DNA from: a virus
Taxonomy: Duplodnaviria; Heunggongvirae; Uroviricota; Caudoviricetes
Reading direction: 5' to 3' (one strand)
DNA: 64,000 bases
IMG/VR virus record: IMGVR_UViG_3300010396_000001
Coordinates: 68,320 to 132,319 of that record
Under the pieces are notes generated by a model. That model did not search any database, had not been told where the DNA came from, and saw nothing but the letters and a program-made list of their open reading frames with translations. Made by a program: the position numbers and the translations under genes. Of the stretch, positions 1-64,000 are shown one piece after another. Numbering within the stretch: the stretch's first letter is position 1; each line of letters begins with the position of its first letter.

Positions 1-581
1 TGACCCGGCCGAAGATGACCTTCAGTGCCGCAGCCGCCCTGAGCGCCCCCTCGGCGCTGACCGCGACAGCCACGGTCACCCGGTTCGCCACCGCGGCGCT
101 GTCGGCCCCGAGCACGATGAGCGCACGCGGCACGCGGGGCGTCCCGGCCTCGGCCGCGCTCACCGCCCCGAGCACCATGACCGTGCGCGCACAGGCACTG
201 CGCATCGCCACCGCGGCACTGTCGGCCCCGAGCACGATGACCGCGCATGCCGCCCTGGCCCGCAATGGCTCAGCGGCACTGTCGGCCCCGAGCACGATGA
301 CCGCGACGGCTTTCCTCGGCTCCTCGGCAAGCCTGCTGGCGCCCAGCAGGATGGCCGTGGCCGCGGTGGCCACCCAGCTGGCCTCGGCGGCCCTGAGCGC
401 CCCCAGCGTGCTGACCGTGACCGCGACAGCAGGCCCCCGCGGCCGGGAGATCACCATCACGCCGAACGCGATCCCCGGAGTGAACGAGGCGCCGGGCACC
501 GGTGACTTCTCCTCTGTCCCGGTGACCGGCTCCACGGTGACCGCCCAGGTCGAGGACGGGATCTACGACGCCGGATCGTAG
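1..581 (+). CDS. tandem-repeat protein (about 20-aa AALSAPSTMTA-type repeats), probably 5'-truncated by the window edge
   Basis: ORF 15..581 has high GC3. The frame stays open upstream to position 1 and there is no RBS before the ATG at 15. DNA repeats of ~60 nt span 30..440. Confidence 0.4.
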   Translation, partial: TRPKMTFSAAAALSAPSALTATATVTRFATAALSAPSTMSARGTRGVPASAALTAPSTMTVRAQALRIATAALSAPSTMTAHAALARNGSAALSAPSTMTATAFLGSSASLLAPSRMAVAAVATQLASAALSAPSVLTVTATAGPRGREITITPNAIPGVNEAPGTGDFSSVPVTGSTVTAQVEDGIYDAGS

Positions 582-1054
582 GTATCCGGGCTCGGCCAGT
601 CCTCATCCCGGGGATACGGCTTCCTCGCCTCCGGCACGGGCAGGTCAGCCAGCTCGGCCAGTGTCGGCCGGGAGTAGTCCACGAACCGCGGGACCAGGTG
701 GAATCCGCGCCCGCTGCAGCAGCTGCAGGCGCGCACGTTCGCCAGCGGCGGCCGGATGTACGGCGCGCTGGCATCCACCCGGCGCAGGTGATTCGGGATG
801 ATCACCCACTGGCGCCGGGCCGGGTCCAGCCAGAGCAGGCCGCAGCCGTCACATTCCAGGCACTTCTTCTTCCTCAGGTCAGGCCGCTCCACGCTCGCGA
901 CCCAGAAGAATCCGTCATTGTCCCGGAGAAAACGGCGCAGGAAGATAATCAGCACGAGTGAAATTACCAGGCTCAGGAGCACTATCTTCCAGCTGATCCC
1001 GGCCGTTAGCATCACGATGGCTATCCCGGTCCACAGAACGGCGAGCGTCCTCAT
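563..1054 (-). CDS. membrane protein (two N-terminal TM helices, Cys-rich C-terminal half)
   Basis: 163-aa ORF with hydrophobic segments LAVLWTGIAIVMLTAGI and IVLLSLVISLVLIIF, followed by a CxxCDGC cluster. Its stop overlaps the next gene's start. Confidence 0.5.
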   Translation of the reverse strand: MRTLAVLWTGIAIVMLTAGISWKIVLLSLVISLVLIIFLRRFLRDNDGFFWVASVERPDLRKKKCLECDGCGLLWLDPARRQWVIIPNHLRRVDASAPYIRPPLANVRACSCCSGRGFHLVPRFVDYSRPTLAELADLPVPEARKPYPRDEDWPSPDTYDPAS

Positions 1055-1461
1055 GTCTTCTCTCTTTCCAGCGCCCCCATGCTCATGTCCTTACCATGCG
1101 GGCGCAGCTTGCCCAGGTCAATGCGCAGCTCGGCCAGCCGGGCAACAATCTGGTCATACTGGCGCAGCAGGCTCGTCACCTCGGCATCTTCCTCGTAGCT
1201 CCTGACCGGCCGGTCGTGCCAGGGGTAGACGCGCTCCCGGTGACCGTCCGGGTGAATGAGATAGACGCGGTCCTGGATCCCCGACTGACCTCCGGAAGAA
1301 GACGACGGCTGGGTTCTCTCCAGCTCCCGGAGGCGCTTGAATGCATCGGCCAGGGCAGCATCCCGGCCGGGGTAGGAAGGCTGGCACCCGTCTCCGTACT
1401 TGCCGTCAAGCGGGTAAGGCTCGTCGGAGAAGGTGTCATAGCCCTCCAGGCGCCAGGTCAT
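1051..1461 (-). CDS. hypothetical protein
   Basis: 136-aa ORF, translationally coupled to the genes on both sides (4-nt overlaps). Confidence 0.5.
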   Translation of the reverse strand: MTWRLEGYDTFSDEPYPLDGKYGDGCQPSYPGRDAALADAFKRLRELERTQPSSSSGGQSGIQDRVYLIHPDGHRERVYPWHDRPVRSYEEDAEVTSLLRQYDQIVARLAELRIDLGKLRPHGKDMSMGALEREKT

Positions 1462-1919
1462 GACTTATCGTCACCCGCAGCGCTGGCAAGGGCTTCCTTG
1501 ACCGCCTTCGCGAGAAACATGACGCGGCTCTTCTGGAATTCCTCGACTGCCTGGGCGGCCCGGTTACGAGCCTCGATCAGCGCGGTCAGCTCACTGGTTT
1601 CCCCGTCGCTGAGCCGGTGCAGGATCCCGGAGGTGTACTCGCGAAGCTGCTCGGTCCCGCCGCTGAGGTAGCGCACTAGGGTCTGGCCGCTGCTGGCGTG
1701 AATTCCGGTGGCATCGCCGTGCAGGATATCGCTGCCCTTCACGATAGTAAAAGGAACGGTGACGCCGCTGTTCTGGACGGCTTTCCTCAGCTGGATCTTC
1801 AGTCCTTCCAGCGTCTTGTCGCGGAGATACTCACTCTGATAACGAGTGGAGAAAGTCCCGTCGCCGCTGACATCGACCGGGAGCTGGATTCCCTTTACGG
1901 TGACCATGAGCTGTGCCAT
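1458..1919 (-). CDS. hypothetical protein
   Basis: 153-aa ORF with coding-like composition, coupled to its neighbours. Confidence 0.55.
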   Translation of the reverse strand: MAQLMVTVKGIQLPVDVSGDGTFSTRYQSEYLRDKTLEGLKIQLRKAVQNSGVTVPFTIVKGSDILHGDATGIHASSGQTLVRYLSGGTEQLREYTSGILHRLSDGETSELTALIEARNRAAQAVEEFQKSRVMFLAKAVKEALASAAGDDKS

Positions 1920-2155
1920 TACTGATCATTCCCCTCGGTGCACTCGTCGGCGATCTCGCCGAGGATGGAGCGAGCCTGGCGCAGGTGGGCGAGGGCCTCG
2001 CTGAGCCGCTGTTCGAGCAGCCCGTTGCCTGCCTTGCGCTGCCGCTCTTCGTACCACTCGATGTCGCGGGCGAGGTTGTCGGCGCTGAGTTCGGCCGACC
2101 GGGTGCAGACGCGGGTCTGCCTGCGAAGCTCGGCGTCGCCGATCTGGATTGCCAT
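1919..2155 (-). CDS. small hypothetical protein (78 aa)
   Basis: Internal ATG (reverse complement of 2153-2155) inside the long antisense ORF 1919..3061. It is the first gene of a leftward operon that diverges from the 2240 gene. Confidence 0.4.
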   Translation of the reverse strand: MAIQIGDAELRRQTRVCTRSAELSADNLARDIEWYEERQRKAGNGLLEQRLSEALAHLRQARSILGEIADECTEGNDQ

Positions 2156-2180
2156 GGCTGCTGTCCCCTCCTGGCGTTGC

Positions 2181-2209
2181 TTGACGAATGTAAGGTATCT
2201 TGCTAGCCT
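2181..2209 (+). promoter_or_regulatory. candidate sigma-A-type promoter (TTGACG-17 nt-TAGCCT) in a divergent intergenic region
   Basis: -35 TTGACG at 2181-2186 and a -10-like TAGCCT at 2204-2209, ahead of the RBS GGAGAAGGAGAAG and the ATG at 2240. Confidence 0.3.
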
Positions 2210-2239
2210 CTTGCGAGTCAACCGGAGAAGGAGAAGATC

Positions 2240-3007
2240 ATGACAGCGAGTACCGACAGCACCGCGCTGGAGCCGCTGGCCCCCGGCATGCTGGAGCTGA
2301 TCAGCGACAGCAAGCCCTGGACCGTGCCCGGCGTCATCGAGAAGCTGGCTGAGGCCGACGCTCCGGCGCCTCCGGACGAGCAGCCGTTCCCGCCGCTGCC
2401 CCCCATTATCGAGCTGACCGACGAGCAGCGCTCCGCGCTCCGCAACATCTCGAAGGTCTTCGGCGTGGTGCACCCGTCCGAGCGCCGGGCCCTGACCACC
2501 GACGAGCTGCAGGTGCTGGCCGGGGAGCAGGAGCAGATCAAGATCCTGCTCGACGTGCTGAGCCCGCGCAAGGACGAGATCAGCGAGATCATCCGCCACC
2601 ACCTCGACGTCACCGCCGAGCTGCAGGGCCTGGCCATCCCGAGGCCGCAGACCGGCCGCTCCGGCGCGGTCACCCGCGAGGCCACTCCCCGCGACCGGAA
2701 GGGCCACTACCTGCTGGCCCAGCCGAAGAAGCCGTTCAAGGTCCTGGTAGCCGGATGGAAGAAGGGCTGGGAGCAGCGCTTCGTCTCCGGCAGCCCGTCC
2801 CTGTCCCAGGACGCACTGGAGGACCTGCGGGCCACCGGGCAGATCAACCGCGAGGAGTACCTGGGCTTCACCCGCGAGACGCGGGTCCTGGACGAGGCCA
2901 GGGTGCAGGCCTTCAGCCGCCGTCACCCCGTCCGCGGCCTGCAGATCATGCGGGCGATCACCCGCCGTACCCAGGCCAACTCCTCGCTGTACGGCCCGAG
3001 CAAGTGA
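2240..3007 (+). CDS. hypothetical protein
   Basis: 255-aa ORF with a strong RBS (GGAGAAGGAGAAGATC ATG). Confidence 0.6.
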   Translation: MTASTDSTALEPLAPGMLELISDSKPWTVPGVIEKLAEADAPAPPDEQPFPPLPPIIELTDEQRSALRNISKVFGVVHPSERRALTTDELQVLAGEQEQIKILLDVLSPRKDEISEIIRHHLDVTAELQGLAIPRPQTGRSGAVTREATPRDRKGHYLLAQPKKPFKVLVAGWKKGWEQRFVSGSPSLSQDALEDLRATGQINREEYLGFTRETRVLDEARVQAFSRRHPVRGLQIMRAITRRTQANSSLYGPSK

Positions 3008-3387
3008 AAGCAGGACTGGACCTGGAGGCCCTGCGCGAGCTGTGCCCGCAGGACGCGGCACTCATCGACCAGCTGGCTGCCGCGAAGGTCTTCTTCTATG
3101 ACGGTCCTGGCATCATCATCAGCCACGGCCGGAAGCTGAGCGGGGAGCAGGCCCGCACGCTGGTCGCCCAGGCGGGCTACAACCCCATGGCCGGCACGCG
3201 CTCGGACCCGCTGCCCAGGCGAGCCGTGAGATCCCCGCTCGTGACCTTCCTCAATACCCTGGAGGTCGCCATGTGGGCCGAGGGCAGCGATCCTGAGGCC
3301 GGCCTGCGCGTCCTGAACCGGATGATCTACGGGGATCCCCTCGGACCCCCGGCTGACCCTGCTGCCGCGGAGGAGCCTCATGCCTGA
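3004..3387 (+). CDS. hypothetical protein
   Basis: GTG start overlapping the upstream stop (GTGA), in frame with the C-terminal part of ORF 2755..3387. Confidence 0.45.
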   Translation: MKAGLDLEALRELCPQDAALIDQLAAAKVFFYDGPGIIISHGRKLSGEQARTLVAQAGYNPMAGTRSDPLPRRAVRSPLVTFLNTLEVAMWAEGSDPEAGLRVLNRMIYGDPLGPPADPAAAEEPHA

Positions 3388-3883
3388 AGATCTCGCGATC
3401 CCGCCTGACTACCCCAGCTGGGTCGAGGCGCCCGGCACCCGCTGGTGGATTCCCGAGGGAATGGCCGGCGGCCCGGACTTCTCCGTCAAGGAAGCCGGGA
3501 AGATCTTCTTCCGCAAGTCCGGCTCCTGGCTGCGGATGCGCATGCAGCCCACCCCCCGCCACCCTCATGGATGGTTCACTGACGAGGACGGCTACCCGCT
3601 GGACATCCAGCGGCGCCAGGGCGCTGACGCCTCTTACTCGTTCCGCCGGTTCGACCTGGCCACCATCGAGCGGATGGCCTGGTCGGCCTACCGGCACGAG
3701 ATCGAGGACCTGGTCGCCTGGTACCAGGAGAACCCGAAGACCGGCAAGCGCGGCGAGCACCGGGCCCTGCGCTACCGGGAGCGCGCGGCCGACTCCGTCC
3801 GCCACCTGGTAATCGCCATCGAGCTGGTCAAGTGGGAGGCCCGGCTGTACGGCCTGATCCCGGACGAGGCGCCTCGTGCCTGA
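3380..3883 (+). CDS. hypothetical protein
   Basis: 167-aa ORF whose ATG overlaps the end of the previous gene. Confidence 0.55.
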   Translation: MPEDLAIPPDYPSWVEAPGTRWWIPEGMAGGPDFSVKEAGKIFFRKSGSWLRMRMQPTPRHPHGWFTDEDGYPLDIQRRQGADASYSFRRFDLATIERMAWSAYRHEIEDLVAWYQENPKTGKRGEHRALRYRERAADSVRHLVIAIELVKWEARLYGLIPDEAPRA

Positions 3884-4496
3884 GATCCCGCGCCGGGCCG
3901 CTGCCGCCGGGCCCCGCCTGCCGACCTGGACCGTAGGCGTAAGCGACTGGCCGATCGACCGGGCACCCTATGACCTCACCCCGGACGAGGCGATCAGCGC
4001 ACTCGCCACGCCGCACGATGCCGTCTGCGGCACCGAGCACGACGGCACGTGCCTGCCGCCGCCTACGGAAGGACCCGAGATGAGCAAGTTCCTGCACGAG
4101 TTCACCCCGGCCGAGGTAGCCGCGGGCCGGGCGCTGTTCGAGGCGGCCGAGGCCCGGCGGGCGCCCCCGCCGGTCCTGTGCTCGCCGCTGACCTGGGAGC
4201 GGTGCACTCCCCGCGCCCAGATCACCTGGATCGAGGACGCGATGACAGTCGTGCATGCCTGGCAGGGATCGAGCGTGGTCCGGCCACCCGGGGCTCCGGT
4301 TTCCGCGGCTGCTGCCGCACCGGATCAGGTCCACGCGCACGGCTGCGAGTATGACCACCGGCCGCACCGCGGCAGCTGCTTCCCGGGCCCGATCGCTCAC
4401 GGTGAGTGCGTGAAGGTGCCATGGACTGCCACCGATGGCCACACTCATGAGGGCGAGACCGGCTGGTGGAAGTTCGGCGCGGAGGACGGCACATGA
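3876..4496 (+). CDS. hypothetical Cys/His-containing protein
   Basis: 206-aa ORF, coupled to the downstream exonuclease gene through an ATGA overlap. Confidence 0.5.
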   Translation: MPEIPRRAAAAGPRLPTWTVGVSDWPIDRAPYDLTPDEAISALATPHDAVCGTEHDGTCLPPPTEGPEMSKFLHEFTPAEVAAGRALFEAAEARRAPPPVLCSPLTWERCTPRAQITWIEDAMTVVHAWQGSSVVRPPGAPVSAAAAAPDQVHAHGCEYDHRPHRGSCFPGPIAHGECVKVPWTATDGHTHEGETGWWKFGAEDGT

Positions 4497-5392
4497 GCCT
4501 GCTGCTGATCGACGCGACCGGACTGCTGGTCCGCTCCGAGCGCGCCGGGCGCGACAGCGGCATGACCGCCGAGGTCGATGACGAGACGATCTTGACCGGG
4601 CCGCTGTTCCTGTTCATCAGGAGCGTCTGCGGCTACCTGCGCGAGCACAAGCCCGATTATGCTCTTGCCGCCTGGGACGGCCCGGATGCAGCCGGGTGGC
4701 GCCGCGGGCAGTACCCGCTGTACAAGGCGAACCGGCCGCCGCCTCCTGATCATGACAGCGCATATGCCCGGACTACCTGGCGATTCCTGGACGCTCTCGG
4801 GATAGCTCAGATGCGCATCCGGGGATTCGAGGGAGATGATCTTATCTCCTGGGCCTGCTGGCGGGCGAGCCACGAGGAGACAGGGGATATCCTCATCCGC
4901 TCGGATGATGCTGACCTGCACCAGCTGCTCGGTTTCGGCACCATCCAGTTCGGCCTCGGCGGGAACAGCATGCCCATGACCGGAGGAGACATTATTGCGA
5001 GCTACGGGGTGACCGCCCCGGCCCTGCCGAAATTCCGCGCAATTGCCGGGGACCGCAGTGACAATATCCCCGGAATGCCAGGTATCGGGCCGAAGACCGC
5101 GGTAAAGCTGCTGCAGCGGGCGCAATGGCAGCTGGAAGGGATCTCGCACAAGTCGCTTGACGGTGATGATCACCTGCGGCAGGCTCTTGCTACCTACCGG
5201 CGCATCCTCGACCTGAGCGAGCGCCGGGAAGATCTGGATCGCTGTATCAACCGCGACGGGGCCAGCCCCTACAGCATCGCCCGGGCCTGCCAGTGGAAGC
5301 CGGGCGAGGCCGTGCTGCGCGCTCGCCGGATTTTCGAGAAATACGACATGGAATCCCTGGTCAGAGCCCTTGACAACGGCCGTCTCTGGTAG
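4493..5392 (+). CDS. 5'-3' exonuclease / flap endonuclease (Pol I N-terminal-like, PIN fold)
   Basis: LLLIDATGLLVRS and PLYKANRPP motifs, C-terminal helix-hairpin-helix-like GMPGIGPKTAVKLL. The ATG at 4493 overlaps the upstream stop. Confidence 0.75.
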   Translation: MSLLLIDATGLLVRSERAGRDSGMTAEVDDETILTGPLFLFIRSVCGYLREHKPDYALAAWDGPDAAGWRRGQYPLYKANRPPPPDHDSAYARTTWRFLDALGIAQMRIRGFEGDDLISWACWRASHEETGDILIRSDDADLHQLLGFGTIQFGLGGNSMPMTGGDIIASYGVTAPALPKFRAIAGDRSDNIPGMPGIGPKTAVKLLQRAQWQLEGISHKSLDGDDHLRQALATYRRILDLSERREDLDRCINRDGASPYSIARACQWKPGEAVLRARRIFEKYDMESLVRALDNGRLW

Positions 5393-5393
5393 C

Positions 5394-5422
5394 TTGACCC
5401 CGGCTGCCCGGGGTCGTACGAT
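5394..5422 (+). promoter_or_regulatory. candidate promoter TTGACC-17 nt-TACGAT; the spacer is also a perfect 8-bp stem-loop (possible terminator of the exonuclease gene)
   Basis: TTGACC at 5394-5399 and TACGAT at 5417-5422. Hairpin GACCCCGG-ctgc-CCGGGGTC at 5396-5415. Confidence 0.3.
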
Positions 5423-5487
5423 CCTCGGTACGGGTGCTCCCCGGGCGCCCTCGTGAGATCTTCTTCTGCTTCGTGAGGGGTACCCCC

Positions 5488-5871
5488 ATGCCTGTCTCAG
5501 CCCTGCCCGTCGCGACCAGCCCGGTCACCATCTGCGCAGTCTCCGTCACGGAGGTCTCGGCGCGGCTGGCGGCGCTCGGCAGCGCAGGCCCCGGGGACTG
5601 GAATGAGGACGACCTCGCCTTTTACATTCGCGAGGAAATCGGCAGGCTCCACGGCCCTCAGCTGCCGTGCCCGGGAGAGGACCGCATTCTCCGGGAATTC
5701 TGGCAGCGGTTCGGGTCAGATGGCGTCCTCATCGCGAGGGCGGCGTTCGAGGCAATGAACGGAATGTACATGGGCGCGCCAGTAACGGTGCGCCGTTTCA
5801 GTTCCGGGCATGACGATTTCTTCTCGCTGCCCGTCCTGAAGGACCTGGGCATCGCCCGCGCTCAGTTCTAG
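5488..5871 (+). CDS. hypothetical protein
   Basis: ATG at 5488 preceded by GAGGGGTA. 127-aa product. Confidence 0.5.
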   Translation: MPVSALPVATSPVTICAVSVTEVSARLAALGSAGPGDWNEDDLAFYIREEIGRLHGPQLPCPGEDRILREFWQRFGSDGVLIARAAFEAMNGMYMGAPVTVRRFSSGHDDFFSLPVLKDLGIARAQF

Positions 5872-5904
5872 TTTCCCCAGGTTCCGCCAGACGATGGGAT
5901 TGCC

Positions 5905-8418
5905 ATGCCCTCAGACAGCGGAACTCCCGCGCCATGGCCAGATGACGCGGGAGTCCCGAGCGAGATCACTTCTTCTTCTGCCGCTAACAATAGCGAGAGA
6001 ACAGATGAGCCGCAACAAGAGCCGCGGAATGTAGCTTTCGGCAGCCTGCCCCGCGCTCACGAGCAGCGCCGCCTGGAGCTGCTGGATGCCGCGGTCGGCT
6101 ATGCCCAGATGGGCTGGCGGATCATCCCGCTGTGCTGGACCGAGGACGACGGGTCCTGCGGCTACAGCGGCCACAACAAGCGCGAGAAGTGCACGAGCGC
6201 GGGCAAGCGCGCAATTCTGGACGACTGGCCGAACCGGGCGACCAGCGACCCGGTGATCGCCGCCCAGTGGTGGCGCCAGCCCTCGGCCCCGCTCGACACC
6301 GAGGAATGGTACCCCCTGGCCAGCATCGGCCTGGTTCTCGGTGAGGACTCCGGCGTCTTCGCCCTGGACGTCGATCCCGAGCACGGCGGCCTGGAGCGCC
6401 TGGAGGCCCTGCAGCAGCGGCACGGGCCGCTGCCTCCGACCCGCGTGCACCAGACGGGCAGCGGCGGCGAGCATTACCTGTGGCGCCATCCGGGGTTCCG
6501 GGTGCACAACCTCAAGCCCTGGGGTAAGGACGCCGGGCTGGACGTCAAGGGCGACCGCGGGTACATCGTCCTGCCGCCCAGCCGCAGCTACAAGGGGGAG
6601 TACACCGTCTCGGCGGTCATGGCCGAGGCCGAGGTGCTGGTCGCGCCCGAGTGGATCCTGGAGCCCCTGCGCAGCGCCAACGCCGCCCAGCACGGCGAGC
6701 GCACCGGCAACGCCGAGGCACTCCCGACCCGGCTGCTCAGCCGGTACACCGAGAGCGCCCTGAAGGGCGAGGCCTTCGCGGTGGCCGGCGCCCCCGACGG
6801 CGACATGAACAACTCGCTGAACAATGCCGCGCTCAAGCTCGGCTCGCTCGGCGCGCACGGCCTGATCAGCGAGGACGAGGCCCGCAACGTGCTGCGTGAT
6901 GCCTGCGTGCAGAACGGCTACATCCACTGGAAGGGCATCGGGGCGTTCGAGGCCACTTTCCGCTCAGGCTGGAAGGCGGGCCTGGCCCGGCCGCGGGACC
7001 TGGCCGGCATCGGGGGCCTGACCGAGCAGGAATGGCCCATCCTGCCCTGGGACGACTTCGGCCTGTCCGACCGCATGGTTGTCTACTACGGCGATCAGAT
7101 GAGGTGGGTAGAGGACTGGCAGACCTGGATGACCTACCGGGCCGGATCCTGGTCCCGGCAGTTCGTCACCGAGGCCGAGCGCCTGGCCGAGACCATGATG
7201 CGGCTGCTGCGGGTCACCGAGAAGCCCCTGTACGCCGGTGACGGTGACGGGGACAACGAGAACTCGCCCCGGCAGAAGTTCGAAGCATGGCTCACCAGGT
7301 CCAGCACCCACGCCAAGGTGGCCTCCACCGTCAAGCTGGCCCGGCACCGGCCGTCGCTGCGGGCCAGCCCGGACCAGTTCGACGGCCAGCCGGCCATGCT
7401 GAACGTGACCAACGGCATCGTCAGCCTGGAGGGCGGCACGATCGCCCCGCACTCGCCGGAGTCCATGCTCACGCTCAAGGCCGCCGCGGACTTCAACCCG
7501 CGGGCCGTGTGCCCCCGCTGGGAGGCCTTCCTCGCCCGGGTGCAGCCCGACCCGGAGATCCGCTCCTACCTGCAGCGGATCACCGGCTACTCGGCGACCG
7601 GCTCGATCCGCGAGCAGGTGTTCTTCCTGCACCACGGCACCGGCGCCAACGGCAAGTCCGTCTTCCACGACGTGGTCATGCACGTGCTCGGCAGCTACGT
7701 CCAGTCCGTCCCGGTCGAGGCGCTGATGGCCTCGGGCGCCGACCGCATCCCTAACGACATCGCCCGCATGGTCGGGCGCCGGTACCTGACCGCCTCGGAG
7801 ACCAAGGCAGGCCGTTTCCTGGATGAGGCGCGGCTGAAGCAGCTCACCGGCGGCGACACTATCTCCGCCCGGTTCATGCGGGGGGAGTACTTCGAGTTCA
7901 AGCCGGTCGGCAAGATCCACCTGATCACTAACCAGCTGCCCAGGCTGTCGGAGGACTCGGCTACCTGGCGCCGGATCCACCTCATCCCCTGGGGCGAGGT
8001 CATCCCGGAGTCCGAGCGCGACGGCCTGCTGGCCGAGCGGCTGATCCGCGAGGAGTCCGAGGGGATCCTGCGCTGGATCGTCGAGGGCGCTACCCAGTGG
8101 TTCGCCATCGGCCTGTCGGCCCCGAGCACGTCGATCGAGGCGAAGGAGGAGTACGAGCGCGACGAGCAGACTCTCGGCCGCTGGATCGAGGAGGCCTGCA
8201 ACGTCTTCGAGGTGACCGATGACACGCGCCTGGCCAGCGGGGGCGAGAGGGGCGTCCTGTATGCCCACTACAAGATGTGGATGCAGACCAACGGCTTCCA
8301 GCCGGTCAACAACCGGAACTTCCACAGCGAGATGAAGACCAAGGGCTTCAGGGAGTCCAAGAGCCACGGGCGCCGGGGCTACCTCGGCATCAGCGTGCGG
8401 ATGGACGCCCAGAGCTAG
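5905..8418 (+). CDS. bifunctional DNA primase-polymerase / P4-D5 family SF3 helicase
   Basis: Prim-Pol N-domain (GWRIIPLCWTEDDGSCGYSGHNKREKCTSAGKRAILDDW), and a Walker A (HHGTGANGKSVF) in a D5_N/P4-alpha-like C-terminal region. Confidence 0.85.
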   Translation: MPSDSGTPAPWPDDAGVPSEITSSSAANNSERTDEPQQEPRNVAFGSLPRAHEQRRLELLDAAVGYAQMGWRIIPLCWTEDDGSCGYSGHNKREKCTSAGKRAILDDWPNRATSDPVIAAQWWRQPSAPLDTEEWYPLASIGLVLGEDSGVFALDVDPEHGGLERLEALQQRHGPLPPTRVHQTGSGGEHYLWRHPGFRVHNLKPWGKDAGLDVKGDRGYIVLPPSRSYKGEYTVSAVMAEAEVLVAPEWILEPLRSANAAQHGERTGNAEALPTRLLSRYTESALKGEAFAVAGAPDGDMNNSLNNAALKLGSLGAHGLISEDEARNVLRDACVQNGYIHWKGIGAFEATFRSGWKAGLARPRDLAGIGGLTEQEWPILPWDDFGLSDRMVVYYGDQMRWVEDWQTWMTYRAGSWSRQFVTEAERLAETMMRLLRVTEKPLYAGDGDGDNENSPRQKFEAWLTRSSTHAKVASTVKLARHRPSLRASPDQFDGQPAMLNVTNGIVSLEGGTIAPHSPESMLTLKAAADFNPRAVCPRWEAFLARVQPDPEIRSYLQRITGYSATGSIREQVFFLHHGTGANGKSVFHDVVMHVLGSYVQSVPVEALMASGADRIPNDIARMVGRRYLTASETKAGRFLDEARLKQLTGGDTISARFMRGEYFEFKPVGKIHLITNQLPRLSEDSATWRRIHLIPWGEVIPESERDGLLAERLIREESEGILRWIVEGATQWFAIGLSAPSTSIEAKEEYERDEQTLGRWIEEACNVFEVTDDTRLASGGERGVLYAHYKMWMQTNGFQPVNNRNFHSEMKTKGFRESKSHGRRGYLGISVRMDAQS

Positions 8419-8429
8419 CTCAGCCACGA

Positions 8430-8466
8430 GGCCCGGCCGGGCAGTCTCCGGCCGGGCCTCTCTTGT
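8430..8466 (+). terminator. intrinsic-terminator-like hairpin downstream of the primase gene
   Basis: Perfect 11-bp stem GGCCCGGCCGG / CCGGCCGGGCC with a 7-nt loop, followed by TCTCTTGT. Confidence 0.45.
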
Positions 8467-8930
8467 GCCCCCGCCTGGTTACTCAAAGGTACATCTCGTC
8501 ACTCTAGAGATGCTGTACTGGAAGTATAGTTTTCCGTATAACCCCGTAACCGGGGGCAGGAGCGCCGCGGGGGCACATAGACCCTCCGGGGGCAGGAGCA
8601 AGTGGATTGTTGAAAGTCCAAGTGCCCCCTCCTAATAGGGGTAGAAAGCCCAGCTCAAGGAGAGATTTCGAGAAACGGGGGCACGGGGGCACATGGGGGC
8701 AGCAGTTTTGCGGTCAGTTTTGATTTTGCTAAATGATCTTGTAGCGACTCAGTCACTAAGAGTGTGCGACAGGACCTGGCGGAAAAATCTGAGCTAACCG
8801 CGAAAATGCTGCCCCCATGTGCCCCCGTGCCCCCGACCATGATCAACAGCTATCTGACGTGGGAATATAGACCATTATCACTGGGGGCACTTTCGGGGGC
8901 ACCGGGGCACTTTCGCGTGCCCCGAGGGAA
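8466..8930. repeat. non-coding region with about 14 copies of the octamer GGGGGCAC / GTGCCCCC in both orientations, including triple tandem copies and a 38-bp inverted repeat. Candidate origin of replication or regulator-binding array.
   Basis: Octamers at 8466, 8555, 8571, 8589, 8622, 8678-8706 (three tandem), 8808-8834 (three, inverted), 8884-8925. The local sequence is AT-richer than its surroundings. Confidence 0.6.
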
Positions 8931-8986
8931 GCTAGACCACCCTCGTGCCGCCGGATAGGCTGGCGGCACCCTAGACGGGAGGCATC

Positions 8987-9181
8987 ATGACCATCAGGAA
9001 GACCGCCTCGGGAGGCCAGGTCACTGGCGTCGAGCCGATGACCGTGGACAGGGAGGTGCTCGGCCCTCCGGTCGAGGACTCGTTCCTGCGCCGCGAGGGC
9101 TCGAAGGCCGAGCCCCCGTGGACCGCTCAGGACGAGCAGGACCTGGCACGGGAGAGCGATGACGGGCCGTCCGCCCTTTAA
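8987..9181 (+). CDS. small hypothetical protein
   Basis: RBS GGGAGG 5 nt before the ATG. 64 aa. Confidence 0.4.
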   Translation: MTIRKTASGGQVTGVEPMTVDREVLGPPVEDSFLRREGSKAEPPWTAQDEQDLARESDDGPSAL

Positions 9182-10139
9182 CCTCGACGAGCTGCTCGGC
9201 GAGGCGCACGTCCGGCACTACCTGCGGTTCATTGACAGCGGGGCCCGTGACTTCTACGTGGCCCCGTCTGCCCCGCACTCGGACCGCTACGTCACCGTGG
9301 AGAGTGCCCCCGCCGACACCAATCAGGTCGAGCGCCGCGGCTGGGGCCCTGACACCTGCTCCAGCTCGTTCGCGCTGGCCGTCCAGCCGCAGTTCGTCTG
9401 GGACGTGTGCAGCTACTACCGGCGGCTGCACGTGCCGTTCTGGGCTACCCGGCGCCAGCTGCGCCTGGCCTACATCCGCCGTGGCGGCCCGTTCAGCCCC
9501 CGGCTGACCTACGCCTTTAAGCAGCTGCTCGATCCCGTCGTCCGGGCGGCCTACGATGCTGCCACTCCGCTGCGGCCGTTCTTCCTGGATGCCGATACCC
9601 AGGAGGCCGTCAAGCGCGCAGCGGCGCTGGAGGCGGCCCGGCGCACCGCCGAGCAGGGTATCCCGGCGACGGTAGAGGAGGTCCTGGAAGAGCGCGGCAT
9701 CCGCCAGCGCCGGGAGAGCCTGCGCGATGCGATGCGCGAGGGACGGCCGCCGCAGGAGCTGCCCGAGGATGACCGCCCCCTGGACGGCCTGCCGCTGGGC
9801 TCGTCGATATCACCGTGGGAGCGCCAGTGGTCCTGGTTCGCCCGCGGCAAGAGCATCGGCTGGCTGGCCCCGGTCAGCCGGCTGGAGGAATGGCAGCGGC
9901 TGCTGCGCCGCGAGCTGGCCGCCCGCGAGATCACCATCAGCTTCGCCGTGGGCTTCTGCCCCGGCTTCCGCTGGTATGCCTGGCGCCCGCGGGAGGGCAC
10001 CGGTATAGTCTTCCTCGGCCTCGACGCAGTGCCTGACGAGGTCCTGGCCATGCAGGCCGTGGCTGATTACCTGTCTTTCTCGTCTCTTTCGTCCCCGCGT
10101 CACAAGTCCCCTCGTAATAATCGTCCACAGGGAGAATAG
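9159..10139 (+). CDS. hypothetical protein with a degenerate J-domain-like segment (no HPD motif)
   Basis: SYYRRLHVPFWATRRQLRLAYIRRGG...FKQLLDPVVRAAYDA aligns to J-domain helices II-IV, but the HPD motif is replaced by RGGPF. Confidence 0.45.
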   Translation: MTGRPPFNLDELLGEAHVRHYLRFIDSGARDFYVAPSAPHSDRYVTVESAPADTNQVERRGWGPDTCSSSFALAVQPQFVWDVCSYYRRLHVPFWATRRQLRLAYIRRGGPFSPRLTYAFKQLLDPVVRAAYDAATPLRPFFLDADTQEAVKRAAALEAARRTAEQGIPATVEEVLEERGIRQRRESLRDAMREGRPPQELPEDDRPLDGLPLGSSISPWERQWSWFARGKSIGWLAPVSRLEEWQRLLRRELAAREITISFAVGFCPGFRWYAWRPREGTGIVFLGLDAVPDEVLAMQAVADYLSFSSLSSPRHKSPRNNRPQGE

Positions 10140-10142
10140 TAA

Positions 10143-11036
10143 ATGCCACTGCGCACTGGCGCCGAAGTCGCGGAGCAAGATTCTCAGTCCTTCAGCTCAG
10201 ACCGCCTCACCTTCCTTTCCTTCAAGGAGAACGAGGAACCGCAGATCGTGCGGTTCTTCGACGACCACAAGGCATGGCCGGTCGCCGACATTCACATTCT
10301 CGTCTCCACGAAGCCGCGCCCCGCCAACCGGGCCGAGAACCAGAACTGGCCCAAGTCGATGACGTGCACCTGCCAGAACGACCGCGGGTACCGCATCGAG
10401 AAAGACGGCCAGCCCACCGACGAGTGGGAGCCGGAGAAGGGCGCCTGCTACATCCACGCCAACTACGGCGACAAGAAGGACAACTTCGGCAAGCCGCAGT
10501 CCAGGGCCCGTACCACCACCCACGCCCGCGTCATCCTGCGCAAGAAGGTCGGCGACGAGATCGTGGACCAGATGGAAGAACGCGAGCTGCCCGACGGCAC
10601 CAAGCTGATGCTGCCGAAGATCCGGGTCATCGCCGCGTCCTACTCCAGCATCTTCGCGCCGGTCAAGGCCTCGGCCTGGCAGAGCAACACCGTCTGCAAC
10701 ATGGACTTCCGCATCAACAAGTCCGGCCGCGACATGGTGGTGGCGCCCGGCTCGGCCGACAGCCACCGGCCCGGCGCCGAGAGCTGGGCGGCCTACGAGG
10801 CTGCGATCGATAAGCTCGGTGACGCCGCCGACCTCATCGGCATGATCAACTACCAGGCCAGCACGGAGTGGTACCAGCGCTGGTACATCCCCGGCCCGTG
10901 GGACGACAGGAAGCCCGACGCCGAGAGCACCGGGGCGGGCACCGCGGTGACCGCCGACAGCGACCTGAACGAGGATGAGCAGGCCCAGCTCGCTGCCTAC
11001 CGCGAGCGGCTGAAGAGCAGCCGGGCGTCGTCGTGA
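10143..11036 (+). CDS. hypothetical protein
   Basis: 297-aa ORF immediately upstream of dnaE-like gene with coding-like codon usage. Confidence 0.6.
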   Translation: MPLRTGAEVAEQDSQSFSSDRLTFLSFKENEEPQIVRFFDDHKAWPVADIHILVSTKPRPANRAENQNWPKSMTCTCQNDRGYRIEKDGQPTDEWEPEKGACYIHANYGDKKDNFGKPQSRARTTTHARVILRKKVGDEIVDQMEERELPDGTKLMLPKIRVIAASYSSIFAPVKASAWQSNTVCNMDFRINKSGRDMVVAPGSADSHRPGAESWAAYEAAIDKLGDAADLIGMINYQASTEWYQRWYIPGPWDDRKPDAESTGAGTAVTADSDLNEDEQAQLAAYRERLKSSRASS

Positions 11037-11248
11037 CGCTCATTCACCAGCTCGCGCACAGCGAGCAGCGCCGGTCCCGCAAGGAGCCCGGCTTCACGCT
11101 GCTTGGCGTCAGCAGCCAGGGCCACGGCCTGCTGGCCTGGTTCTTCCTGTGGCGCCACCGCGGCCACAACGTGGTCCACATGAGCGACTGGCGGTGCTGC
11201 GGCTACATGTGCAAGACCTGCCCCGGGCACCCGATCTCCAGCGGCTGA
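11033..11248 (+). CDS. small hypothetical Cys-containing protein
   Basis: GTG start overlapping the upstream stop. Its own stop overlaps the dnaE ATG (TGATG). Confidence 0.4.
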   Translation: MTLIHQLAHSEQRRSRKEPGFTLLGVSSQGHGLLAWFFLWRHRGHNVVHMSDWRCCGYMCKTCPGHPISSG

Positions 11249-14200
11249 TGACGTTCGCCCACCTGCATAACCACACGGACTACAGCGCGCTCGACGGCCT
11301 CACGTTCCCCGCTGAGGCTGCCGGGCGCGCTGCGTCCCTGGGGCAGTCAGCCCTGGCGATTACCGATCATGGCGTGTGCTCCGGCCACCCGGCCCACCAG
11401 AAGGCCTGCGACGACGAGGGCATCAAGCCGATTTTCGGCATGGAGGGCTACTGGGTCCCCGACCGGCTGGAGCGGCCCGCGGCCGGGGACAAGGAAGCCC
11501 AGCAGCGCCTGCGGGCCAACCGGCACCTGATCCTGCTGGCCGCCTCGGACAAGGGCCTGCGCGACTTGTGGGCGCTGTCCACCGAGGCTTACGCGAGCGG
11601 CTTCTACTACCGGCCCCGCTGTGATGACGAGCTGCTGGAGCGCTACGGCAGCGACCTGATCGTGACTACTTCCTGCCTGGGCGGCCTGGTCTCCCGTGAC
11701 CTGCTGGACGGCAGCCTGGATGCGGCCGGCCAGCGCCTGGCCCGCTGGCGCGACATGTTCCCCGGCCGGTTCTACCTGGAGATCCAGGGAAATGCCCTGC
11801 CCGAGCAGCGTCGCCTTAACATGCTGCTCGCCCAGATGGGCGACATCCTGGATATTCCGCTGGTAGCTGCATCTGACGCTCACTACCCCTCCGCGGCCGA
11901 ATCGGAATTGCACCGGCTGTGGATGAGCTGCCAGACTAGTCCTGCGAATGATGCGTACTGGAATTACATTCACATGCAGGATGAGAGTGAAGTTCGTGAT
12001 CTACTTGGTTACCTCGATCCTCGTTGCGTTGATAGTGCTATTCATAATAGCTTCGAGATAGCCGAGCAATGTAATGCCAGAATAGGCGGGATAGCTGATC
12101 CGCCGCACTTTACTGCTTCTCATGAGGAAGACGCCAGCCTGCTGCTGGATCTCTGCATTGCTGCCTGGGACCGGATTCGCGTGCCCGGCCGCAAGCAGGA
12201 GTACCGCGACCGGCTGGAGCGTGAGTGGCAGCTGGTGTCCAGAAAGCACCTGGCCGGCTGCTACCTGATCGTTCACGACGTGATCAGGTATGCCAGGTCC
12301 AGGGGCGAGCTGCCCGGCCCTGGGCGGGGGAGTGCCGCAGGCTCGCTGATGTCCTACCTGCTCGCCATTACCTCCATGGACCCGGTCCGCACCGGCCTGA
12401 TGTTCGAGCGCTTCGTGACGCCGGGCCGCACCAGCCTGCCGGACTTCGACATGGACTTCGCCAGCTCTGCGCGCACCCACATCCAGGACTACGTCATCAG
12501 CAAGTACGGCGCCGAGCGCGTGGTCCGGGTCGGCACCCACATGCGCTACCGGTCCAAGGCCGTGCTCAACAAGCTGTTCTCCATCCTGCGGCCGGACGTC
12601 ACTGACGACCCGCCGCGGATTGCCTCGATCATCGACGAGGCCGAGAGCCATACCGCGGGCCTGGGCCTGCCGTGGGACGACCTGATGGAAGAGGCTGCCT
12701 CGCCGCTGGAGGCCTTCATCGAGCGCTACGCGGGCGTCTTCGAGGCCGCCAGCCGCCTGGTCGGCCACCTCAACTCCTACGGCCAGCACCCGGCCGGGCT
12801 GGTGATCTCCACGAGCCAGGACCTGGCCTCCTCGCTGCCGATGCGCACCGGGGACAAGGGCCAGCAGATCAGCCAGTGGGACTTCCGCACCCTCGACACC
12901 CTCGGGCTGCTCAAGCTCGACTTCCTGACCCTGCGCACCCTGGACTCCATCCAGCAGGCCATCAGGCTCGTCAGCGTCCGCACCCAGCAGCCGCCCGACC
13001 CGCTGAGCTGGGAGGCCGAGCACGACGACCCGCAGGCCTGGGACGAGATCTGCGCGGGCAACACCCTCGGCATGTTCCGGATCGAGACCAGCCTGGGGAT
13101 GGACTTCTGCCGCCGGATGAAGCCCCGGTCACTGCCCGACCTGGGCGCCCTGATCGCCCTGGTCCGCCCCGGTCCCCGCAACTCGGGGGTGGCCGAGGCC
13201 TACCTGCGGCGCCGGGCCGGACTGGAGGAGGTGACCTATCCTCATCCCCTGCTGGAGCCCTACCTCGGGCGCAGCTACGGGCTGATGATCTACCAGGAAG
13301 ACATTCTCAGCGCCTGCCGCGTTCTCGCCGGATATGACGACGCTGAAGCCGATGAAGTCCGCAGCATCCTCGGAAAGAAAAAGAAAGAGAAGATCCCGGC
13401 GGCAGGAGAGAAGTTCGTCCGCCGCTGCTTCGAGCACAGCGGGATCAAGCCGGAGGACGGGGAGAAGATATTCGCGCAGATAGCGGAGTTCGGAAAGTAC
13501 GGATTCAATCTTTCCCACGCCTACTCCTATGCGACGCTCTCCTACTGGACGGCCTGGCTGAAGGCACACTATCCCGTCGAGACGATTACCGCGATCCTGT
13601 CCACGCTGAGCGACAAGGACCGCATGCCTGCTTTCGCGGTGGAAGCACGGCGCATGGGCATTACCGTGCTGCCGCCTGATGTCCGGATTTCCGGCGCGGG
13701 CTTTACTGCCGAGGCCCTGTCCATCCGCTACGGGCTGTCATCAATCAAGGGACTCGGGCCCGCGGCCCTGACCTCCATCACCGCGGCGCAGCCCTACCAG
13801 TCCATGGATGACTTCGTCGCCCGCTCGAAGGCGGACGCGGGAGTGATCTACGCCCTGGCCCAGGCCGGGGCCCTGGACCCGCTGGTCGCCTCGCGCCGGG
13901 CCCTGGTGATGCGGCTGCAGGCCGACCGGTCGGGGGACGCCACCCGGTGCACCTTCAAGGACGAGAGCGTGCACGGGCCCAATGAGCTGCCCTGTACCTT
14001 CGACTGGGCCTCAGAGCCCGAACCTGAGCCGAGGTATGGCAGGAAAGGTCAGCCACTCAAGGTCATCCCGCTGAAGATCCCGGCGAGATGCACCCGCGCG
14101 TGCCGCCACTACTCCCCGCCGGCCCTGTCGTTCGCCGGGGTTCCGGAGTACTCAGCCGGGGAGCTATGGCGGCTGGAGACCGACATCTACGGCACCTGGA

Positions 14201-14586
14201 TGACCCCGGCCGCGTTCGAGGAGATCGACGCCATCCAGCCGGGGCTGCGCATGCACTCGCGCAATGCCGCCCGGCTGCTGCCCGGCGCTCCCCGCGGCAG
14301 CTACCCGGTCATCGCAGTGCACGACGGACTGCGCTCGGCCATCACCCGGCGGGGCTCGGTGATGTGGTGGCAGCGCCTGGTCACCGAGGTCTCCGTGCTG
14401 TCGGTTGCCGTCTTCTCGCCGCGCCGCGAGGATGACCCTGACCTGCCCTCAGCGGTCCGCTACCTGCAGCGGGGCACCGTGGTGCTGGCCGAGGTCGTGA
14501 AGGACTCATACGTCACCCCCTCAGGCCAGCCTCGTGTATCGTGGCGGCTGGAGAGCGTCGCTCCGCTGAAAGGTTCATTGTCATGA
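11248..14586 (+). CDS. dnaE: DNA polymerase III alpha subunit (DnaE-type, PHP domain N-terminus)
   Basis: HLHNHTDYSALDG PHP motif, GLLKLDFLTLRTLD palm motif and FNLSHAYSYATLSYWTAWLKAHYP. The true start is probably the ATG at 11248 (MTFAHLHNH) rather than the ORF start at 11149. Confidence 0.9.
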   Translation: MTFAHLHNHTDYSALDGLTFPAEAAGRAASLGQSALAITDHGVCSGHPAHQKACDDEGIKPIFGMEGYWVPDRLERPAAGDKEAQQRLRANRHLILLAASDKGLRDLWALSTEAYASGFYYRPRCDDELLERYGSDLIVTTSCLGGLVSRDLLDGSLDAAGQRLARWRDMFPGRFYLEIQGNALPEQRRLNMLLAQMGDILDIPLVAASDAHYPSAAESELHRLWMSCQTSPANDAYWNYIHMQDESEVRDLLGYLDPRCVDSAIHNSFEIAEQCNARIGGIADPPHFTASHEEDASLLLDLCIAAWDRIRVPGRKQEYRDRLEREWQLVSRKHLAGCYLIVHDVIRYARSRGELPGPGRGSAAGSLMSYLLAITSMDPVRTGLMFERFVTPGRTSLPDFDMDFASSARTHIQDYVISKYGAERVVRVGTHMRYRSKAVLNKLFSILRPDVTDDPPRIASIIDEAESHTAGLGLPWDDLMEEAASPLEAFIERYAGVFEAASRLVGHLNSYGQHPAGLVISTSQDLASSLPMRTGDKGQQISQWDFRTLDTLGLLKLDFLTLRTLDSIQQAIRLVSVRTQQPPDPLSWEAEHDDPQAWDEICAGNTLGMFRIETSLGMDFCRRMKPRSLPDLGALIALVRPGPRNSGVAEAYLRRRAGLEEVTYPHPLLEPYLGRSYGLMIYQEDILSACRVLAGYDDAEADEVRSILGKKKKEKIPAAGEKFVRRCFEHSGIKPEDGEKIFAQIAEFGKYGFNLSHAYSYATLSYWTAWLKAHYPVETITAILSTLSDKDRMPAFAVEARRMGITVLPPDVRISGAGFTAEALSIRYGLSSIKGLGPAALTSITAAQPYQSMDDFVARSKADAGVIYALAQAGALDPLVASRRALVMRLQADRSGDATRCTFKDESVHGPNELPCTFDWASEPEPEPRYGRKGQPLKVIPLKIPARCTRACRHYSPPALSFAGVPEYSAGELWRLETDIYGTWMTPAAFEEIDAIQPGLRMHSRNAARLLPGAPRGSYPVIAVHDGLRSAITRRGSVMWWQRLVTEVSVLSVAVFSPRREDDPDLPSAVRYLQRGTVVLAEVVKDSYVTPSGQPRVSWRLESVAPLKGSLS

Positions 14587-14846
14587 CGACATCGAAGGTC
14601 GTGGCGCCCTGGACATCAGACCAGGTAGCGAGCCTGAATGGCTATCAGGAGTCAGGCAAGTTCCATCCGTTCACCTGCGGGAACCCTGACTGCCCCCGGA
14701 TCAGGGACCGGCCCTCGGTGCTCATCGCCCGCGTGCCCGGCTGGGTATGCCCGATGAACTGCGGCTACCAGCAGGACTGGGCCCACGACTGGATGGCGAA
14801 CGGGTCCTGGAAGGACATGAGCAAGACGCGGGGAACTGCACCATGA
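14583..14846 (+). CDS. small hypothetical Cys-containing protein
   Basis: ATG overlaps the dnaE stop (ATGA). Contains FTCGNPDCP and CPMNCG. Confidence 0.5.
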   Translation: MTTSKVVAPWTSDQVASLNGYQESGKFHPFTCGNPDCPRIRDRPSVLIARVPGWVCPMNCGYQQDWAHDWMANGSWKDMSKTRGTAP

Positions 14847-15061
14847 CGGCTACCCGGAGGGCCCTTGAGAATATCGGCCTGTTTCTTGCATGGGCCGCCG
14901 CTTCTCGCGGAGGTGATGAGACGCCGATTACCTATCCGTACGCTCTCCCGGCGGATAAAGCTCCGCCGCGGTTTTCGCTGGGAGACCTGAAGCAGGTATA
15001 TGAGGTCGCACGGCTCTCTTACGAAAGAGTCCCGGCAGTGCCCGAGGATACTGCGCCATGA
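14843..15061 (+). CDS. small hypothetical protein
   Basis: ATGA overlaps at both ends. 72 aa. Confidence 0.45.
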   Translation: MTATRRALENIGLFLAWAAASRGGDETPITYPYALPADKAPPRFSLGDLKQVYEVARLSYERVPAVPEDTAP

Positions 15062-16026
15062 GCAGCGGGACTGAGATCCGGGAGGCAGTGAGGCTGCTCA
15101 GCACGGCTCGTTATCCTGCTGACGTCTTTCCGGATGACCCGGATCAGGCCAGGAAGCGCTACCGCCAGCTGGCCGGGCTGCTGCATCCTGACCGGAACCC
15201 GGCCACCGAGGACGTCTTCGCCAAGCTCACCACCTTGTGGAATGAGTACCAGAATCCTGCTCCCTCCGTCATTCACGGGGATATCGCTGACCTGTTTCCC
15301 GTCCCGGAGGGCCTGCTCAAGATAACGCGCCAGCCTGCTGATAATGACCTGATGGCACGGGAGGCAGAAGCACTTACCCGGCTGCATTTCAGTGACCTGG
15401 AGAAGTACCAGGCATTCTTCCCCGAGCTGATCTCCGCCGGGCGCCAGCGCGATCCTGCCACGGGCAATATCCGGCACGTAAACACCCTGCGCAGGCTAGA
15501 GGGATTCTTCACGCTGGAGGAAGTCCAGCGAGCCTACCCGGCGGGCCTGGAACCGCGGGACATCGCATGGATATGGCGGCGCGTCCTGACTGCGCTCGGC
15601 GCCGCTCACTCCGCGGGCATCATTCACGGGGCGGTTCTTCTGCCGCACATCATGATTCACCCGGCCGATCACGGGCTCGTGCTCGTTGACTGGTGCTACT
15701 CGTCCTCGCAGAAGAACATGCGAATTCCCGCTGTCGTCCGGAAATACAAGTACTGCTATGCCCCTGAGATCCTTAATAAGGAAGTTCCCTCTCCGGCCGC
15801 TGATATCTACATGGCCGCGAAAGTCATGGCCGCTCTTCTCGGGGATCCCGGCAAGCCGGGATATTACCAGCTGCTGGCTTTTGCCAAGGGCTGCATGCAT
15901 CAGCGCCCGACATGGCGGCCTCAGCAGGCGTGGAGACTGCTGAAAGAGCTAGATGAGCTGCTGGAGCGGATATTCGGGCCGCCCCGGTTCCATCCGTTCG
16001 CGATGCCCGCGAACGTCAGCAACTAG
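15058..16026 (+). CDS. J-domain protein fused to a protein-kinase-like fold with degenerate catalytic motifs (probable pseudokinase)
   Basis: N-terminus ARKRYRQLAGLLHPDRNP...FAKLTTLWNEY is a J domain with HPD. C-terminal region has IIHGAVLLPHIMI (HRD replaced by HGA), LVDWC (DFG-like) and YAPEIL (APE motif). Confidence 0.6.
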   Translation: MSSGTEIREAVRLLSTARYPADVFPDDPDQARKRYRQLAGLLHPDRNPATEDVFAKLTTLWNEYQNPAPSVIHGDIADLFPVPEGLLKITRQPADNDLMAREAEALTRLHFSDLEKYQAFFPELISAGRQRDPATGNIRHVNTLRRLEGFFTLEEVQRAYPAGLEPRDIAWIWRRVLTALGAAHSAGIIHGAVLLPHIMIHPADHGLVLVDWCYSSSQKNMRIPAVVRKYKYCYAPEILNKEVPSPAADIYMAAKVMAALLGDPGKPGYYQLLAFAKGCMHQRPTWRPQQAWRLLKELDELLERIFGPPRFHPFAMPANVSN

Positions 16027-16042
16027 GGAAAAGGAGACCGCC

Positions 16043-17032
16043 ATGGGAGGCGGCAGCTACTCAGCTTCCACTTACGATGCCGTGCGCTCGTATAACTCCA
16101 CGCACGGGATCGACGACTTCGTCTATGCCGCCAGCGGCGCCACCACGACGCACGAGTCCCTGGACGTCAAGGGCAAGGGCCTCGACGGCAAGGGCGCCAC
16201 CCGCGAGAGCCGCGACAGCGCCGAGCATCCGCTCTCGCTGCCGATCGCGATCTTCGAGGACGTGACCGGCTCGATGGCCAGCGTCCCGCGGCTGCTGCTG
16301 GACAAGCTGCCCCAGCTGCAGGGCCTGCTGCAGCGCAAGGGCTACGCCACCGACCCGCAGATCATGTTCGCCGCCATCGGCGACGCCACGGTGGACAGCG
16401 CCCCGCTGCAGGTCGGCCAGTTCGAGTCCGACAACCGGATGGACAGCGACCTCACCAACCTCCTGCTCGAAGGCGGCGGGGGCGGCGGCCGGCAGGAGTC
16501 CTATGAGCTGGCGCTGTACTTCCTCGCCCGCCACACGGCCACCGACAGCTGGGAGAAGCGCGGCCATCGCGGCTACGCCTTCATCATCGGCGATGAGATG
16601 GCCTACCCGTTCGTCAAGCGCGCTGAGGTCGCCGAGCACATCGGCGACACCCTGCAGGACAACATCCCGCTCCAGGAGATCCTCGACGAGGTCCGGCAGA
16701 AGTGGGACATCTACTACATCCTGCCCGAGGGAGCCTCTTACGTCGGCGATGCCGAGCACCTGGCCTTCTGGCGCGGGCTGCTCGGGCAGAACGTGATCGA
16801 GCTGGGCAGCCTGGACGCGGTCTGCGAGACGATCGCGCTGACCATCGGGCTCGCCGAGGGCACCACCGACCTGACCACGGGGCTGTCCGACCTGAAGGAC
16901 GTCGGCTCCTCCTCCGGCGATGTCGTCTCCAGGGCGCTGGCCACGATCGGGTCGGCGACCGGCCGGGGCGGCGTGGTGGCAGCGCCGCCGCCCGGTGCTC
17001 TTGACGCTCCCAGCGGCAGCGAGCGCCTCTGA
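16043..17032 (+). CDS. von Willebrand factor A (vWA) domain protein
   Basis: RBS AAAGGAGAC. MIDAS-like LPIAIFEDVTGSMASV (DxTxS), vWA-like alternation of hydrophobic strands, Gly-rich linker. Confidence 0.55.
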   Translation: MGGGSYSASTYDAVRSYNSTHGIDDFVYAASGATTTHESLDVKGKGLDGKGATRESRDSAEHPLSLPIAIFEDVTGSMASVPRLLLDKLPQLQGLLQRKGYATDPQIMFAAIGDATVDSAPLQVGQFESDNRMDSDLTNLLLEGGGGGGRQESYELALYFLARHTATDSWEKRGHRGYAFIIGDEMAYPFVKRAEVAEHIGDTLQDNIPLQEILDEVRQKWDIYYILPEGASYVGDAEHLAFWRGLLGQNVIELGSLDAVCETIALTIGLAEGTTDLTTGLSDLKDVGSSSGDVVSRALATIGSATGRGGVVAAPPPGALDAPSGSERL

Positions 17033-17035
17033 CAT

Positions 17036-18332
17036 GAAAACTCCCCGCCATTACATCGTGGCTGACCTCGGCTACGGGGACAGCGGGAAGGGCACGGTGA
17101 CGGACTGGCTCTGCTCACGCGACGCGGAGCCGGCCCGTCTCGTGGTCCGCTATAACGGCGGTGCCCAGGCCGGCCACAACGTCGTGCTGCCGGACGGCCG
17201 TCACCACTGCTTCAGCCAGTTCGGCTCCGGCACCCTGCAGGGTGCGCGCACCCACCTGTCCCGGTACATGATGGTGGACCCGCTCGCCCTGACGGCCGAG
17301 GCCGAGCACCTGACCGGGCTCGGCATCGCCAGCCCGTACTCGCTGCTGACCGTGGACCGGGATGCCCTGCTGACCACGCCCTATCACATCGCGGCTAACC
17401 GGGCCCGCGAGCTGGCCCGCGATGAGGACCGGCACGGCTCCTGCGGCAAGGGCATCGGCGAGACTGCCCGCTATGCCGAGCAGCATCCGCTGCGGGCTCC
17501 CAGGGCCGTGCATGCGCTTGCGCCCAGGAACATGGCTCGTTACCTGGATGCGCTGCGGCGGCAGCTGGAAGAGGAACTCGGGCCGCTGCAGGACGTGCCG
17601 GAGGTCAGCGAGCTAACTCGTGCCTACGCTGCCTTCGCCGACTGCGTCCGGCTGACGAGCGGGAATTACCTGACGCACCAGCTGGAAAGCGAGTCGGCGG
17701 TATTCGAGGGAGCGCAGGGCGTCCTGCTCGACGAGACCTACGGATTCCAGCCGTACACCACCTGGAGCACGACCACATTCCGCAATGCGGAACGACTGCT
17801 TGCTCCTTCTGGCATCAAGGGCCTGCGCATCGGGGTAATCCGCACCTACATGACCCGGCACGGGCCGGGTCCGTTCCCCACCGAGGACGAGATGCTCGGC
17901 ATTCCTGAGCCGCACAATCCCCCGAACGACTGGCAGGGAACAGCACGACTGGGGCACCTGGACGGAGTGGTGCTTCGCTATGCAGTTAAGGTCTGCGGCG
18001 GAACTGATTTCCTTGCGGTCACCCATTACGATGCGCACCTGGATAATGTTTACGGTGGTCCCGCGCTGAAGATATGCCCGGCCTACCTGAGCAGAGAGGG
18101 CCCCGTTATCCGGGAGATCAGTCACGCTCCCGATGATCCTGAAGGCCTCACGAAGACCCTGATAGGCGCTCGGCCGGTCTATATGCGCCTGCCCCAGCAC
18201 GGCTGGGGAGACCGGCTGCAGAAGATCACCGGGGTACCTGTCGGCATCGTCTCCCACGGGCCTACGTTCAGGCAGAAAGTCACCACCGACGCATGGGATG
18301 AAGCGGTTGCCGGCGCAGTTCAGACGGGATAG
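17036..18332 (+). CDS. adenylosuccinate synthetase homologue (PurA-like; possibly PurZ, 2-aminoadenine pathway)
   Basis: IVADLGYGDSGKGTVTD (P-loop GDxGKG), RYNGGAQAGHN (catalytic His), FEGAQGVLLD, VSHGP. The RRRR motif of PurA is absent. ATG at 17036; the upstream extension to 16920 is rejected. Confidence 0.8.
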
Positions 18333-18344
18333 CGTGACGCCACT

Positions 18345-19382
18345 ATGCCTCCCCGCGTGAACCCGTTGGCCCTGCACGCTCAGCAGCTGGCTAAGACCTA
18401 CGGCAGCCGGGTCGGCACCCGGCCCTCAGCTCCGTACGCCGTGGTCTCCACCGGCTCGCTGACGCTCGACTACGCCCTGCGCTCAGGCGGCTGGGTGCAG
18501 GGCCGGATTCACGAGATCGTCGGGCCGCCGGATGTCGGGAAGTCCACCGTCGCGATCAGCTCCCTGCGCGAGCAGCAGCTCGCGGACCCCGAGCGCGGCG
18601 TGGCCTATATCGACGTCGAGGGCACCTTCGATTACGACTGGGCCGAGGGGCTCGGCCTGGACTGCTCGGACGAGGCGACTGCCGCGGGCCGCTGGGTGCA
18701 CCTGTATGCCGGCACCAGCGAGGAGGCCAGTGACATGGCCCGCCAGTGCACCCGCAGCGGGCTGTACTCGATGGTCGCGGTGGACTCGATCGGCGGCATG
18801 GAGTCGAAGAAGGCCCTGGAAAGGGATGCCGAAGACGACCTGGTCGGCAAGAACGCCCAGGTCATCACGCGGATGGTCAAGCACCTCGCCTCCCTGGCGC
18901 GCACCGGCCGCACCACCTTGCTGCTGGTCAACCAGCACCGCCAGGTCGTCGGCCGGTTCGGCGGCAACACCTCCGCCGGCCCCATGGCCATGAAGCACGC
19001 CACGACGACCAAGGTCACGATGAGCCGGACGAACGAGGAGCAGCGCAAGCTGCGCTTCGAGACCGGCGGCCCGCTGGAGCCCGTCGCCACCCAGATGCGC
19101 GCCAGGGTGGACCGCTCGAAGATCGTGCCGCCAGGACGTGTCGCCGAGTACTGGATCTGCAACCGGCCGACCGAGCAGATGGGCCCTCCGGGCATTTACG
19201 TGATTGACGAGTACGCCGAGCTGGGCATCCGCCTGGGCGTGATCAAGCTGGGAGGCGCATGGTACACATTTCCCGGCGGCCTCAAGGTCCAGGGCCGCGA
19301 GAAAGTAGTCGCCGCCATGCAGGGGGACAAGAAAGTGATGGCCGAGGTACGGACCGCCATATTCGCCGGGGACGCCTCATGA
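18345..19382 (+). CDS. recA: RecA-family recombinase
   Basis: STGSLTLDYALRSGGWVQGRIHEIVGPPDVGKST matches the RecA N-core and Walker A. LLLVNQHRQ matches the RecA FINQIR motif. Confidence 0.85.
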   Translation: MPPRVNPLALHAQQLAKTYGSRVGTRPSAPYAVVSTGSLTLDYALRSGGWVQGRIHEIVGPPDVGKSTVAISSLREQQLADPERGVAYIDVEGTFDYDWAEGLGLDCSDEATAAGRWVHLYAGTSEEASDMARQCTRSGLYSMVAVDSIGGMESKKALERDAEDDLVGKNAQVITRMVKHLASLARTGRTTLLLVNQHRQVVGRFGGNTSAGPMAMKHATTTKVTMSRTNEEQRKLRFETGGPLEPVATQMRARVDRSKIVPPGRVAEYWICNRPTEQMGPPGIYVIDEYAELGIRLGVIKLGGAWYTFPGGLKVQGREKVVAAMQGDKKVMAEVRTAIFAGDAS

Positions 19383-19696
19383 CGGCCGGAGACTACAGCA
19401 TCGGATCAGGTAAGCTGCCGGGCCTGGCTAAGCTGGCCGAGGAATGCGGTGAGGTAATCCAGGTCATCGGGAAGATCATCGCCGCTGACGGGGCAGTGGC
19501 GCACTGGGACGGCAGCAACCTGATGACCCGGCTGGAAGACGAGATCGCCGATGTCCTGGCTGCCATGAAGTTCTTCAGTACAGCGAACAGCGTGGATATT
19601 CAGCGGATGGATTACCGGACGCTGGAAAAGCTGGCGCTCTTTCAGCGCTGGCACCAGGAAGCACGGGACGGGAGCCTGAGCAGAGATGGCCATTGA
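19379..19696 (+). CDS. MazG-like nucleoside triphosphate pyrophosphohydrolase (MazZ candidate)
   Basis: LAEECGEVIQ and EDEIADVL motifs (EExxE/D metal-binding helices of all-alpha NTP-PPases). ATGA overlap with recA. Confidence 0.7.
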   Translation: MTAGDYSIGSGKLPGLAKLAEECGEVIQVIGKIIAADGAVAHWDGSNLMTRLEDEIADVLAAMKFFSTANSVDIQRMDYRTLEKLALFQRWHQEARDGSLSRDGH

Positions 19697-20570
19697 GACT
19701 GTCAAGATGGGTGAGCTGCACGTTAAGGCGCTCGCCGGGCTGATCGGCGGCCGGGTGACACCAGGATCGGGCAATCAGTGGAAAGACCCGATCGACGCCC
19801 GCGCCAATCACCTGGACACTGAGTTCGCTTTCGCCGCCGAGGGCAAGTCAACTCTCGGTGCCTCGATCTCATTCTCCCGCGCCCTGATCACCAAGGCCCG
19901 CGAGCAGGCCGGGGGTGAGCGCCCCCTGATCGGCCTGCGCTTTTACGGGTCGGAGGACCTGCGCGAGATAGACGAGGACTGGGTGGCCGTGCAGCTGGCT
20001 GATTTCGGCGAGCTGCTGGAAAGGGCGGGCCGCCCTGCTGAGGCTGAGCCTGCTTCTGATGAAGTGCTCCAGCTGCGCGCTGAGGTCATCGCGCTCCGCG
20101 GGCTGAATCAGGAGACTCGCGAGGCGGCCAACCAGGCCACGACCGCCCTGGAGCAGGCCAGGGCCGTGGCCCAGCAGGCGCAGTCCGGTGCCGCCGCACC
20201 ACCCCCTGCGGAGGTCATGGCGGAACTGAGGCGCCTGCAGGAGGACGGCGAGTTCAAGACGCGCATCATCGCCGGGCTGCGGGACCAGCTGCAATCCGGC
20301 GGCCGGAGCACGCTGCAGGCTGCCATGTCCTCACCGCCGCCGGTCTTCCCGTGGCTGTCGGTCTTCCAGCTCCGCGGAGTGGACGGCCGTGCCCGGCACA
20401 CCGGCATCTTCTACGACGCCACCGGCCAGATCGAGAGCATCAGCATCAGCACTGTCCGCGTCGAGCGCGAGATCGACAACATGCCCCGCCTGATCGTCAA
20501 TGAGACTCTGGTGCGGCAGGGCGAGCTGTACATCGAGGGACAGCTGCATACCCGCGTCGGCGTGTCGTGA
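19686..20570 (+). CDS. hypothetical protein with a central coiled-coil/Ala-Gln-rich region
   Basis: 294-aa ORF coupled to its neighbours. Confidence 0.55.
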   Translation: MAIETVKMGELHVKALAGLIGGRVTPGSGNQWKDPIDARANHLDTEFAFAAEGKSTLGASISFSRALITKAREQAGGERPLIGLRFYGSEDLREIDEDWVAVQLADFGELLERAGRPAEAEPASDEVLQLRAEVIALRGLNQETREAANQATTALEQARAVAQQAQSGAAAPPPAEVMAELRRLQEDGEFKTRIIAGLRDQLQSGGRSTLQAAMSSPPPVFPWLSVFQLRGVDGRARHTGIFYDATGQIESISISTVRVEREIDNMPRLIVNETLVRQGELYIEGQLHTRVGVS

Positions 20571-20848
20571 TGGCCGAGAGCGTCTCATTTCGCATTACCA
20601 CTTACCGTAAACTTGGGCGCGGCGAGACCGGAATCACCCAGGCGGGGAGCAGGCGAATCGCCCTGAGCGCGGTCCTGGACTGGATTCTCTCTGAGCTGCC
20701 GGATGAGGCAGTCAGTATTTCCCACTCAAGTGAGAGCGAGGCTTACCCGCGATCAGGTCCTGCTCGTGATGTCGTCAGTATTGCCATCGACTGGAATAAG
20801 GTGCCGGATTCCGTCCGGCACCCCCGTATTCCGAGACGGTACCGGTAA
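20567..20848 (+). CDS. small hypothetical protein
   Basis: 93-aa ORF coupled by overlaps. Confidence 0.4.
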   Translation: MMAESVSFRITTYRKLGRGETGITQAGSRRIALSAVLDWILSELPDEAVSISHSSESEAYPRSGPARDVVSIAIDWNKVPDSVRHPRIPRRYR

Positions 20849-21573
20849 TGGCCCTGCGCACGGCAGCCGCCTTTGCCGCCGACGGGTGCCTGATCAAGCC
20901 ATTGCTCCTGCGTTTCTTCCAGGACCAGGGAATTGACTTCAGCTTTACCCTGGATATCACTCAGTCGAAAGACCGCCCGCCGGACGGCTGGTTTCATTCG
21001 TCCTCGCATCCGAGCATGACCGAGGACCAGCTGGTGGCCTATCTCAGCATGCCACCTCAGCCTGAGGAGACGACTTACGTCGGCACCATGTCACGGCTGT
21101 TCGGCACCGTGGTGGGAGATGTCATCCAGGCCGCCCTGGCTCACATGGGCATCATGGTGCCGCTGCCGCCCGGTAACTGCGTGGCCTGCGGGCTGCCCCG
21201 CCGCGGTAAAGTCCGCTGCAAGGAGCACGGCGCGATCGACATGGCCACGCATTCCCGCGGCCACCTGGACGGCATCGTCAGCCTCGGCCAGGACGGCGTC
21301 CGGGGCCTTGACGTCAAGACAATCAAGATGTGGGGCAAGTACGGAATCAAGGATGCCCCGGACATGGACCTGGATTTCTTCCGGGAGAACTGGCCGAAAT
21401 ATTATGCTCAGGGTCAGGACTACATGCGCATGACCGGGCTGCGCCAGTTCATTGTCTTTTTCATGGCGCTCGGGAACCCGTGGGAGATGCGGGAGTATCA
21501 CTTCGACTTTGACCCGGCCTTCGCCCTCGGCATCGAGACGCGCTACAAGAAAGCGCTGCGGAGAGCGGCGTGA
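20848..21573 (+). CDS. PD-(D/E)xK family exonuclease (RecB/Cas4/lambda-exo-like)
   Basis: GHLDGIVSLGQDGVRGLDVKT (D...D-x-K), YYAQGQDYM (QxxxY motif), and a Cys cluster C-x2-C...C near the N-terminal half. Confidence 0.6.
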   Translation: MALRTAAAFAADGCLIKPLLLRFFQDQGIDFSFTLDITQSKDRPPDGWFHSSSHPSMTEDQLVAYLSMPPQPEETTYVGTMSRLFGTVVGDVIQAALAHMGIMVPLPPGNCVACGLPRRGKVRCKEHGAIDMATHSRGHLDGIVSLGQDGVRGLDVKTIKMWGKYGIKDAPDMDLDFFRENWPKYYAQGQDYMRMTGLRQFIVFFMALGNPWEMREYHFDFDPAFALGIETRYKKALRRAA

Positions 21574-22202
21574 CCATCGTCTCCGACGATCTCATCCGCC
21601 AGCGGCTGCGCCGTCAGGTAAAGCCGCCGAAATCTTCCTGGGCGCCTCCTGATATCACGGAATTCGCCACCGGAGTCCGGGTGCTGTGCTGGGACCCGTC
21701 GCTGCTGCATACCGGATTCGTGGACCTTACCTGCTATGGCAGCTCATTCGAGGTCCTGGCGCACCGTACCTTCAACATGCAGTCGGCAGAGATAATCGGC
21801 TACCGCAAGACGTGGGATCTTGCCACTCATCTGCACGATGAGATCAGCCAGGTATATGTCCAGAGATCCGGCCCCTTCTGCCATACCGCAATAGAATCTC
21901 CTTATATCGGATCCGGGCAGCGTACGGAGTCGGCACTCATTGCCGGCCTTCAGGTATGGGACGTAGCCCGCCGGGTCTGCCCGGTCTCCCGGATTCACGC
22001 TGTCTCCGCCAGCCACGTTTCGTCAGTGCTGTGCGGTAACGTCCGCCACGACAAGAAGGAGATCGCGGCAGCCGTCCTGCGCTACATCCCGGAGTCCGGG
22101 AGCCGCAGCTGGTCCGAGCACCAGCGCGACGCGGCGGCCGTCGGCCTGACGCTCCTGCATGACGACCTCGCGCATGAGGAGGAACCCGGCGATGGCAGTT
22201 AG
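21570..22202 (+). CDS. RuvC-like Holliday junction resolvase
   Basis: VLCWDPSLLHTGFV (catalytic Asp), AIESPY (Glu) and HQRDAAAVGL (His/Asp) at RuvC-typical spacing. Confidence 0.6.
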   Translation: MTIVSDDLIRQRLRRQVKPPKSSWAPPDITEFATGVRVLCWDPSLLHTGFVDLTCYGSSFEVLAHRTFNMQSAEIIGYRKTWDLATHLHDEISQVYVQRSGPFCHTAIESPYIGSGQRTESALIAGLQVWDVARRVCPVSRIHAVSASHVSSVLCGNVRHDKKEIAAAVLRYIPESGSRSWSEHQRDAAAVGLTLLHDDLAHEEEPGDGS

Positions 22203-22890
22203 CACCGGCGACAGCGAGCGTCATCAGGCTCAGATCGCCCGCGTGCTGAGCGACTCGGAGGTCCCTGACGACCGGACGCAGGAGCAGCCGCTGGAGCCTG
22301 ACCCCCCGCCCGATCGCACCCGCCAGTTCCGGTACACCAACTTCTCCCGGATGCGCACCGAGTGGGGCCCCGAGGACAAGGTCCAGATCGAGGACATCCA
22401 CCACCTGGCCCGCCGCGTCATGGAAGCCCGCTTCGCCGTGGCCTACGACGTCCTGGACCGCCTGTGGCTGTGCGTGCGCTCGCCCCTGATCGGGCCCGGC
22501 GGCAGCCCGGTACCCGGAGCCAACGGGCGCCCGCAGTGGGAGACGCACCCGAACGGCTCGCCGGTAGAGGACTGGAGCCAGCTGACCGACCGCCAGCGCG
22601 AGGACTTCATCCACGAGATCACCACGCACCTGTTCGAGTGGGAGCAGGAAGCAGCCGAATTGTGGACTGAGGCCATGTATGCCAAGGTCCGGTGGGAGCA
22701 GGCTTTCGCTAACGGGTACACGGCCCCGAACGGCCGCTATACCATCGACGACCGGACTCAGATGGGCCATCTGCAGAGCGCTAACGAGCGCTATTTCGGC
22801 ATCTTCGAGGCCTCACTGTCGCGCCGCTCTGATGCCCTGGTCCGGTCTATGACGCGAGTCGTCCAGATCCTGGAAAAGACCTGGCGCTAG
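22192..22890 (+). CDS. hypothetical protein
   Basis: ORF 22159..22890. The ATG at 22192 minimises overlap with the upstream gene. Confidence 0.5.
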   Translation: MAVSTGDSERHQAQIARVLSDSEVPDDRTQEQPLEPDPPPDRTRQFRYTNFSRMRTEWGPEDKVQIEDIHHLARRVMEARFAVAYDVLDRLWLCVRSPLIGPGGSPVPGANGRPQWETHPNGSPVEDWSQLTDRQREDFIHEITTHLFEWEQEAAELWTEAMYAKVRWEQAFANGYTAPNGRYTIDDRTQMGHLQSANERYFGIFEASLSRRSDALVRSMTRVVQILEKTWR

Positions 22891-22994
22891 CAATTCTCAT
22901 TGCAGGAATCTGACGCCATTAGCGCCTTGCTTGCATGGCAGGGATCTTGCCCTATCATGCAGCTAAGCGATGCGTCTATATTCCGGGCGGTGGC

Positions 22995-24284
22995 ATGCAA
23001 GTCCCTCTCTCAGCGATCCGGCCCAATCCGTTCCGCAACATCGAGCGGTATCCCTACAGTCCGGTCAAGATCGAGAAGCTGCGGGAGTCGATCCGGAAGA
23101 CGGGATTCTGGGACAACCTGCTCGGCCGGCGGGTGCCTGACGGCCAGGGCGGCCTGGCCTACGAGATCGCCTACGGCCACCACCGCTGGGAGGCCATGCG
23201 GCTGGAGATCGCCGAGCGCCCCGCGGGCAGTGAGCAGCCCCCGGCCGAGATCGGGCTCAACATCCGCATGCTCAGCGACGCCGACATGCTGCAGATCATG
23301 GCGCGCGAGAACATGCAGGAATGGGGCACCAGCGCCACCATAGAGATCGAGACCGTCCGGGCCGTGGTCAGCGCCTACGCCGAGGGCAAGATCAGCCTTC
23401 CGGCTCCGGAGACCTCGAATACCAGCGCCGTCCGCCATGCTCCGTCGTTCCAGCTGGGCAACGGGGAGACGTCTCCCGGTTATCCCTATACTGCCTCGAC
23501 GATCGCCCCGTTCATCGGCTGGACGACCGACAAGGTCAAGGACACGCTCGCCGCCCTGGAGATGATCGAGGGCGGCGTTCTGTCTGATGCGGACTACGCC
23601 GACCTGTCCACCTCGCAGGCCCTGGCCATGACCCAGCGGGCCCGGCAGGTCCGCGACGAGGCACGCTCGCGGGTCCGCGAGCACGAGGCAGAGAGCGAGG
23701 AGTCGCGCCAGGCCGCCGCCGCCGCCCGGGCCGCAGAGGAAGAGGCCCGGCGCGAGCAGGAAGCTGCCCGCCAGCGGGCGATGGAGGAGCGCGACGAGCA
23801 GATGCGCCGTCACGCCCAGGAGGTCGAGCGCAAGGCGAAGGAAGCCTGGGAGGAGGCCAGGGCCCAGCGGGAGCTGCACGAGAGCAAGGCCGAGGGCGCC
23901 ACCCAGGCGGCAGCCAGGGAGCGTGCTGAGGCCTCGTCCAGGGCCGCCCAGGCCGCTCGCAGCGCCGGGGACCAGATGCGCGGGGGCGCCTCGGTCCGCG
24001 AGGTGACCCGGCAGCCTCCTCCGCCGCCGCCCAGTGGCGCGCCGCTGTCGCCGCCGCCCTACCCGCTGGACGAGGACGCGACGAAGGCCGCCCAGATCCT
24101 GCAGCGGATGCTCAAGGAAAGCGACATCGCCGCCATCCTCATGCAGGCCACCGTCAACAAGGTCGTGGTCTCGCCGGAGTGCCGCGCGCTGCTCGCCGGG
24201 GCGCTGACGGCCCTGGCCGAGGATGCGGTCTCCTGGCGCGGCAAGCTGCTGGAGCTGGTCCCCGCCGGCGCGGGCGCGGTCTGA
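22995..24284 (+). CDS. ParB/Srx-like nuclease-domain protein with a long charged coiled-coil and Pro-rich C-terminal part
   Basis: LSAIRPNPFRNIER...YEIAYGHHRWEAM matches ParB N-domain box II (GxxRxxA). Confidence 0.7.
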   Translation: MQVPLSAIRPNPFRNIERYPYSPVKIEKLRESIRKTGFWDNLLGRRVPDGQGGLAYEIAYGHHRWEAMRLEIAERPAGSEQPPAEIGLNIRMLSDADMLQIMARENMQEWGTSATIEIETVRAVVSAYAEGKISLPAPETSNTSAVRHAPSFQLGNGETSPGYPYTASTIAPFIGWTTDKVKDTLAALEMIEGGVLSDADYADLSTSQALAMTQRARQVRDEARSRVREHEAESEESRQAAAAARAAEEEARREQEAARQRAMEERDEQMRRHAQEVERKAKEAWEEARAQRELHESKAEGATQAAARERAEASSRAAQAARSAGDQMRGGASVREVTRQPPPPPPSGAPLSPPPYPLDEDATKAAQILQRMLKESDIAAILMQATVNKVVVSPECRALLAGALTALAEDAVSWRGKLLELVPAGAGAV

Positions 24285-24285
24285 C

Positions 24286-24627
24286 ATGGACCTCGGGGCC
24301 CTGGCGGCGGTGCTATCTCATCTTCAGCAGTTCGAGGCGCTGTTCGAGGATGAGGGCACCGACACGATCACGGCCCCGGACGGCGAGCGCATCTGCCTGC
24401 ATGACGTCCGGAAACTATATGACCAGCGGTATCTCCTCCCGCGTGATGACGCGGTAATCCTGGAGGTATCGCTTTATCATTCCGCCAACGGCTACCTGCC
24501 CGACGACCCGCATATCATCTCGATTCTTCGCCAGCTGTGCATTCTTACCGGCACCGATTACCAGGATCCTGCGCCGCAGTTCCTCGGACGGGGGGGATCC
24601 ATGACATTCCTGGGGAGCGTGACATGA
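24286..24627 (+). CDS. hypothetical protein
   Basis: ATG 2 nt after the upstream stop. 113 aa. Confidence 0.45.
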   Translation: MDLGALAAVLSHLQQFEALFEDEGTDTITAPDGERICLHDVRKLYDQRYLLPRDDAVILEVSLYHSANGYLPDDPHIISILRQLCILTGTDYQDPAPQFLGRGGSMTFLGSVT

Positions 24628-24968
24628 CTGAGGTAATTCCCGAGCGCCAGCGGATGCGGCTGCGTCACGGCGTGTGCCACCAGCTGGAGGAAGAGGCAGA
24701 CCGGCTTATCGCCGAGTCCCTGAAGGGATGCACGTCGCGGGAGGCAAAGTCCGATATTCTTACGCCGTGGAAGCTGGAGGACCGGATGAACCGGGAGATC
24801 CTCACGTCCACCGGCGTGGCTGACCCGGCAGTGCGCAAGGGAATGTTCAAGCGGACCTGGAACCCGAAGCATTCCCATCTCAACTCGCGTGACGGTCATT
24901 ACCCCGTCCGGAGATTCGTCACCGACGGGCTGGATGAGACGGTCTCCGCTTATGACAGCGAGGAATGA
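24624..24968 (+). CDS. hypothetical protein
   Basis: ATGA overlap. 114 aa. Confidence 0.45.
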   Translation: MTEVIPERQRMRLRHGVCHQLEEEADRLIAESLKGCTSREAKSDILTPWKLEDRMNREILTSTGVADPAVRKGMFKRTWNPKHSHLNSRDGHYPVRRFVTDGLDETVSAYDSEE

Positions 24969-25539
24969 GCTAAACACCCGCGTCATCGTGCTGCCCGACG
25001 GCAGCACGACCGAGGCCCTGTATGACGCTGCCTGCGGGGCCTGCCGCTCGCCGTGGATCATTGAGATCGACCGCGGCCTGGCTGAGGGCCTGGCGCCTTC
25101 AGCCATCCGCGGCTCCCTGGGCGGCCGTCGCCCGGCCTGCCCTAACGAGGGCATCCTGCGCGGGCACATCGCGCACCTGCCCCCGGCGCAGCGCGAGATG
25201 CGCGAGCAGCTGGAGACGCCCGAGCGCTCCCTGGTCGGCGTTCCCGAGGCCGTCCGCGAGGTCATCCAGCGCGGCTACCGCCAGCTGGCGGCCGGGCAGA
25301 TGGAAGTCAGCGCCTCGGACTGGATCCGGGCCCTGGCACTGCAGTCCAGGATCGACCAGGCTGACGAGCGCGTTGCCTCGGCCCAGGCCTGGCAGGACGC
25401 CTTCATGGCCTTCTTCGAGATCGTGCGCCGCTACCTGCCGCCGGCGGAGTGGCAGGCATTCCAGGCCGAGTGCTACTCCAGTCCCGAGATCCTGGCCGTC
25501 AGCATGGCCGCGCCCCCGTCTCCCGCAGCCGGCACGTGA
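24952..25539 (+). CDS. hypothetical protein
   Basis: In-frame ATG at 24952 within ORF 24889..25539. Confidence 0.45.
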   Translation: MTARNELNTRVIVLPDGSTTEALYDAACGACRSPWIIEIDRGLAEGLAPSAIRGSLGGRRPACPNEGILRGHIAHLPPAQREMREQLETPERSLVGVPEAVREVIQRGYRQLAAGQMEVSASDWIRALALQSRIDQADERVASAQAWQDAFMAFFEIVRRYLPPAEWQAFQAECYSSPEILAVSMAAPPSPAAGT

Positions 25540-25745
25540 TGGACATCGACCGCCTGCTGGCCGAGCTGACCGGGCTGACGCACCACCGCCCGCTCCAGCC
25601 GGGTGACGGCGCCCTGATCGCGCACAAGTTCAACCAGCTCAACAGCTGGCTGTGCTCGGGCGGCGTGCTGCCGGAGGCCTGGACGCGCCAGCAGCGGATT
25701 CACGCGGAAGCTCAGAAGCGCATTTCCGAGGAAGCGGGCTGCTGA
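25539..25745 (+). CDS. small hypothetical protein
   Basis: Start overlaps the upstream stop (GTGATG). Confidence 0.4.
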   Translation: MDIDRLLAELTGLTHHRPLQPGDGALIAHKFNQLNSWLCSGGVLPEAWTRQQRIHAEAQKRISEEAGC

Positions 25746-26092
25746 TGAGCGAGGAAGATCCCCGAGGCGTGAACCCGTGGCAGGAGAATCCCGAGTGGGT
25801 GGCCGAGTGGGATGTCTACCGCGATGAGCACGGGCGGCCGGTGACGATCACCGTGGAGCAGTCGCGCGCCATCTGGCATGCCATCAGGGTCGCGGATGCC
25901 GTGCGCGAGAAGGAGACGGGGGAGTCATTCTGGCAGGATGGCAGCGTGCAGGCTCAGGCCAACCTGGGCAAGAGCCGCCTGCTCGGCCGCATGCTCTTCG
26001 AGGGCAAGCCGCCGACTAAGACATCGCCGCCCATGGCCGACGGCGGCCCTGCCTGGTGGATGATGGAAGGCGGGGATCCGTTCGGTGATTGA
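25745..26092 (+). CDS. hypothetical protein
   Basis: ATGA overlap. Trp-rich, 115 aa. Confidence 0.45.
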   Translation: MSEEDPRGVNPWQENPEWVAEWDVYRDEHGRPVTITVEQSRAIWHAIRVADAVREKETGESFWQDGSVQAQANLGKSRLLGRMLFEGKPPTKTSPPMADGGPAWWMMEGGDPFGD

Positions 26093-26468
26093 CATCTACG
26101 ATTCCGAGATCGACAAGATTCTCGGAGTCCAGGCGAAACTGCAGGAGCGCGCCCGCGACCGTCCGCGCAATTACAACGACTTCGAGCGCGAGATAAAGGA
26201 GCGCTTCGAGGATATAGGCTTCACCGTAGCAGTGAACTGGCGCAATTATGCCCTCCACGGGATCGTGCAGGCCGGCTCCGCGATGCCCGAGGTAGAGATC
26301 ACCGGCCGCTGCGACCCGAAATTCGTCTTCGATCCCGATCAGCAGGTGCATGAGGTGACCAGCAACGTGCTTGGGCTGCCCGGCGAGGAGGGCGTCATCA
26401 GGACCGATGACGGGGAGGCCTTCAAGAGGCTCCGTGCGGGCGACGGGCACGGGCCTCCTCATGCTTAA
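26085..26468 (+). CDS. hypothetical protein
   Basis: 127-aa ORF in the gene string. Confidence 0.4.
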   Translation: MIDIYDSEIDKILGVQAKLQERARDRPRNYNDFEREIKERFEDIGFTVAVNWRNYALHGIVQAGSAMPEVEITGRCDPKFVFDPDQQVHEVTSNVLGLPGEEGVIRTDDGEAFKRLRAGDGHGPPHA

Positions 26469-26736
26469 AGTAGACGAGATCATCAGCCAGTTCGTCGAGG
26501 GCATCGAGCCGGGCGGGCATCATTTCCTGCTGTACTGCCATCCGCTGGTATATCGCAGGCTCCTGCAGGCGGCGGATGAGGATGCGCGGAGCTACCTGTC
26601 GCTCACTCCTCCTTTTTACAACGGCACCCACGGGCACGGGGAGATTCGCGTAGAGGCATCGATGCCTCCCGGTGCCTGGCAGCTGTTCGAGAACAGGAAG
26701 CTGATGAGCAGCGGAGTTCTCGCCGGGGAGGCCTGA
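26461..26736 (+). CDS. hypothetical protein
   Basis: In-frame ATG at 26461. Stop overlaps the terminase start. Confidence 0.4.
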   Translation: MLKVDEIISQFVEGIEPGGHHFLLYCHPLVYRRLLQAADEDARSYLSLTPPFYNGTHGHGEIRVEASMPPGAWQLFENRKLMSSGVLAGEA

Positions 26737-28856
26737 TGGCCATCGGGGGACTGCAGCCTGCTTTTGACCCCCTGGCGATGATGTCATCATTCGGGGAACT
26801 GCCGATTCCTGACCCGATCACCTTCGTGATCGGGGAGAGGTGGCTGAATAAGCCCAACCTGTACCCGCGCCAGGCAACATTCCTGAAGATCCTTTTCCTC
26901 CGCACTGATCTCCTGACGGATTATGATCACGAGGTCATTGCCGAGTGGATTCAGATGTTCCGGGACTCCAACCCTGATGACGAGGAGCGCGAGGACCAGT
27001 TCGACGCCCACACCCTGGGCATCCAGCCGGATATCTACGAGCGCATCGCCTGGTGCCAGGAACGCGGGTACAAGTGGTTCCGCGAGCTGATCCTCGCCAT
27101 CGGGCGCCGCGGGTCGAAGGGCTACGTAAGTGCCCTGGCGATGTCGTATGTCCTGTGGAATTACCTCGCCCTCGGTAATCCGCAGGAGCATTACGGGATC
27201 GCCCAGTCCAAGCAGATGGAAGTCATGATCTTCGCGGGGAAGCGAGATCAGGCGAAAGCCCACCTGTGGCGCGACCTCCACGACGTCATCGTGGAAAGCG
27301 AGTGCTTCACCGGCTCGATGGGCCGCAATTTCCTGTCCAAGGACGACGTGCTCCTGCTCAGCCTGTATGCCCCGTTCGACTGGGTGCGCATGCAGCGGCA
27401 GGCCGCCAAGGGGATTTACGGCGGCCAGGACATGGCCACCTTCCAGATCATGCCCAAGGAGTCCAACCCGCTGGCTGCCCGCGGGGGCGCCGGCTTCATC
27501 TTCGGCTTCGACGAGGCCGCCCACGTCAAGACCACCGGCATGACGCGCGAGTTCGGCGAGGTGTACAAGGCCGCCAAGCCCGCCCTCGACCAGTTCGGCC
27601 GGGACTCGTTCAGCTGCTTCCCCAGCTCCACCTGGGAGATGACCGGCCAGTTCTACGAGCTGTGGGTACAGTCCCTCCAGGATGACCCGCGGCAGCCCGG
27701 CGAGCCCCTGTTCCCCAACAAGCTCATGCTGCAGCTGTCCAGCTGGCACCCCTACGAGGACTGGGACCGCGCCCATCTGCTCCCGCTGTTCCCGCCCGGC
27801 TACGAGGGAGACCTCGGTGAGTACGCCGGGCAGGACCTGCCCGTGCTGCCGCCGCTGAAAGGCGCCATCCAGGCCTTCGACGAGGAAATGGAGAAGGAGG
27901 AGCGCGCTAACCCTGACACCTTCGCCGTGGAGCGCCGCTCGGCCTGGGCCACCGCGCTGGATGCTTACCTCAACCCGGCCAAGGTCAAGGAGATCTTCAC
28001 CCCGTTCACTGCCCGGCTGGAGCAGAACGGGCGCCCCGAGCTGACCGAGCAGGCCCGCGGGCCGCTCTCGATCGCCTACATCGCTCACGGCGACCCGGCC
28101 ACCGTCAACCACCGGTTCGGGTTCTGCCTCGGTCACGCCGAGACCGGCACCGACGGCATGCAGCACGCGGTCATCGACCTGGTCAACCACTGGGACCCGG
28201 CCGACTTTCCCGATCACACGATTGACTATGACCTGGTCATCGGGTGGATCTTCGAGAGTGTCGTGAAGATGTTCCAGCCGAATGAGCTGTCATTTGACCA
28301 GTTCAATGTCGTGTCCACCGTGCATGCCCTGCGGAAGAAGATTCACGACGAGCCGCTTCAGAAAAGCATCATGGTGTACGAGTCCAAGGCTACGCAGCTC
28401 ATCAACTGGGCTCGGTGGGAATGCAGCAAGGCGGCCATAAACATGGGCTACGTGCATTCTTACTCTTACCCGGAGCTGGCCTCCGAGCTGAAATTCGCCC
28501 GCAAGCCCGAGGGCATCAACAAGGTTGTTCCCCCGGACTCCGGGCCGTGCGTCACCATCGACATCGCTGATGCCTTCACGCACGTGGTCTTCTCGCTGCT
28601 GGCCGAGCAGATGAACGTCTACCTGAGTGCTGAGCTGCGCAGCCTGCGGCCGGGGACCGCCATGTCGCCCGGAGCCACGGACCCCTTCCGCCGCTTCGAT
28701 CCCGCTGATGCCCTCAGCAACCCCATGGCGGTGGCCATGTCCATGCAGGGCCGCGGGGCACTGGCCCGCGGGATGCGGCCGGGCTCGGGTGGCATGCCGC
28801 GCTCCTCGGTACCCCAGCGCGGCGCCCTGGCCCGCCGGGGACGGCATCGCTCCTAG
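26736..28856 (+). CDS. terL: terminase large subunit (ATPase + nuclease)
   Basis: Walker A-like LILAIGRRGSKGY, Walker B FIFGFDEAAH, LYPRQATFLK N-terminal motif. 706 aa. Confidence 0.8.
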   Translation: MAIGGLQPAFDPLAMMSSFGELPIPDPITFVIGERWLNKPNLYPRQATFLKILFLRTDLLTDYDHEVIAEWIQMFRDSNPDDEEREDQFDAHTLGIQPDIYERIAWCQERGYKWFRELILAIGRRGSKGYVSALAMSYVLWNYLALGNPQEHYGIAQSKQMEVMIFAGKRDQAKAHLWRDLHDVIVESECFTGSMGRNFLSKDDVLLLSLYAPFDWVRMQRQAAKGIYGGQDMATFQIMPKESNPLAARGGAGFIFGFDEAAHVKTTGMTREFGEVYKAAKPALDQFGRDSFSCFPSSTWEMTGQFYELWVQSLQDDPRQPGEPLFPNKLMLQLSSWHPYEDWDRAHLLPLFPPGYEGDLGEYAGQDLPVLPPLKGAIQAFDEEMEKEERANPDTFAVERRSAWATALDAYLNPAKVKEIFTPFTARLEQNGRPELTEQARGPLSIAYIAHGDPATVNHRFGFCLGHAETGTDGMQHAVIDLVNHWDPADFPDHTIDYDLVIGWIFESVVKMFQPNELSFDQFNVVSTVHALRKKIHDEPLQKSIMVYESKATQLINWARWECSKAAINMGYVHSYSYPELASELKFARKPEGINKVVPPDSGPCVTIDIADAFTHVVFSLLAEQMNVYLSAELRSLRPGTAMSPGATDPFRRFDPADALSNPMAVAMSMQGRGALARGMRPGSGGMPRSSVPQRGALARRGRHRS

Positions 28857-28866
28857 GACCGCCGCA

Positions 28867-28892
28867 GCCCCGGCAGGATTACCTGCCGGGGC
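28867..28892. terminator. bidirectional terminator-like hairpin between convergent terL and the rsr-like gene
   Basis: Perfect 11-bp stem GCCCCGGCAGG / CCTGCCGGGGC with loop ATTA. Confidence 0.45.
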
Positions 28893-28925
28893 CGCGGTGG
28901 TCAAGGCTCGCCGTGGCTGACTTTA

Positions 28926-30668
28926 TCAGGCCCGCAGGTCCTGCGCGGGCCGGGCCGTGCGGACCACCGGGCGCACCGGCTGGTCCGGGGCCGGGACCTC
29001 GAACGGCCAGGGCGCGTCACGGCCGCGCTCCAGCAGGCTCATCTGGGTGAAGGCGCCGTCACCCAGTCCGGCCAGCAGGTGGCGGGTTGGCCCCGTCGGG
29101 ATCGCCCCGTAGGTGTACCCGGCCAGGTTCCACATGTAGACCGGGGTGTCCTTCGGGATGAGCTTGTCGATCTCCGTCGGTGCCCGGCCGCCCCGGCCGT
29201 AGCCGTGCATGTTCGAGGGCAGCAGGCCCGCCCGGGTCTGCTCGTCGGTGATGATGACGACCCGGTCATGCCCGTGCAGGTGACTGACCACGGCCGAGGG
29301 GATGTCGGTGCCCGACTCCAGCCGGCCAGACCCGTCGCCCTTGCCGAACCGCTCAACGACCTTCAGCACGGACTCGCCCCTGCTGAAGGGCACGGCGCCG
29401 GAGCGCCCGCTGAACTCGACCAGGTCGGCATGCTGCGCCCGGACGGCCAGCGCCGCGCCGAAGATGGCCGCGCCATCGGCCCAGTTCATCTTCGAGCGCT
29501 TGCTCATGTTCTTTTCCCACATGGACAGCGAGCGGTCCACCAGGATGAGCGTGTACCCGCTCAGGGCCGGGACATGCGACAGGGACTGGTTCAGCGCCCG
29601 CTCCAGGGGATAGGCCCACCGCAGTGACGCTGCGGCCCGGTAGGCCGCCAGGAAGCGGAACGGGAACTGCCGCGAGTTCGCGACCGCCTCGGGGGCCGAC
29701 AGGCGCATGGCCACCTGCTCCGCCACCTCGTCGGGCACTCCCGCCTGGTCGAAGTTGCGCAGGTTGCGCAGCAGGGCCATGTAGCCCATCGACGGGATGC
29801 AGGCCTGCCACGCCGCTGCGTCCATCGGGCCCTGCAGCCAGCCGGAGACCGCCTCCCACTTGATGCCCGCGTCGGCGATGCGCTGGGCGCCGCCGGGCGA
29901 GACCAGGAACGCGCGCCGCTCCTCCCGCGGCATCGCGAAGATGCGCCGGGCCGCCGCGATGACCGGCAGGTGCTCCAGCATGGCCGCGTCCGGGCTGGAG
30001 TGCACCCGGTCGGTGATGTCGCGCCCGTGCCGGGTCATGATCGCGTAGCGGTACAGGTGATCGCGCCAGGTGCCGTAGGCCTCGCGATTGTACCGGGGCC
30101 GCGACAGCTCGATGACGTCTCCGAATCGCAGCGCCGCCTCGGCCGAGTCGTCACGCAGCAGGGCCCGCTCGGTGTACAGGCGGAAGACGCCGTCGGCGAT
30201 CCCGCGCTGGAACGCATGCGGGGCCTTGCGGCCGTAATTGGCCAGCCAGTAGGCCCAGGCCTCGCCGGGCTCATCCCCGCGCTGCAGCACGCCGTCGAGC
30301 AGGAAGCGCCCGTAGGGCGCCTGCCTGGCGACGCTGCGGGCGCGGACGACCTCGGCGGCGGCCAGGACCGGGGCCGAGCGCATGTTGCCCTCCAGCCGCA
30401 GCCAGGGCAGGAAGCCGCGCATCCAGTCATAGTCAGCCAGGCCGACCTGCCGGATCAGGTCGCGGAAGCGGCCGTCGCGGGTCATGGCGTTCTCGTGGTG
30501 GGTGTCCTCGCCGACGAAGTTCGAGACGCCCAGCATGAACAGGGCGCTCTTCTCGTCGCGGGCATAGCCGGGATGGCCGAGCGCGGTGCGCCCCGAGGGA
30601 TCGGCCTCGGCGGCCAGCGGGCCGCGGACGGCGGCCTGGACCTTCTGCTTGTTGAACTTGCCGGGCAT
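28926..30668 (-). CDS. rsr: Ro60/Rsr-like RNA-binding protein (TROVE-like N-region + C-terminal vWA with MIDAS)
   Basis: 581-aa minus-strand CDS from the ATG (reverse complement of 30666-30668) with RBS CAGGAGGAG. C-terminal LILVDRSLSMW (DxSxS). Sits next to tRNA-like ncRNA modules. The upstream part of ORF 28926..30830 is rejected as translation of the ncRNA. Confidence 0.6.
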   Translation of the reverse strand: MPGKFNKQKVQAAVRGPLAAEADPSGRTALGHPGYARDEKSALFMLGVSNFVGEDTHHENAMTRDGRFRDLIRQVGLADYDWMRGFLPWLRLEGNMRSAPVLAAAEVVRARSVARQAPYGRFLLDGVLQRGDEPGEAWAYWLANYGRKAPHAFQRGIADGVFRLYTERALLRDDSAEAALRFGDVIELSRPRYNREAYGTWRDHLYRYAIMTRHGRDITDRVHSSPDAAMLEHLPVIAAARRIFAMPREERRAFLVSPGGAQRIADAGIKWEAVSGWLQGPMDAAAWQACIPSMGYMALLRNLRNFDQAGVPDEVAEQVAMRLSAPEAVANSRQFPFRFLAAYRAAASLRWAYPLERALNQSLSHVPALSGYTLILVDRSLSMWEKNMSKRSKMNWADGAAIFGAALAVRAQHADLVEFSGRSGAVPFSRGESVLKVVERFGKGDGSGRLESGTDIPSAVVSHLHGHDRVVIITDEQTRAGLLPSNMHGYGRGGRAPTEIDKLIPKDTPVYMWNLAGYTYGAIPTGPTRHLLAGLGDGAFTQMSLLERGRDAPWPFEVPAPDQPVRPVVRTARPAQDLRA

Positions 30669-30719
30669 GTGCTCCTCCTGCAGCAAGGGGGAGGGCCCTG
30701 GCTTTCCCTCATAACGGGA

Positions 30720-30935
30720 CAGCGACATGACCGAGAACGAGTCGGCGAAAGAACCTGCTAGACCATTGCTCTGCCAAGCTGAGCTACGTCCCGGTTTCCC
30801 GGGACGACAGGACTTGAACCTGCGACCCACGGTGGGATGAAGTAACTCTCACCTGCAGTCCGGTCACATCGCTATCCAGTTATGGGGCCCCGGAACGGGA
30901 TAGGAGCGCAGCGAAAACGATTCGGCGGCGGCATG
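30720..30935 (-). ncRNA. YrlA-type Y-RNA-like ncRNA with a permuted tRNA-like module (T-arm, GAAA-capped acceptor-like hairpin, D-arm)
   Basis: Minus strand reads GCAGGTTCAAGTCCTGT (T-arm), CGTCCCGG-gaaa-CCGGGACG, TAGCTCAGCTTGGCAGAGCA (D-arm) at 30755-30835. Flanked by gaagtaaC...cagtccgg and CCGA-nAACGAg-TCGG hairpin motifs. Confidence 0.5.
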
Positions 30936-30999
30936 CGCCTCTCCCAAAGAAGTAGCCGTTGCCATGCAGTCCGCTGCACCGCTATCCAGTTCGGGGTGG

Positions 31000-31190
31000 G
31001 TGCCGATAACGAGTCGGCTGAGGAAACGTAGCGCTCTGCCAATTGAGCTACGCCCCGGTACCCCAGGGCGACGGGGCTCGAACCCGCACCTCTCACTTAT
31101 CAGGTGAAGTAACCCCTGCCTGTCAGTCCGGCACCCGCTAAGCCTTGAGCCCTCCCGATAACGAGTCGGCGGCGGTCTTGGCCTTCGAGC
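31000..31190 (-). ncRNA. second Y-RNA-like ncRNA with a permuted tRNA-like module
   Basis: Minus strand at 31025-31100: GTGCGGGTTCGAGCCCCGT (T-arm-like), CGCCCTGG-ggta-CCGGGGCG hairpin, TAGCTCAATTGGCAGAGCG (D-arm). Same flanking repeat motifs as unit 1. Confidence 0.45.
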
Positions 31191-31327
31191 AAAGAAGTAA
31201 CCGTTGCCATAGCAGTCCGGGAGGACCTGCAGGAGTCAACGTACCTGAGGGATGTGAGCCGCGCAAGCCATTAGGCAACATCCGGGTGCTAGCATCCTTG
31301 CCAGCCTCATGACGGAAGGAGGACGAG

Positions 31328-31531
31328 GTGCCGGAGATCATTATCCTGCTCGTGGCTCTCATGGCCGTGGTCGCCGGCGTGCCCGTGACCGTGATCATCC
31401 TCCGGGCCCGGAGGAAGCCGCCCGTGCTGAGTGCCTACGAGCAGCATGTGGACAACTTCATCCGGACCGGTGACTGGGCCGAGCTGGACCGGGCGACTGA
31501 CGAGATAGGTAACGAAGACAGTAAGGAGTGA
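31328..31531 (+). CDS. small membrane protein (one TM helix)
   Basis: GTG start with RBS GGAAGGAGGA. IIILLVALMAVVAGVPVTVIIL hydrophobic segment. Confidence 0.5.
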   Translation: MPEIIILLVALMAVVAGVPVTVIILRARRKPPVLSAYEQHVDNFIRTGDWAELDRATDEIGNEDSKE

Positions 31532-31534
31532 TTC

Positions 31535-32473
31535 ATGTTCTGGTTCTTTCTGGCGGTAGTTGTATTCCTGGGATGCCTCGGCTGCGTAGTGGGCGCTTTG
31601 GCTTCCCAGGATAAGAGGATGGCGGCTGGCGGCGCGGCAGTTATCTGCCTGATCGTTGCTCTTATCCTGTTCTTCATCAGCGGCATCAGGGAAGTGCCGA
31701 ATAAGAGCATCGGCGTCCCGACCTCGATTGGCAAGGTGGGTACCGTCATGCGGCCCGGCCTGCACCATACGGCGCCGTGGACGCGGGTGAACATTCTTCC
31801 CGAGACCGTTCAGACGACGACCTTCGAGGGCTGCCAGGGCGCATTCTGCACGGGCAGCCATCCCACGCACGGGAACTGCCTGGAAGTCCGGATCGGCGGC
31901 CAGCAGACCGCCTGCCTGGACGTCACCATCCAGTGGCGCATTCTCGATTCCGGCGGCCCCGGCCTGTACAACAACTACGGCTCCTCGGGCAACGGCAGCG
32001 TGATCAGCGACATCACCAACGCCGTGGTGGTCCGCGAGCTGAAGTCCGTGGTCAACGCGCAGATGGGCGACTATAACCCGATCCAGGACGTGGCCGCGAA
32101 CGCGACCAGCGGGAACAGCCAGTTCTCCAAGTTCGGCCCGAAGGTCCTCGCGCAGATGCGCAAGGACCTGGCTGGCCGGATCAAGGTGCTGAGCCTGTAC
32201 ATGCCGCTGCTGCGGTACGACGAGGCGACGCAGGCGCGCCTGAATTCCATTCAGGCGCAGTATGCCGAGACGGCCATTGCCGAGCAGCTGAAGAAGACCA
32301 ACGAGGCGCAGGCAGCGGCCAATGCTGCCATCACCAGGTCGCTCAGCCAGGCGGACCTGACTTACCTGTGCCTGCAGATTGTGCAGAATGCAGAGAAGTC
32401 CGGGTACGGCGGCCTGCCGGCCACGCTCAACTGCGTCGGGTCAGGTTCCGGCCTGGTGGCCGTCAAGGGCTGA
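31535..32473 (+). CDS. SPFH/band-7 (stomatin/prohibitin/HflKC-like) membrane protein
   Basis: N-terminal TM (FWFFLAVVVFLGCLGCVVGALA), then IREVPNKSIGVPTSIGKVGTVMRPGLHHTAPWTRVNILPETVQTTTF, typical of band-7 cores. C-terminal Ala/Gln-rich coiled coil. Confidence 0.7.
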   Translation: MFWFFLAVVVFLGCLGCVVGALASQDKRMAAGGAAVICLIVALILFFISGIREVPNKSIGVPTSIGKVGTVMRPGLHHTAPWTRVNILPETVQTTTFEGCQGAFCTGSHPTHGNCLEVRIGGQQTACLDVTIQWRILDSGGPGLYNNYGSSGNGSVISDITNAVVVRELKSVVNAQMGDYNPIQDVAANATSGNSQFSKFGPKVLAQMRKDLAGRIKVLSLYMPLLRYDEATQARLNSIQAQYAETAIAEQLKKTNEAQAAANAAITRSLSQADLTYLCLQIVQNAEKSGYGGLPATLNCVGSGSGLVAVKG

Positions 32474-32597
32474 GCTGGTTCTCTGGCGTCACGCTGCTAT
32501 CATCATTGTCAGTCAGCTGACGATGAGCACGGGCCCCGGGTTAGGCGCTGCTGACCCGGGGCCCTCGTGTTTCCTGCATTCCGGGGAGGAGAGGCAA

Positions 32598-32846
32598 ATG
32601 TCGGCATCATCCTACGGATGCACTGTCTGCGGTCATCCGAAAGCACTGCACTCGAACGGGAGGACAGCCTGCCGGGCCACCGGGTGCAGCGTGTCGCCGG
32701 ACGGCGCCCCGTGCCCGCACTTTGTTGGCGCCGTGCCCGAGCAGCAGCTGGAGGGGAGCTTAGTTGGCGGCTCCCAGGATCACCACGCCGGTCGGCTCGG
32801 CCGCCGCGGGCGCGGCCGTGGCCACGATCTCCTTCTGGCTCCTTAG
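32598..32846 (+). CDS. small zinc-ribbon-like protein (uncertain)
   Basis: RBS GGGGAGGAGAGG. CTVCGH...CRATGC...CPH motif. The C-terminal tail is low complexity and overlaps the next gene. Confidence 0.3.
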   Translation: MSASSYGCTVCGHPKALHSNGRTACRATGCSVSPDGAPCPHFVGAVPEQQLEGSLVGGSQDHHAGRLGRRGRGRGHDLLLAP

Positions 32847-33249
32847 CCTGTGGCCCGCCTGGCACCATGCTCCCCTGGAGGTCCAGGGCGCTACTGAGAC
32901 GCTGATCGGCGCCGGGACGACCTACATGGCCGGGTGGCTCAAGGTCGTGCTCACGCCGGGCCAGAAGGCCGCTATGGAGCTGACCTCGGGCCCGCTGCCC
33001 ACCCTGCAGCCCAGCCAGCCGCTTCAGCGCGTGCTGTCGGCCGCCGCGGACCTGCCGAGCCCCGTCCAGCCCTGGACGGGCCCCGTGCCTGATGAGCTGA
33101 CGCAGCGGCTGCGTGCCGAGCTGGACGGGGCGTTCAGCTCGCCGGGCCGGCATGATCTCAGGGCTCCTGGCGCATCGCCCGCAGCTGGGCCCAGCACGTC
33201 CCCGCCGGAGGAGCAGCTGCCCCTCCCGCCTCATTCCGGTTCATCCTGA
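32764..33249 (+). CDS. membrane protein (TTG start, one TM helix), uncertain
   Basis: TTG directly after an in-frame stop, with RBS GGAGGGGAG 8 nt upstream. High GC3. AAVATISFWLLSLWPAW hydrophobic segment. Confidence 0.4.
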   Translation: MAAPRITTPVGSAAAGAAVATISFWLLSLWPAWHHAPLEVQGATETLIGAGTTYMAGWLKVVLTPGQKAAMELTSGPLPTLQPSQPLQRVLSAAADLPSPVQPWTGPVPDELTQRLRAELDGAFSSPGRHDLRAPGASPAAGPSTSPPEEQLPLPPHSGSS

Positions 33250-33505
33250 CTCCTCGCCAGCCGGGCTCCAGGTAGGCCGCCAGGGCCTCCAGGCTGCCGA
33301 TGATATTGTCCAGCCCGGCCCGCGCAGTCGTCCAGCGCATCTGCTCGGTGGCCACGTACTCCCGCAGCTGCATAGCCGACTGGCTGGCATACAGGAGCGT
33401 ATGACGTGTCTCCGTGACCTGGCCGCGAGTCAGCAGCACATGATCGTTTGCCCGGTGCAGGGCCCGCAGCTCGGCCAGCAGCTGCATCTCGCGGTCGTGG
33501 CTCAC
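33158..33505 (-). CDS. hypothetical protein (last gene of the minus-strand operon)
   Basis: GTGA overlap with the upstream HTH gene. The C-terminal part of the long antisense-looking ORF 33158..34180 has protein-like sequence from here only. Confidence 0.35.
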   Translation of the reverse strand: MSHDREMQLLAELRALHRANDHVLLTRGQVTETRHTLLYASQSAMQLREYVATEQMRWTTARAGLDNIIGSLEALAAYLEPGWRGVRMNRNEAGGAAAPPAGTCWAQLRAMRQEP

Positions 33506-33687
33506 CTGCGCTCCTGCCCGGCGGCTGCCTCCTCGCGCCAGGTCCGGCGCCAGCGGCAGATGGTGCGCTGATTGACTCCGACCCGCCGGGCGGCCTCGCG
33601 GACCGTGAGCCGGTCCCCGCCGATGAGGAAGTAGTCCTCCTGGCGGCTGAGCTTGCGCTCGTGCGAGATGATGGCGCCCTTGTTCAT
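33502..33687 (-). CDS. small helix-turn-helix DNA-binding protein
   Basis: LTVREAARRVGVNQRTICRWRR HTH. ATGA overlap with the upstream gene. Confidence 0.5.
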   Translation of the reverse strand: MNKGAIISHERKLSRQEDYFLIGGDRLTVREAARRVGVNQRTICRWRRTWREEAAAGQERR

Positions 33688-34349
33688 GCCGTCTTGTCTT
33701 GCCGCGCCTGGCGGGAGTCCAGCCACGCCAGTACCTCCCGTCCGCAGTTTGCCAGCATTGAGCGCGCCGCTGGCCCCAGCAGTTCCGGATTGTTGCCGCC
33801 TTCTGCCCAGCCCTCGGCCATGATCCGCAGTTCGTGCGTGCCGCCGGGCTGCCAGGTGAAGTCGGCCTCCTGGCGGCCGGCGGGATTGCTGACCTCGATC
33901 TTCTCGACCCAGAAGCTCGTCTCGCGCATCTGGGGATAGAAGGTGCGGTTCTTGTCGTCGCCTGAGGGAGCGGCTGCCCGGTAAGCCACCCAGATGACCA
34001 GCTGCCCGGACTCAGGGTAGTTATGGCTCGGCGCCCACAGGAAATAGCCGGGGATGATGGTGGTGCTCTCTGTCTCGCTGCGGGCCCAGGCCAGGAATTT
34101 TTCCTCAGCTGCCGCCTGGGCGTCGAGCTGCGTGGTCCAGAGGGAGTCCGTGGGATCCCCTGGCCAGCGCGTGCCGTCATCAGGATCGGGCTCCGGGGTC
34201 TTGTAGCTGCAGGCAGCCCAGATCGCAGTCAGGGGGATATCCGGGGGGCGGAGCAGCGGACTGAGGTAGCTGTTCAGCTCTCCCCCGACATTCAGGTCAG
34301 CAGAGTCGGTGATCTTCAGGATCGTGGACACGACTTGATCGATGAACAT
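33684..34349 (-). CDS. hypothetical protein
   Basis: ATG (reverse complement of 34347-34349) with RBS GGAGGA. 221 aa. Confidence 0.55.
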   Translation of the reverse strand: MFIDQVVSTILKITDSADLNVGGELNSYLSPLLRPPDIPLTAIWAACSYKTPEPDPDDGTRWPGDPTDSLWTTQLDAQAAAEEKFLAWARSETESTTIIPGYFLWAPSHNYPESGQLVIWVAYRAAAPSGDDKNRTFYPQMRETSFWVEKIEVSNPAGRQEADFTWQPGGTHELRIMAEGWAEGGNNPELLGPAARSMLANCGREVLAWLDSRQARQDKTA

Positions 34350-34351
34350 GA

Positions 34352-34903
34352 TTATTCCTCCGGGGCATTCAGGATCAGGCAGATCGCCTCGGCCTTCAGG
34401 CGGCTGATGCCGCGGAGCACGAGAGCCGAGCGCCCGAACTCGTCTTCTTTTACTCCCTCGCCATTCCACGGTGGGATGGCGACAATCTCGATCTCGCCCG
34501 GCGCGCAGCCTGCCGTGCTGTTGCCATTCACCTGGTAGCGCGTTCCCGTCTCGTGCTGGCTCGTGACGGCATAGATCTTCTTCACCAGTCCCACTCCCGT
34601 TTCGCCGGGCCCGAGGCTGTTACGGGAGCGCACCAGCTCGACGATCGGGGCCACCCAGGGCGCCCGGTCGCCGAAGATGGCCATGGAGGCGTCGTGCCCG
34701 GTGGGAGTGCCGTCCTGCAGGTGCCATTTCCCGCGCACGCTGATCCTCGGCTCGTTATCCCCGCGGCGCATGGCGACGAAGATCATGGACGGCCGCAGCA
34801 GGCGGCGGGCGCGCCCGTGCCAGGCCACGTCAGGCCAGTCGTCATCCGGGTCGCGGCGGATCCGCAGCGTCCACTTCTCCTCGTGCTCGATCTCGCTGTT
34901 CAC
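34352..34903 (-). CDS. hypothetical protein
   Basis: 183-aa ORF, coupled. Confidence 0.55.
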   Translation of the reverse strand: MNSEIEHEEKWTLRIRRDPDDDWPDVAWHGRARRLLRPSMIFVAMRRGDNEPRISVRGKWHLQDGTPTGHDASMAIFGDRAPWVAPIVELVRSRNSLGPGETGVGLVKKIYAVTSQHETGTRYQVNGNSTAGCAPGEIEIVAIPPWNGEGVKEDEFGRSALVLRGISRLKAEAICLILNAPEE

Positions 34904-35535
34904 CGGTACAGCCCTCCGGGATTGCGGTCGGTAACCATGCCGAGGATGTCGATGGGCACGAGTGCCTTCAGCTCAGGGGTGTCATCCATGGCCGCGATGA
35001 TCTCGCCCGCCGGCCAGTCCCGCACGGGGCAGTGGGCCAGGAAGCCCCAGCCCCTGATGTCCAGCGGCCCCAGCATGTCCAGGAAGGACTGCGCCAGCCC
35101 GGACAGGGGCTGAGCGGGGGTCAGCTCGATGACCGCTCCCCTGGCATTCTCCGGCCTGCCATAGGCCCAGATTGAGCCTGCGCCGTGCGGCCGGTGCGGC
35201 AGCCGGTGAGCCATGCTCACCACGATCGGGTCGGCATCGGCCAGCAGCGGGCTGTCGCCGCCGTGCTCGCGGGCCATCGAGGGCGTGATCGTCGGATCGA
35301 CGATGATCGCCTGGCCGTCATAGACGTCGTCACCGAGCACGATCCAGGAGTGCTGGCTGCGCACGCCCGGCGCCCTCCCGCGGGCTATCCGGCCCGGGCC
35401 GAACTCGCCGGTGCGCAGGATGGCCAGCGCAATCTGGTGGCACTTGCCGGCCCACTTGCTGTAGGGCACCCCGATCAGCCCTGCGAGCCGCTCGGCATCT
35501 GAGGCGATGGCCCGTGCCTCGATCAGCTCCATCAC
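34900..35535 (-). CDS. transglutaminase-like cysteine peptidase domain protein (Cys-His-Asp)
   Basis: GKCHQIALAILRTGEFGPGRIARG...HSWIVLGDD...IVDPT resembles the transglutaminase-like core motifs. Confidence 0.5.
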   Translation of the reverse strand: MMELIEARAIASDAERLAGLIGVPYSKWAGKCHQIALAILRTGEFGPGRIARGRAPGVRSQHSWIVLGDDVYDGQAIIVDPTITPSMAREHGGDSPLLADADPIVVSMAHRLPHRPHGAGSIWAYGRPENARGAVIELTPAQPLSGLAQSFLDMLGPLDIRGWGFLAHCPVRDWPAGEIIAAMDDTPELKALVPIDILGMVTDRNPGGLYR

Positions 35536-35942
35536 AGCACGTCGCTGTCCAGGTCCCGGAGCAGCCGCTCCCAGTCCTCAGTGGACATGTGGTCGATGTT
35601 GTAGCCGTGGTCAGCCATGGCTGCCCTGACCTCGGCATGGCGGCGGCCGGCCGAGCACCATGCGCACGCCCTCCAGGTCTCGCCTGCCTTGTGGTAGATC
35701 ACGTGGGAGGCCTCGTTGAGCAGCGCGATAGGAAATTCGATGGCCAGGATCTCGGTCATCAGCTCCTGCCTGGTGACCGGGCCGCCTGAGATCAGCTCGC
35801 TGCCCTGCCTGCGCACGTGGTCGCGGTAGCGGTCGCGCAGGCTCGGCGCCGTCTTGCGGGCGAGTACCTTGGCCCGGTCGTCATGAGCGGTGCGGTACTC
35901 CAGCGCCGACTCAATGGTGGGGAAGTTCTCGGTGGTGCTCAT
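35532..35942 (-). CDS. hypothetical protein
   Basis: 136-aa ORF, coupled. Confidence 0.55.
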   Translation of the reverse strand: MSTTENFPTIESALEYRTAHDDRAKVLARKTAPSLRDRYRDHVRRQGSELISGGPVTRQELMTEILAIEFPIALLNEASHVIYHKAGETWRACAWCSAGRRHAEVRAAMADHGYNIDHMSTEDWERLLRDLDSDVL

Positions 35943-36154
35943 GACAACTGCTCCTCACGCTCGGCAACGTCCGCAGGCACGATGGCCGCGATGCGCTTGC
36001 CGTCGCCGTCGGTCAGCCAGGTGTGCTGTCCCTGGTCACTGGCCAGGTCGATGGCATCGGCTAGCTCCTGGCGGCACTCATAGTCGCCTTCCAGCTGCTG
36101 GCCGCCGCCAAGGGCCTCCAGCAGGCGCTCGGCATTCAGCTCGCGGGCGCTCAT
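35939..36154 (-). CDS. small hypothetical protein (71 aa)
   Basis: Internal ATG of ORF 35939..36283 giving a 4-nt overlap with the upstream gene. Confidence 0.4.
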   Translation of the reverse strand: MSARELNAERLLEALGGGQQLEGDYECRQELADAIDLASDQGQHTWLTDGDGKRIAAIVPADVAEREEQLS

Positions 36155-36705
36155 GCCGGCTGCTCCCCTGCTCGCGTGGCTCCGGTGGCGTCGGCATAGG
36201 CGTTGCGGGCCGCCTGCAGGCGCTGAGCCGCGCCCCGGTAGTCCTCCTGCAGCCGCAGGTACAGGTCCCTGGCCTCGTCGCACTCGGCGGCCAGGCTGCC
36301 CAGGTCGCGCTCGCAGCGGTTGCGCTGGGCCTCCAGCAGGATGACCGGATTGGCGCGCACGAACTCGCGCACGGCGTCGAGGATCGCATCGACCAGGAAC
36401 GGCCGGGCGGACGCGCGCAGGCCGATGTTCCCCTCGCGGACATGCCGCAGGCCGTAGGCCCTAGTGACGTCGGCATTGTCTTCGCCCCAGCCGGTGGCGG
36501 CATACAGGTTGAGGGTGCCGGCGTAGCGGATGCTGCGCCAGGTCAGCACGTCCAGCGGGCCCGGATCACGGGCGGTCTGCGAGCGCCCGATGACCACGTG
36601 CGCGTGCTCGCCGCTGGTGAAGATCACGTGGCACGGGCCGAGGCGCGTGATCAGGTCGGTCACCGGCGCGCCCAGCGCGTTCAGCGTCCAGGGGTTCTCG
36701 TCCAT
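36151..36705 (-). CDS. hypothetical protein
   Basis: 184-aa ORF, coupled. Confidence 0.55.
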   Translation of the reverse strand: MDENPWTLNALGAPVTDLITRLGPCHVIFTSGEHAHVVIGRSQTARDPGPLDVLTWRSIRYAGTLNLYAATGWGEDNADVTRAYGLRHVREGNIGLRASARPFLVDAILDAVREFVRANPVILLEAQRNRCERDLGSLAAECDEARDLYLRLQEDYRGAAQRLQAARNAYADATGATRAGEQPA

Positions 36706-36706
36706 G

Positions 36707-37096
36707 TCAGTTCCTGTACTCCGTCCAGGTCACGTGGCAGCGCTGGCACTCGCCATTGCGGAAATCGCGCAGGCGCTTAGGGCCCTCGTCATAGCCACGG
36801 GCCTCGCCGGTGTAACTGACAGAGTGCCCGTCGCCCTGGTGGGCATCGAACTCGGGCAGGCGCTGCAGCAGCTGCACGCCTGTCCAGATGCGGACCGAGC
36901 AGATGCCGGCTCGCACCAGCGCGTCCGCGGCGGCCCGGTGGACTCTGCGCGAGGCCTCGTCGGTGCGGCTGCTCACCTGCAGCGGGCCGTGCTTATCCAG
37001 CAGGGCCAGGATCCTGAGCTGAGCAGGAGTGATCAGGTGAGAGCTGCTCATCAGCTCCTCGCGCCGGTGGCTGGTGGGGTTCTCCGCCGTGCTCAT
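36707..37096 (-). CDS. putative winged-helix DNA-binding protein
   Basis: ITPAQLRILALLDKHGPLQVS helix-turn-helix-like segment. Confidence 0.45.
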   Translation of the reverse strand: MSTAENPTSHRREELMSSSHLITPAQLRILALLDKHGPLQVSSRTDEASRRVHRAAADALVRAGICSVRIWTGVQLLQRLPEFDAHQGDGHSVSYTGEARGYDEGPKRLRDFRNGECQRCHVTWTEYRN

Positions 37097-37108
37097 GGTC
37101 GTCTCTCC

Positions 37109-37405
37109 TTACAGCCGCGCCTGGCGGCCGATCTCCTCCAGGAGCGCGAGGCCGCGCTCCGCGTCATCAGGCTTCGGGCGGCGGGCCTGCAGGGCCACTG
37201 TGATCTTGGCGCGTCCCTGCGGCCCGCAGTCCGGCACCTTGCGGAAGTCGATCTCGCCCTCGCCGTCGTCCAGGCCGTAGCACCAGTAGCTGGTAGTGCC
37301 GTTGCCGAAGCGGTGAGCCAGGATCTTGCACTCAGGCCGCTGACAGCGCTTCGTGCGCGGGCTGCGCTGCTCTGTCTCGTCCTCGGTGACCCAGCTGTGC
37401 CTCAT
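37109..37405 (-). CDS. hypothetical Cys-containing protein (first gene of the minus operon)
   Basis: 98-aa ORF ending at the divergent intergenic region. Confidence 0.5.
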   Translation of the reverse strand: MRHSWVTEDETEQRSPRTKRCQRPECKILAHRFGNGTTSYWCYGLDDGEGEIDFRKVPDCGPQGRAKITVALQARRPKPDDAERGLALLEEIGRQARL

Positions 37406-37458
37406 GACAGTAGCCTATCAATGTTCCTTGTATTGTCAATCCGTACTAGGCTCTCCGC
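37406..37458. promoter_or_regulatory. divergent promoter region between the minus operon and the polyvalent-protein operon. Carries the conserved motif GCCTATCAATGTTCCTTGTA.
   Basis: 53-bp AT-richer spacer. The motif recurs in the 62334-62502 divergent region (GGCTATCAACATACCTTGCA). Confidence 0.35.
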
Positions 37459-37983
37459 ATGGATGATGAGCGGCCAATTCTAGGACTTGATGTAGACGGC
37501 GTCCTTAATGCCCTTAATCAGGGCGCCACGCCGCCCGGGTGGGAGTTCACCACGGTTCGCGGCAACCTGCCGATCTGCTATAACCCCCGCCACGGCGAGC
37601 AGCTGCAGAAGATCGCCTCCGACGGCGGCGCCGAGCTGGTCTGGTGCACCATCTGGGAGGACCTGGCCAACGAGCACATCGCCCCGCTGGTCGGCCTGCC
37701 GCAGCTGCCCTGGGTCACGATGGACGAGTCCATGGCCGCCGTGATCGCCGAGCGGCGCATCAAGTTCAGCCAGGCCATCCCGGTAGGCGCCGTCAAGGCA
37801 CGGGCCATGGCCGTCTATGCCGCGGGGCGCCCGGTGTGCTGGCTGGAGGACGAGCCGGACGCGCCCGCCGAGTTCAGCTCCTACCCGGCCCCGCACCTGG
37901 TGGTGCAGACCGACTCGTTCGAGGGGCTGCAGGATATCCACCTTGCCGCGGCAGCAGCATGGCTGGCGTCGCTGCGCGCCTGA
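37459..37983 (+). CDS. HAD-superfamily phosphatase-like protein
   Basis: ILGLDVDGVL (DxDGx motif I of the HAD fold) at the N-terminus. Confidence 0.6.
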   Translation: MDDERPILGLDVDGVLNALNQGATPPGWEFTTVRGNLPICYNPRHGEQLQKIASDGGAELVWCTIWEDLANEHIAPLVGLPQLPWVTMDESMAAVIAERRIKFSQAIPVGAVKARAMAVYAAGRPVCWLEDEPDAPAEFSSYPAPHLVVQTDSFEGLQDIHLAAAAAWLASLRA

Positions 37984-38014
37984 GGTGCTGCCCGGAAGCC
38001 TTCAGGAGGTACCG

Positions 38015-41000
38015 GTGCCTGATCCCCTGATTGCTGCCTTCAGCGACCCCCCTGACCTGGCCGCTCACTTCGGCGCCCGCGAGCGCTACCCCCGCGGCCA
38101 GTCACGCTGCGACTGCTGCGAGGGCAGCGGCAGCCACGGCCGCGACAAGTGCCGCCGCTGCCGCGGGCTGGGCCACGTGAAGGAGGGCTCGGCTGAGCCC
38201 TGGTGCGAGGAGTCGGAGGCGCCCCGGCCCCGCCGCCGGCACTGGCGGGAGAGCGAGCGCACCGCCTCGGACACCGGCTACCGCCAGTCGCACGAGGCGC
38301 CGGGCGATGACGACTACGGCGACCGGCTGCACGAGGTGGGCACGAAGCCCGGCGGCGGCATCTACCCGCCCGATGCCCTGAAGCGCCCGCATGACTACGG
38401 GGCCTTCCACTCCGAGACCGCCGACAAGGTGCGGCGGGCCAGCGGGAAGCCCGATCACAAGGTCTGGGTCTATCGCTCGATGCCCTCGCCGCACCGGGAG
38501 ATCAACACCGGCGACTGGGTGGCCACGGCCGCCGAGTATGCCCGCCAGCACGGCCGCGAGTCCAGCGCTGCCGACGACTGGCCGGTGATCAAGTTCCAGG
38601 CCCGCGCTGATCAGCTGTCCAGCGTCGGCGACATGGAGGAGTGGGGCTACCACGGTCCCCCGGTGAAGCGGGGCCTGGTGCACTTCAGGGGCGGCAGGAA
38701 CCAGCAGGGCGGCGTGCCCCGCGGCAAGACCGACGCCATGTGCCATGAGCACGAGCCGCAGGAGATGCAGGAGCACTACGGCCGGATCACGAACGAGCGC
38801 GTCAAGCGCCGGGGCGACGAGCGCGAGGCGCAGGGCCTGCCGCGGTACCGCACCCGGTCGCAGGGCGCCCGCCAGCCCTATGTGGTCTACCACGGGGCCC
38901 ACCATGACGACGTGCCCTCGATCCTGCGCGAGGGCCTGCGTCCCGGCATCCGCGGCGCCACGGTCACCGACAGCCGCGAGGGGGCCTCGCTGATCGCTCA
39001 CATGCGCGACTGGACCGACCCGCGGGTGGTCGAGATCCACGTCCCGCATGCCGAGCGCGACGCCTACCTCGGCGCTGGCCAGGACGGGCCCGAGGGCACC
39101 GCGCACGAGCTGCGCCGCCAGCTGCCCGCCAGCTGGGTGGCTCAGGTGCACACCGCCGCTTACGATGCGCCGCCGCGGGAGTATTCCGCCGGGCGCATGC
39201 TGGTGGCCGACATCAGGATCCCCGGCGAGGGACGGCTGTCCGAGCGCCCCTACACCCAGCGCGAGCTGGCCGCCGACATCCGGCGCAACGGCGTGCAGCA
39301 GCCCGTTGCCGTCGAGCACCTGCCCGCGCACGGCGGCCCGACCTCGTTCAACGGCATGCACCGCCTGGACGCCGCCCGCCGCGCCGGGGTCGCCGACGTG
39401 CCGGTGGTCGTCAAGCACCTGCCCGGCCAGCCCCCGCCCATGACCGGGCGCCGGGCGGCCAGCGAGCAGGAGTTTAACGATGCCTTCGACCTGGAGCGCG
39501 AGGGTCGGTGGGCCGGGCAGCACGAGGCGGCTCGCATCCTGCACCTCCCGCTGCACATGGTGAGCGAGATGGGCTCCGAGTACGGCCAGGATGAGCACGG
39601 CCGCCGGATCACCATGGCTGACATCGGGAAGTACTCTCCCGAGCGGATGGCGGATGAGCGCTACGCGCCAGCTGATCTGCGGGCCATGACTGAGAGCGTG
39701 CGCCGGGGCGGCGTCCGGAAGGCGCTGGACGTCGAGACAACCTCCGACGGGGACCGCGGCATCGTGCTGGACGGCACTCACCGGTACTGGGCAGCGGCCC
39801 AGGCCGGGCGCTCGCACGTGCCGGTGCGGTTCCACGGGCCTGACCCGGACCGGGCCCGCGCGCACTACCAGCAGCGCATCGAGAATGAGGAGCAGCGTCC
39901 CGGATCAGCGCGCACCGGGTCAGCTGAAGGACCCTGGTACCACGGCACCACTGATGAGTACGCGCCCGGCGACCAGATCGAGCACCACTACTGGAAGAAG
40001 TACCCGGACCGGCCTGATTTCCGCCAGCACAGCCCGCTGTACGTGACCGGGAACCCGTCCCTGGCCGCCCACATCGCCGACCTGCGGGAGCGCCAGTCCG
40101 GCCGCAGGGTGCCCGGCCGCATGTATGAAGTGAGGCCGTCCGGCTCCCTGTCCCCTGATGAGATCGCCGCCCCGATCGTGCGCAACCGTGATTCCTGGCA
40201 GGCGACCTCGCCGCTGCACGTGATCAGGGAAGTGCCCCGCGGGGAATGGCCGCAGGACCTGAGCGCCTGGCGCGTCACGCAGCAGCATGAGGGCCGCAGG
40301 CTGCCTGACTGGCTGGAGGAGACGTTCGAGCATGCGAGGAGCAGCCTGGCGAGCCTGCCCGCGTGGGCGCGCCCGGTGGTGACCCATCCAGCCCCCCGGC
40401 TATCTAGTCGCTCCGATGATCACCCTCCGCTTAGCCCGCAGCGCCATGACCAGGGACGGGTTTCAGGGTCAGCCGGCAGTGAGCATCGATCCGGGAGTGG
40501 TCATCCTCCGGTTACGGGCGCCCCCCGTATCAAGGTGCCTCTCGAAGGTGGCCACAACTGGGAGGAGAACCTGCGGCTGCTGCGTCATCGCAAGCGCAGT
40601 GAGCCCCTCATGCACCGGGGGATCGCGGTCGAGCTGCCGCCGGAGGTGCACAGCTTCGTTCATGATCAGTTCCAGGACCGGGACCGCCAGGCCCGTGCCA
40701 TCGCCGAGCACCTGCGCGGCCGTCCTCTCGGCATGCACTGGTCGGCCGGCGAGAAGACGCCCCGCCATTTCGCTGACTTCGAGAAGAAGAAGAGCCTGCC
40801 CGGCTCGACCAAGGTCATCCTGCACGCAGCCCTGCCCGAGGTTGATCACATCGAGACGGACCGGGAGAAGCTCGCCGAGGGCGGCGTGCTCGGCTACGGG
40901 GCCATGGGCAGCAGCGAGTACGAGATCCCGGTGAAGGCCGGGGCACCGGTGCGCATCAAGGGCATCACCTGGTATGGCTACGGCAACCGCAAGCGCAGCG

Positions 41001-43456
41001 GGAATCTCTACGATCACGTTCACGAGGCCAGCCTGCGCACTGCTGCGGTGCCTGAGTACGGCCTCCGGCCTGAGTTCCGGATGGCTCCCGAGGACTGGGA
41101 CGATGAGCGCCGCTCGGCCTATCACGAGCAGCAGTTCGGAGCCGAGCGTGCCTGGCGGCGCAGCATGCGCAACGGCCTGTCAATGGGCCACCTCACCAAC
41201 GAGCAGGCCCTGGGCCTGGGCTACCACGGCCGCGGTCATGATCAGTCCTCCTACCACGCCGGCCCGGCCTGGAAGCCGTTGCCGCATGACCTCTACCACG
41301 TCACCACCGACATGGAGGGCGTCCGCCGCCATGGCCTGCTGGCTCCCGATGAGCGTGAGAACTTCCGGCCCACTGGCCTCGGCGGCAGCGAGGACGACTC
41401 GGTCTCGCTGACCTCCAGCCACGAGCGGGCCCGCGGCATCCTGCGGGCGATGCGCGAGTATCACCACGCGCTGCACTCTGACCCGCATGAGCTGTGGGAG
41501 CGGGCGCAGAGGGGCGACCAGGGCTCGGAGCCCTTCCATCGTGACCTGGCCCGCTACCATGACCGCGACTGGGAGCCCGGCCAGGAGCTGCCCCGCGAGC
41601 TGAGCGACCAGCTGAACGGCACCCGGCATGAGCACGGCATGGCCACGCGCGAGGAGAAGCCAGGCTGGACCCCGCTCGACGAGGGCATGAAGACGCCGAG
41701 GGGGCACTACCACTTCGGCTGGGAGCGCCCGGCCACCGACGAGGAGAAGCTGCACCAGCGCTCGGACCTGTTCAAGCACTTCGTGGCCTACCGCGGCTGG
41801 GCGGGCGGCCCGGAGAACCCGACGTTCATGGGCAACGACCCGAAGGCGTTCAGCAAGCTCGATCCCTCGAACTTCGGCATCGTGCACCTGCATCCGCACC
41901 CCGGCGCCCAGGGCTACCACCTGCCCGCCGAGGACGAGTACCGGATCACCACCGGCAAGGCGGTCTACCCGCACCACTGGCAGCACGAGGCAGCCTCCCG
42001 CAAGATCGCGGCCTCCTCAGCTCCGCACCCGGGCCGCCTGCAGGGCGGCTCCTGCAGGGAGTACTGCACCTACGGCGGCACCCACTGCGCGGTCTGCCAC
42101 GAGCCGGTGAAGATCAACCTGCACAAGACCGAGGTCAACGGCGGCTGGCATCACCACGACAGCATCAAGCGCGACCACCCGGCCGTCCCCGCCGACCCGC
42201 AGGGCGTGATCGACTCGATCCCCGGCCAGCTGGCCAGCAGGGACCAGGTTCGCGCCGAGGTGGCTGACACCTTCCACCGCCAGCTGGAGGAGTACGGCGG
42301 CCGGCCGCTCCCCCGCCGCGGTGACGACCAGCTGCCCCCTGACCCGTTCACTCACGAGGGAGCGCGGGTGCCGTCCTCAGGCGCATCTTTTTACCGGGGC
42401 GGCCGGCAGGAATATCAGCCAGGTGACCTGATCTCGCCTCAAGATAGCACTCACGTCTATGCCACCTCTCATGCTGCCAATGCCAAGATGTATGGCCCGC
42501 ATGTTTATGAAGTGGAATTCACTGGTCCGCACGAGCCTGATCCGGAGTATCTCGGTAATGGTGCTTTCCGGCGCTCGGTGCATCCGGTGCGCGTGATCAG
42601 AGACGCGACGGAGCATGCCACGGCTGAGGTAGGCGCAAGGCATTTCGGCGCCTGGGTGCCCAGCTCAGGTGTCTTCGGTCCCACTACCGGCCTCGACCCG
42701 CAGCTCTTCACTGAGGCGCAGCAGCTGCGCCCGCAGGTCCGCGAGGCGATCCTGGAGCGCCTGGCGGTAAGCCTGCATCAGCTGCTTGGCGAGGGGTGGC
42801 AGTCCCTCGTCCGGGTCTACCTCGCGGGGGGGAGCGCCAGCGAGTGGGCTGGCGCCCGCCCAGGTGAGCAGGGGGCTCGTGATCTCGACGTCCTCATCGG
42901 CCCGCAGGACCCGCAGGGTCTCGCCCGGGAGACTGGCCACGACGGCGTGGCCGGGAGCGGTCCGCACGCCGTGGGTGAAGGCGAGCAGGTAGCTCAGGTC
43001 ATCAACCGCGTCCTGCGGGCTCACTTCAATGATGAGCACTGGCTCCCCGGTTTTGGCGGGTCCTGGTCCCTGACTGGCTATTACAATCCGCATGCCGGCG
43101 ACATTACCGCGATCCATCCGTATGCGGCCTGGGACCTGACGAACAGCCGGTGGGCCGTGAAGCCGCCGCATCTGCCGCACCACTCGGTGGCTGACTTCGA
43201 CCCGGCCGTGATCCGTCATGCACGGGCCATGGCCACCGAGGCCCGTGCCATCCTGCAGCTGCCCGAGCCGTTCCGTCACCAGCAGGCGAGGGACCTGTGG
43301 GACCGGCTGCACGCCGCCCGCTCGCGGGCCTTCTCCGACGAGGGCGCGGGCTGGCAGGATCCCGGTAACCTGGCCGAGAAGTGGCTGGCCTACAGCCCCC
43401 GCAATATCCTCGGCAGGATCAAGGAGCTGGCTCATGGCGCCGCCGGACCCGCTTGA
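38015..43456 (+). CDS. giant polyvalent protein (about 1814 aa): DnaJ-type CxxCxGxG zinc finger, two ParB-like domains, several Arr-like ADP-ribosyltransferase-like modules
   Basis: GTG at 38015 with RBS AGGAGG (the ORF start at 37817 is rejected because it overlaps the HAD gene). ParB-like GMHRLDAARRAGVADVPVVV (about 39290-39430) and LDGTHRYWAAAQAGRSHVPV (about 39700-39830). Arr-like HGT...PGD...YEV.P.G...VIR modules at about 39935-40245 and 42375-42610. Confidence 0.75.
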   Translation: MPDPLIAAFSDPPDLAAHFGARERYPRGQSRCDCCEGSGSHGRDKCRRCRGLGHVKEGSAEPWCEESEAPRPRRRHWRESERTASDTGYRQSHEAPGDDDYGDRLHEVGTKPGGGIYPPDALKRPHDYGAFHSETADKVRRASGKPDHKVWVYRSMPSPHREINTGDWVATAAEYARQHGRESSAADDWPVIKFQARADQLSSVGDMEEWGYHGPPVKRGLVHFRGGRNQQGGVPRGKTDAMCHEHEPQEMQEHYGRITNERVKRRGDEREAQGLPRYRTRSQGARQPYVVYHGAHHDDVPSILREGLRPGIRGATVTDSREGASLIAHMRDWTDPRVVEIHVPHAERDAYLGAGQDGPEGTAHELRRQLPASWVAQVHTAAYDAPPREYSAGRMLVADIRIPGEGRLSERPYTQRELAADIRRNGVQQPVAVEHLPAHGGPTSFNGMHRLDAARRAGVADVPVVVKHLPGQPPPMTGRRAASEQEFNDAFDLEREGRWAGQHEAARILHLPLHMVSEMGSEYGQDEHGRRITMADIGKYSPERMADERYAPADLRAMTESVRRGGVRKALDVETTSDGDRGIVLDGTHRYWAAAQAGRSHVPVRFHGPDPDRARAHYQQRIENEEQRPGSARTGSAEGPWYHGTTDEYAPGDQIEHHYWKKYPDRPDFRQHSPLYVTGNPSLAAHIADLRERQSGRRVPGRMYEVRPSGSLSPDEIAAPIVRNRDSWQATSPLHVIREVPRGEWPQDLSAWRVTQQHEGRRLPDWLEETFEHARSSLASLPAWARPVVTHPAPRLSSRSDDHPPLSPQRHDQGRVSGSAGSEHRSGSGHPPVTGAPRIKVPLEGGHNWEENLRLLRHRKRSEPLMHRGIAVELPPEVHSFVHDQFQDRDRQARAIAEHLRGRPLGMHWSAGEKTPRHFADFEKKKSLPGSTKVILHAALPEVDHIETDREKLAEGGVLGYGAMGSSEYEIPVKAGAPVRIKGITWYGYGNRKRSGNLYDHVHEASLRTAAVPEYGLRPEFRMAPEDWDDERRSAYHEQQFGAERAWRRSMRNGLSMGHLTNEQALGLGYHGRGHDQSSYHAGPAWKPLPHDLYHVTTDMEGVRRHGLLAPDERENFRPTGLGGSEDDSVSLTSSHERARGILRAMREYHHALHSDPHELWERAQRGDQGSEPFHRDLARYHDRDWEPGQELPRELSDQLNGTRHEHGMATREEKPGWTPLDEGMKTPRGHYHFGWERPATDEEKLHQRSDLFKHFVAYRGWAGGPENPTFMGNDPKAFSKLDPSNFGIVHLHPHPGAQGYHLPAEDEYRITTGKAVYPHHWQHEAASRKIAASSAPHPGRLQGGSCREYCTYGGTHCAVCHEPVKINLHKTEVNGGWHHHDSIKRDHPAVPADPQGVIDSIPGQLASRDQVRAEVADTFHRQLEEYGGRPLPRRGDDQLPPDPFTHEGARVPSSGASFYRGGRQEYQPGDLISPQDSTHVYATSHAANAKMYGPHVYEVEFTGPHEPDPEYLGNGAFRRSVHPVRVIRDATEHATAEVGARHFGAWVPSSGVFGPTTGLDPQLFTEAQQLRPQVREAILERLAVSLHQLLGEGWQSLVRVYLAGGSASEWAGARPGEQGARDLDVLIGPQDPQGLARETGHDGVAGSGPHAVGEGEQVAQVINRVLRAHFNDEHWLPGFGGSWSLTGYYNPHAGDITAIHPYAAWDLTNSRWAVKPPHLPHHSVADFDPAVIRHARAMATEARAILQLPEPFRHQQARDLWDRLHAARSRAFSDEGAGWQDPGNLAEKWLAYSPRNILGRIKELAHGAAGPA

Positions 43457-43680
43457 TCGAGACTGCCGACCATGCCGATCCCCTTGCTGCAGGCGGCTAC
43501 GTGGCTGCCGTCGGCAGCTTCCTGCTCGCCGCCATCGGCTTCGAGCCGGAGGGAAAGGCCGAGGTGATGATAGAGATCGGCGCCGATCCCGAGCCGGACA
43601 AGGCGCGCATCATCCTGAGCTGGCCGCTGCCTGAGCAGGGGCCCGCCACCACCGGCCAGGGGTGCCCGGAAGCCATGTGA
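43453..43680 (+). CDS. small hydrophobic protein (TTG start), uncertain
   Basis: TTG overlapping the upstream stop. High GC3. Its stop overlaps the GTG of the next giant gene (GTGA). Confidence 0.3.
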   Translation: MIETADHADPLAAGGYVAAVGSFLLAAIGFEPEGKAEVMIEIGADPEPDKARIILSWPLPEQGPATTGQGCPEAM

Positions 43681-46600
43681 CTGACCTGCTCGACCACTTC
43701 GCCGCGCCTGACCTCATGGAGCACTTCGGGGCCTACTACTATCACGGCACTAACCGGGACCTGAAGCCCGGCGACATGATCGAGCCGGGGCATGAGCAGG
43801 TCTGGGAGGGGTCGTCTCCGCATCACGTCTACATGACCCCCGACCACGACCTGGCGCACATGTACGCTGAGACGGCTGCCGCCATGAAGGAGCACGGCAG
43901 CCCTCGCGTCTACACCGTCGAGCCCACCGGCCCGCATGAGGACGACCCGGAGTTCGGCCGCGATGACGACGCCACTGAGGGCCTGGAGTCCTACCGGTCA
44001 GCTCACCCGCTGCGCGTGATCGAGGGCGCCGCCGACGCGGGCTTCCCCAATCCCTACCACGGCACCGCGCAGTTCGGCGGCCGTCCCGAGTGGTCTCGCA
44101 CGTGGTTCCACGGCACGAGGGGCGTCCCGGAGTTCGGCGAGCGCCGCGGGCACGGCGACGACGTCGCCCGGACGCGCCTCCCGTTCGGGGAGCGCATGAA
44201 GGGCAGCGGCTGGCCGCAGCCCAACCAGATGATGGGCGTGCACTTCAGCCCGCTGCATGAGGTGGCCCACAAGTTCGCGGGCTCGGTCTCCTCCACTCCG
44301 TCGGCGATCGTCCACGCCCGGCTGCACATGAGCAACCCGGCGCACTACCCCTCGGAGATGCACCTCAACTACGCAGTCGCGCACTGGGCCAGCCAGCATT
44401 ACCCGCACTGGCATGACCAGAAGGTCAATGATCACCTGGGCTGGAACTACTCCGACCGCGAGGGCACGCACCGCGACTTCTCCTCGGTACCGGACCGGAA
44501 GTACGCTCACGACAAGGCTCAGGACGTCCTCCAGTGGCACCCGCACCTGCCCGAGATCCTGCACGGCTTCCGGCAGCACCTGCGCGAGCAGGGCCACCGC
44601 GGCATCACCTACGGCAACAACGTCGAGGGCCCGTACGAGACCGATGCCACCCGCGGCGGCGAGGCGGGCATGAAGGCCATCCGCAAGCGCGAGGGCATGG
44701 GCGGCAGCCCGGTCTCGATCTCGGCGATCGTGCATCCGGGTGACATCGAGATCACTCATGCCGAGCACATCTCGCCCTGGCGCAAGGAGCCTGAGCCGCA
44801 CGAGCGCACCTGGGAGGCCGTCAGCGACGCCGACGAGCCCGACGAGATGCGCGACCGGGTCCTGGCCTGGCACCGCGAGCACGGCGGCGCCTACCCCCGC
44901 CAGGAGCGCACTGCCGCCCGCATGGCCGCCTCCGGGAGCCAGCTGGAAGGCCGTGACTACGAGGGCACCGAGGGCAACCCGAGCCACATCACGCGCACCG
45001 AGCTGGGCATGATCCGCACCGACGCCATCGCCGGGCTGCACGGGGTCAAGGGCGAGCGGCCCGGCGAGCACCGTAACCGGCAGGGCGCGAAGTGGGACGA
45101 GTTCAAGCAGGACATCGCGAGTAACGGCATCAGGCACCCGGTCTTCATCACCGTTGATCACGGCGAGGAGCCGAAGATCAGCGAGGGCAATCACCGGCGG
45201 GACGCCGCGGTCGAGCTGGGCCACAGCCACGTGCCGGCCGAGATCACCTACTTCGGCCATGCCGAGCGCGCGGGCACCGTGGAGTCCAGGGGCCTGTCCC
45301 GGCACAGCCGCCAGCGCATTGACGAGCACCTGCGCACCCATAACTGGTGCGCCCAGTGCAGCCGCGACGTCCGCAAGGACGAGTGGGCCCGGCACGTGAA
45401 TGATCATCACCGGACGGCTGCCCGCTCCCCGGTCATGTATCACGCCTCGCCTTACCACAACCGGGCCGGTATCGCCCGGCTGCACCCGCACACTGCAGCG
45501 GCTGGCCGCGTCTGGTACCACGGCACGCCTGACGAGCGGACCTGGGAGCACGGCGCCGGATATGGCATTCACATCGGTACCGAGGATGCTGCACGCCAGG
45601 CGCTGCATGCCCGCATTGGCAAGCCGGCTGAGGGCGAGTGGGATGGCACCCGTGAGTACGGCAAGACACTGCTGAACCGGGATCAGCGCCGCTGGGAATG
45701 GAAAGACGGCAAGATGACCGATCATGTCGATCATCATCCGCCGTCTTATCCAGATCCGGAAGGAGGCCCGTCATATTCGGGCGGCGAGCGCATTCCCATG
45801 GATGCGCGCCCGAGTGTCTTCCCGGTGCATATCAAGGGCCCGATGACAAATACCCCTGATAATCCGCACCCGGACTTTCATGCCAATGGTTACATGCACG
45901 GGCAGATTAAGCGCGGGAGAGCAAAGTCGGGGTACTTCTATACAAATGTCAGCGAGGACGAGGGATCTATCTCTGCGGTTGTTCCCTCGGCTGCGCACCT
46001 GGAGCGCATTCACCCGCCGCATGAGGCCGCGCGCAGGACTACGGCGGTATCGCACTGGCAGCACCGCGACTGCGGCGTCTATGCCTATGCCCTGACCCAG
46101 AAGGACCCGGCCCTGCGGATCGGCGAGCTGAGTGAAGAAGAGCACAAGATGCTCCCGGCTGCACACCGCCATATCCGAGAGAACAAGGTCCTGGGAGATC
46201 GCGGCCAGAAGACCGCTAAAAGCGAGAAGCCGACGCGCTCGAAGGCCAGCGTTAATTACCGGCATGCCACGGGAAAGCACCGGTGCGGCAACTGCGTGAT
46301 GTTCCGGCTGCATTCCCCGGACTTCGAGTCAGGCGGCTGCACCCTGGTGAAGGGAGCGATTAAGGCAAGCGATACCTGCGATAAGTGGTATCCGCAGGAT
46401 AAGGCGAGTAAGAGCGGGGGCCTGCTTGCCCACTTCGGCGCGGCCGAGGACGACGAGCCCAACCGGGCCGTTCATGCGCTGGTTGAGCACAGGGTCAGCC
46501 AGCAGCACCCCGAGGTGAATGAGCCCGTCACCGATCACACCGCCACGCTGCGGGCGATGCTCGGCCGGGCCAGCTTCTTCATGCCCCGCGAGGAGATCGA

Positions 46601-49600
46601 CTCTGCCACCGCCGGGCCCGAGCACGGGCAGACCACTCAGGAGCTGGCCCACCACGCCGCCCACGTGATGACGGGCAGGCGCCAGGCGCGGGAGGAAGCG
46701 CAGCCCCGCGAGGCCTGGGACCGGCGCGTGCGCCCGAGCGAGAAGGATCCTGACGAGCGCCGCCACGGCAAGGACTTCACCTGGCACTATGCCCTGGCCC
46801 TCGACGGCGCCGGGCACCCGGACGCGGCCGACACTGCCCGCCATCATTACCCCGAGGCCCAGGTGCAGGTGGCCCATGAGCGCCACGCCCGCGGCCTGTC
46901 CCGCGACTTCCCCGGCAGCGGCCTGAGCCCCGACATGCCCCCGGACCTGAGCCACCTGCCCCCGATGATCCCCGCCCAGCGCGAGGGCCTTGCGGCGTGG
47001 GATTCCCGCGACTACAGCCGCCGGATGCTGGACGTTGCCCGTGACCCGCAGCCCGGCCTGCGGCTGTGGCGCGGCGAGCGCCGGCCCGCCGCCGATGACG
47101 TCCCCGGCGCGTCCTCGGTCGGCATGCACTGGAGCGCCAAGCCCGAGGCCGTGATCACCGCCCGCGACCGCGGCGACGACACGCGCCCGGTGGTCTGGCA
47201 GGCCCGGCTGGAGCACCCGGACTCCCAGGCCATCCCGCGCTCGCACCCCGTCTGGCGGGGCATCCACCAGTCCATGGACTCCGAGGCCGAGGTGCGGCTG
47301 CGCCCCGGCTCCTCCGTCCACGTCGAGGGCGCCTGGGTCGGTCCCTCCGGGCAGGACAGCACGGTGCACCCGCTTCACCCCGAGCGCAACCCGCCAGGCT
47401 GGAAGTGGCACCCGGTCGGCCGCCACGTCCCGGTCAGCAACCGGCCCGGCGAGCACTCCATGATTGACTACACCGACGCCGGATTCCCGCGCGAGGGCCT
47501 GCTGGAGCACTTCGGCGCCGTCTCCACCCCGTGCCAGACGCCGGGCACCATGTACTCCACCGATATCGGCGAGGACGGCGACGGCCACCTCCAGGTGAGC
47601 ACGCGCACCACGCTGCCCATGGCCGTCGATCTTGATGAGGCCGGGGCGCGGCTGCTGGAAGACCAGCTGCACAACACCACCGAGCTGGTCCTCGCACCGT
47701 ACTTCCGCAAGGATGCCCTGCTGGAGCATTTCGCCACGTATGGCGAGGGCGCGCAGCAGCCCGTCATCCCGGCCAGCCAGTTCCCGAAGGCTCACCTGCC
47801 CCGCACCTGGCGCCACGAGGACGCCAGCCAGGAGTTCCTCAATCGCCTGATGAAGGGCGTCGGGAAAGACGAGCCGATGGAGCCCGTCCGCCCCGTCCGC
47901 GGTCACGACGAGGAGCGCATCCGGGACCTGGAGCCGAGGATCCGCGGCCGCAACGAGCGCAACATGCGCCGCGAGATGGGCGAGCACCTGAAGGGCGATA
48001 ACCCGCTGGCCGAGGCCCTCGACAAGGGCGGCGCCGAGCACAGCGCCGAGGAGCGCGAGCGCGAGCACGGCACGGGCTATGACACCAGCCAGGCCAGCGG
48101 CGTGCCCCTCCAGCCCCGCGGCTACGGGAGCGAGGTGCACCTGCGGTCGTCCTGGCACATGGCCGAGGCGCCGCTGATGAAGCACATCGAGGGCGGCAGC
48201 TGGCCCGACGATGCGACACGCGAGCAGTTCGAGCGCCGCCGCGGCTACGGCCGCAAGCGGGTACGGCGCCTGTGGGAGCGCGCCACCGGCAAGCCTCTGG
48301 CCTGCGAGCACGAGTCCTGCCCGCCGTGGGAGCACCGCGAGGGGCACACGGCTGGCAGGATCGGCCTCATGGCACACTTCGGCTCCTCCGACGGCGACCG
48401 GTTCGTCACCTGCGATCAGGGCCACGACCACTGGGGCGCCTATGGCGCGGCCGGCCTGCTGGTCCGCCACAAGGATCCCCGCGACGGCCGCCAGCGCTAC
48501 CTGCTGCAGAAGCGCTCCCCGTGGGTCCAGCACGGCAGCACCTGGTCCACGCCGGGCGGGGCGATCGGCCAGCACGAGACCCCCGAGGCCGGGGCGATGC
48601 GCGAGGCCCGCGAGGAGCTGGGCCCGCTGCCCCGTGACCTGACCCACCACCACACCGTGACTGATGATCATGGCGGCTGGAAGTACCACACCGTGGTCAT
48701 GGACTCGCCCGGGCGCTTCACCACCCGCGGCGGAGACGACGGCGAGACCGCGGGCTCGGGCTGGTTCACCCACGAGGAGATGCAGAGCCTGCGGCTGCAC
48801 CCCGGCTTCGCGAAGTCCTGGGACACCGTGCGCCGGTCGCGAGTCGATAAGGAAGCCATCCGGCACTGGGATGACAAGACCGCGGGCGGTGTCTACCTCC
48901 GGTTCGGGCACTGGCCTGAGGACGAGCACTCGCGCAACAACGTGACCGGCTTCCGCGAGGAGGGCGTCAGCACTTACGACCTTGATCATGAGGGCCACCC
49001 GAAGGACCCTGATCCCGGCGCCGAGCGCGGCCATTTCCACGATGAGAGCTGCGCGCCGGACTGTGACTTTGACCTGGACAATGAGGATTACGGAAACGAC
49101 ACCCGCGAGGAAATGGAGGGCCGGGTGCGCCGGGCCGAGCGCAACCGGTATGAGGGCCGCGATATCAAGGGCGAGACCGCGCACCTGGTTCGCGGCGACT
49201 TGGCGGGCCTGGGCCACGACGCCGAGCCGATCCTGCGTAACGTGCGCCGGGTTGGCGACTGGATTGATCACCGGCACCTGTTCATCCCCGGTGCGAAGCC
49301 CCACCGGCTGGCTCGCAGCCCGCACGACGAGGACTACGAGCCGCCCGAGGAAGCGCCGCCAGCTCACCACACCGCTGCCTCGGGCTACGACCTCAGCCCC
49401 GGCTCGGGCATGATCAGCCTCGACATCCCGCCCGGCACGATCGAGCCCCATCCCGGCGGCGTCGATGATCACCACATCACCGTGGCGTACCTCGGCAAGG
49501 GCCTGGACGATGAGGCCTACTCGAAGGCCTGCCACCGCGCCCGCGAGGCTGCCGCCTCGGTGCCGGGCCCGTTCGGCGCCGTGCTGCACGGCCTGGGCAC

Positions 49601-49862
49601 CTTCCCGCCGTCGGACTCCTCGGACGGCAAGGTGCCGCTCTACATGAACGTGCACGCGCTCGTCCCGCACATGAGCATGCTGCGTGACCAGCTGGCGGAC
49701 CTGTCGGCCTCCGAGCACAAGGACTGGAAGCCGCACGTCACCCTGGCCTACCTGGAGCCGGGCGAGCAGCTGCCGCCGGAGCGGCGCCCGGCTGGCATCC
49801 GGTTCACGCACCTGTCGGTGCACCGCGGCGATGACACTGCGCGCTTCCCGCTCGGCGGATAG
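43677..49862 (+). CDS. giant polyvalent protein (about 2060 aa): N-terminal Arr-like ADP-ribosyltransferase, ParB-like domain, Nudix hydrolase, C-terminal 2H phosphoesterase
   Basis: Arr-like YYYHGTNRDLKPGDMIEPG...VYTVEPTGPHEDDPEF...HPLRVIEG (43730-44030). ParB-like EGNHRRDAAVELGHSHVP (about 45180-45250). Nudix box GGAIGQHETPEAGAMREAREELG (about 48550-48620). Two HxT motifs HITVAYLG / HVTLAYL (49470-49760). Start GTG at 43677, or alternatively 43662. Confidence 0.75.
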   Translation: MTDLLDHFAAPDLMEHFGAYYYHGTNRDLKPGDMIEPGHEQVWEGSSPHHVYMTPDHDLAHMYAETAAAMKEHGSPRVYTVEPTGPHEDDPEFGRDDDATEGLESYRSAHPLRVIEGAADAGFPNPYHGTAQFGGRPEWSRTWFHGTRGVPEFGERRGHGDDVARTRLPFGERMKGSGWPQPNQMMGVHFSPLHEVAHKFAGSVSSTPSAIVHARLHMSNPAHYPSEMHLNYAVAHWASQHYPHWHDQKVNDHLGWNYSDREGTHRDFSSVPDRKYAHDKAQDVLQWHPHLPEILHGFRQHLREQGHRGITYGNNVEGPYETDATRGGEAGMKAIRKREGMGGSPVSISAIVHPGDIEITHAEHISPWRKEPEPHERTWEAVSDADEPDEMRDRVLAWHREHGGAYPRQERTAARMAASGSQLEGRDYEGTEGNPSHITRTELGMIRTDAIAGLHGVKGERPGEHRNRQGAKWDEFKQDIASNGIRHPVFITVDHGEEPKISEGNHRRDAAVELGHSHVPAEITYFGHAERAGTVESRGLSRHSRQRIDEHLRTHNWCAQCSRDVRKDEWARHVNDHHRTAARSPVMYHASPYHNRAGIARLHPHTAAAGRVWYHGTPDERTWEHGAGYGIHIGTEDAARQALHARIGKPAEGEWDGTREYGKTLLNRDQRRWEWKDGKMTDHVDHHPPSYPDPEGGPSYSGGERIPMDARPSVFPVHIKGPMTNTPDNPHPDFHANGYMHGQIKRGRAKSGYFYTNVSEDEGSISAVVPSAAHLERIHPPHEAARRTTAVSHWQHRDCGVYAYALTQKDPALRIGELSEEEHKMLPAAHRHIRENKVLGDRGQKTAKSEKPTRSKASVNYRHATGKHRCGNCVMFRLHSPDFESGGCTLVKGAIKASDTCDKWYPQDKASKSGGLLAHFGAAEDDEPNRAVHALVEHRVSQQHPEVNEPVTDHTATLRAMLGRASFFMPREEIDSATAGPEHGQTTQELAHHAAHVMTGRRQAREEAQPREAWDRRVRPSEKDPDERRHGKDFTWHYALALDGAGHPDAADTARHHYPEAQVQVAHERHARGLSRDFPGSGLSPDMPPDLSHLPPMIPAQREGLAAWDSRDYSRRMLDVARDPQPGLRLWRGERRPAADDVPGASSVGMHWSAKPEAVITARDRGDDTRPVVWQARLEHPDSQAIPRSHPVWRGIHQSMDSEAEVRLRPGSSVHVEGAWVGPSGQDSTVHPLHPERNPPGWKWHPVGRHVPVSNRPGEHSMIDYTDAGFPREGLLEHFGAVSTPCQTPGTMYSTDIGEDGDGHLQVSTRTTLPMAVDLDEAGARLLEDQLHNTTELVLAPYFRKDALLEHFATYGEGAQQPVIPASQFPKAHLPRTWRHEDASQEFLNRLMKGVGKDEPMEPVRPVRGHDEERIRDLEPRIRGRNERNMRREMGEHLKGDNPLAEALDKGGAEHSAEEREREHGTGYDTSQASGVPLQPRGYGSEVHLRSSWHMAEAPLMKHIEGGSWPDDATREQFERRRGYGRKRVRRLWERATGKPLACEHESCPPWEHREGHTAGRIGLMAHFGSSDGDRFVTCDQGHDHWGAYGAAGLLVRHKDPRDGRQRYLLQKRSPWVQHGSTWSTPGGAIGQHETPEAGAMREAREELGPLPRDLTHHHTVTDDHGGWKYHTVVMDSPGRFTTRGGDDGETAGSGWFTHEEMQSLRLHPGFAKSWDTVRRSRVDKEAIRHWDDKTAGGVYLRFGHWPEDEHSRNNVTGFREEGVSTYDLDHEGHPKDPDPGAERGHFHDESCAPDCDFDLDNEDYGNDTREEMEGRVRRAERNRYEGRDIKGETAHLVRGDLAGLGHDAEPILRNVRRVGDWIDHRHLFIPGAKPHRLARSPHDEDYEPPEEAPPAHHTAASGYDLSPGSGMISLDIPPGTIEPHPGGVDDHHITVAYLGKGLDDEAYSKACHRAREAAASVPGPFGAVLHGLGTFPPSDSSDGKVPLYMNVHALVPHMSMLRDQLADLSASEHKDWKPHVTLAYLEPGEQLPPERRPAGIRFTHLSVHRGDDTARFPLGG

Positions 49863-49871
49863 GCTCGCGCC

Positions 49872-50099
49872 ATGATCGTTGTCTATGCCGTCACCCTGAG
49901 CCTGCCCGATGACGCTGCGATTGACGAGGCCGACCGGCGCCTGAGCGCCCTGGTCACCGAGCTGGATCCCGGCACGGCGCTCCTGCAGCGCAGCGTCTCC
50001 GAGAAGAAGCCTGACTACCGGGCCGCGGGCCTGCTGCACGGCGGCGAGCCCCGCCTCGGGGGCGCCATCCCGATAGCGGGAGCGGCCGTCGGGGGCTAG
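49872..50099 (+). CDS. small hypothetical protein
   Basis: 75-aa ORF between the giant gene and the AAA gene. Confidence 0.3.
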   Translation: MIVVYAVTLSLPDDAAIDEADRRLSALVTELDPGTALLQRSVSEKKPDYRAAGLLHGGEPRLGGAIPIAGAAVGG

Positions 50100-50101
50100 G
50101 C

Positions 50102-51385
50102 TTGCCCGCCGTGACCTCGCATACCATCTTCGACCCCGATGACGACGCGCCCCCGGTCTCTGACCTGATCACCCTGCTGAGGGAGCGGGCGCCCCGGATC
50201 GCGCTCAGCCTGGCCGCGGGACAGGCTGCCTGGCCGGCCGTGCAGTGGGCCCGCGAGCAGGTGAAGGACCGCTTCACCTACACCGTGAAGATCCCCGGCA
50301 CCGACGTCCTGTACGACATCCTGCACGAGTGGGTGCTCTCCCGGCTGGAGACCAGCCGCCAGCGCGCCCTGGTCGCCTGGTCAGGCCATATGTACGGGCT
50401 CATCGCCCCCGACAGCTCGCGCACCCGCGCCCCCATCCCGTCGCTGCGGCTGCGCTACGACGGCTCGCGCGAGCAGGTCGTCATGCTGGGCCAGTACAAG
50501 ATCCGGGTCTCGGTGACCGAGTACGACGTCACCACGTCCGCCCAGCGGGAGAAGCCACCGGAGATCATCTTCACGATGCGCTCGGCCGGCGCCCGTGACG
50601 CCTTCCTGACGATGCTGGCTGACCTGCTGCGCCACCACCACGAGGCTGAGCGCAAGCCCGCGTTCCGGATGCTGGACACCTGGGGCGACTGGGCCAAGCT
50701 CGACGACCTGCCGCCGCGGGCCCTGGACAGCGTCGTGCTGCCGAAGGGCCAGCTGGAGCGCCTGGCCGCTGATGTCCAGCGGTTCCTGGACTCTGAGGAG
50801 GTGTACGTCCGGCGCTCCCTGCCCTGGCACCGGGGGCACCTGTACGAGGGACCGCCCGGCACCGGCAAGACCTCGGTCGCCCGCGCCCTGGCCAGCCACT
50901 TCGGGCTCGACCTGTGGTACCTGCCGCTGGCCGACGTCAAGAAGGACAGCGAGCTGATCGGCATGCTGCGCTCGATCGGCCCGCGCTCCATGCTGCTGCT
51001 GGAGGACATCGACGTCTTCCACGCCGCTACCAAGCGCACCGACGAGGAGGGCGGCCTGACGCTGTCCGGGCTGCTGAACGCCCTGGACGGCATCGCCACC
51101 CCGCACGGGCTGCTGACCGTGGCCACGACCAACAAGCCCGGCGTGCTCGACGACGCCGTGGACCGGCCCGGCCGCCTGGACCTGCGCGAGCACTTCGGCC
51201 TCGCCGGCGACGACCAGGCCGCCCGGCTCGTCGAGCGGTTCTACGGAGAGGTCCTGACCATGGAGGAGTCCGAGGGGCTCGGCGGCCTGGTCCCGGCCGC
51301 GATCGTGGAGACCTGCAAGCTGCATGAGGACATGCGCGATGCCGCGGACTCACTGCGCCGGCAGCTGCGCCCCCTGGTGGGCTAG
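50102..51385 (+). CDS. AAA+ ATPase (classical AAA, BCS1/FtsH-like) with an uncharacterised N-terminal domain
   Basis: LYEGPPGTGKTSVARALA (Walker A), LLLEDIDV (Walker B), TTNKPGVLDDAVDRPGRLD (second region of homology with Arg finger). TTG/GTG start region at 50102-50111. Confidence 0.8.
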   Translation: MPAVTSHTIFDPDDDAPPVSDLITLLRERAPRIALSLAAGQAAWPAVQWAREQVKDRFTYTVKIPGTDVLYDILHEWVLSRLETSRQRALVAWSGHMYGLIAPDSSRTRAPIPSLRLRYDGSREQVVMLGQYKIRVSVTEYDVTTSAQREKPPEIIFTMRSAGARDAFLTMLADLLRHHHEAERKPAFRMLDTWGDWAKLDDLPPRALDSVVLPKGQLERLAADVQRFLDSEEVYVRRSLPWHRGHLYEGPPGTGKTSVARALASHFGLDLWYLPLADVKKDSELIGMLRSIGPRSMLLLEDIDVFHAATKRTDEEGGLTLSGLLNALDGIATPHGLLTVATTNKPGVLDDAVDRPGRLDLREHFGLAGDDQAARLVERFYGEVLTMEESEGLGGLVPAAIVETCKLHEDMRDAADSLRRQLRPLVG

Positions 51386-51395
51386 GATCCCCGCT

Positions 51396-51665
51396 ATGGC
51401 TGTTGACAAGAAGTACGGCAGGGTCACGCTGGAGCACGGGAACATCGGCGAGGACGAGCCGGTCATGGTGTTCCGGGCGCAGGATAAGCTGCTGCCGCCG
51501 CTGATTGCTTACTACCTCATGCTCTGCCTGAACGCGGGCTCGCCCATGCGTCACCTCCGCCTCGTGAGCGAGCGGCATGACGAGATCGTCGCCTGGCAGG
51601 ACGAGCACCACTCCCGGGTGCCCAACAGCGAGAGCAGCCGCGCCTGGATGGAGAACGGCGCATGA
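51396..51665 (+). CDS. hypothetical protein
   Basis: In-frame ATG at 51396 of ORF 51324..51665. Confidence 0.45.
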   Translation: MAVDKKYGRVTLEHGNIGEDEPVMVFRAQDKLLPPLIAYYLMLCLNAGSPMRHLRLVSERHDEIVAWQDEHHSRVPNSESSRAWMENGA

Positions 51666-51687
51666 CCGTCACCCGCACCCCGGCCTG

Positions 51688-51963
51688 ATGGCCGGCCGGG
51701 TCACGCAGGTCATCCGGCCAGGTGATGTCTTCGGCCGGCTGACCGTGACCGCGGAGTCCGCGGTCTACCAGAACGGCAAGCGGCGCCGGATCGGCATCTG
51801 CAGCTGCTCATGCGGCGCCCGCTCTGTTTCCGTCCTGGTGAGCGCGCTCGCTGCCGGGGACACGCGCTCATGCGGCTGCCTGCGCCGCGAGGTGCGGGCC
51901 GCTCTCAACCAGGGCCTCCCGGCCTCCTCGGTGCCGGTGTCGCCAGTGCCCGCTGACTGCTAG
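51688..51963 (+). CDS. small Cys-rich hypothetical protein
   Basis: ATG at 51688. CSCSCG...SCGC cluster. Confidence 0.4.
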   Translation: MAGRVTQVIRPGDVFGRLTVTAESAVYQNGKRRRIGICSCSCGARSVSVLVSALAAGDTRSCGCLRREVRAALNQGLPASSVPVSPVPADC

Positions 51964-52071
51964 GGTCCGTTCCATGGCTTCTCCCACCGCCATCGAGACC
52001 GGAGGCGATCCGCGGGTCATGTTCCGCGCCTTCATCAGCGCTTATCATGACCGCGATCATAAGGAGGACCG

Positions 52072-52275
52072 GTGAACGCGGACCGGCGCGCCCGCAAGAA
52101 AGAGAACCGCACGAGCGCGGGAAAGACGCACGAGCACCTGAAAGGGCTGCGCTGCACGGTATGCCAGCCCCTGGGCGCCCCTGACGTTCCCGCCTTCATC
52201 GACAAGGCGGCGGCCTGGCGCAGTCCGGCCCGGTCTCTGCTGGGCGGCCGGCGCGGCGGAAGGCGCACGCGGTGA
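52072..52275 (+). CDS. small basic hypothetical protein
   Basis: GTG start with strong RBS AAGGAGGA. Confidence 0.35.
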   Translation: MNADRRARKKENRTSAGKTHEHLKGLRCTVCQPLGAPDVPAFIDKAAAWRSPARSLLGGRRGGRRTR

Positions 52276-52532
52276 GGCTGACGGGCCTGCGGAGGGCAGC
52301 ACGGGCGCACCGGCACGTCGGCATGCGCCTGGTTATCGCCGCGGATGCTTTCATGGCGGATATCCCGGTGCCCGCCCTCTACTGCGAGAGCACCGGGGAC
52401 CGGGCACAGTGGCGCATCCCGGAGGGAATCCTGCCGCCGGGAATTCAGATCACGGTTGAGGGTGACCCTTTCCCGGTAAGCGCCGGGCACTGGTTTAATC
52501 CCCGCAGTCACAAGAAGGGTATTCCCGGATGA
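52272..52532 (+). CDS. small hypothetical protein
   Basis: GTG start overlapping the upstream stop. Confidence 0.35.
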   Translation: MRLTGLRRAARAHRHVGMRLVIAADAFMADIPVPALYCESTGDRAQWRIPEGILPPGIQITVEGDPFPVSAGHWFNPRSHKKGIPG

Positions 52533-52747
52533 AGATCGCGGAGTATCCGCAGCGCAAGTGCCGCATTAATGTCGCAGGCGACTGGCAGGATTACCCGTGC
52601 GAGGTGCGCGAGTATCACCCCGGTCCCTGCGCCACTCGCTCAGTCGCCCGCAGCGTGACCGCCCGCGAGGCATTCGAGAAGGCCAACCCGGAATGGGAGA
52701 AGCAGATGAAGTACGACGATCCGTTCGGGGGGCCGAAGCCATCATGA
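52529..52747 (+). CDS. small Cys-containing hypothetical protein
   Basis: ATGA overlaps at both ends. Confidence 0.4.
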   Translation: MKIAEYPQRKCRINVAGDWQDYPCEVREYHPGPCATRSVARSVTAREAFEKANPEWEKQMKYDDPFGGPKPS

Positions 52748-53058
52748 GCAAGGACGAGTTCCCGGGCCTGCTGAAGGACCTGCTCTTCCTGCTCGATCAT
52801 GAAGCGGCCTGCGGCATAAGCGAGATCATCCGCCAGCGCCGTCTCCAGCTCGACCGCGGTTATACCCCCGAGCATGACCGGGACGAGAACTCGCCTCTTG
52901 TGGACCGGGCCGTCGACGCCATTGAAGGCGCTCGCGCCTGTGACAAGGGCCCCGTGCATTCCTACGCCAAGGCCGGGGCCCTGCTCGCCGCCGAGATCGA
53001 CCGCTACCGCACGCCGACCGCGGCCACGCAGGCCTACGGCGCCACGGGGTGCACATGA
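52744..53058 (+). CDS. hypothetical protein
   Basis: In-frame ATG at 52744 (ATGA overlap). Confidence 0.45.
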   Translation: MSKDEFPGLLKDLLFLLDHEAACGISEIIRQRRLQLDRGYTPEHDRDENSPLVDRAVDAIEGARACDKGPVHSYAKAGALLAAEIDRYRTPTAATQAYGATGCT

Positions 53059-53393
53059 TGGTCCCCGTCCGCATCCGCCAGGACATCGTGTGCAGCATCC
53101 CGGAGATTGCCTACGTTTATGGCCAGGAGGTCAGGCGGTACCTCCCGGCTGTGCCGCGCTCCGGGGACTTTGTCGAGCTGGCGCCCGGATGGTCCTCAGC
53201 CGTCGTGGATTACACGACTTTCTGCGCTGATCCTGATGAGCCAGCAGACGTAAAGCTCAGGACGATCAAGACTGATAATCCCGAGACCATTGAAGAGCAT
53301 CAGCAGCTCGTCGATGAGCACGGCTGGAGATGGAATACCCCTCCGCCGGACCCGGATTACGTGGCCAGCGTCCGGCGGCGGAAGGAGCGCTGA
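53055..53393 (+). CDS. hypothetical protein
   Basis: 113-aa ORF, coupled. Confidence 0.45.
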   Translation: MMVPVRIRQDIVCSIPEIAYVYGQEVRRYLPAVPRSGDFVELAPGWSSAVVDYTTFCADPDEPADVKLRTIKTDNPETIEEHQQLVDEHGWRWNTPPPDPDYVASVRRRKER

Positions 53394-53596
53394 TGGCCGC
53401 GCCGGGGGACCACGGCCTGGAGAATGCTCAGCGCAAGACCAGGGCCGACAAGGGCCGCTGCACGCGCGTCTTCGTGCCCCTGACTGCCGACGGCAGCCGT
53501 ACCAATTACCGGCGCACCTGCCTGTGCGGCGGTCGCAAGGACCACGAGCCGCCTCACCGCTGCCCGGCATGCGGCGGTACCTGGGAAGGACCCTGA
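53393..53596 (+). CDS. small zinc-ribbon protein
   Basis: CLCGG...HRCPACGG motif. ATG overlaps the upstream stop. Confidence 0.4.
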   Translation: MAAPGDHGLENAQRKTRADKGRCTRVFVPLTADGSRTNYRRTCLCGGRKDHEPPHRCPACGGTWEGP

Positions 53597-53598
53597 CC

Positions 53599-54174
53599 AT
53601 GACAGACGGCCGCCAGCTGGCCCTGGACAAGGTCCTGGAGACCTACGCTGCTGCCCCCATGCTGCAGGAGCTGGCCGCCCGGAGCCCGCTCGTGCGGCCG
53701 TCCGGGCCGCTGAATGCGCCGCTCATGCTCGTCGGCGAGGCCCCCGGCCGCGACGAGGTCATCCAGGGCGCGCCGTTCGTCGGGGCCGCGGGCACGCTGC
53801 TCGATCACCTGCTGGAGCGCGCCGGGATCATCCGCCGTTACGCCTACGTGACTAATACCGTGCTGTACCGGCCGCCGGGCAACCGCACGCCGTACCCGTT
53901 CGAGATCCAGGTCTCGGCGCCGCGCCTGCAGCAGGAGATCATGATCGTCCGGCCCGAGATCGTCATCGCGCTCGGCAGTACCGCGGCCAGGGCCATCGGC
54001 CCGCGTAACGTCCCCGTGACCGAGCTGCGCGGGAAGTGGCATGCCCTCAACACCGGCGATCACCACTGTGACCTGCTGGTGACCTGGCATCCGGCCGCTG
54101 CCCTCCGCGACCGCACGGCCGAGCAGGAGCTGGCAAAGCACCTGATTACCGTCATGAACCGGGAAGCCGCATGA
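53599..54174 (+). CDS. uracil-DNA glycosylase, family 4 (SPO1-type)
   Basis: LMLVGEAPGRDEVIQGAPFVGAAG (GEAPG...E...PFVG motif A) and TWHPAAALR (HPS/A..LR motif B). Confidence 0.75.
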   Translation: MTDGRQLALDKVLETYAAAPMLQELAARSPLVRPSGPLNAPLMLVGEAPGRDEVIQGAPFVGAAGTLLDHLLERAGIIRRYAYVTNTVLYRPPGNRTPYPFEIQVSAPRLQQEIMIVRPEIVIALGSTAARAIGPRNVPVTELRGKWHALNTGDHHCDLLVTWHPAAALRDRTAEQELAKHLITVMNREAA

Positions 54175-54476
54175 ATGATCCCCTAGGCCCGAAGAGCCGC
54201 AGCGTCGTGCCGCCGCCGGATGCGCTGCGCCCGGATGCGCCCGAGGAGGAAGAGAGCGTCGAGGCCGACTGGGTGCCGGTGGCCCGCTGGCCGGCCGAGG
54301 CCCTGGAGGCGATCGAGGACATCGAGGAGATCCAGCGCGTCCAGCTGCGGCTGAAGAACGCCCTGGACACCCCGGCGGTGGGCCAGGCCCGCCGTATCCT
54401 GGAGGCAGGCCTGAACGGGCGCCGCGAGGAGCTGGCCACTGCCATCGTGAGGCTGCACGGCGGCCAGGAGGAGTAA
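54171..54476 (+). CDS. hypothetical acidic protein
   Basis: 101-aa ORF, coupled. Confidence 0.45.
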   Translation: MNDPLGPKSRSVVPPPDALRPDAPEEEESVEADWVPVARWPAEALEAIEDIEEIQRVQLRLKNALDTPAVGQARRILEAGLNGRREELATAIVRLHGGQEE

Positions 54477-54691
54477 TGGCAGCGGGCTGCTATGAGTGCG
54501 ACTGGAGGACCCCCGAGGTCGTCCGGCACATCGCGGGCTGCCAGGCGACCTGGCACGTCTATGAAGAGCACCCGGTCACCTGGGCGCTGACTGCAGGTGA
54601 CCGGCCGCCCGCCGATCCGGACGCCCGCATCCCCGAGATCTACATGGCGCTGTCCTTCGCTCACGGCATGGGGGCGTGCCTTGTCGGATGA
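54476..54691 (+). CDS. small hypothetical protein
   Basis: 71-aa ORF, ATG overlapping the upstream stop. Confidence 0.4.
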   Translation: MAAGCYECDWRTPEVVRHIAGCQATWHVYEEHPVTWALTAGDRPPADPDARIPEIYMALSFAHGMGACLVG

Positions 54692-54905
54692 CAGCGAAGA
54701 GCAGCTCGTCCGGGAGCTTCAGGCAGCTCACGCCGATCAGCAGCGCGTGCTTGCCGAGATGGTTGTGGTCGCGCAGCGGCGGCGCGCCGCCGTCGAGGCC
54801 CTGCGCAGGCGGGGCCGGTCGCAGACCTGGATAGCCGCCCGCATCGGGATAAGCAAGCAGGCCGTCTCGCTGCTGCTGAAGGGAAGTCCGCTTCGTGGCG
54901 GGTAA
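54679..54905 (+). CDS. small helix-turn-helix protein (start uncertain, possibly TTG)
   Basis: C-terminal QTWIAARIGISKQAVSLLLKG HTH. There is no ATG after the previous stop. Confidence 0.35.
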
Positions 54906-55194
54906 GGGCACGACCTACTTGATTCACCTCGATCAGCCGCTCGGGCATGCCCGGCACTATCTCGGCTGGGCCAAGAACCTGAAGCGCCGGCTCGACCATC
55001 ACGCCGCAGGCACCGGAGCCCGGATGCTGGCTGTCTGCATCGAGCGCGGCATCACCTGGCAGCTGGCCCGCACCTGGCCTGATACCACCCGCGCCCGTGA
55101 GGCCCAGCTGAAGAAGCAGGGCGGCCGGGCCCGCATGTGCCCCCTGTGCGGCGTGGTGCCCTCGGAGCGCCTTGATCCGCGGCGGGCCGCCTGA
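54895..55194 (+). CDS. GIY-YIG nuclease superfamily protein (YhbQ/UPF0213-like)
   Basis: GTG start. TYLIHLDQ...HYLGWAKNLKRRLDHHAAGTGARML matches the GIY-(10)-YIG...R...H..G arrangement. Confidence 0.55.
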   Translation: MAGKGTTYLIHLDQPLGHARHYLGWAKNLKRRLDHHAAGTGARMLAVCIERGITWQLARTWPDTTRAREAQLKKQGGRARMCPLCGVVPSERLDPRRAA

Positions 55195-55302
55195 TCACCT
55201 CAGGGCCCGGCCGGGCGCGGGCTTTCGCCCTGCACTGCAGTCGGTGCTCGCGGAGCTTTTCTGCTGCAGCCGCCCGGCCGGACGCTCAGGTGCCAGGACT
55301 GG

Positions 55303-57081
55303 TCAGCTGCCGGCGCCTCCGAGGACATGGTCCTTCTTGACGATGGTGCGGGCCGTCCGCGGATGTACCAGGTGCAGACCGAGCCGCGCATGGGCGATCG
55401 GACCCGCCCCGAAGGTGTACGCGACCACCGTCTTCCACGGGTGCTTCGTTCCGGGGAACCAGCGGATCTGCCAGCCCCACTGGTAGACCTGACCGCCCAC
55501 CGTTTCGAGACCCAGTTTCTCCTTTCCGCACTTCACGTAGCTGTAGCCGTGCTTCTTGCCGGTACCCGTAACGTAGCGCGCCGCGTTGTAGTTCTTGAAT
55601 CGCTCGATACCGTGACCGAAGTCGAACTGGCAGCGAATCCACGCCCGCGACGGCGCATGCGAAGCGTTCTTGAGCACGATAATATGCTCATCGACTCGGC
55701 CAAGGTACACGTTAGCGAGAGCGTACTTCTTACCATTGGTGCTCTCGCTGGACTTATGACTGGGTCGCAGAATCCTTGCGATTCGAATGGCGGGCAGGTC
55801 GTGATCGCACACGGACCACGGACCGGCGCACCACCAGCCGGGCCAGCCATTCAGCACGGCTTTGGTATTCGAGAACACGGTCTGATGCGCCTGGCTTGCC
55901 GCCGAGTACACCTGCACGTTCTCGTTGTTGAGGTTGTGTACCGATCCGCGTTCTCCCTGCGGGATCTCGATCCAGGTACCGTAGTTTCCGGACACGTCGC
56001 TGGCCGTGTAGTCCTTCACGTTACCGGTGTAGTCGTTGTTCTGGAAGAAGCACAGGTTCAGGTAGCCGCAGGTGAACCTACGGACGAACGCCGTTGTCGT
56101 CGCGACGTGACGGTGCGTGGCCACGCAGCAGGGCGTCCCGACGATGTTCCACTGGCAGTCGGACAGGCTCCCGCTGAACCGGCCGGTCACGTAGCGCACG
56201 CCGTTGACCGGGAACTCGCCCTGGCACACGTACACCGAACGATTGGCGGAAGCGGACCCGGTGACCGTCACCCAGTTGTGCTTGCTCGTCTTGACGAACG
56301 CCGTGCCGGTGTCGCTGGTCTGGCCCTCGTACAGGTTGTTGTTCGCCCACTCCATCGCGCCGATCTTGCCGGGCGAGTCGGGATTGCACGAGACGATGTT
56401 CAGCCGCCCGTAGGGCTTGCCCCGCCACTTCCGGTCCAGCGCGACGTGCCGCTGGTTCCAGGGCGCCGGAGGATGGACTGACACGTTGCCGAAGACGCCG
56501 TTGTTCTGGAACTGCATGCACGCGGCATGATCGGAGAACGAGTGGATCGTGACCCGCATGCCGACGTGACGGATGTGCATGCAGTTCCGCTGATGGGAGC
56601 TGCTGATGCACAGTGCCTGGCTGTCAGGGCCCGACCGGGCTGACCGGGTCGCTACGGGAACATTGTTGTGGCCGATCTCGTGCCAGATCCACTTGCCGTT
56701 CTTCCGGATCTTGTACTGGTAGCCCCACAGGCGCCAGCTGCCGACATTGAAGGTGCAGTCCGCGACCGACTTGGTCGCCTTGCCATGCGGGCTGACCGGG
56801 CCGCGGACGATGCTGCCGTAGGCCCACCAGTCATGGGGGAAGATGCCGCCCTGGCATCTAGCCGCCGCCCGCATCTGCTGACCGCAGGAATCCCGGTAGA
56901 CCGTGAGGCCGTACCGCGTGATCCCCGGCCCGTTCTTCGAGGTCTTCCGGATGCACGAGCCGGCGGCGTGCGCGGATGCCGCGCCTGCTCGCGGGCTGGC
57001 GCTGGCCGCGGAGGCGAAGGTGCCTCCGGCCAGGCCGAGGGCACTCGCCGCGACGGCGAGCATGGTAATGATCTTTCTCAT
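55303..57081 (-). CDS. secreted Cys/Trp-rich protein with signal peptide; contains a single HExxH motif (possible metallopeptidase, unproven)
   Basis: MRKIITMLAVAASALGLAGGTFASAASA signal peptide. RBS AAGGAAGGA. 592 aa with many Cys and Trp. WHEIGHNN motif. Confidence 0.65.
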   Translation of the reverse strand: MRKIITMLAVAASALGLAGGTFASAASASPRAGAASAHAAGSCIRKTSKNGPGITRYGLTVYRDSCGQQMRAAARCQGGIFPHDWWAYGSIVRGPVSPHGKATKSVADCTFNVGSWRLWGYQYKIRKNGKWIWHEIGHNNVPVATRSARSGPDSQALCISSSHQRNCMHIRHVGMRVTIHSFSDHAACMQFQNNGVFGNVSVHPPAPWNQRHVALDRKWRGKPYGRLNIVSCNPDSPGKIGAMEWANNNLYEGQTSDTGTAFVKTSKHNWVTVTGSASANRSVYVCQGEFPVNGVRYVTGRFSGSLSDCQWNIVGTPCCVATHRHVATTTAFVRRFTCGYLNLCFFQNNDYTGNVKDYTASDVSGNYGTWIEIPQGERGSVHNLNNENVQVYSAASQAHQTVFSNTKAVLNGWPGWWCAGPWSVCDHDLPAIRIARILRPSHKSSESTNGKKYALANVYLGRVDEHIIVLKNASHAPSRAWIRCQFDFGHGIERFKNYNAARYVTGTGKKHGYSYVKCGKEKLGLETVGGQVYQWGWQIRWFPGTKHPWKTVVAYTFGAGPIAHARLGLHLVHPRTARTIVKKDHVLGGAGS

Positions 57082-57166
57082 GGGGTCCTTCCTTTTCCTG
57101 GAATGGTGCCACGCCTATCGTAGCGGCTCCCGGATCCCTTCCACGGAAGTCCTGGGAGGCCGGGGC

Positions 57167-57610
57167 ATGCTGCAGAACATCTGGGAGCCGGGCACGCTGT
57201 GCAAGGGCTGCGAGCGCGAGTTCACCTATGGCGAGGAAGCGCTGTACGGGCGCTGCCTGGACTGCGCCAAGGTCAAGGCTGATGAGCGTCACGCCGAGCC
57301 GGACACCCTGCAGATCGCCCGCGGCAAGCTTGCCGCCTCCGGGCGCCTGACCTTTACCGGCCGCCAGCTGCGCGAGCTGGTGCGCCTGTCCGGCGTCGAG
57401 CCGGTCCGCAAGCCCGACCACGGCCAGAAGCTCGTCTGGTATGCCCGGATGCCCGGCTGGTCGGCGGCGCGCGTGGCCGGCGAGCTGAGCGCCGCCGAGG
57501 TCGCGGGCCTGTGGCTCGACTTCCTCGACGTCGGCAAGATCCCGCCCGTGCGGCATTGCGATCTGGGAACGGTGCTGGCCAGCATCGGCTCGGCTCAGGT
57601 CACGACCTGA
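57167..57610 (+). CDS. hypothetical protein with an N-terminal zinc-ribbon-like Cys pair motif
   Basis: ATG at 57167 with RBS GGGAGG. CKGCEREFTYGEEALYGRCLDC. Confidence 0.5.
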   Translation: MLQNIWEPGTLCKGCEREFTYGEEALYGRCLDCAKVKADERHAEPDTLQIARGKLAASGRLTFTGRQLRELVRLSGVEPVRKPDHGQKLVWYARMPGWSAARVAGELSAAEVAGLWLDFLDVGKIPPVRHCDLGTVLASIGSAQVTT

Positions 57611-57664
57611 TAACGGGGCGCTTTCCCGGCCCCGGAAGCCTCAGGAACCGCTCCTGGAGGCGTC

Positions 57665-60600
57665 ATGACCGACCGTTCCGCTCTTGTCCGGGCCGTGCAG
57701 GAGGCCGCCAGGACTGACGGGCGCTCCCTTGCCGCCGCGGTGGCCGCGCTCGATGCGCACGACCGCGGGCTGCGCGCTCAGGCCGCCCAGGACCGCGAGC
57801 TGGACCTCGCCGGGCAGCACGTTGCCCGCGTGATGGCCTCCGGCCCGATGAACGGGGACCGGCACACCGCGGCGACCGACTGGCTGGCCGACGTCGCCGA
57901 CCCGCGGCTGGACTACCGCACGGCCATGGCGGCCGAGGCGGCCGGGTGGGTGCGCCAGCTGCCCCGCGAGGTGCTGGCCGACCAGCACGAGTTCAGCGAG
58001 CAGGCCCTCGGCCGGGCCCGGACCGCGGCCTCGGCCTACGGCTCGCAGATGCAGGACGCCTATAACGAGTTCCTGACTCACGTGGCCTACCAGTCCAGCG
58101 CCCTGCAGAAGGGCGCGGCCTCGGGCCTGCCGCAGATCGACCAGCTGACCGACCCGAACAACCAGCCCTCGCAGACCCCTTATCCCACCGAGGTCTTCGA
58201 TACCTTCGGGCCCGAGACCAATGAGTACAACGGCGGGGTCGAGGGCGACAACCACGACAGCCAGGTCTCCAGCCAGAATGCCCCGATGATCCAGCAGGTC
58301 GAGCAGATGGACGGCTCGGGCTCGGGATTCGGCTCCGGCCCGGAGAAGCCCGACAGCCACACCACCGGCTTCGACACGAGCAATTCCTACGCCGAGGTGC
58401 CCCTCGGGCCGCCCGGTACCATTCCCTCGGCCGGCCCTGGCCAGGGCACCTCAGTGCGCAGCACCCCCTCGGGCGTCGAGAACGCGGCGACGCCGGGCAC
58501 GCATGCGGGGGAGGATGAGGAGCAGGCCCGCGGCAGCCGGGTCACCGGCGCGCACTACACGCCGCCGGACCGCCTCGGCTACCGCTGGCTGGCCAGCCCG
58601 TCGGAGGTCTACCACCCGTTCCATGAGAAGTGCGCCGCGTCGCACTGGCCGGATGAGGACTGCACCCCGGCCATGCCGCATGTGGCGTCGGTGGCCATCG
58701 ACCACTCCATGACCCTGGAAGGTGCCTGGAGAATCGCCTCCTGCGAGCGCACGGGCGCCCAGGAGGGCCTGCGGGCAATTGCCGGGGCCAGGACCTCGGG
58801 CGAGTTCCTGCGCACGCTGGCGGCCCATCACAACCGCCTGGCGCAGGCCTGGGGCGGCTCGGACCGCAGTGCCGAGGACACCGCGGTGCTGCGCGGATTC
58901 CAGGCCGTCGTGCGGCCCGTCCTGGCCGAGGGCAATTCGCCGGGAGGCGGCTACCAGCAGTGCTCCGCATGCGAGGACGGCGACTGCAAGCGCTGCTCAG
59001 GCGGCAGCTGCACCTGCGCTCATTCCGGGCGCCGCACGGCCGCGAAGGACTCGAAGATCTGCAAGAAGTGCGCCAGCGGCAGCTGCAAGAAGTGCAAGGG
59101 CGACGGCTGCACCTGCTCGCACCCGGCCATGAGCCGGACCGCGGCGGGCGGCTACGCAGCGGGCGGAGTGAGCGAGAAGGAGCGCCGGGACGCTCCGCAC
59201 CACCTGCCCGGTACTGACAAGTTCCCGATCGGCAGCGGCGCTGACGTCGAGAACGCCAAGCACGACATCGGCCGCACGGACGAGCCCCATGGCAAGGTCG
59301 TGCGCTACATCGACGAGATGGCGAGGGAGTACGGGGAGGCACCCGTCGGCTCTGACCGCAAGGCTGCGAGCCGCCTGGATTTTCCCCGGGGCCGGGAGGC
59401 CGCTCTCAGTAAGGGCGCCCCCTTCGCCGGGTACCGGGACTTCGCCGACTGCGTCGCGCGCAACAGTGACAAGAACAACCCCGAGGCCTACTGCGGGTCC
59501 ATCAAGCACCAGGTCGAGGGAGTCAGCCAGCTGCCCGAGATCCAGCAGGTGCTGGGGCCCGACGGGCTGCCCACGCCGGGTACCGACGTGCTGCCCGAGG
59601 GCGTCATGTTCCCGCTGACCCCCGGCTTCGGCGGCACCGGCGACGGCACGCCGGGCAGCGAGCAGCAGAAGCAGGCGGCCCGGCGCAGCACGACCCCGTC
59701 CCGCAGTGCGCTCAAGCTGTTCGGCCGCATGGACGCCATGGAGGGCAAGAAGCCCCACCACAAGGACGGTTACCCGTTCGGCGCCAACGCGCACGGCACC
59801 TACCTGCGCGCCTGGAACGGCACCCGGGGCGGGATCGATGCCCTGGCCCAGCGCAGGCCGATCCCCTACAGCGAGTACGGCCCGATGACCGGGCGCCCGG
59901 ACCTGCACAACCACTACCTGGGCTCGTTCTACGACGCCGGCGGCCGGACGCCCGAGGACTCCGGCTGGGATCAGGGGCAGGATGCCTCGCGCAATCCGGG
60001 CCACACGGGCACGCGCCGGACCGCCGACCAGTACCACCTGCCTGACGACGACTGCCGCCCGGCCGAGGAGATGCCCACCGGCGAGCACGTCGGCGACCAG
60101 GACCACGACCGGTGGGACTACGGCGCCGACAACGGCAGCGAGGACAAGTCCGACCGGATCGCCGCCCGCCGCGTTGCCGGCCAGTGCCGCACCTGCGGGC
60201 GCCCGATGGTCAGCGGCGACTGCGGCGGCTGCAAGCGGCCCTCAGCCGACTGCACATGCGTCCCGGCCCGCAAGGCCGTCCGGCGCCGGGCGGACTTCAT
60301 GAGCCAGCCGCACCAGAGCACCGACGACCAGCAGCCGCCGTTCAACAGCGCTGACACCACGCCGCAGCCGGCCTCGCAGAATGCCAGCCCGCAGGCGGCC
60401 GACGAGCAGGCGGGCTTCCACGACGGGCAGGAGGATGCCCTCGCCGGCCGCAGGCCGACGTTCATGGACAACTCCAGCGGCGTCTCGGGCTACGTCACCG
60501 GCTACACCAAGGGCTACTCCCACGTGCAGCCCGACGCCCGGCCTGACACGGGCGGTCATCCCGGCGCGCCACCGCAGAACCCTGACGTGCCCGGCTCAAT

Positions 60601-61465
60601 GGGCGGCGACTCCGGCCAGGCGCGCAACGCCGAGGAGGCCAAGCAGAAGTTCCAGGTCGCCCGCGCCAGCCTGGGCACCTCGGCCCGGTTCGTCACCAGG
60701 ACCGCCGCCCGCAGCCCGGAGTTCGCGAAGGGCTACCGGTTCGCCCGGCGCTGGCAGCCGGGAGACCGGCTCGTCGGCCAGGGGCGGCCGGAGTTCGAGG
60801 CCGGGCTGTACGCGGGGATGACCGACCACCCGCGAGCGCAGAACGAGTGGATCGCGGCCCATGCCACGCTGGCGGTGGCCCATCCCGAGCTGTCCCGCCG
60901 CCTGGAGCGCCACCGCAGCTTCACCGCCCAGCTGACCGGCTCGGGCTATGCGCTGCGCGCCAACGGCTTCTACGGGCGCCTGCCGAAGACGGCCGGCACG
61001 ACCACGGACCTGATCTCCGACGGGCCCGGCACGAGCCCGGACCCGATGGGCTCGACGCCGCTGAACGGGCCCGGCACCCCGCCGCCCTCAGGCGGCCGGA
61101 GTGATCCGGCCCGGCCCGGCGGGCCGCCGCCGCAGAACGGCGCCCAGCCGGCCAGCCAGGGCCCGGTCGTGGGCGACGACGAGATGGGCCCGGCCCAGCA
61201 GGGGCCGCAGCCCTCCGGCCCGCTCGGGCAGGGCTTCAGCGGGCCCGGCCCCGGCTACGGCAACCAGGACCAGGTCCCGCCGACGGTCAGCCATGCGCAG
61301 GACCTGGCCCCGGCCGCCCCGGATGCTGCCGCCGGGCCCGGCTACTCCAATCCGGGCGCCTACCAGGGCAGCCCGCGGGGCAGCGACAAGGTCGCCCGGA
61401 TGCAGGCCTTCCGCACCACGGTGGGGATGAACCTGCAGCGGATGCGCGAGGGAGCGCGGGCCTAG
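57665..61465 (+). CDS. large (1266 aa) low-complexity protein with CxxCxGxG-type Cys repeats. Possible virion or ejection protein.
   Basis: Gly/Pro/Ser-rich disordered stretches. CKRCSGGSC, CKKCASGSC, CKKCKGDGC repeats at about 58960-59110. Shares a GPEKPDSHTTG motif with the 62503 gene. Confidence 0.6.
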   Translation: MTDRSALVRAVQEAARTDGRSLAAAVAALDAHDRGLRAQAAQDRELDLAGQHVARVMASGPMNGDRHTAATDWLADVADPRLDYRTAMAAEAAGWVRQLPREVLADQHEFSEQALGRARTAASAYGSQMQDAYNEFLTHVAYQSSALQKGAASGLPQIDQLTDPNNQPSQTPYPTEVFDTFGPETNEYNGGVEGDNHDSQVSSQNAPMIQQVEQMDGSGSGFGSGPEKPDSHTTGFDTSNSYAEVPLGPPGTIPSAGPGQGTSVRSTPSGVENAATPGTHAGEDEEQARGSRVTGAHYTPPDRLGYRWLASPSEVYHPFHEKCAASHWPDEDCTPAMPHVASVAIDHSMTLEGAWRIASCERTGAQEGLRAIAGARTSGEFLRTLAAHHNRLAQAWGGSDRSAEDTAVLRGFQAVVRPVLAEGNSPGGGYQQCSACEDGDCKRCSGGSCTCAHSGRRTAAKDSKICKKCASGSCKKCKGDGCTCSHPAMSRTAAGGYAAGGVSEKERRDAPHHLPGTDKFPIGSGADVENAKHDIGRTDEPHGKVVRYIDEMAREYGEAPVGSDRKAASRLDFPRGREAALSKGAPFAGYRDFADCVARNSDKNNPEAYCGSIKHQVEGVSQLPEIQQVLGPDGLPTPGTDVLPEGVMFPLTPGFGGTGDGTPGSEQQKQAARRSTTPSRSALKLFGRMDAMEGKKPHHKDGYPFGANAHGTYLRAWNGTRGGIDALAQRRPIPYSEYGPMTGRPDLHNHYLGSFYDAGGRTPEDSGWDQGQDASRNPGHTGTRRTADQYHLPDDDCRPAEEMPTGEHVGDQDHDRWDYGADNGSEDKSDRIAARRVAGQCRTCGRPMVSGDCGGCKRPSADCTCVPARKAVRRRADFMSQPHQSTDDQQPPFNSADTTPQPASQNASPQAADEQAGFHDGQEDALAGRRPTFMDNSSGVSGYVTGYTKGYSHVQPDARPDTGGHPGAPPQNPDVPGSMGGDSGQARNAEEAKQKFQVARASLGTSARFVTRTAARSPEFAKGYRFARRWQPGDRLVGQGRPEFEAGLYAGMTDHPRAQNEWIAAHATLAVAHPELSRRLERHRSFTAQLTGSGYALRANGFYGRLPKTAGTTTDLISDGPGTSPDPMGSTPLNGPGTPPPSGGRSDPARPGGPPPQNGAQPASQGPVVGDDEMGPAQQGPQPSGPLGQGFSGPGPGYGNQDQVPPTVSHAQDLAPAAPDAAAGPGYSNPGAYQGSPRGSDKVARMQAFRTTVGMNLQRMREGARA

Positions 61466-61887
61466 TAGACCTGCGGGGCCGTGCTACGGCGCCTGCGCTT
61501 TCCTCCCGTGCGCATGCCGGGTGCCCTGGTGCTGCCCCGCGGCAGGTCGTGCGCGTCCTCGAAGGCGTCATGAACCGGGCGCGGGATCCGGTGGCCGCCG
61601 CCGGGCAGCGCCTTGACCTCGAAACCCTGGGCTGCCGCCCAGTCACGGATGATCTGCAGCTGGGCCCGGCGGGCGGCCGGGCTGGCCAGTGCCGAGGACC
61701 TGGGCTCGTCCACCTTGCGGCCGAGCTTCAGGTACCGCTCGGAGATGCGGGCCAGCTCGTTGTAGCTGCGCTCGCCCAGGTCCAGCTCGACGGTGGTGCC
61801 GTCGAAGCTGAACCGGACGCCGTGATGGGTGGCCGGGACTTTCCCTGTCTCCAGGTCATCCCAGACGAGGACCGAGATCTCGCGCAT
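61462..61887 (-). CDS. lsr2: Lsr2-like nucleoid-associated protein
   Basis: N-terminal dimerisation-like VLVWDDLETGKV...FSFDGTTVELDLGERSYNEL. C-terminal AT-hook-like RGR-containing DNA-binding region QIIRDWAAAQGFEVKALPGGGHRIPRPVHDAFEDAH. Confidence 0.7.
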   Translation of the reverse strand: MREISVLVWDDLETGKVPATHHGVRFSFDGTTVELDLGERSYNELARISERYLKLGRKVDEPRSSALASPAARRAQLQIIRDWAAAQGFEVKALPGGGHRIPRPVHDAFEDAHDLPRGSTRAPGMRTGGKRRRRSTAPQVY

Positions 61888-61889
61888 TG

Positions 61890-62333
61890 TCAGGCCAGCT
61901 GGCCGGGGAGCAGCACCCGGTCGGCGACGACGGGCGCATCCGGCTCGACCGGCGGGCGCCTGGCCTTCGGGCCCTCGCCGCGCTCGAACAGGCGGACGTT
62001 GCGCGGGCTCATGTCGGTCTCCACGACGTTGGTCAGCGTCAGGAAGCTGCCGGTGGGCAGCTCGCCGATGAACTTGACCGCGGCCGTGGCCAGGTCGAAA
62101 GTGCGCGTGCGCAGGCCGAGAGCCAGGTAGTGGACGATGAACTCCTCGCCATTGGTGATCTCGGCGTCCATGCCCGGCACCTGGACCGGGCGGATCACGT
62201 TGTGCGTCAGCCCGAGGAAGTCTTTCCTGTCGAGCCTCGCGACGAATGCCAGCGCCTTCTTTGTCTCGTCGAAGCGGCGCGTGTGCGGTCCCTTCGCGTG
62301 ATAGCGGACCTTGTAGGTCTCAATCCGTGCCAT
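61890..62333 (-). CDS. hypothetical protein
   Basis: 147-aa ORF directly upstream of lsr2-like gene on the minus strand. Confidence 0.5.
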   Translation of the reverse strand: MARIETYKVRYHAKGPHTRRFDETKKALAFVARLDRKDFLGLTHNVIRPVQVPGMDAEITNGEEFIVHYLALGLRTRTFDLATAAVKFIGELPTGSFLTLTNVVETDMSPRNVRLFERGEGPKARRPPVEPDAPVVADRVLLPGQLA

Positions 62334-62502
62334 GTGACTCCTGCCTCCGTGATCGAGGATGCCATGTACCTGACTCTGCGAGAGCCGCCGGGCCGCTGCC
62401 CTGCGGTTTCCTCTCTCGATGTCATGAGGCTATCAACATACCTTGCAGTCGGTCAAAGAGATGCTCCGTGCTCGGAAGACAGGAGGAGAAAAGGAGCCCG
62501 CG
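62334..62502. promoter_or_regulatory. divergent intergenic region carrying a second copy of the GSCTATCAAYRTWCCTTGYA motif
   Basis: GGCTATCAACATACCTTGCA at 62415-62435. RBS AAGGAG before the GTG at 62503. Confidence 0.3.
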
Positions 62503-63600
62503 GTGACGACACTCTGGGACGAGGCGAGCCTCGATCATGAGCAGCTGGCCCGCGAGGCAGCCCTGGACCGGGTCACTGCCGAGCTGAATGCGGTGATGCC
62601 CTTCCTGCTGGCCGCCCGCGGCCCGCAGGAGTACGGGCACCGGCGCGCCCTGGCCGAGACCAGGCTGGAGGCCATCGCCCTGCGCCACGGCATCAGCCCG
62701 GAGCACGTCCTGGAGATGGCCGACCGGCACTTCGCGCTCTACCGCGAGGCCCTTATGGAGGGCCAGGACCCGGTCGAGGAGATGGTGTCCTCGACCCGCG
62801 GCTACGGCACCGGGCCCGAGCGCCCGGATTCTCACACCACCGGCCCCGACTACAGCGGAGGCTACAGCGAGGTCCCGCAGGGCGTGCCCGGCGGCCCGGA
62901 CCCGCGGGTCGTCACCCCCGATTTCCCCGGACCCGGCGACGACCTGGGCTCGGGCGAGGAGGGGCGCGAGTCGTCGAGCCCCAGGACGGGCCGCAAGGCC
63001 GCGAAGCGGACTCGCCGGCAGGAGATCCTGATCGAGGGACGCCGGCGCCACCATGCCCAGCACCAGCGGCTGGCCCAGGGATCAGGCGACTACCTGTCCC
63101 AGACGCCGCCGGACACCGGGACGGGCGCGGGCTCGCAGGACATGTCGCCCATGCAGGCGGCCGGGCCGCCGTCGGTGGCCGCGGGCGGGGGCGCCGGGGG
63201 CGGCAACCTTCCGGCCGGGGTGCCGTTCGCGCCCCCGTCGATCGGCCAGGTCACCTCCAGCCGGGACCCGGTGCACCAGCAGATCATCGCCGTGGCCGCC
63301 TCGGTCCGGGCCTCCAACCCCTGGCTGCCGCAGGCCGAGTGCCGTCGTATCGCCCGCCAGACGGTGGCCCGGTACCTCACCGCGGTGACCGACTGGACCA
63401 ACAACGCCGTGCACGACGGGCCGCCGACTCAGACCTCCGACAAGGGCAGCGGCGGCGGGGGCGGCAACCCGCTGGAGCACATGCTGGAGGGCCAGGGCCT
63501 GCGCTCGATGCTGCCCGGCATGGGGGGCGGCGCCGGGGCCGCGGGTGAGGCGGGAGGAGCCGCCGAGGCAGCCGAGCTGCTGCCGCTGGCTGCTCTCTGA
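62503..63600 (+). CDS. hypothetical Gly/Pro-rich protein, paralogous motif to the 57665 gene
   Basis: GTG at 62503 after RBS AAGGAG. GPERPDSHTTGPDYSGGYSEVPQGVPGGP matches GPEKPDSHTTGFDTSNSYAEVPLGPPGT of the 57665 protein. Confidence 0.55.
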   Translation: MTTLWDEASLDHEQLAREAALDRVTAELNAVMPFLLAARGPQEYGHRRALAETRLEAIALRHGISPEHVLEMADRHFALYREALMEGQDPVEEMVSSTRGYGTGPERPDSHTTGPDYSGGYSEVPQGVPGGPDPRVVTPDFPGPGDDLGSGEEGRESSSPRTGRKAAKRTRRQEILIEGRRRHHAQHQRLAQGSGDYLSQTPPDTGTGAGSQDMSPMQAAGPPSVAAGGGAGGGNLPAGVPFAPPSIGQVTSSRDPVHQQIIAVAASVRASNPWLPQAECRRIARQTVARYLTAVTDWTNNAVHDGPPTQTSDKGSGGGGGNPLEHMLEGQGLRSMLPGMGGGAGAAGEAGGAAEAAELLPLAAL

Positions 63601-63687
63601 CATGAGCGAGGGCCGTCCCGCCACGGACGGCCCTCGTGCCGCAGATGCGACGTTTCTCCGTGGCCGACCCTAGCACGGAGGTGTGCC

Positions 63688-64000
63688 ATGACCCTGTACA
63701 CCCTGAAGGGGATCAAGGTCCGGCCCGCCGACTGGGCCGTGACTCGCGTGAACGGCTTCGCCGGCAGGTTCATCCGCGTCGGCCAGTGGCTGAACGGATC
63801 GGGCTTCCGTGACTGGGAGCACGCCTGTTTTTACGCGGGCGGCGATGATGATCTCATTCTTGAGGCCGAGCCCGGCGGCGCGAAACTGCGGCCTTATCAT
63901 TACCCGGCTGATCAGGTCCTGTGGTCGTGCGATAACCCGGAGCTGGCGGACGTCCTGACTGATGAGCAGCGTGCCATGGCCATGGACGTCGCCCGGCACT
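63688..64000 (+). CDS. hypothetical protein, 3'-truncated by the window edge
   Basis: RBS GGAGG. ATG at 63688 with the frame open to the end of the window (MTLYTLKGIKVRPADW...). Confidence 0.4.
   Translation, partial: MTLYTLKGIKVRPADWAVTRVNGFAGRFIRVGQWLNGSGFRDWEHACFYAGGDDDLILEAEPGGAKLRPYHYPADQVLWSCDNPELADVLTDEQRAMAMDVARH

Follow-up and report, generated by a model that had tools for sequence, protein, structure and literature searches.

Tandem giant proteins of an actinobacterial phage are strings of modules rich in predicted ADP-ribosyltransferase folds

Two neighboring giant genes of an uncultured tailed phage encode "beads-on-a-string" polyvalent effector proteins that together contain about 23 compact modules. 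Judged by their sequences, at least seven of the modules are predicted NAD-dependent ADP-ribosyltransferase (ART) folds: three Arr-like, one Arr-related of the H-Y-E type, one ART-PolyVal-like, and two of the R-S-ExE type, like the cholera and pertussis toxins. Beside the ARTs are putative enzymes of ADP-ribose, NAD, or RNA-end metabolism (a RenU-like Nudix hydrolase, a 2H phosphoesterase, and, just upstream of the pair, a HAD phosphatase), and the pair also holds three predicted ParB/Srx NTPase/nuclease-type domains. The best explanation as a whole, and in our judgment a probable one, is that the giants are multienzyme polyvalent effectors that are packaged, injected, and act on the host. The DNA analyzed, here called the window, is a stretch of 64,000 nucleotides (nts) from IMG/VR record IMGVR_UViG_3300010396_000001; its features are given in Table 1.

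TABLE 1 Features of the giant gene pair and its surroundings, in window coordinates
Feature	Position	Strand	Basis or remark
18-nt motif CTATCAATGTTCCTTGTA, AT-rich divergent intergenic region 5' of operon	37415..37432	+	
HAD-family phosphatase (HAD_SAK_2 type), first operon gene	37459..37983	+	Pfam PF18143
Giant gene 1	38015..43456	+	1813 aa, 11 recognized modules
Leader MPDPLIAAFSDPPDLAAHFGA and DnaJ-type zinc finger, two CxxCxGxG (aa 16-79)	38015..38251	+	12 relatives
Module named "ParB C-terminal domain" in PHROGs (aa 84-228)	38264..38698	+	phrog_2579, E = 9e-31
H-Y-E type ADP-ribosyltransferase-like, Arr-related (aa 283-381; VVYHGAHH...)	38861..39157	+	hhalign to Arr profile
Two ParB/Srx-like domains (aa 392-489, NGMHR; aa 529-628, DGTHR)	39188..39898	+	Pfam, PHROGs, profiles, motifs
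Arr-like module 1 (aa 633-745), HGT...Y...D kept	39911..40249	+	Pfam Arr-ms, alignment
Putative R-S-ExE clade ADP-ribosyltransferase (aa 850-1004; R868, S910, E968/E970)	40562..41026	+	
M8 (aa 1008-1325), possible ART-like core near LYHVTTD	41036..41989	+	7 relatives
Cys/His-rich segment (aa 1330-1450), unique to window phage	42002..42364	+	
Arr-like module 2 (aa 1445-1545), YRGG for YHGT	42347..42649	+	Arr-ms, family profile, alignment
C-terminal nucleotidyltransferase-like (GGS...DLD) and helical domain (aa 1546-1806)	42650..43432	+	
Small ORF, 75 aa, TTG start, one hydrophobic stretch	43453..43680	+	4-nt overlap with each giant
Giant gene 2	43677..49862	+	2061 aa, 12 recognized modules
Leader MTDLLDHFAAPDLMEHFGA and Arr-like ADP-ribosyltransferase (aa 15-125), H/Y/D triad intact	43677..44051	+	Arr-ms, PDB
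M2 (aa 125-404; WFHGTRG...GVHFS), ART-PolyVal-like	44049..44888	+	Homology to P0048 module
ParB/Srx-like domain (aa 421-541, EGNHR)	44937..45299	+	Family profile, E = 5e-53
M4 (aa 607-785; VWYHGTPDE...GIHIGT), only N-terminal motif ART-like	45495..46031	+	15 relatives
Four-Cys small module, high-potential iron-sulfur protein-like (aa 845-911)	46209..46409	+	HIPIP, PDB 3h31
M6 (aa 926-1085), SprT-like zincin metallopeptidase signature, here HHAAH...HGKDF	46452..46931	+	
Putative second R-S-ExE ADP-ribosyltransferase (aa 1098-1274; R1132, S1153, E1203/E1205)	46968..47498	+	
M8b (aa 1281-1344, small) and unique segment M9b (aa 1350-1565)	47517..48371	+	
Nudix hydrolase (aa 1572-1722), box intact	48390..48842	+	Pfam NUDIX, 52.8 bits
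M11 (aa 1734-1890), DUF6098-like	48876..49346	+	Pfam DUF6098, E = 6.6e-5, sub-threshold
2H phosphoesterase (aa 1905-2061)	49389..49859	+	Pfam 2_5_RNA_ligase2, motifs
Small ORF, 75 aa	49872..50099	+	Coding-like composition
AAA+ ATPase, weak BCS1-type N-terminal similarity	50102..51385	+	Pfam AAA, 61.2 bits

A preliminary description of this DNA had presented the two open reading frames (ORFs) as domain mosaics, drawing on Arr-like, ParB/Srx, Nudix, and 2H enzymes and a DnaJ-type zinc finger, with an NAD/ADP-ribose theme, and had classified them as polyvalent proteins. The mosaic and the classification hold for both giants, and the theme is stronger than first noted. We built module profiles against 74 relatives and searched PHROGs, Pfam, and the PDB alongside; Arr-ms, ParB, NUDIX, and 2_5_RNA_ligase2 each scored above the family's own Pfam cutoff at least once.

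Two domains of gene 1 scored above their cutoffs, the first ParB/Srx-like domain (ParB_N, 35 bits) and Arr-like module 1 (Arr-ms, 28.9 bits; cutoff, 25). The second ParB/Srx-like domain fell below the Pfam cutoff and was recovered with PHROGs and family profiles. Arr-like module 2, in which the NAD-site His is replaced by Arg, was sub-threshold for Arr-ms (E = 0.0027) and was recovered with the family profile (E = 1.7e-30). The two ParB/Srx-like domains and the Arr-like modules proposed at the outset were upheld, as was the DnaJ-type finger, which has CxxCxGxG twice and a sub-threshold Pfam match (DnaJ_CXXCXGXG, E = 0.002). The H-Y-E module aligned with the Arr profile (hhalign, 96%, E = 6e-9) and gave weak Pfam matches to Tpt1/KptA (E = 0.0026) and PARP. 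The "ParB C-terminal domain" module has a gene of its own in Mycobacterium, Gordonia, and Rhodococcus phages (tblastn), and the C-terminal module, a probable nucleotidyltransferase assigned at the sub-threshold or motif level, likewise stands alone in Streptomyces phages (BRock and others). M8 had no match in Pfam and aligned with the HYE1 module at 60% (hhalign); the Cys/His-rich segment had neither a relative in the set of 74 nor a Pfam match.

In gene 2, the N-terminal Arr, the Nudix box, and the C-terminal 2H domain of the preliminary description all scored above their Pfam cutoffs with motifs intact. Its Arr module (Arr-ms, 66.5 bits) aligned with the Arr structures PDB 2hw2/9iaf (E = 4e-12) at H19, Y49, and D84; the Nudix domain, with box GAIGQHETPEAGAMREAREELGP at aa 1628, matched RenU (PDB 6uuf, E = 9e-24); and the 2H domain (32.8 bits; cutoff, 27) has its two HxT motifs (HIT at 1933 and HVT at 2020). 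The proposed ParB-like domain was sub-threshold in Pfam (ParB_N, E = 0.033) and was recovered with PHROGs and family profiles. The second R-S-ExE module aligned with the R-S-E module of gene 1 (hhalign, 99%, E = 5e-18).

Other gene 2 modules, namely M2, M6, the HiPIP-like module, and M11, resemble known families at the sub-threshold or motif level. M2 aligned with the R-S-E profile at 88% and with Arr at 59% (hhalign), and a Pfam match to ART-PolyVal (E = 4e-6, 28.1 bits; cutoff, 31.2) overlaps its homologue in P0048. The HiPIP-like module had sub-threshold similarity to Pfam HIPIP (E = 0.022) and to PDB 3h31 (E = 0.047), and DUF6098 was matched by all four M11 family members scanned. HExxH followed by HG..[FW] is found in 19 of 24 copies of the M6 family, but in the window copy the catalytic Glu is replaced by His; the family gave a single weak Pfam SprT-like match (E = 0.08), and a PDB profile search with M6 gave no match. 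M4 had no Pfam match and aligned with Arr at 38% over 14 columns only. M8b and M9b are both flanked by LLEHFGA-type motifs.

Among the 74 relatives the same modules are freely exchanged and shuffled in every order; one relative has 18 modules. Most catalytic motifs are retained family-wide: the Arr His in 137/145 copies, the Nudix box in 22/30, the 2H motifs in 38/41, the gene 2 R-S-ExE (RSE2) motifs in 27/27, and the ParB motif in 86/99, counts that were taken over homologous proteins and so are not independent events.

Several elements had been missed at the first reading: the two R-S-ExE toxin-type ARTs, the ART-PolyVal-like module, the degenerate SprT-like zincin, the DUF6098-like module, the probable nucleotidyltransferase, the junction motif, and the conserved leaders.

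The linkers between modules carry the motif [RKH]-[TE]-A-[AS], with the local variant LLxHFGA. The motif was present in 231 of 338 tight junctions, was 4.9 times denser there than within modules, and was recovered by an unsupervised EM search. Outside modules, 320 occurrences were observed versus 21 expected (z of about 72), and permuted control motifs occurred at expectation; like the catalytic-motif counts, these were taken over homologous proteins and are not independent events. The two window proteins have 15 strong matches, 13 at module borders, 1 in the gene 2 leader, and 1 within the 2H domain. Because the codons at the motif vary, selection acts on the peptide. Junction residues have low pLDDT in both predicted models. 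Conserved leaders precede at least seven different first modules, and the leader MPDLMAHFGA is conserved irrespective of the module that follows; the N terminus of gene 1 is also found on the first giant of a related locus (L001).

More speculatively, the leader may be a targeting peptide and the junction motif a protease site, at which cutting would free the modules as separate enzymes. However, if internal cleavage were strongly avoided, the motif should be scarce inside modules, and it is not depleted there (47 observed versus 21 expected). No protease could be linked to the motif, and self-processing is doubtful in the window phage because the sole zincin of the giants has HHAAH, not HExxH. 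Nor does the leader behave as a general cargo tag, since LLxHFGA leads no other gene in about 74 kb of the window phage genome. It is quite possible, if not our preferred view, that the giants work uncleaved and that [RKH][TE]A[AS] and LLxHFGA are a favored flexible linker or module cap, one passed on together with the modules and retained because it lets domains join in frame. The motif is short and Ala-rich, like many linkers; the gene 2 zincin lacks its catalytic Glu; and packaging without processing has precedents among polyvalent proteins, e.g., the N4 virion RNA polymerase (PMC5512222). Yet many proteins carry a copy of the motif within the first 10 to 20 residues, where there is nothing to link, the residue-specific conservation (basic, T/E, A, A/S) with free codons exceeds what a spacer needs, and 19 of 24 zincins of the family are canonical.

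Gene context bears on how the giants might reach the host. The large terminase gene is at 26580-28856 of the window, separated from the giants by an opposite-strand block of about 8.5 kb, and the portal has its own gene, 17.5 kb 3' of gene 2 and just beyond the window. We compared three loci from two related phages (L001 to L003, the last two from the same phage). The order of giants, small genes, UDG, and a protein of about 1270 aa is kept in the related loci, and at L001 and L002 the giant pair directly follows the large terminase gene. In another phage (L005), a portal+Arr+ParB fusion is followed by a MuF+NUDIX+ADPrib_exo_Tox fusion. Because of the placement of the pair in relatives and these fusions, delivery of the giants through the virion is plausible. 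Lying between the terminase and portal genes, the giants would be made late, packed into the capsid, and delivered to the host along with the DNA, much like T4 Alt and internal proteins, the P1 Dar proteins, and toxins fused to MuF. Once inside, the transferases may modify host proteins, nucleic acids, or small molecules, and the ADP-ribose-derived or RNA-end products could then be trimmed by the Nudix, 2H, and HAD activities. The purpose might be to blunt NAD/ADP-ribose-based and RNA-cleaving defenses or to take over the host.

An unlikely alternative is that the giants are not packaged but are intracellular "Swiss-army-knife" multienzymes for NAD/ADP-ribose and RNA-end metabolism, acting in counter-defense or RNA repair jointly with the HAD_SAK_2 phosphatase and the nearby Ro60-like gene. 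HAD_SAK_2, whose family name refers to RNA-repair proteins, opens the operon, a TROVE/Ro60 gene accompanied by a Y-RNA-like element lies 7 kb upstream, and the 2H and Nudix domains and the Tpt1-like hint are typical RNA-end/ADP-ribose processing activities; moreover, no MuF or portal domain was found in the giants. But neither R-S-ExE toxin-type transferases nor the several ParB domains are repair enzymes, the pair is directly 3' of the large terminase gene in relatives, portal and MuF of another phage carry fused modules of the same families, and the conserved N-terminal leader would be left unexplained.

The Arr-like modules might target small molecules instead of host proteins or nucleic acids, for instance antibiotics of the rifamycin kind or diffusible metabolites with which actinomycetes combat phages. 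The gene 2 module aligns with solved rifampin ADP-ribosyltransferases at conserved catalytic positions, and a small-molecule role has been proposed for the stand-alone Arr genes found in phages of Microbacterium and Gordonia (PMC9503650). We nevertheless doubt this reading. A single protein can have four or more Arr copies, and the profile alignment of the 74 proteins contains 145 diverged Arr sequences, which suggests that the targets are many and not a single antibiotic; moreover, the modules have low identity to Arr (phmmer, E of about 4e-12 over roughly 100 residues). The giants share the small ART fold family with Arr (PDB 2hw2) and the stand-alone phage enzymes, and gene 2 keeps the H19/Y49/D84 equivalents, but here the modules are embedded in 200-kDa proteins in several diverged copies, one with His changed to Arg.

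The polyvalent protein concept, including proteolytic processing, is due to Iyer, Burroughs, Anand, de Souza, and Aravind (2017; PMC5512222). Like the giants, those proteins are phage encoded near head genes and combine many unrelated effector domains in a single polypeptide; the shared repertoire includes ART, ParB-type, 2H, Pol-beta nucleotidyltransferase, and zincin peptidase domains, with GNAT in relatives. The giants differ in that their module set is dominated by the ART superfamily, including Arr-like members (the word "rifampin" is absent from PMC5512222), in having 11 to 12 recognized modules each, always as two proteins in tandem, and in their regular junction motif and conserved leaders. 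No MuF, RNA polymerase, SNF2, or methylase domain was found in them, and their zincin lacks the catalytic Glu. What is new is the ART-dominated module string with a recurring four-residue junction motif. The MuF- and portal-fused effectors of temperate phages, such as those at L005, use the same families (Arr, ParB, Nudix, and ADPrib_exo_Tox-type ART), but the window giants have no recognizable MuF or portal part.

Phage T4 Alt and internal proteins IPI-III have a capsid-targeting sequence and are cleaved by the prohead protease (PMC3012670). As in the delivery proposed here, the head contains an R-S-E ADP-ribosyltransferase and anti-defense proteins that are then injected, and a short conserved N-terminal peptide is common to otherwise unrelated cargo. 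T4 cargo, however, consists of separate small proteins, whereas in the giants the putative cargo modules are concatenated. T4 cleavage occurs after the Glu of L/I-x-E, which differs from [RKH][TE]A[AS]. The head proteins of SPN3US are cut by its own prohead protease (PMC10052503). Many head-internal ejection proteins of phiKZ and SPN3US are cut at a short consensus, some at several sites, but this is propeptide removal from separate proteins, not enzyme release from a polyprotein, and the phage lineage and motif are unrelated.

The preliminary description saw in the downstream ATPase a BCS1-like AAA+ protein and a possible unfoldase or loader. The AAA domain is above its cutoff, but BCS1_N is sub-threshold (22.3 bits; cutoff, 28.1); the protein also matched phrog_7485 (E = 7e-50). 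That the ATPase is a dedicated loader of the giants is very unlikely. It lies on the same strand, 240 nt 3' of gene 2, and has the weak BCS1_N similarity, but no AAA gene is beside the pair at L001, L002, or L003 despite the otherwise conserved synteny, and homologues turn up widely in large phages, including those of Microbacterium, Rhodococcus, Caulobacter, and Pseudomonas, that encode no comparable giants. The ATPase is a neighbor, not a conserved partner.

Gene 1, the small ORF between the giants, gene 2, and the AAA+ ATPase are real coding genes, and their coordinates were confirmed as first noted. The preferred GTG start of gene 1 has AGGAGG 7 nt 5' of it and yields an N terminus that matches relatives. 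The small ORF, originally described as hydrophobic, overlaps the gene 1 stop (TTGA) and the GTG start of gene 2 (GTGA) and has coding-like codon-position GC (GC3, 0.83); it is absent at L001 and L002, whose giants overlap directly. The small ORF after gene 2 had no family match in Pfam or PHROGs, and the gene caller placed the ATPase start 9 nt further 3'. Spurious long ORFs are frequent at 68% GC (e.g., antisense 46329-50039, 1236 aa), but the idea that the giants are such artifacts, or structural repeat proteins of the fiber or tape-measure kind, is refuted by their codon-position GC, typical of real genes (GC3, 0.86 to 0.88; GC2, about 0.5) and lacking in the long antisense ORFs opposite them, by several above-threshold enzyme domains with intact catalytic motifs, by the 74 homologues, and by identical proteins (P0001 and P0055) in independent assemblies (contigs of 160,709 and 160,727 bp). 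The window phage, of about 160 kb, has Mycobacterium cluster-C-type, Rhodococcus E3, and Gordonia phages as distant relatives by large terminase comparison, and its host group is the actinobacteria.

The divergent region with a conserved motif, initially taken as the promoter at which the giants' operon starts, does contain a recurring 18-nt motif, with a second copy at 62430-62447 in the window's other divergent region (2 matches versus 0.01 expected, the pattern being derived from the same two sites). No sigma-70 consensus promoter was detected in the region upstream of the operon, which begins not with gene 1 but with the HAD_SAK_2 gene (PF18143, E = 1e-7, 32.9 bits; cutoff, 27.5). In Rhodococcus phage E3, a HAD-like gene is likewise found shortly 3' of the large terminase gene.

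The window has a GC content of 63% to 75% over its 64 kb, and the two giant genes lie in a run of plus-strand genes (37.4 to 51.4 kb) downstream of an AT-rich divergent intergenic region. The GC contents of the codon positions of the giants are those of the real genes in this DNA, and long antisense open reading frames (ORFs) differ; proteins identical to the giants (P0001 and P0055) are recorded in independent assemblies, on a contig of ~160.7 kb. The coordinates and sizes assigned to the giants in the preliminary description were, therefore, correct.

Features of the window discussed in the text (nt, nucleotides; aa, amino acids)
Feature	Position (nt)	Strand	Evidence or remarks
Tandem 60-nt repeats	85-303	+	3-4 copies, 65-90% identity, GC-rich; left window edge
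Adenylosuccinate synthetase homologue	16896-18332	+	
453-aa protein	22923-24284	+	ParB_N, E 1e-4, sub-threshold
Large terminase	26580-28856		phrog_2
Ro60-like TROVE gene	28926-30848	−	Pfam E 9.6e-15; phrog_850
YrlA-like element	31033-31138	−	Rfam YrlA 26.9 bits, E 0.0014 (gathering score of 69 not reached); ARAGORN "tRNA-Ile"
18-nt motif	37415-37432 and 62430-62447	+	
HAD_SAK_2 phosphatase gene	37459-37983	+	Pfam 32.9 bits
Giant gene 1, 1813 aa	GTG 38015 to 43456	+	GC3 0.86-0.88, GC2 ~0.5
75-aa ORF, TTG start	43453 (start)	+	4-base overlap with each giant; coding-like, one hydrophobic stretch
Giant gene 2, 2061 aa	GTG 43677 to 49862	+	GC3 0.86-0.88, GC2 ~0.5
Second 75-aa ORF	49872-50099	+	
AAA+ ATPase gene	50102-51385	+	AAA 61.2 bits
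1266-aa protein	57665-61465	+	Cys-rich repeats (CKxC...GSC) at ~58978-59121
ARAGORN "tRNA-Arg"	61087-61166	−	Inside the 1266-aa gene; probably false
Lsr2-like gene	61462-61887	−	Same as L006:13798-14223; weak Pfam match
179-aa ORF	63688-64000	+	Cut by window end, continuing to L006:16024-16563; phrog_1128, E 3.6e-13

The giants are phage encoded: genes for the terminase, a portal protein, PrimPol/D5, DNA polymerase III alpha, and RecA share the contig with them, and the replication set in the window also includes a flap nuclease. Another assembly of this phage has the gene for the portal protein (763 aa; phrog_2833, E = 7e-142) 17.5 kb 3′ of gene 2, just beyond the window; the giants are thus preceded by the terminase gene and followed by the portal gene, all on the same strand. 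The terminase shares ~30% identity with the terminases of actinobacterial phages of ~135 to 165 kb (Mycobacterium, Rhodococcus, and Gordonia), and a PurA/PurZ-like adenylosuccinate synthetase is 45% identical to genes of the same phages; named relatives by these two genes are Mycobacterium phages Tonenili, I3, and Cane17, Rhodococcus phage E3, and Gordonia phages. A megablast search with 8 kb of the region against 50,697 phage records and against plasmids found no close relative at the DNA level.

We tiled the two proteins at the break points of their homology to 72 relatives, iterated a profile for each tile, and modeled single modules with AlphaFold2. The tile profiles divided gene 1 into 11 modules and gene 2 into 12, drawn from at least 10 families. 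At least 7 of these 23 modules are domains of the ADP-ribosyltransferase (ART) superfamily. Pfam Arr-ms (PF12120) matched gene 2 at aa 26 to 121 (66.5 bits; E = 2.6e-18) and gene 1 at aa 641 to 740 (28.9 bits), both above the cutoff of 25 bits; a second Arr copy in gene 1 (aa 1445 to 1545) scored 18.3 bits, under the cutoff. The gene 2 module also matched the solved rifampin ADP-ribosyltransferases 2hw2 and 9iaf, with an E value of ~1e-10 for the whole protein and 4e-12 for the module alone. In the alignment, this module and the first Arr module of gene 1 keep the equivalents of H19, Y49, and D84, which are reportedly important residues of Arr-ms. The second gene 1 copy lacks the full triad, having YRGG for YHGT, so that the His of the NAD site is replaced by Arg; this change is seen in just two members of the 145-sequence profile alignment of Arr-like modules.

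The remaining ART modules were not recognized as such in the preliminary description. Gene 1 aa 283 to 381 form a module of the H-Y-E type that is related to Arr (hhalign, 96%), with weak matches to Tpt1 and PARP. What had been described as a second HGT module in gene 2 is indeed a module (M2; aa 125 to 404), but we reassign it as ART-PolyVal-like, at a sub-threshold level: its counterpart in the related protein P0048 overlaps a near-threshold match, below the cutoff, to Pfam ART-PolyVal, and M2 aligned with the R-S-E profile discussed next (hhalign, 88%). The sequence HEVAH in M2 (aa 194) was rejected as a zincin site; it appears to align with GMHWS/GIHIGT of other ART-like modules and is missing in the P0048 homologue. 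The R-S-ExE modules, of the clade that includes cholera and pertussis toxins and the Alt and VIP2 types, have the ART fold, and their Arg, Ser/Thr, and ExE motifs occur in order at R868, S910, and E968xE970 in gene 1 and at R1132, S1153, and E1203xE1205 in gene 2. These motifs are conserved in 41 of 57 family copies of the gene 1 type (R-S-E) and in all 27 of the gene 2 type (RSE2). The modules matched nothing in Pfam, and profiles of both types matched nothing in PDB sequence searches; alignment of the R-S-E profile with the ADPrib_exo_Tox segment of protein P0050 was also negative (hhalign probability, 7.6%). The R-S-E modules are a separate family, of ~420 clusters, occurring almost only in such giants. 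Two more modules, M8 and M4, may be ART domains as well, on weak evidence.

Among the non-ART modules, Pfam ParB_N matched gene 1 at aa 416 to 470 (35 bits; cutoff, 26.3). A second ParB module in gene 1 and one in gene 2 fell below the Pfam cutoff but were matched by the family profile and by ParB families of PHROGs; the three have the motifs NGMHR, DGTHR, and EGNHR. The Arr-like and ParB-like content reported from the first reading of the sequence was recovered by Pfam, PHROGs, and the family profiles, as three modules of each kind. The Nudix and 2H domains reported at the same time were above their Pfam cutoffs with motifs intact: NUDIX at gene 2 aa 1607 to 1715 (52.8 bits; cutoff, 21.1), with its box at aa 1628, and 2_5_RNA_ligase2 at aa 1938 to 2037 (32.8 bits; cutoff, 27), with the 2H phosphoesterase motifs HIT at 1933 and HVT at 2020. 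The Nudix domain also matched the mycobacterial RenU hydrolase 6uuf (E = 9e-24). Gene 1 aa 75 to 218 matched a PHROGs "ParB C-terminal domain" module (E = 9e-31), and gene 2 aa 1734 to 1890 (M11) are DUF6098-like. In the family of M6 (gene 2 aa 926 to 1085), the SprT-like zincin signature HExxH ... HG..[FW] is present in 19 of 24 copies, and beyond this motif, a zincin is indicated by a single weak match to SprT-like in Pfam (E = 0.08); the gene 2 copy reads HHAAH...HGKDF, lacking the catalytic Glu, and does not have the signature. In the predicted structure of the C-terminal module of gene 1, an invariant GGS ... DxD lies on a helix-strand-loop-strand core followed by helices. Foldseek gave this module no significant match, with a list of mostly Pol-beta-type nucleotidyltransferases (AadA, CD-NTases, the CCA-adding enzyme, and TENTs); going by the model, it is possibly nucleotidyltransferase-like. 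PDB sequence profile searches with the alignments of this module and of M6 gave no match. Outside the giants, the 453-aa protein has a sub-threshold ParB_N match, so a stand-alone ParB-like gene is also present.

Soil-type metagenomes yielded 74 relatives of the giants, of 1,187 to 3,585 aa, and contigs of ~160 to 167 kb carry several of these. Their modules come from the same ~20 families, in all conceivable arrangements and copy numbers, with up to 18 recognized modules in one protein, and GNAT modules in addition. Two related phages also have a tandem pair of giants, with the terminase gene and a small ORF immediately 5′ of it. Their giants overlap directly, so the small ORF between the giants of the window is missing. 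On the 3′ side follow small genes, a UDG gene, and, in one of their loci (L001), a gene for a protein of ~1,270 aa, in the same order as in the window; the first giant of L001 opens exactly as gene 1 does, with the leader and then the CxxCxGxG finger. In cultured relatives, only two modules were detectable, both as separate small genes: stand-alone "ParB C-terminal domain" genes occur in Mycobacterium, Gordonia, and Rhodococcus phages, and stand-alone matches to the C-terminal module of gene 1 are hypothetical proteins of Streptomyces phages.

The synteny of the related phages does not extend to the AAA+ ATPase gene, which is absent from beside their giants, and ATPase homologues are scattered among large Microbacterium, Rhodococcus, Caulobacter, Pseudomonas, and other phages. 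We therefore regard the ATPase as a neighbor and not a component, and we reject it as a conserved partner; the earlier suggestion that it serves as an unfoldase or loader is not supported. Its match to BCS1_N was 22.3 bits over 55 residues (cutoff, 28.1).

The module borders have a sequence signature of their own. LLxHFGA occurs eight times in the window, in the giants only, at both N termini and at module borders. Across the family, the pattern [HRK]x[AG][AS] was present in 231 of 338 tight junctions, a density 4.9 times that inside modules, and an unsupervised EM search on the junction sequences yielded [RKH]-[TE]-A-[AS], which occurred outside modules 320 times versus 21 expected from shuffling (z ~72); the sequences behind these junction counts are homologous, and the occurrences are not independent. 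Two permuted control patterns were at expectation. Of the 15 strong matches in the giants of the window, 13 were at module borders, one was in the N-terminal leader of gene 2, and one was inside the 2H module. The motif was not depleted inside modules (47 observed versus 21 expected). Because its codons vary freely, selection appears to act on the peptide rather than the DNA, and we rejected a DNA-level recombination signal. The junction residues had low confidence in both structure models, and the flanks of short single-module proteins of the R-S-E family have the same motif.

The ends of the proteins are also conserved. Leaders of three types (MPDLMAHFGA, MGGxxxPKSLxP...[TE]AA, and MFQGKSxxPNTGFLDK) are kept whatever the first module, and the family has two conserved C-terminal tails. 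Searches of the other genes of the window, of three loci with giant pairs or giant-like fusions (L001, L002, and L005), and of L006, which overlaps the right edge of the window, found the LLxHFGA leader on giants only. In T4-type head cargo, a conserved N-terminal targeting peptide is shared by unrelated cargo; here, the leaders stand ahead of at least seven different first modules, and in the DNA searched they were on giants only.

These properties support placing the giants among the polyvalent proteins: they are multidomain and phage encoded and have the hallmark domains (ART, ParB, and 2H), the zincin being degenerate in this copy. The polyvalent class and the ADP-ribose theme put forward in the preliminary description are thereby supported and extended to a module set dominated by ARTs. 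The class itself is known from published work; here, ARTs dominate, Arr-like modules among them, the giants always come as tandem pairs, and sharply bounded modules are joined by the junction motif behind portable leaders. By sequence, the pair are multienzyme proteins rich in predicted NAD-using transferases, with Nudix and 2H domains, and an HAD phosphatase is encoded upstream. RenU-like Nudix enzymes act on ADP-ribose or NADH-type pyrophosphates, and 2H enzymes act on 2′,3′-cyclic or 2′-5′ phosphoesters.

In another phage (L005, a 25-kb contig), two successive genes at 2618 to 10521 encode a portal fused to Arr and ParB modules and then MuF fused to NUDIX and an ADPrib_exo_Tox transferase. 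No MuF or portal domain was found in the giants of the window, including in a search for a hidden portal with the portal part of protein P0049. Because the giants lie between the terminase and portal genes, are next to the terminase in relatives, and share modules that are fused to head proteins elsewhere, we infer that they may be delivered through the virion. There are precedents in T4 Alt and the internal proteins, in the Dar proteins of P1, and in other polyvalent proteins (PMC5512222, PMC3012670).

More speculatively, the leader may be a targeting peptide and the junction a protease site, with the modules freed as separate enzymes. That the giants are true polyproteins in full, cleaved at every junction, we consider rather doubtful. 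In such a scheme, the N-terminal leader would take each ~200-kDa chain into the prohead, a protease would cut every [RKH]-[TE]-A-[AS] junction after the A, and more than 20 separate enzymes, including 7 to 9 ADP-ribosyltransferases, would be injected along with the phage DNA. Through the common junction "grammar," modules could be swapped in frame between phages, making a plug-and-play arsenal. In relatives, the canonical zincins of the family could cut the junctions; since the zincin of this phage is degenerate, it would need a separate protease. The 179-aa ORF at the end of the window was tried as a candidate and was not established as a protease; it matches phrog_1128 and nothing in Pfam or the PDB. 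By eye, it has EHACFYAGG ... ICSQL, in a permuted papain-like arrangement (NlpC/P60, YiiX-type), and could be a peptidase or cell-wall amidase.

Two serious rivals to delivery and cleavage are that the giants are cytoplasmic, acting in NAD/ADP-ribose and RNA-end metabolism as the Nudix and 2H domains might, and that they work uncleaved. The gene order in relatives and the head-protein fusions speak against the first; on the second, the excess of the junction motif outside modules speaks against it, and the lack of depletion inside modules speaks for it. The Arr-like modules might instead act on small molecules, a role proposed for stand-alone phage Arr genes (PMC9503650). The least tenable alternative, structural repeats devoid of catalytic residues, is countered by the catalytic motifs kept across the family, which argue for active enzymes.

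Among phage weapons, the polyvalent proteins are a class that has been predicted but hardly tested, and this lineage is unusually regular, with clear module borders, reshuffled among at least 74 giant proteins, and ART domains concentrated to an exceptional degree. As candidate processing and targeting signals, the junction motif and portable leaders make the long-standing prediction of packaging and processing directly testable. If the junctions are cleavage sites, a tailed double-stranded DNA phage would be using a polyprotein strategy, and the junctions would provide a simple rule for engineering capsid cargo. The modules are also a catalogue of candidate anti-defense enzymes against NAD/ADP-ribose-based and RNA-targeting immunity in actinobacteria.

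Several other features of the window are of note. Scans for consensus promoters and terminators around the operon gave no match. Two divergent AT-rich intergenic regions were examined, and both contain an 18-nt motif, CTATCAAYRTWCCTTGYA, which is a candidate promoter or operator element; its pattern was derived from these two sites themselves. None of the ORFs at the 60-nt repeats passed the codon-position GC filter. The conserved 1266-aa protein, which had no Pfam or PHROG match, has a counterpart in L001, a similar gene of ~1,285 aa in the same place. Mycobacterium phage matches to the adenylosuccinate synthetase homologue are annotated "PurA-like" or "2-aminooxy adenylosuccinate synthetase," which raises the possibility of a modified purine pathway of the 2-aminoadenine type. 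The weak match to Lsr2, an actinobacterial nucleoid-associated protein, is consistent with an actinobacterial host. The window also encodes a Band-7 protein and the Ro60-like TROVE protein. Directly 5′ of the TROVE gene, on the same strand, is the element with the weak match to YrlA (Y RNA-like), and the two are probably a phage Ro60/Y-RNA pair.
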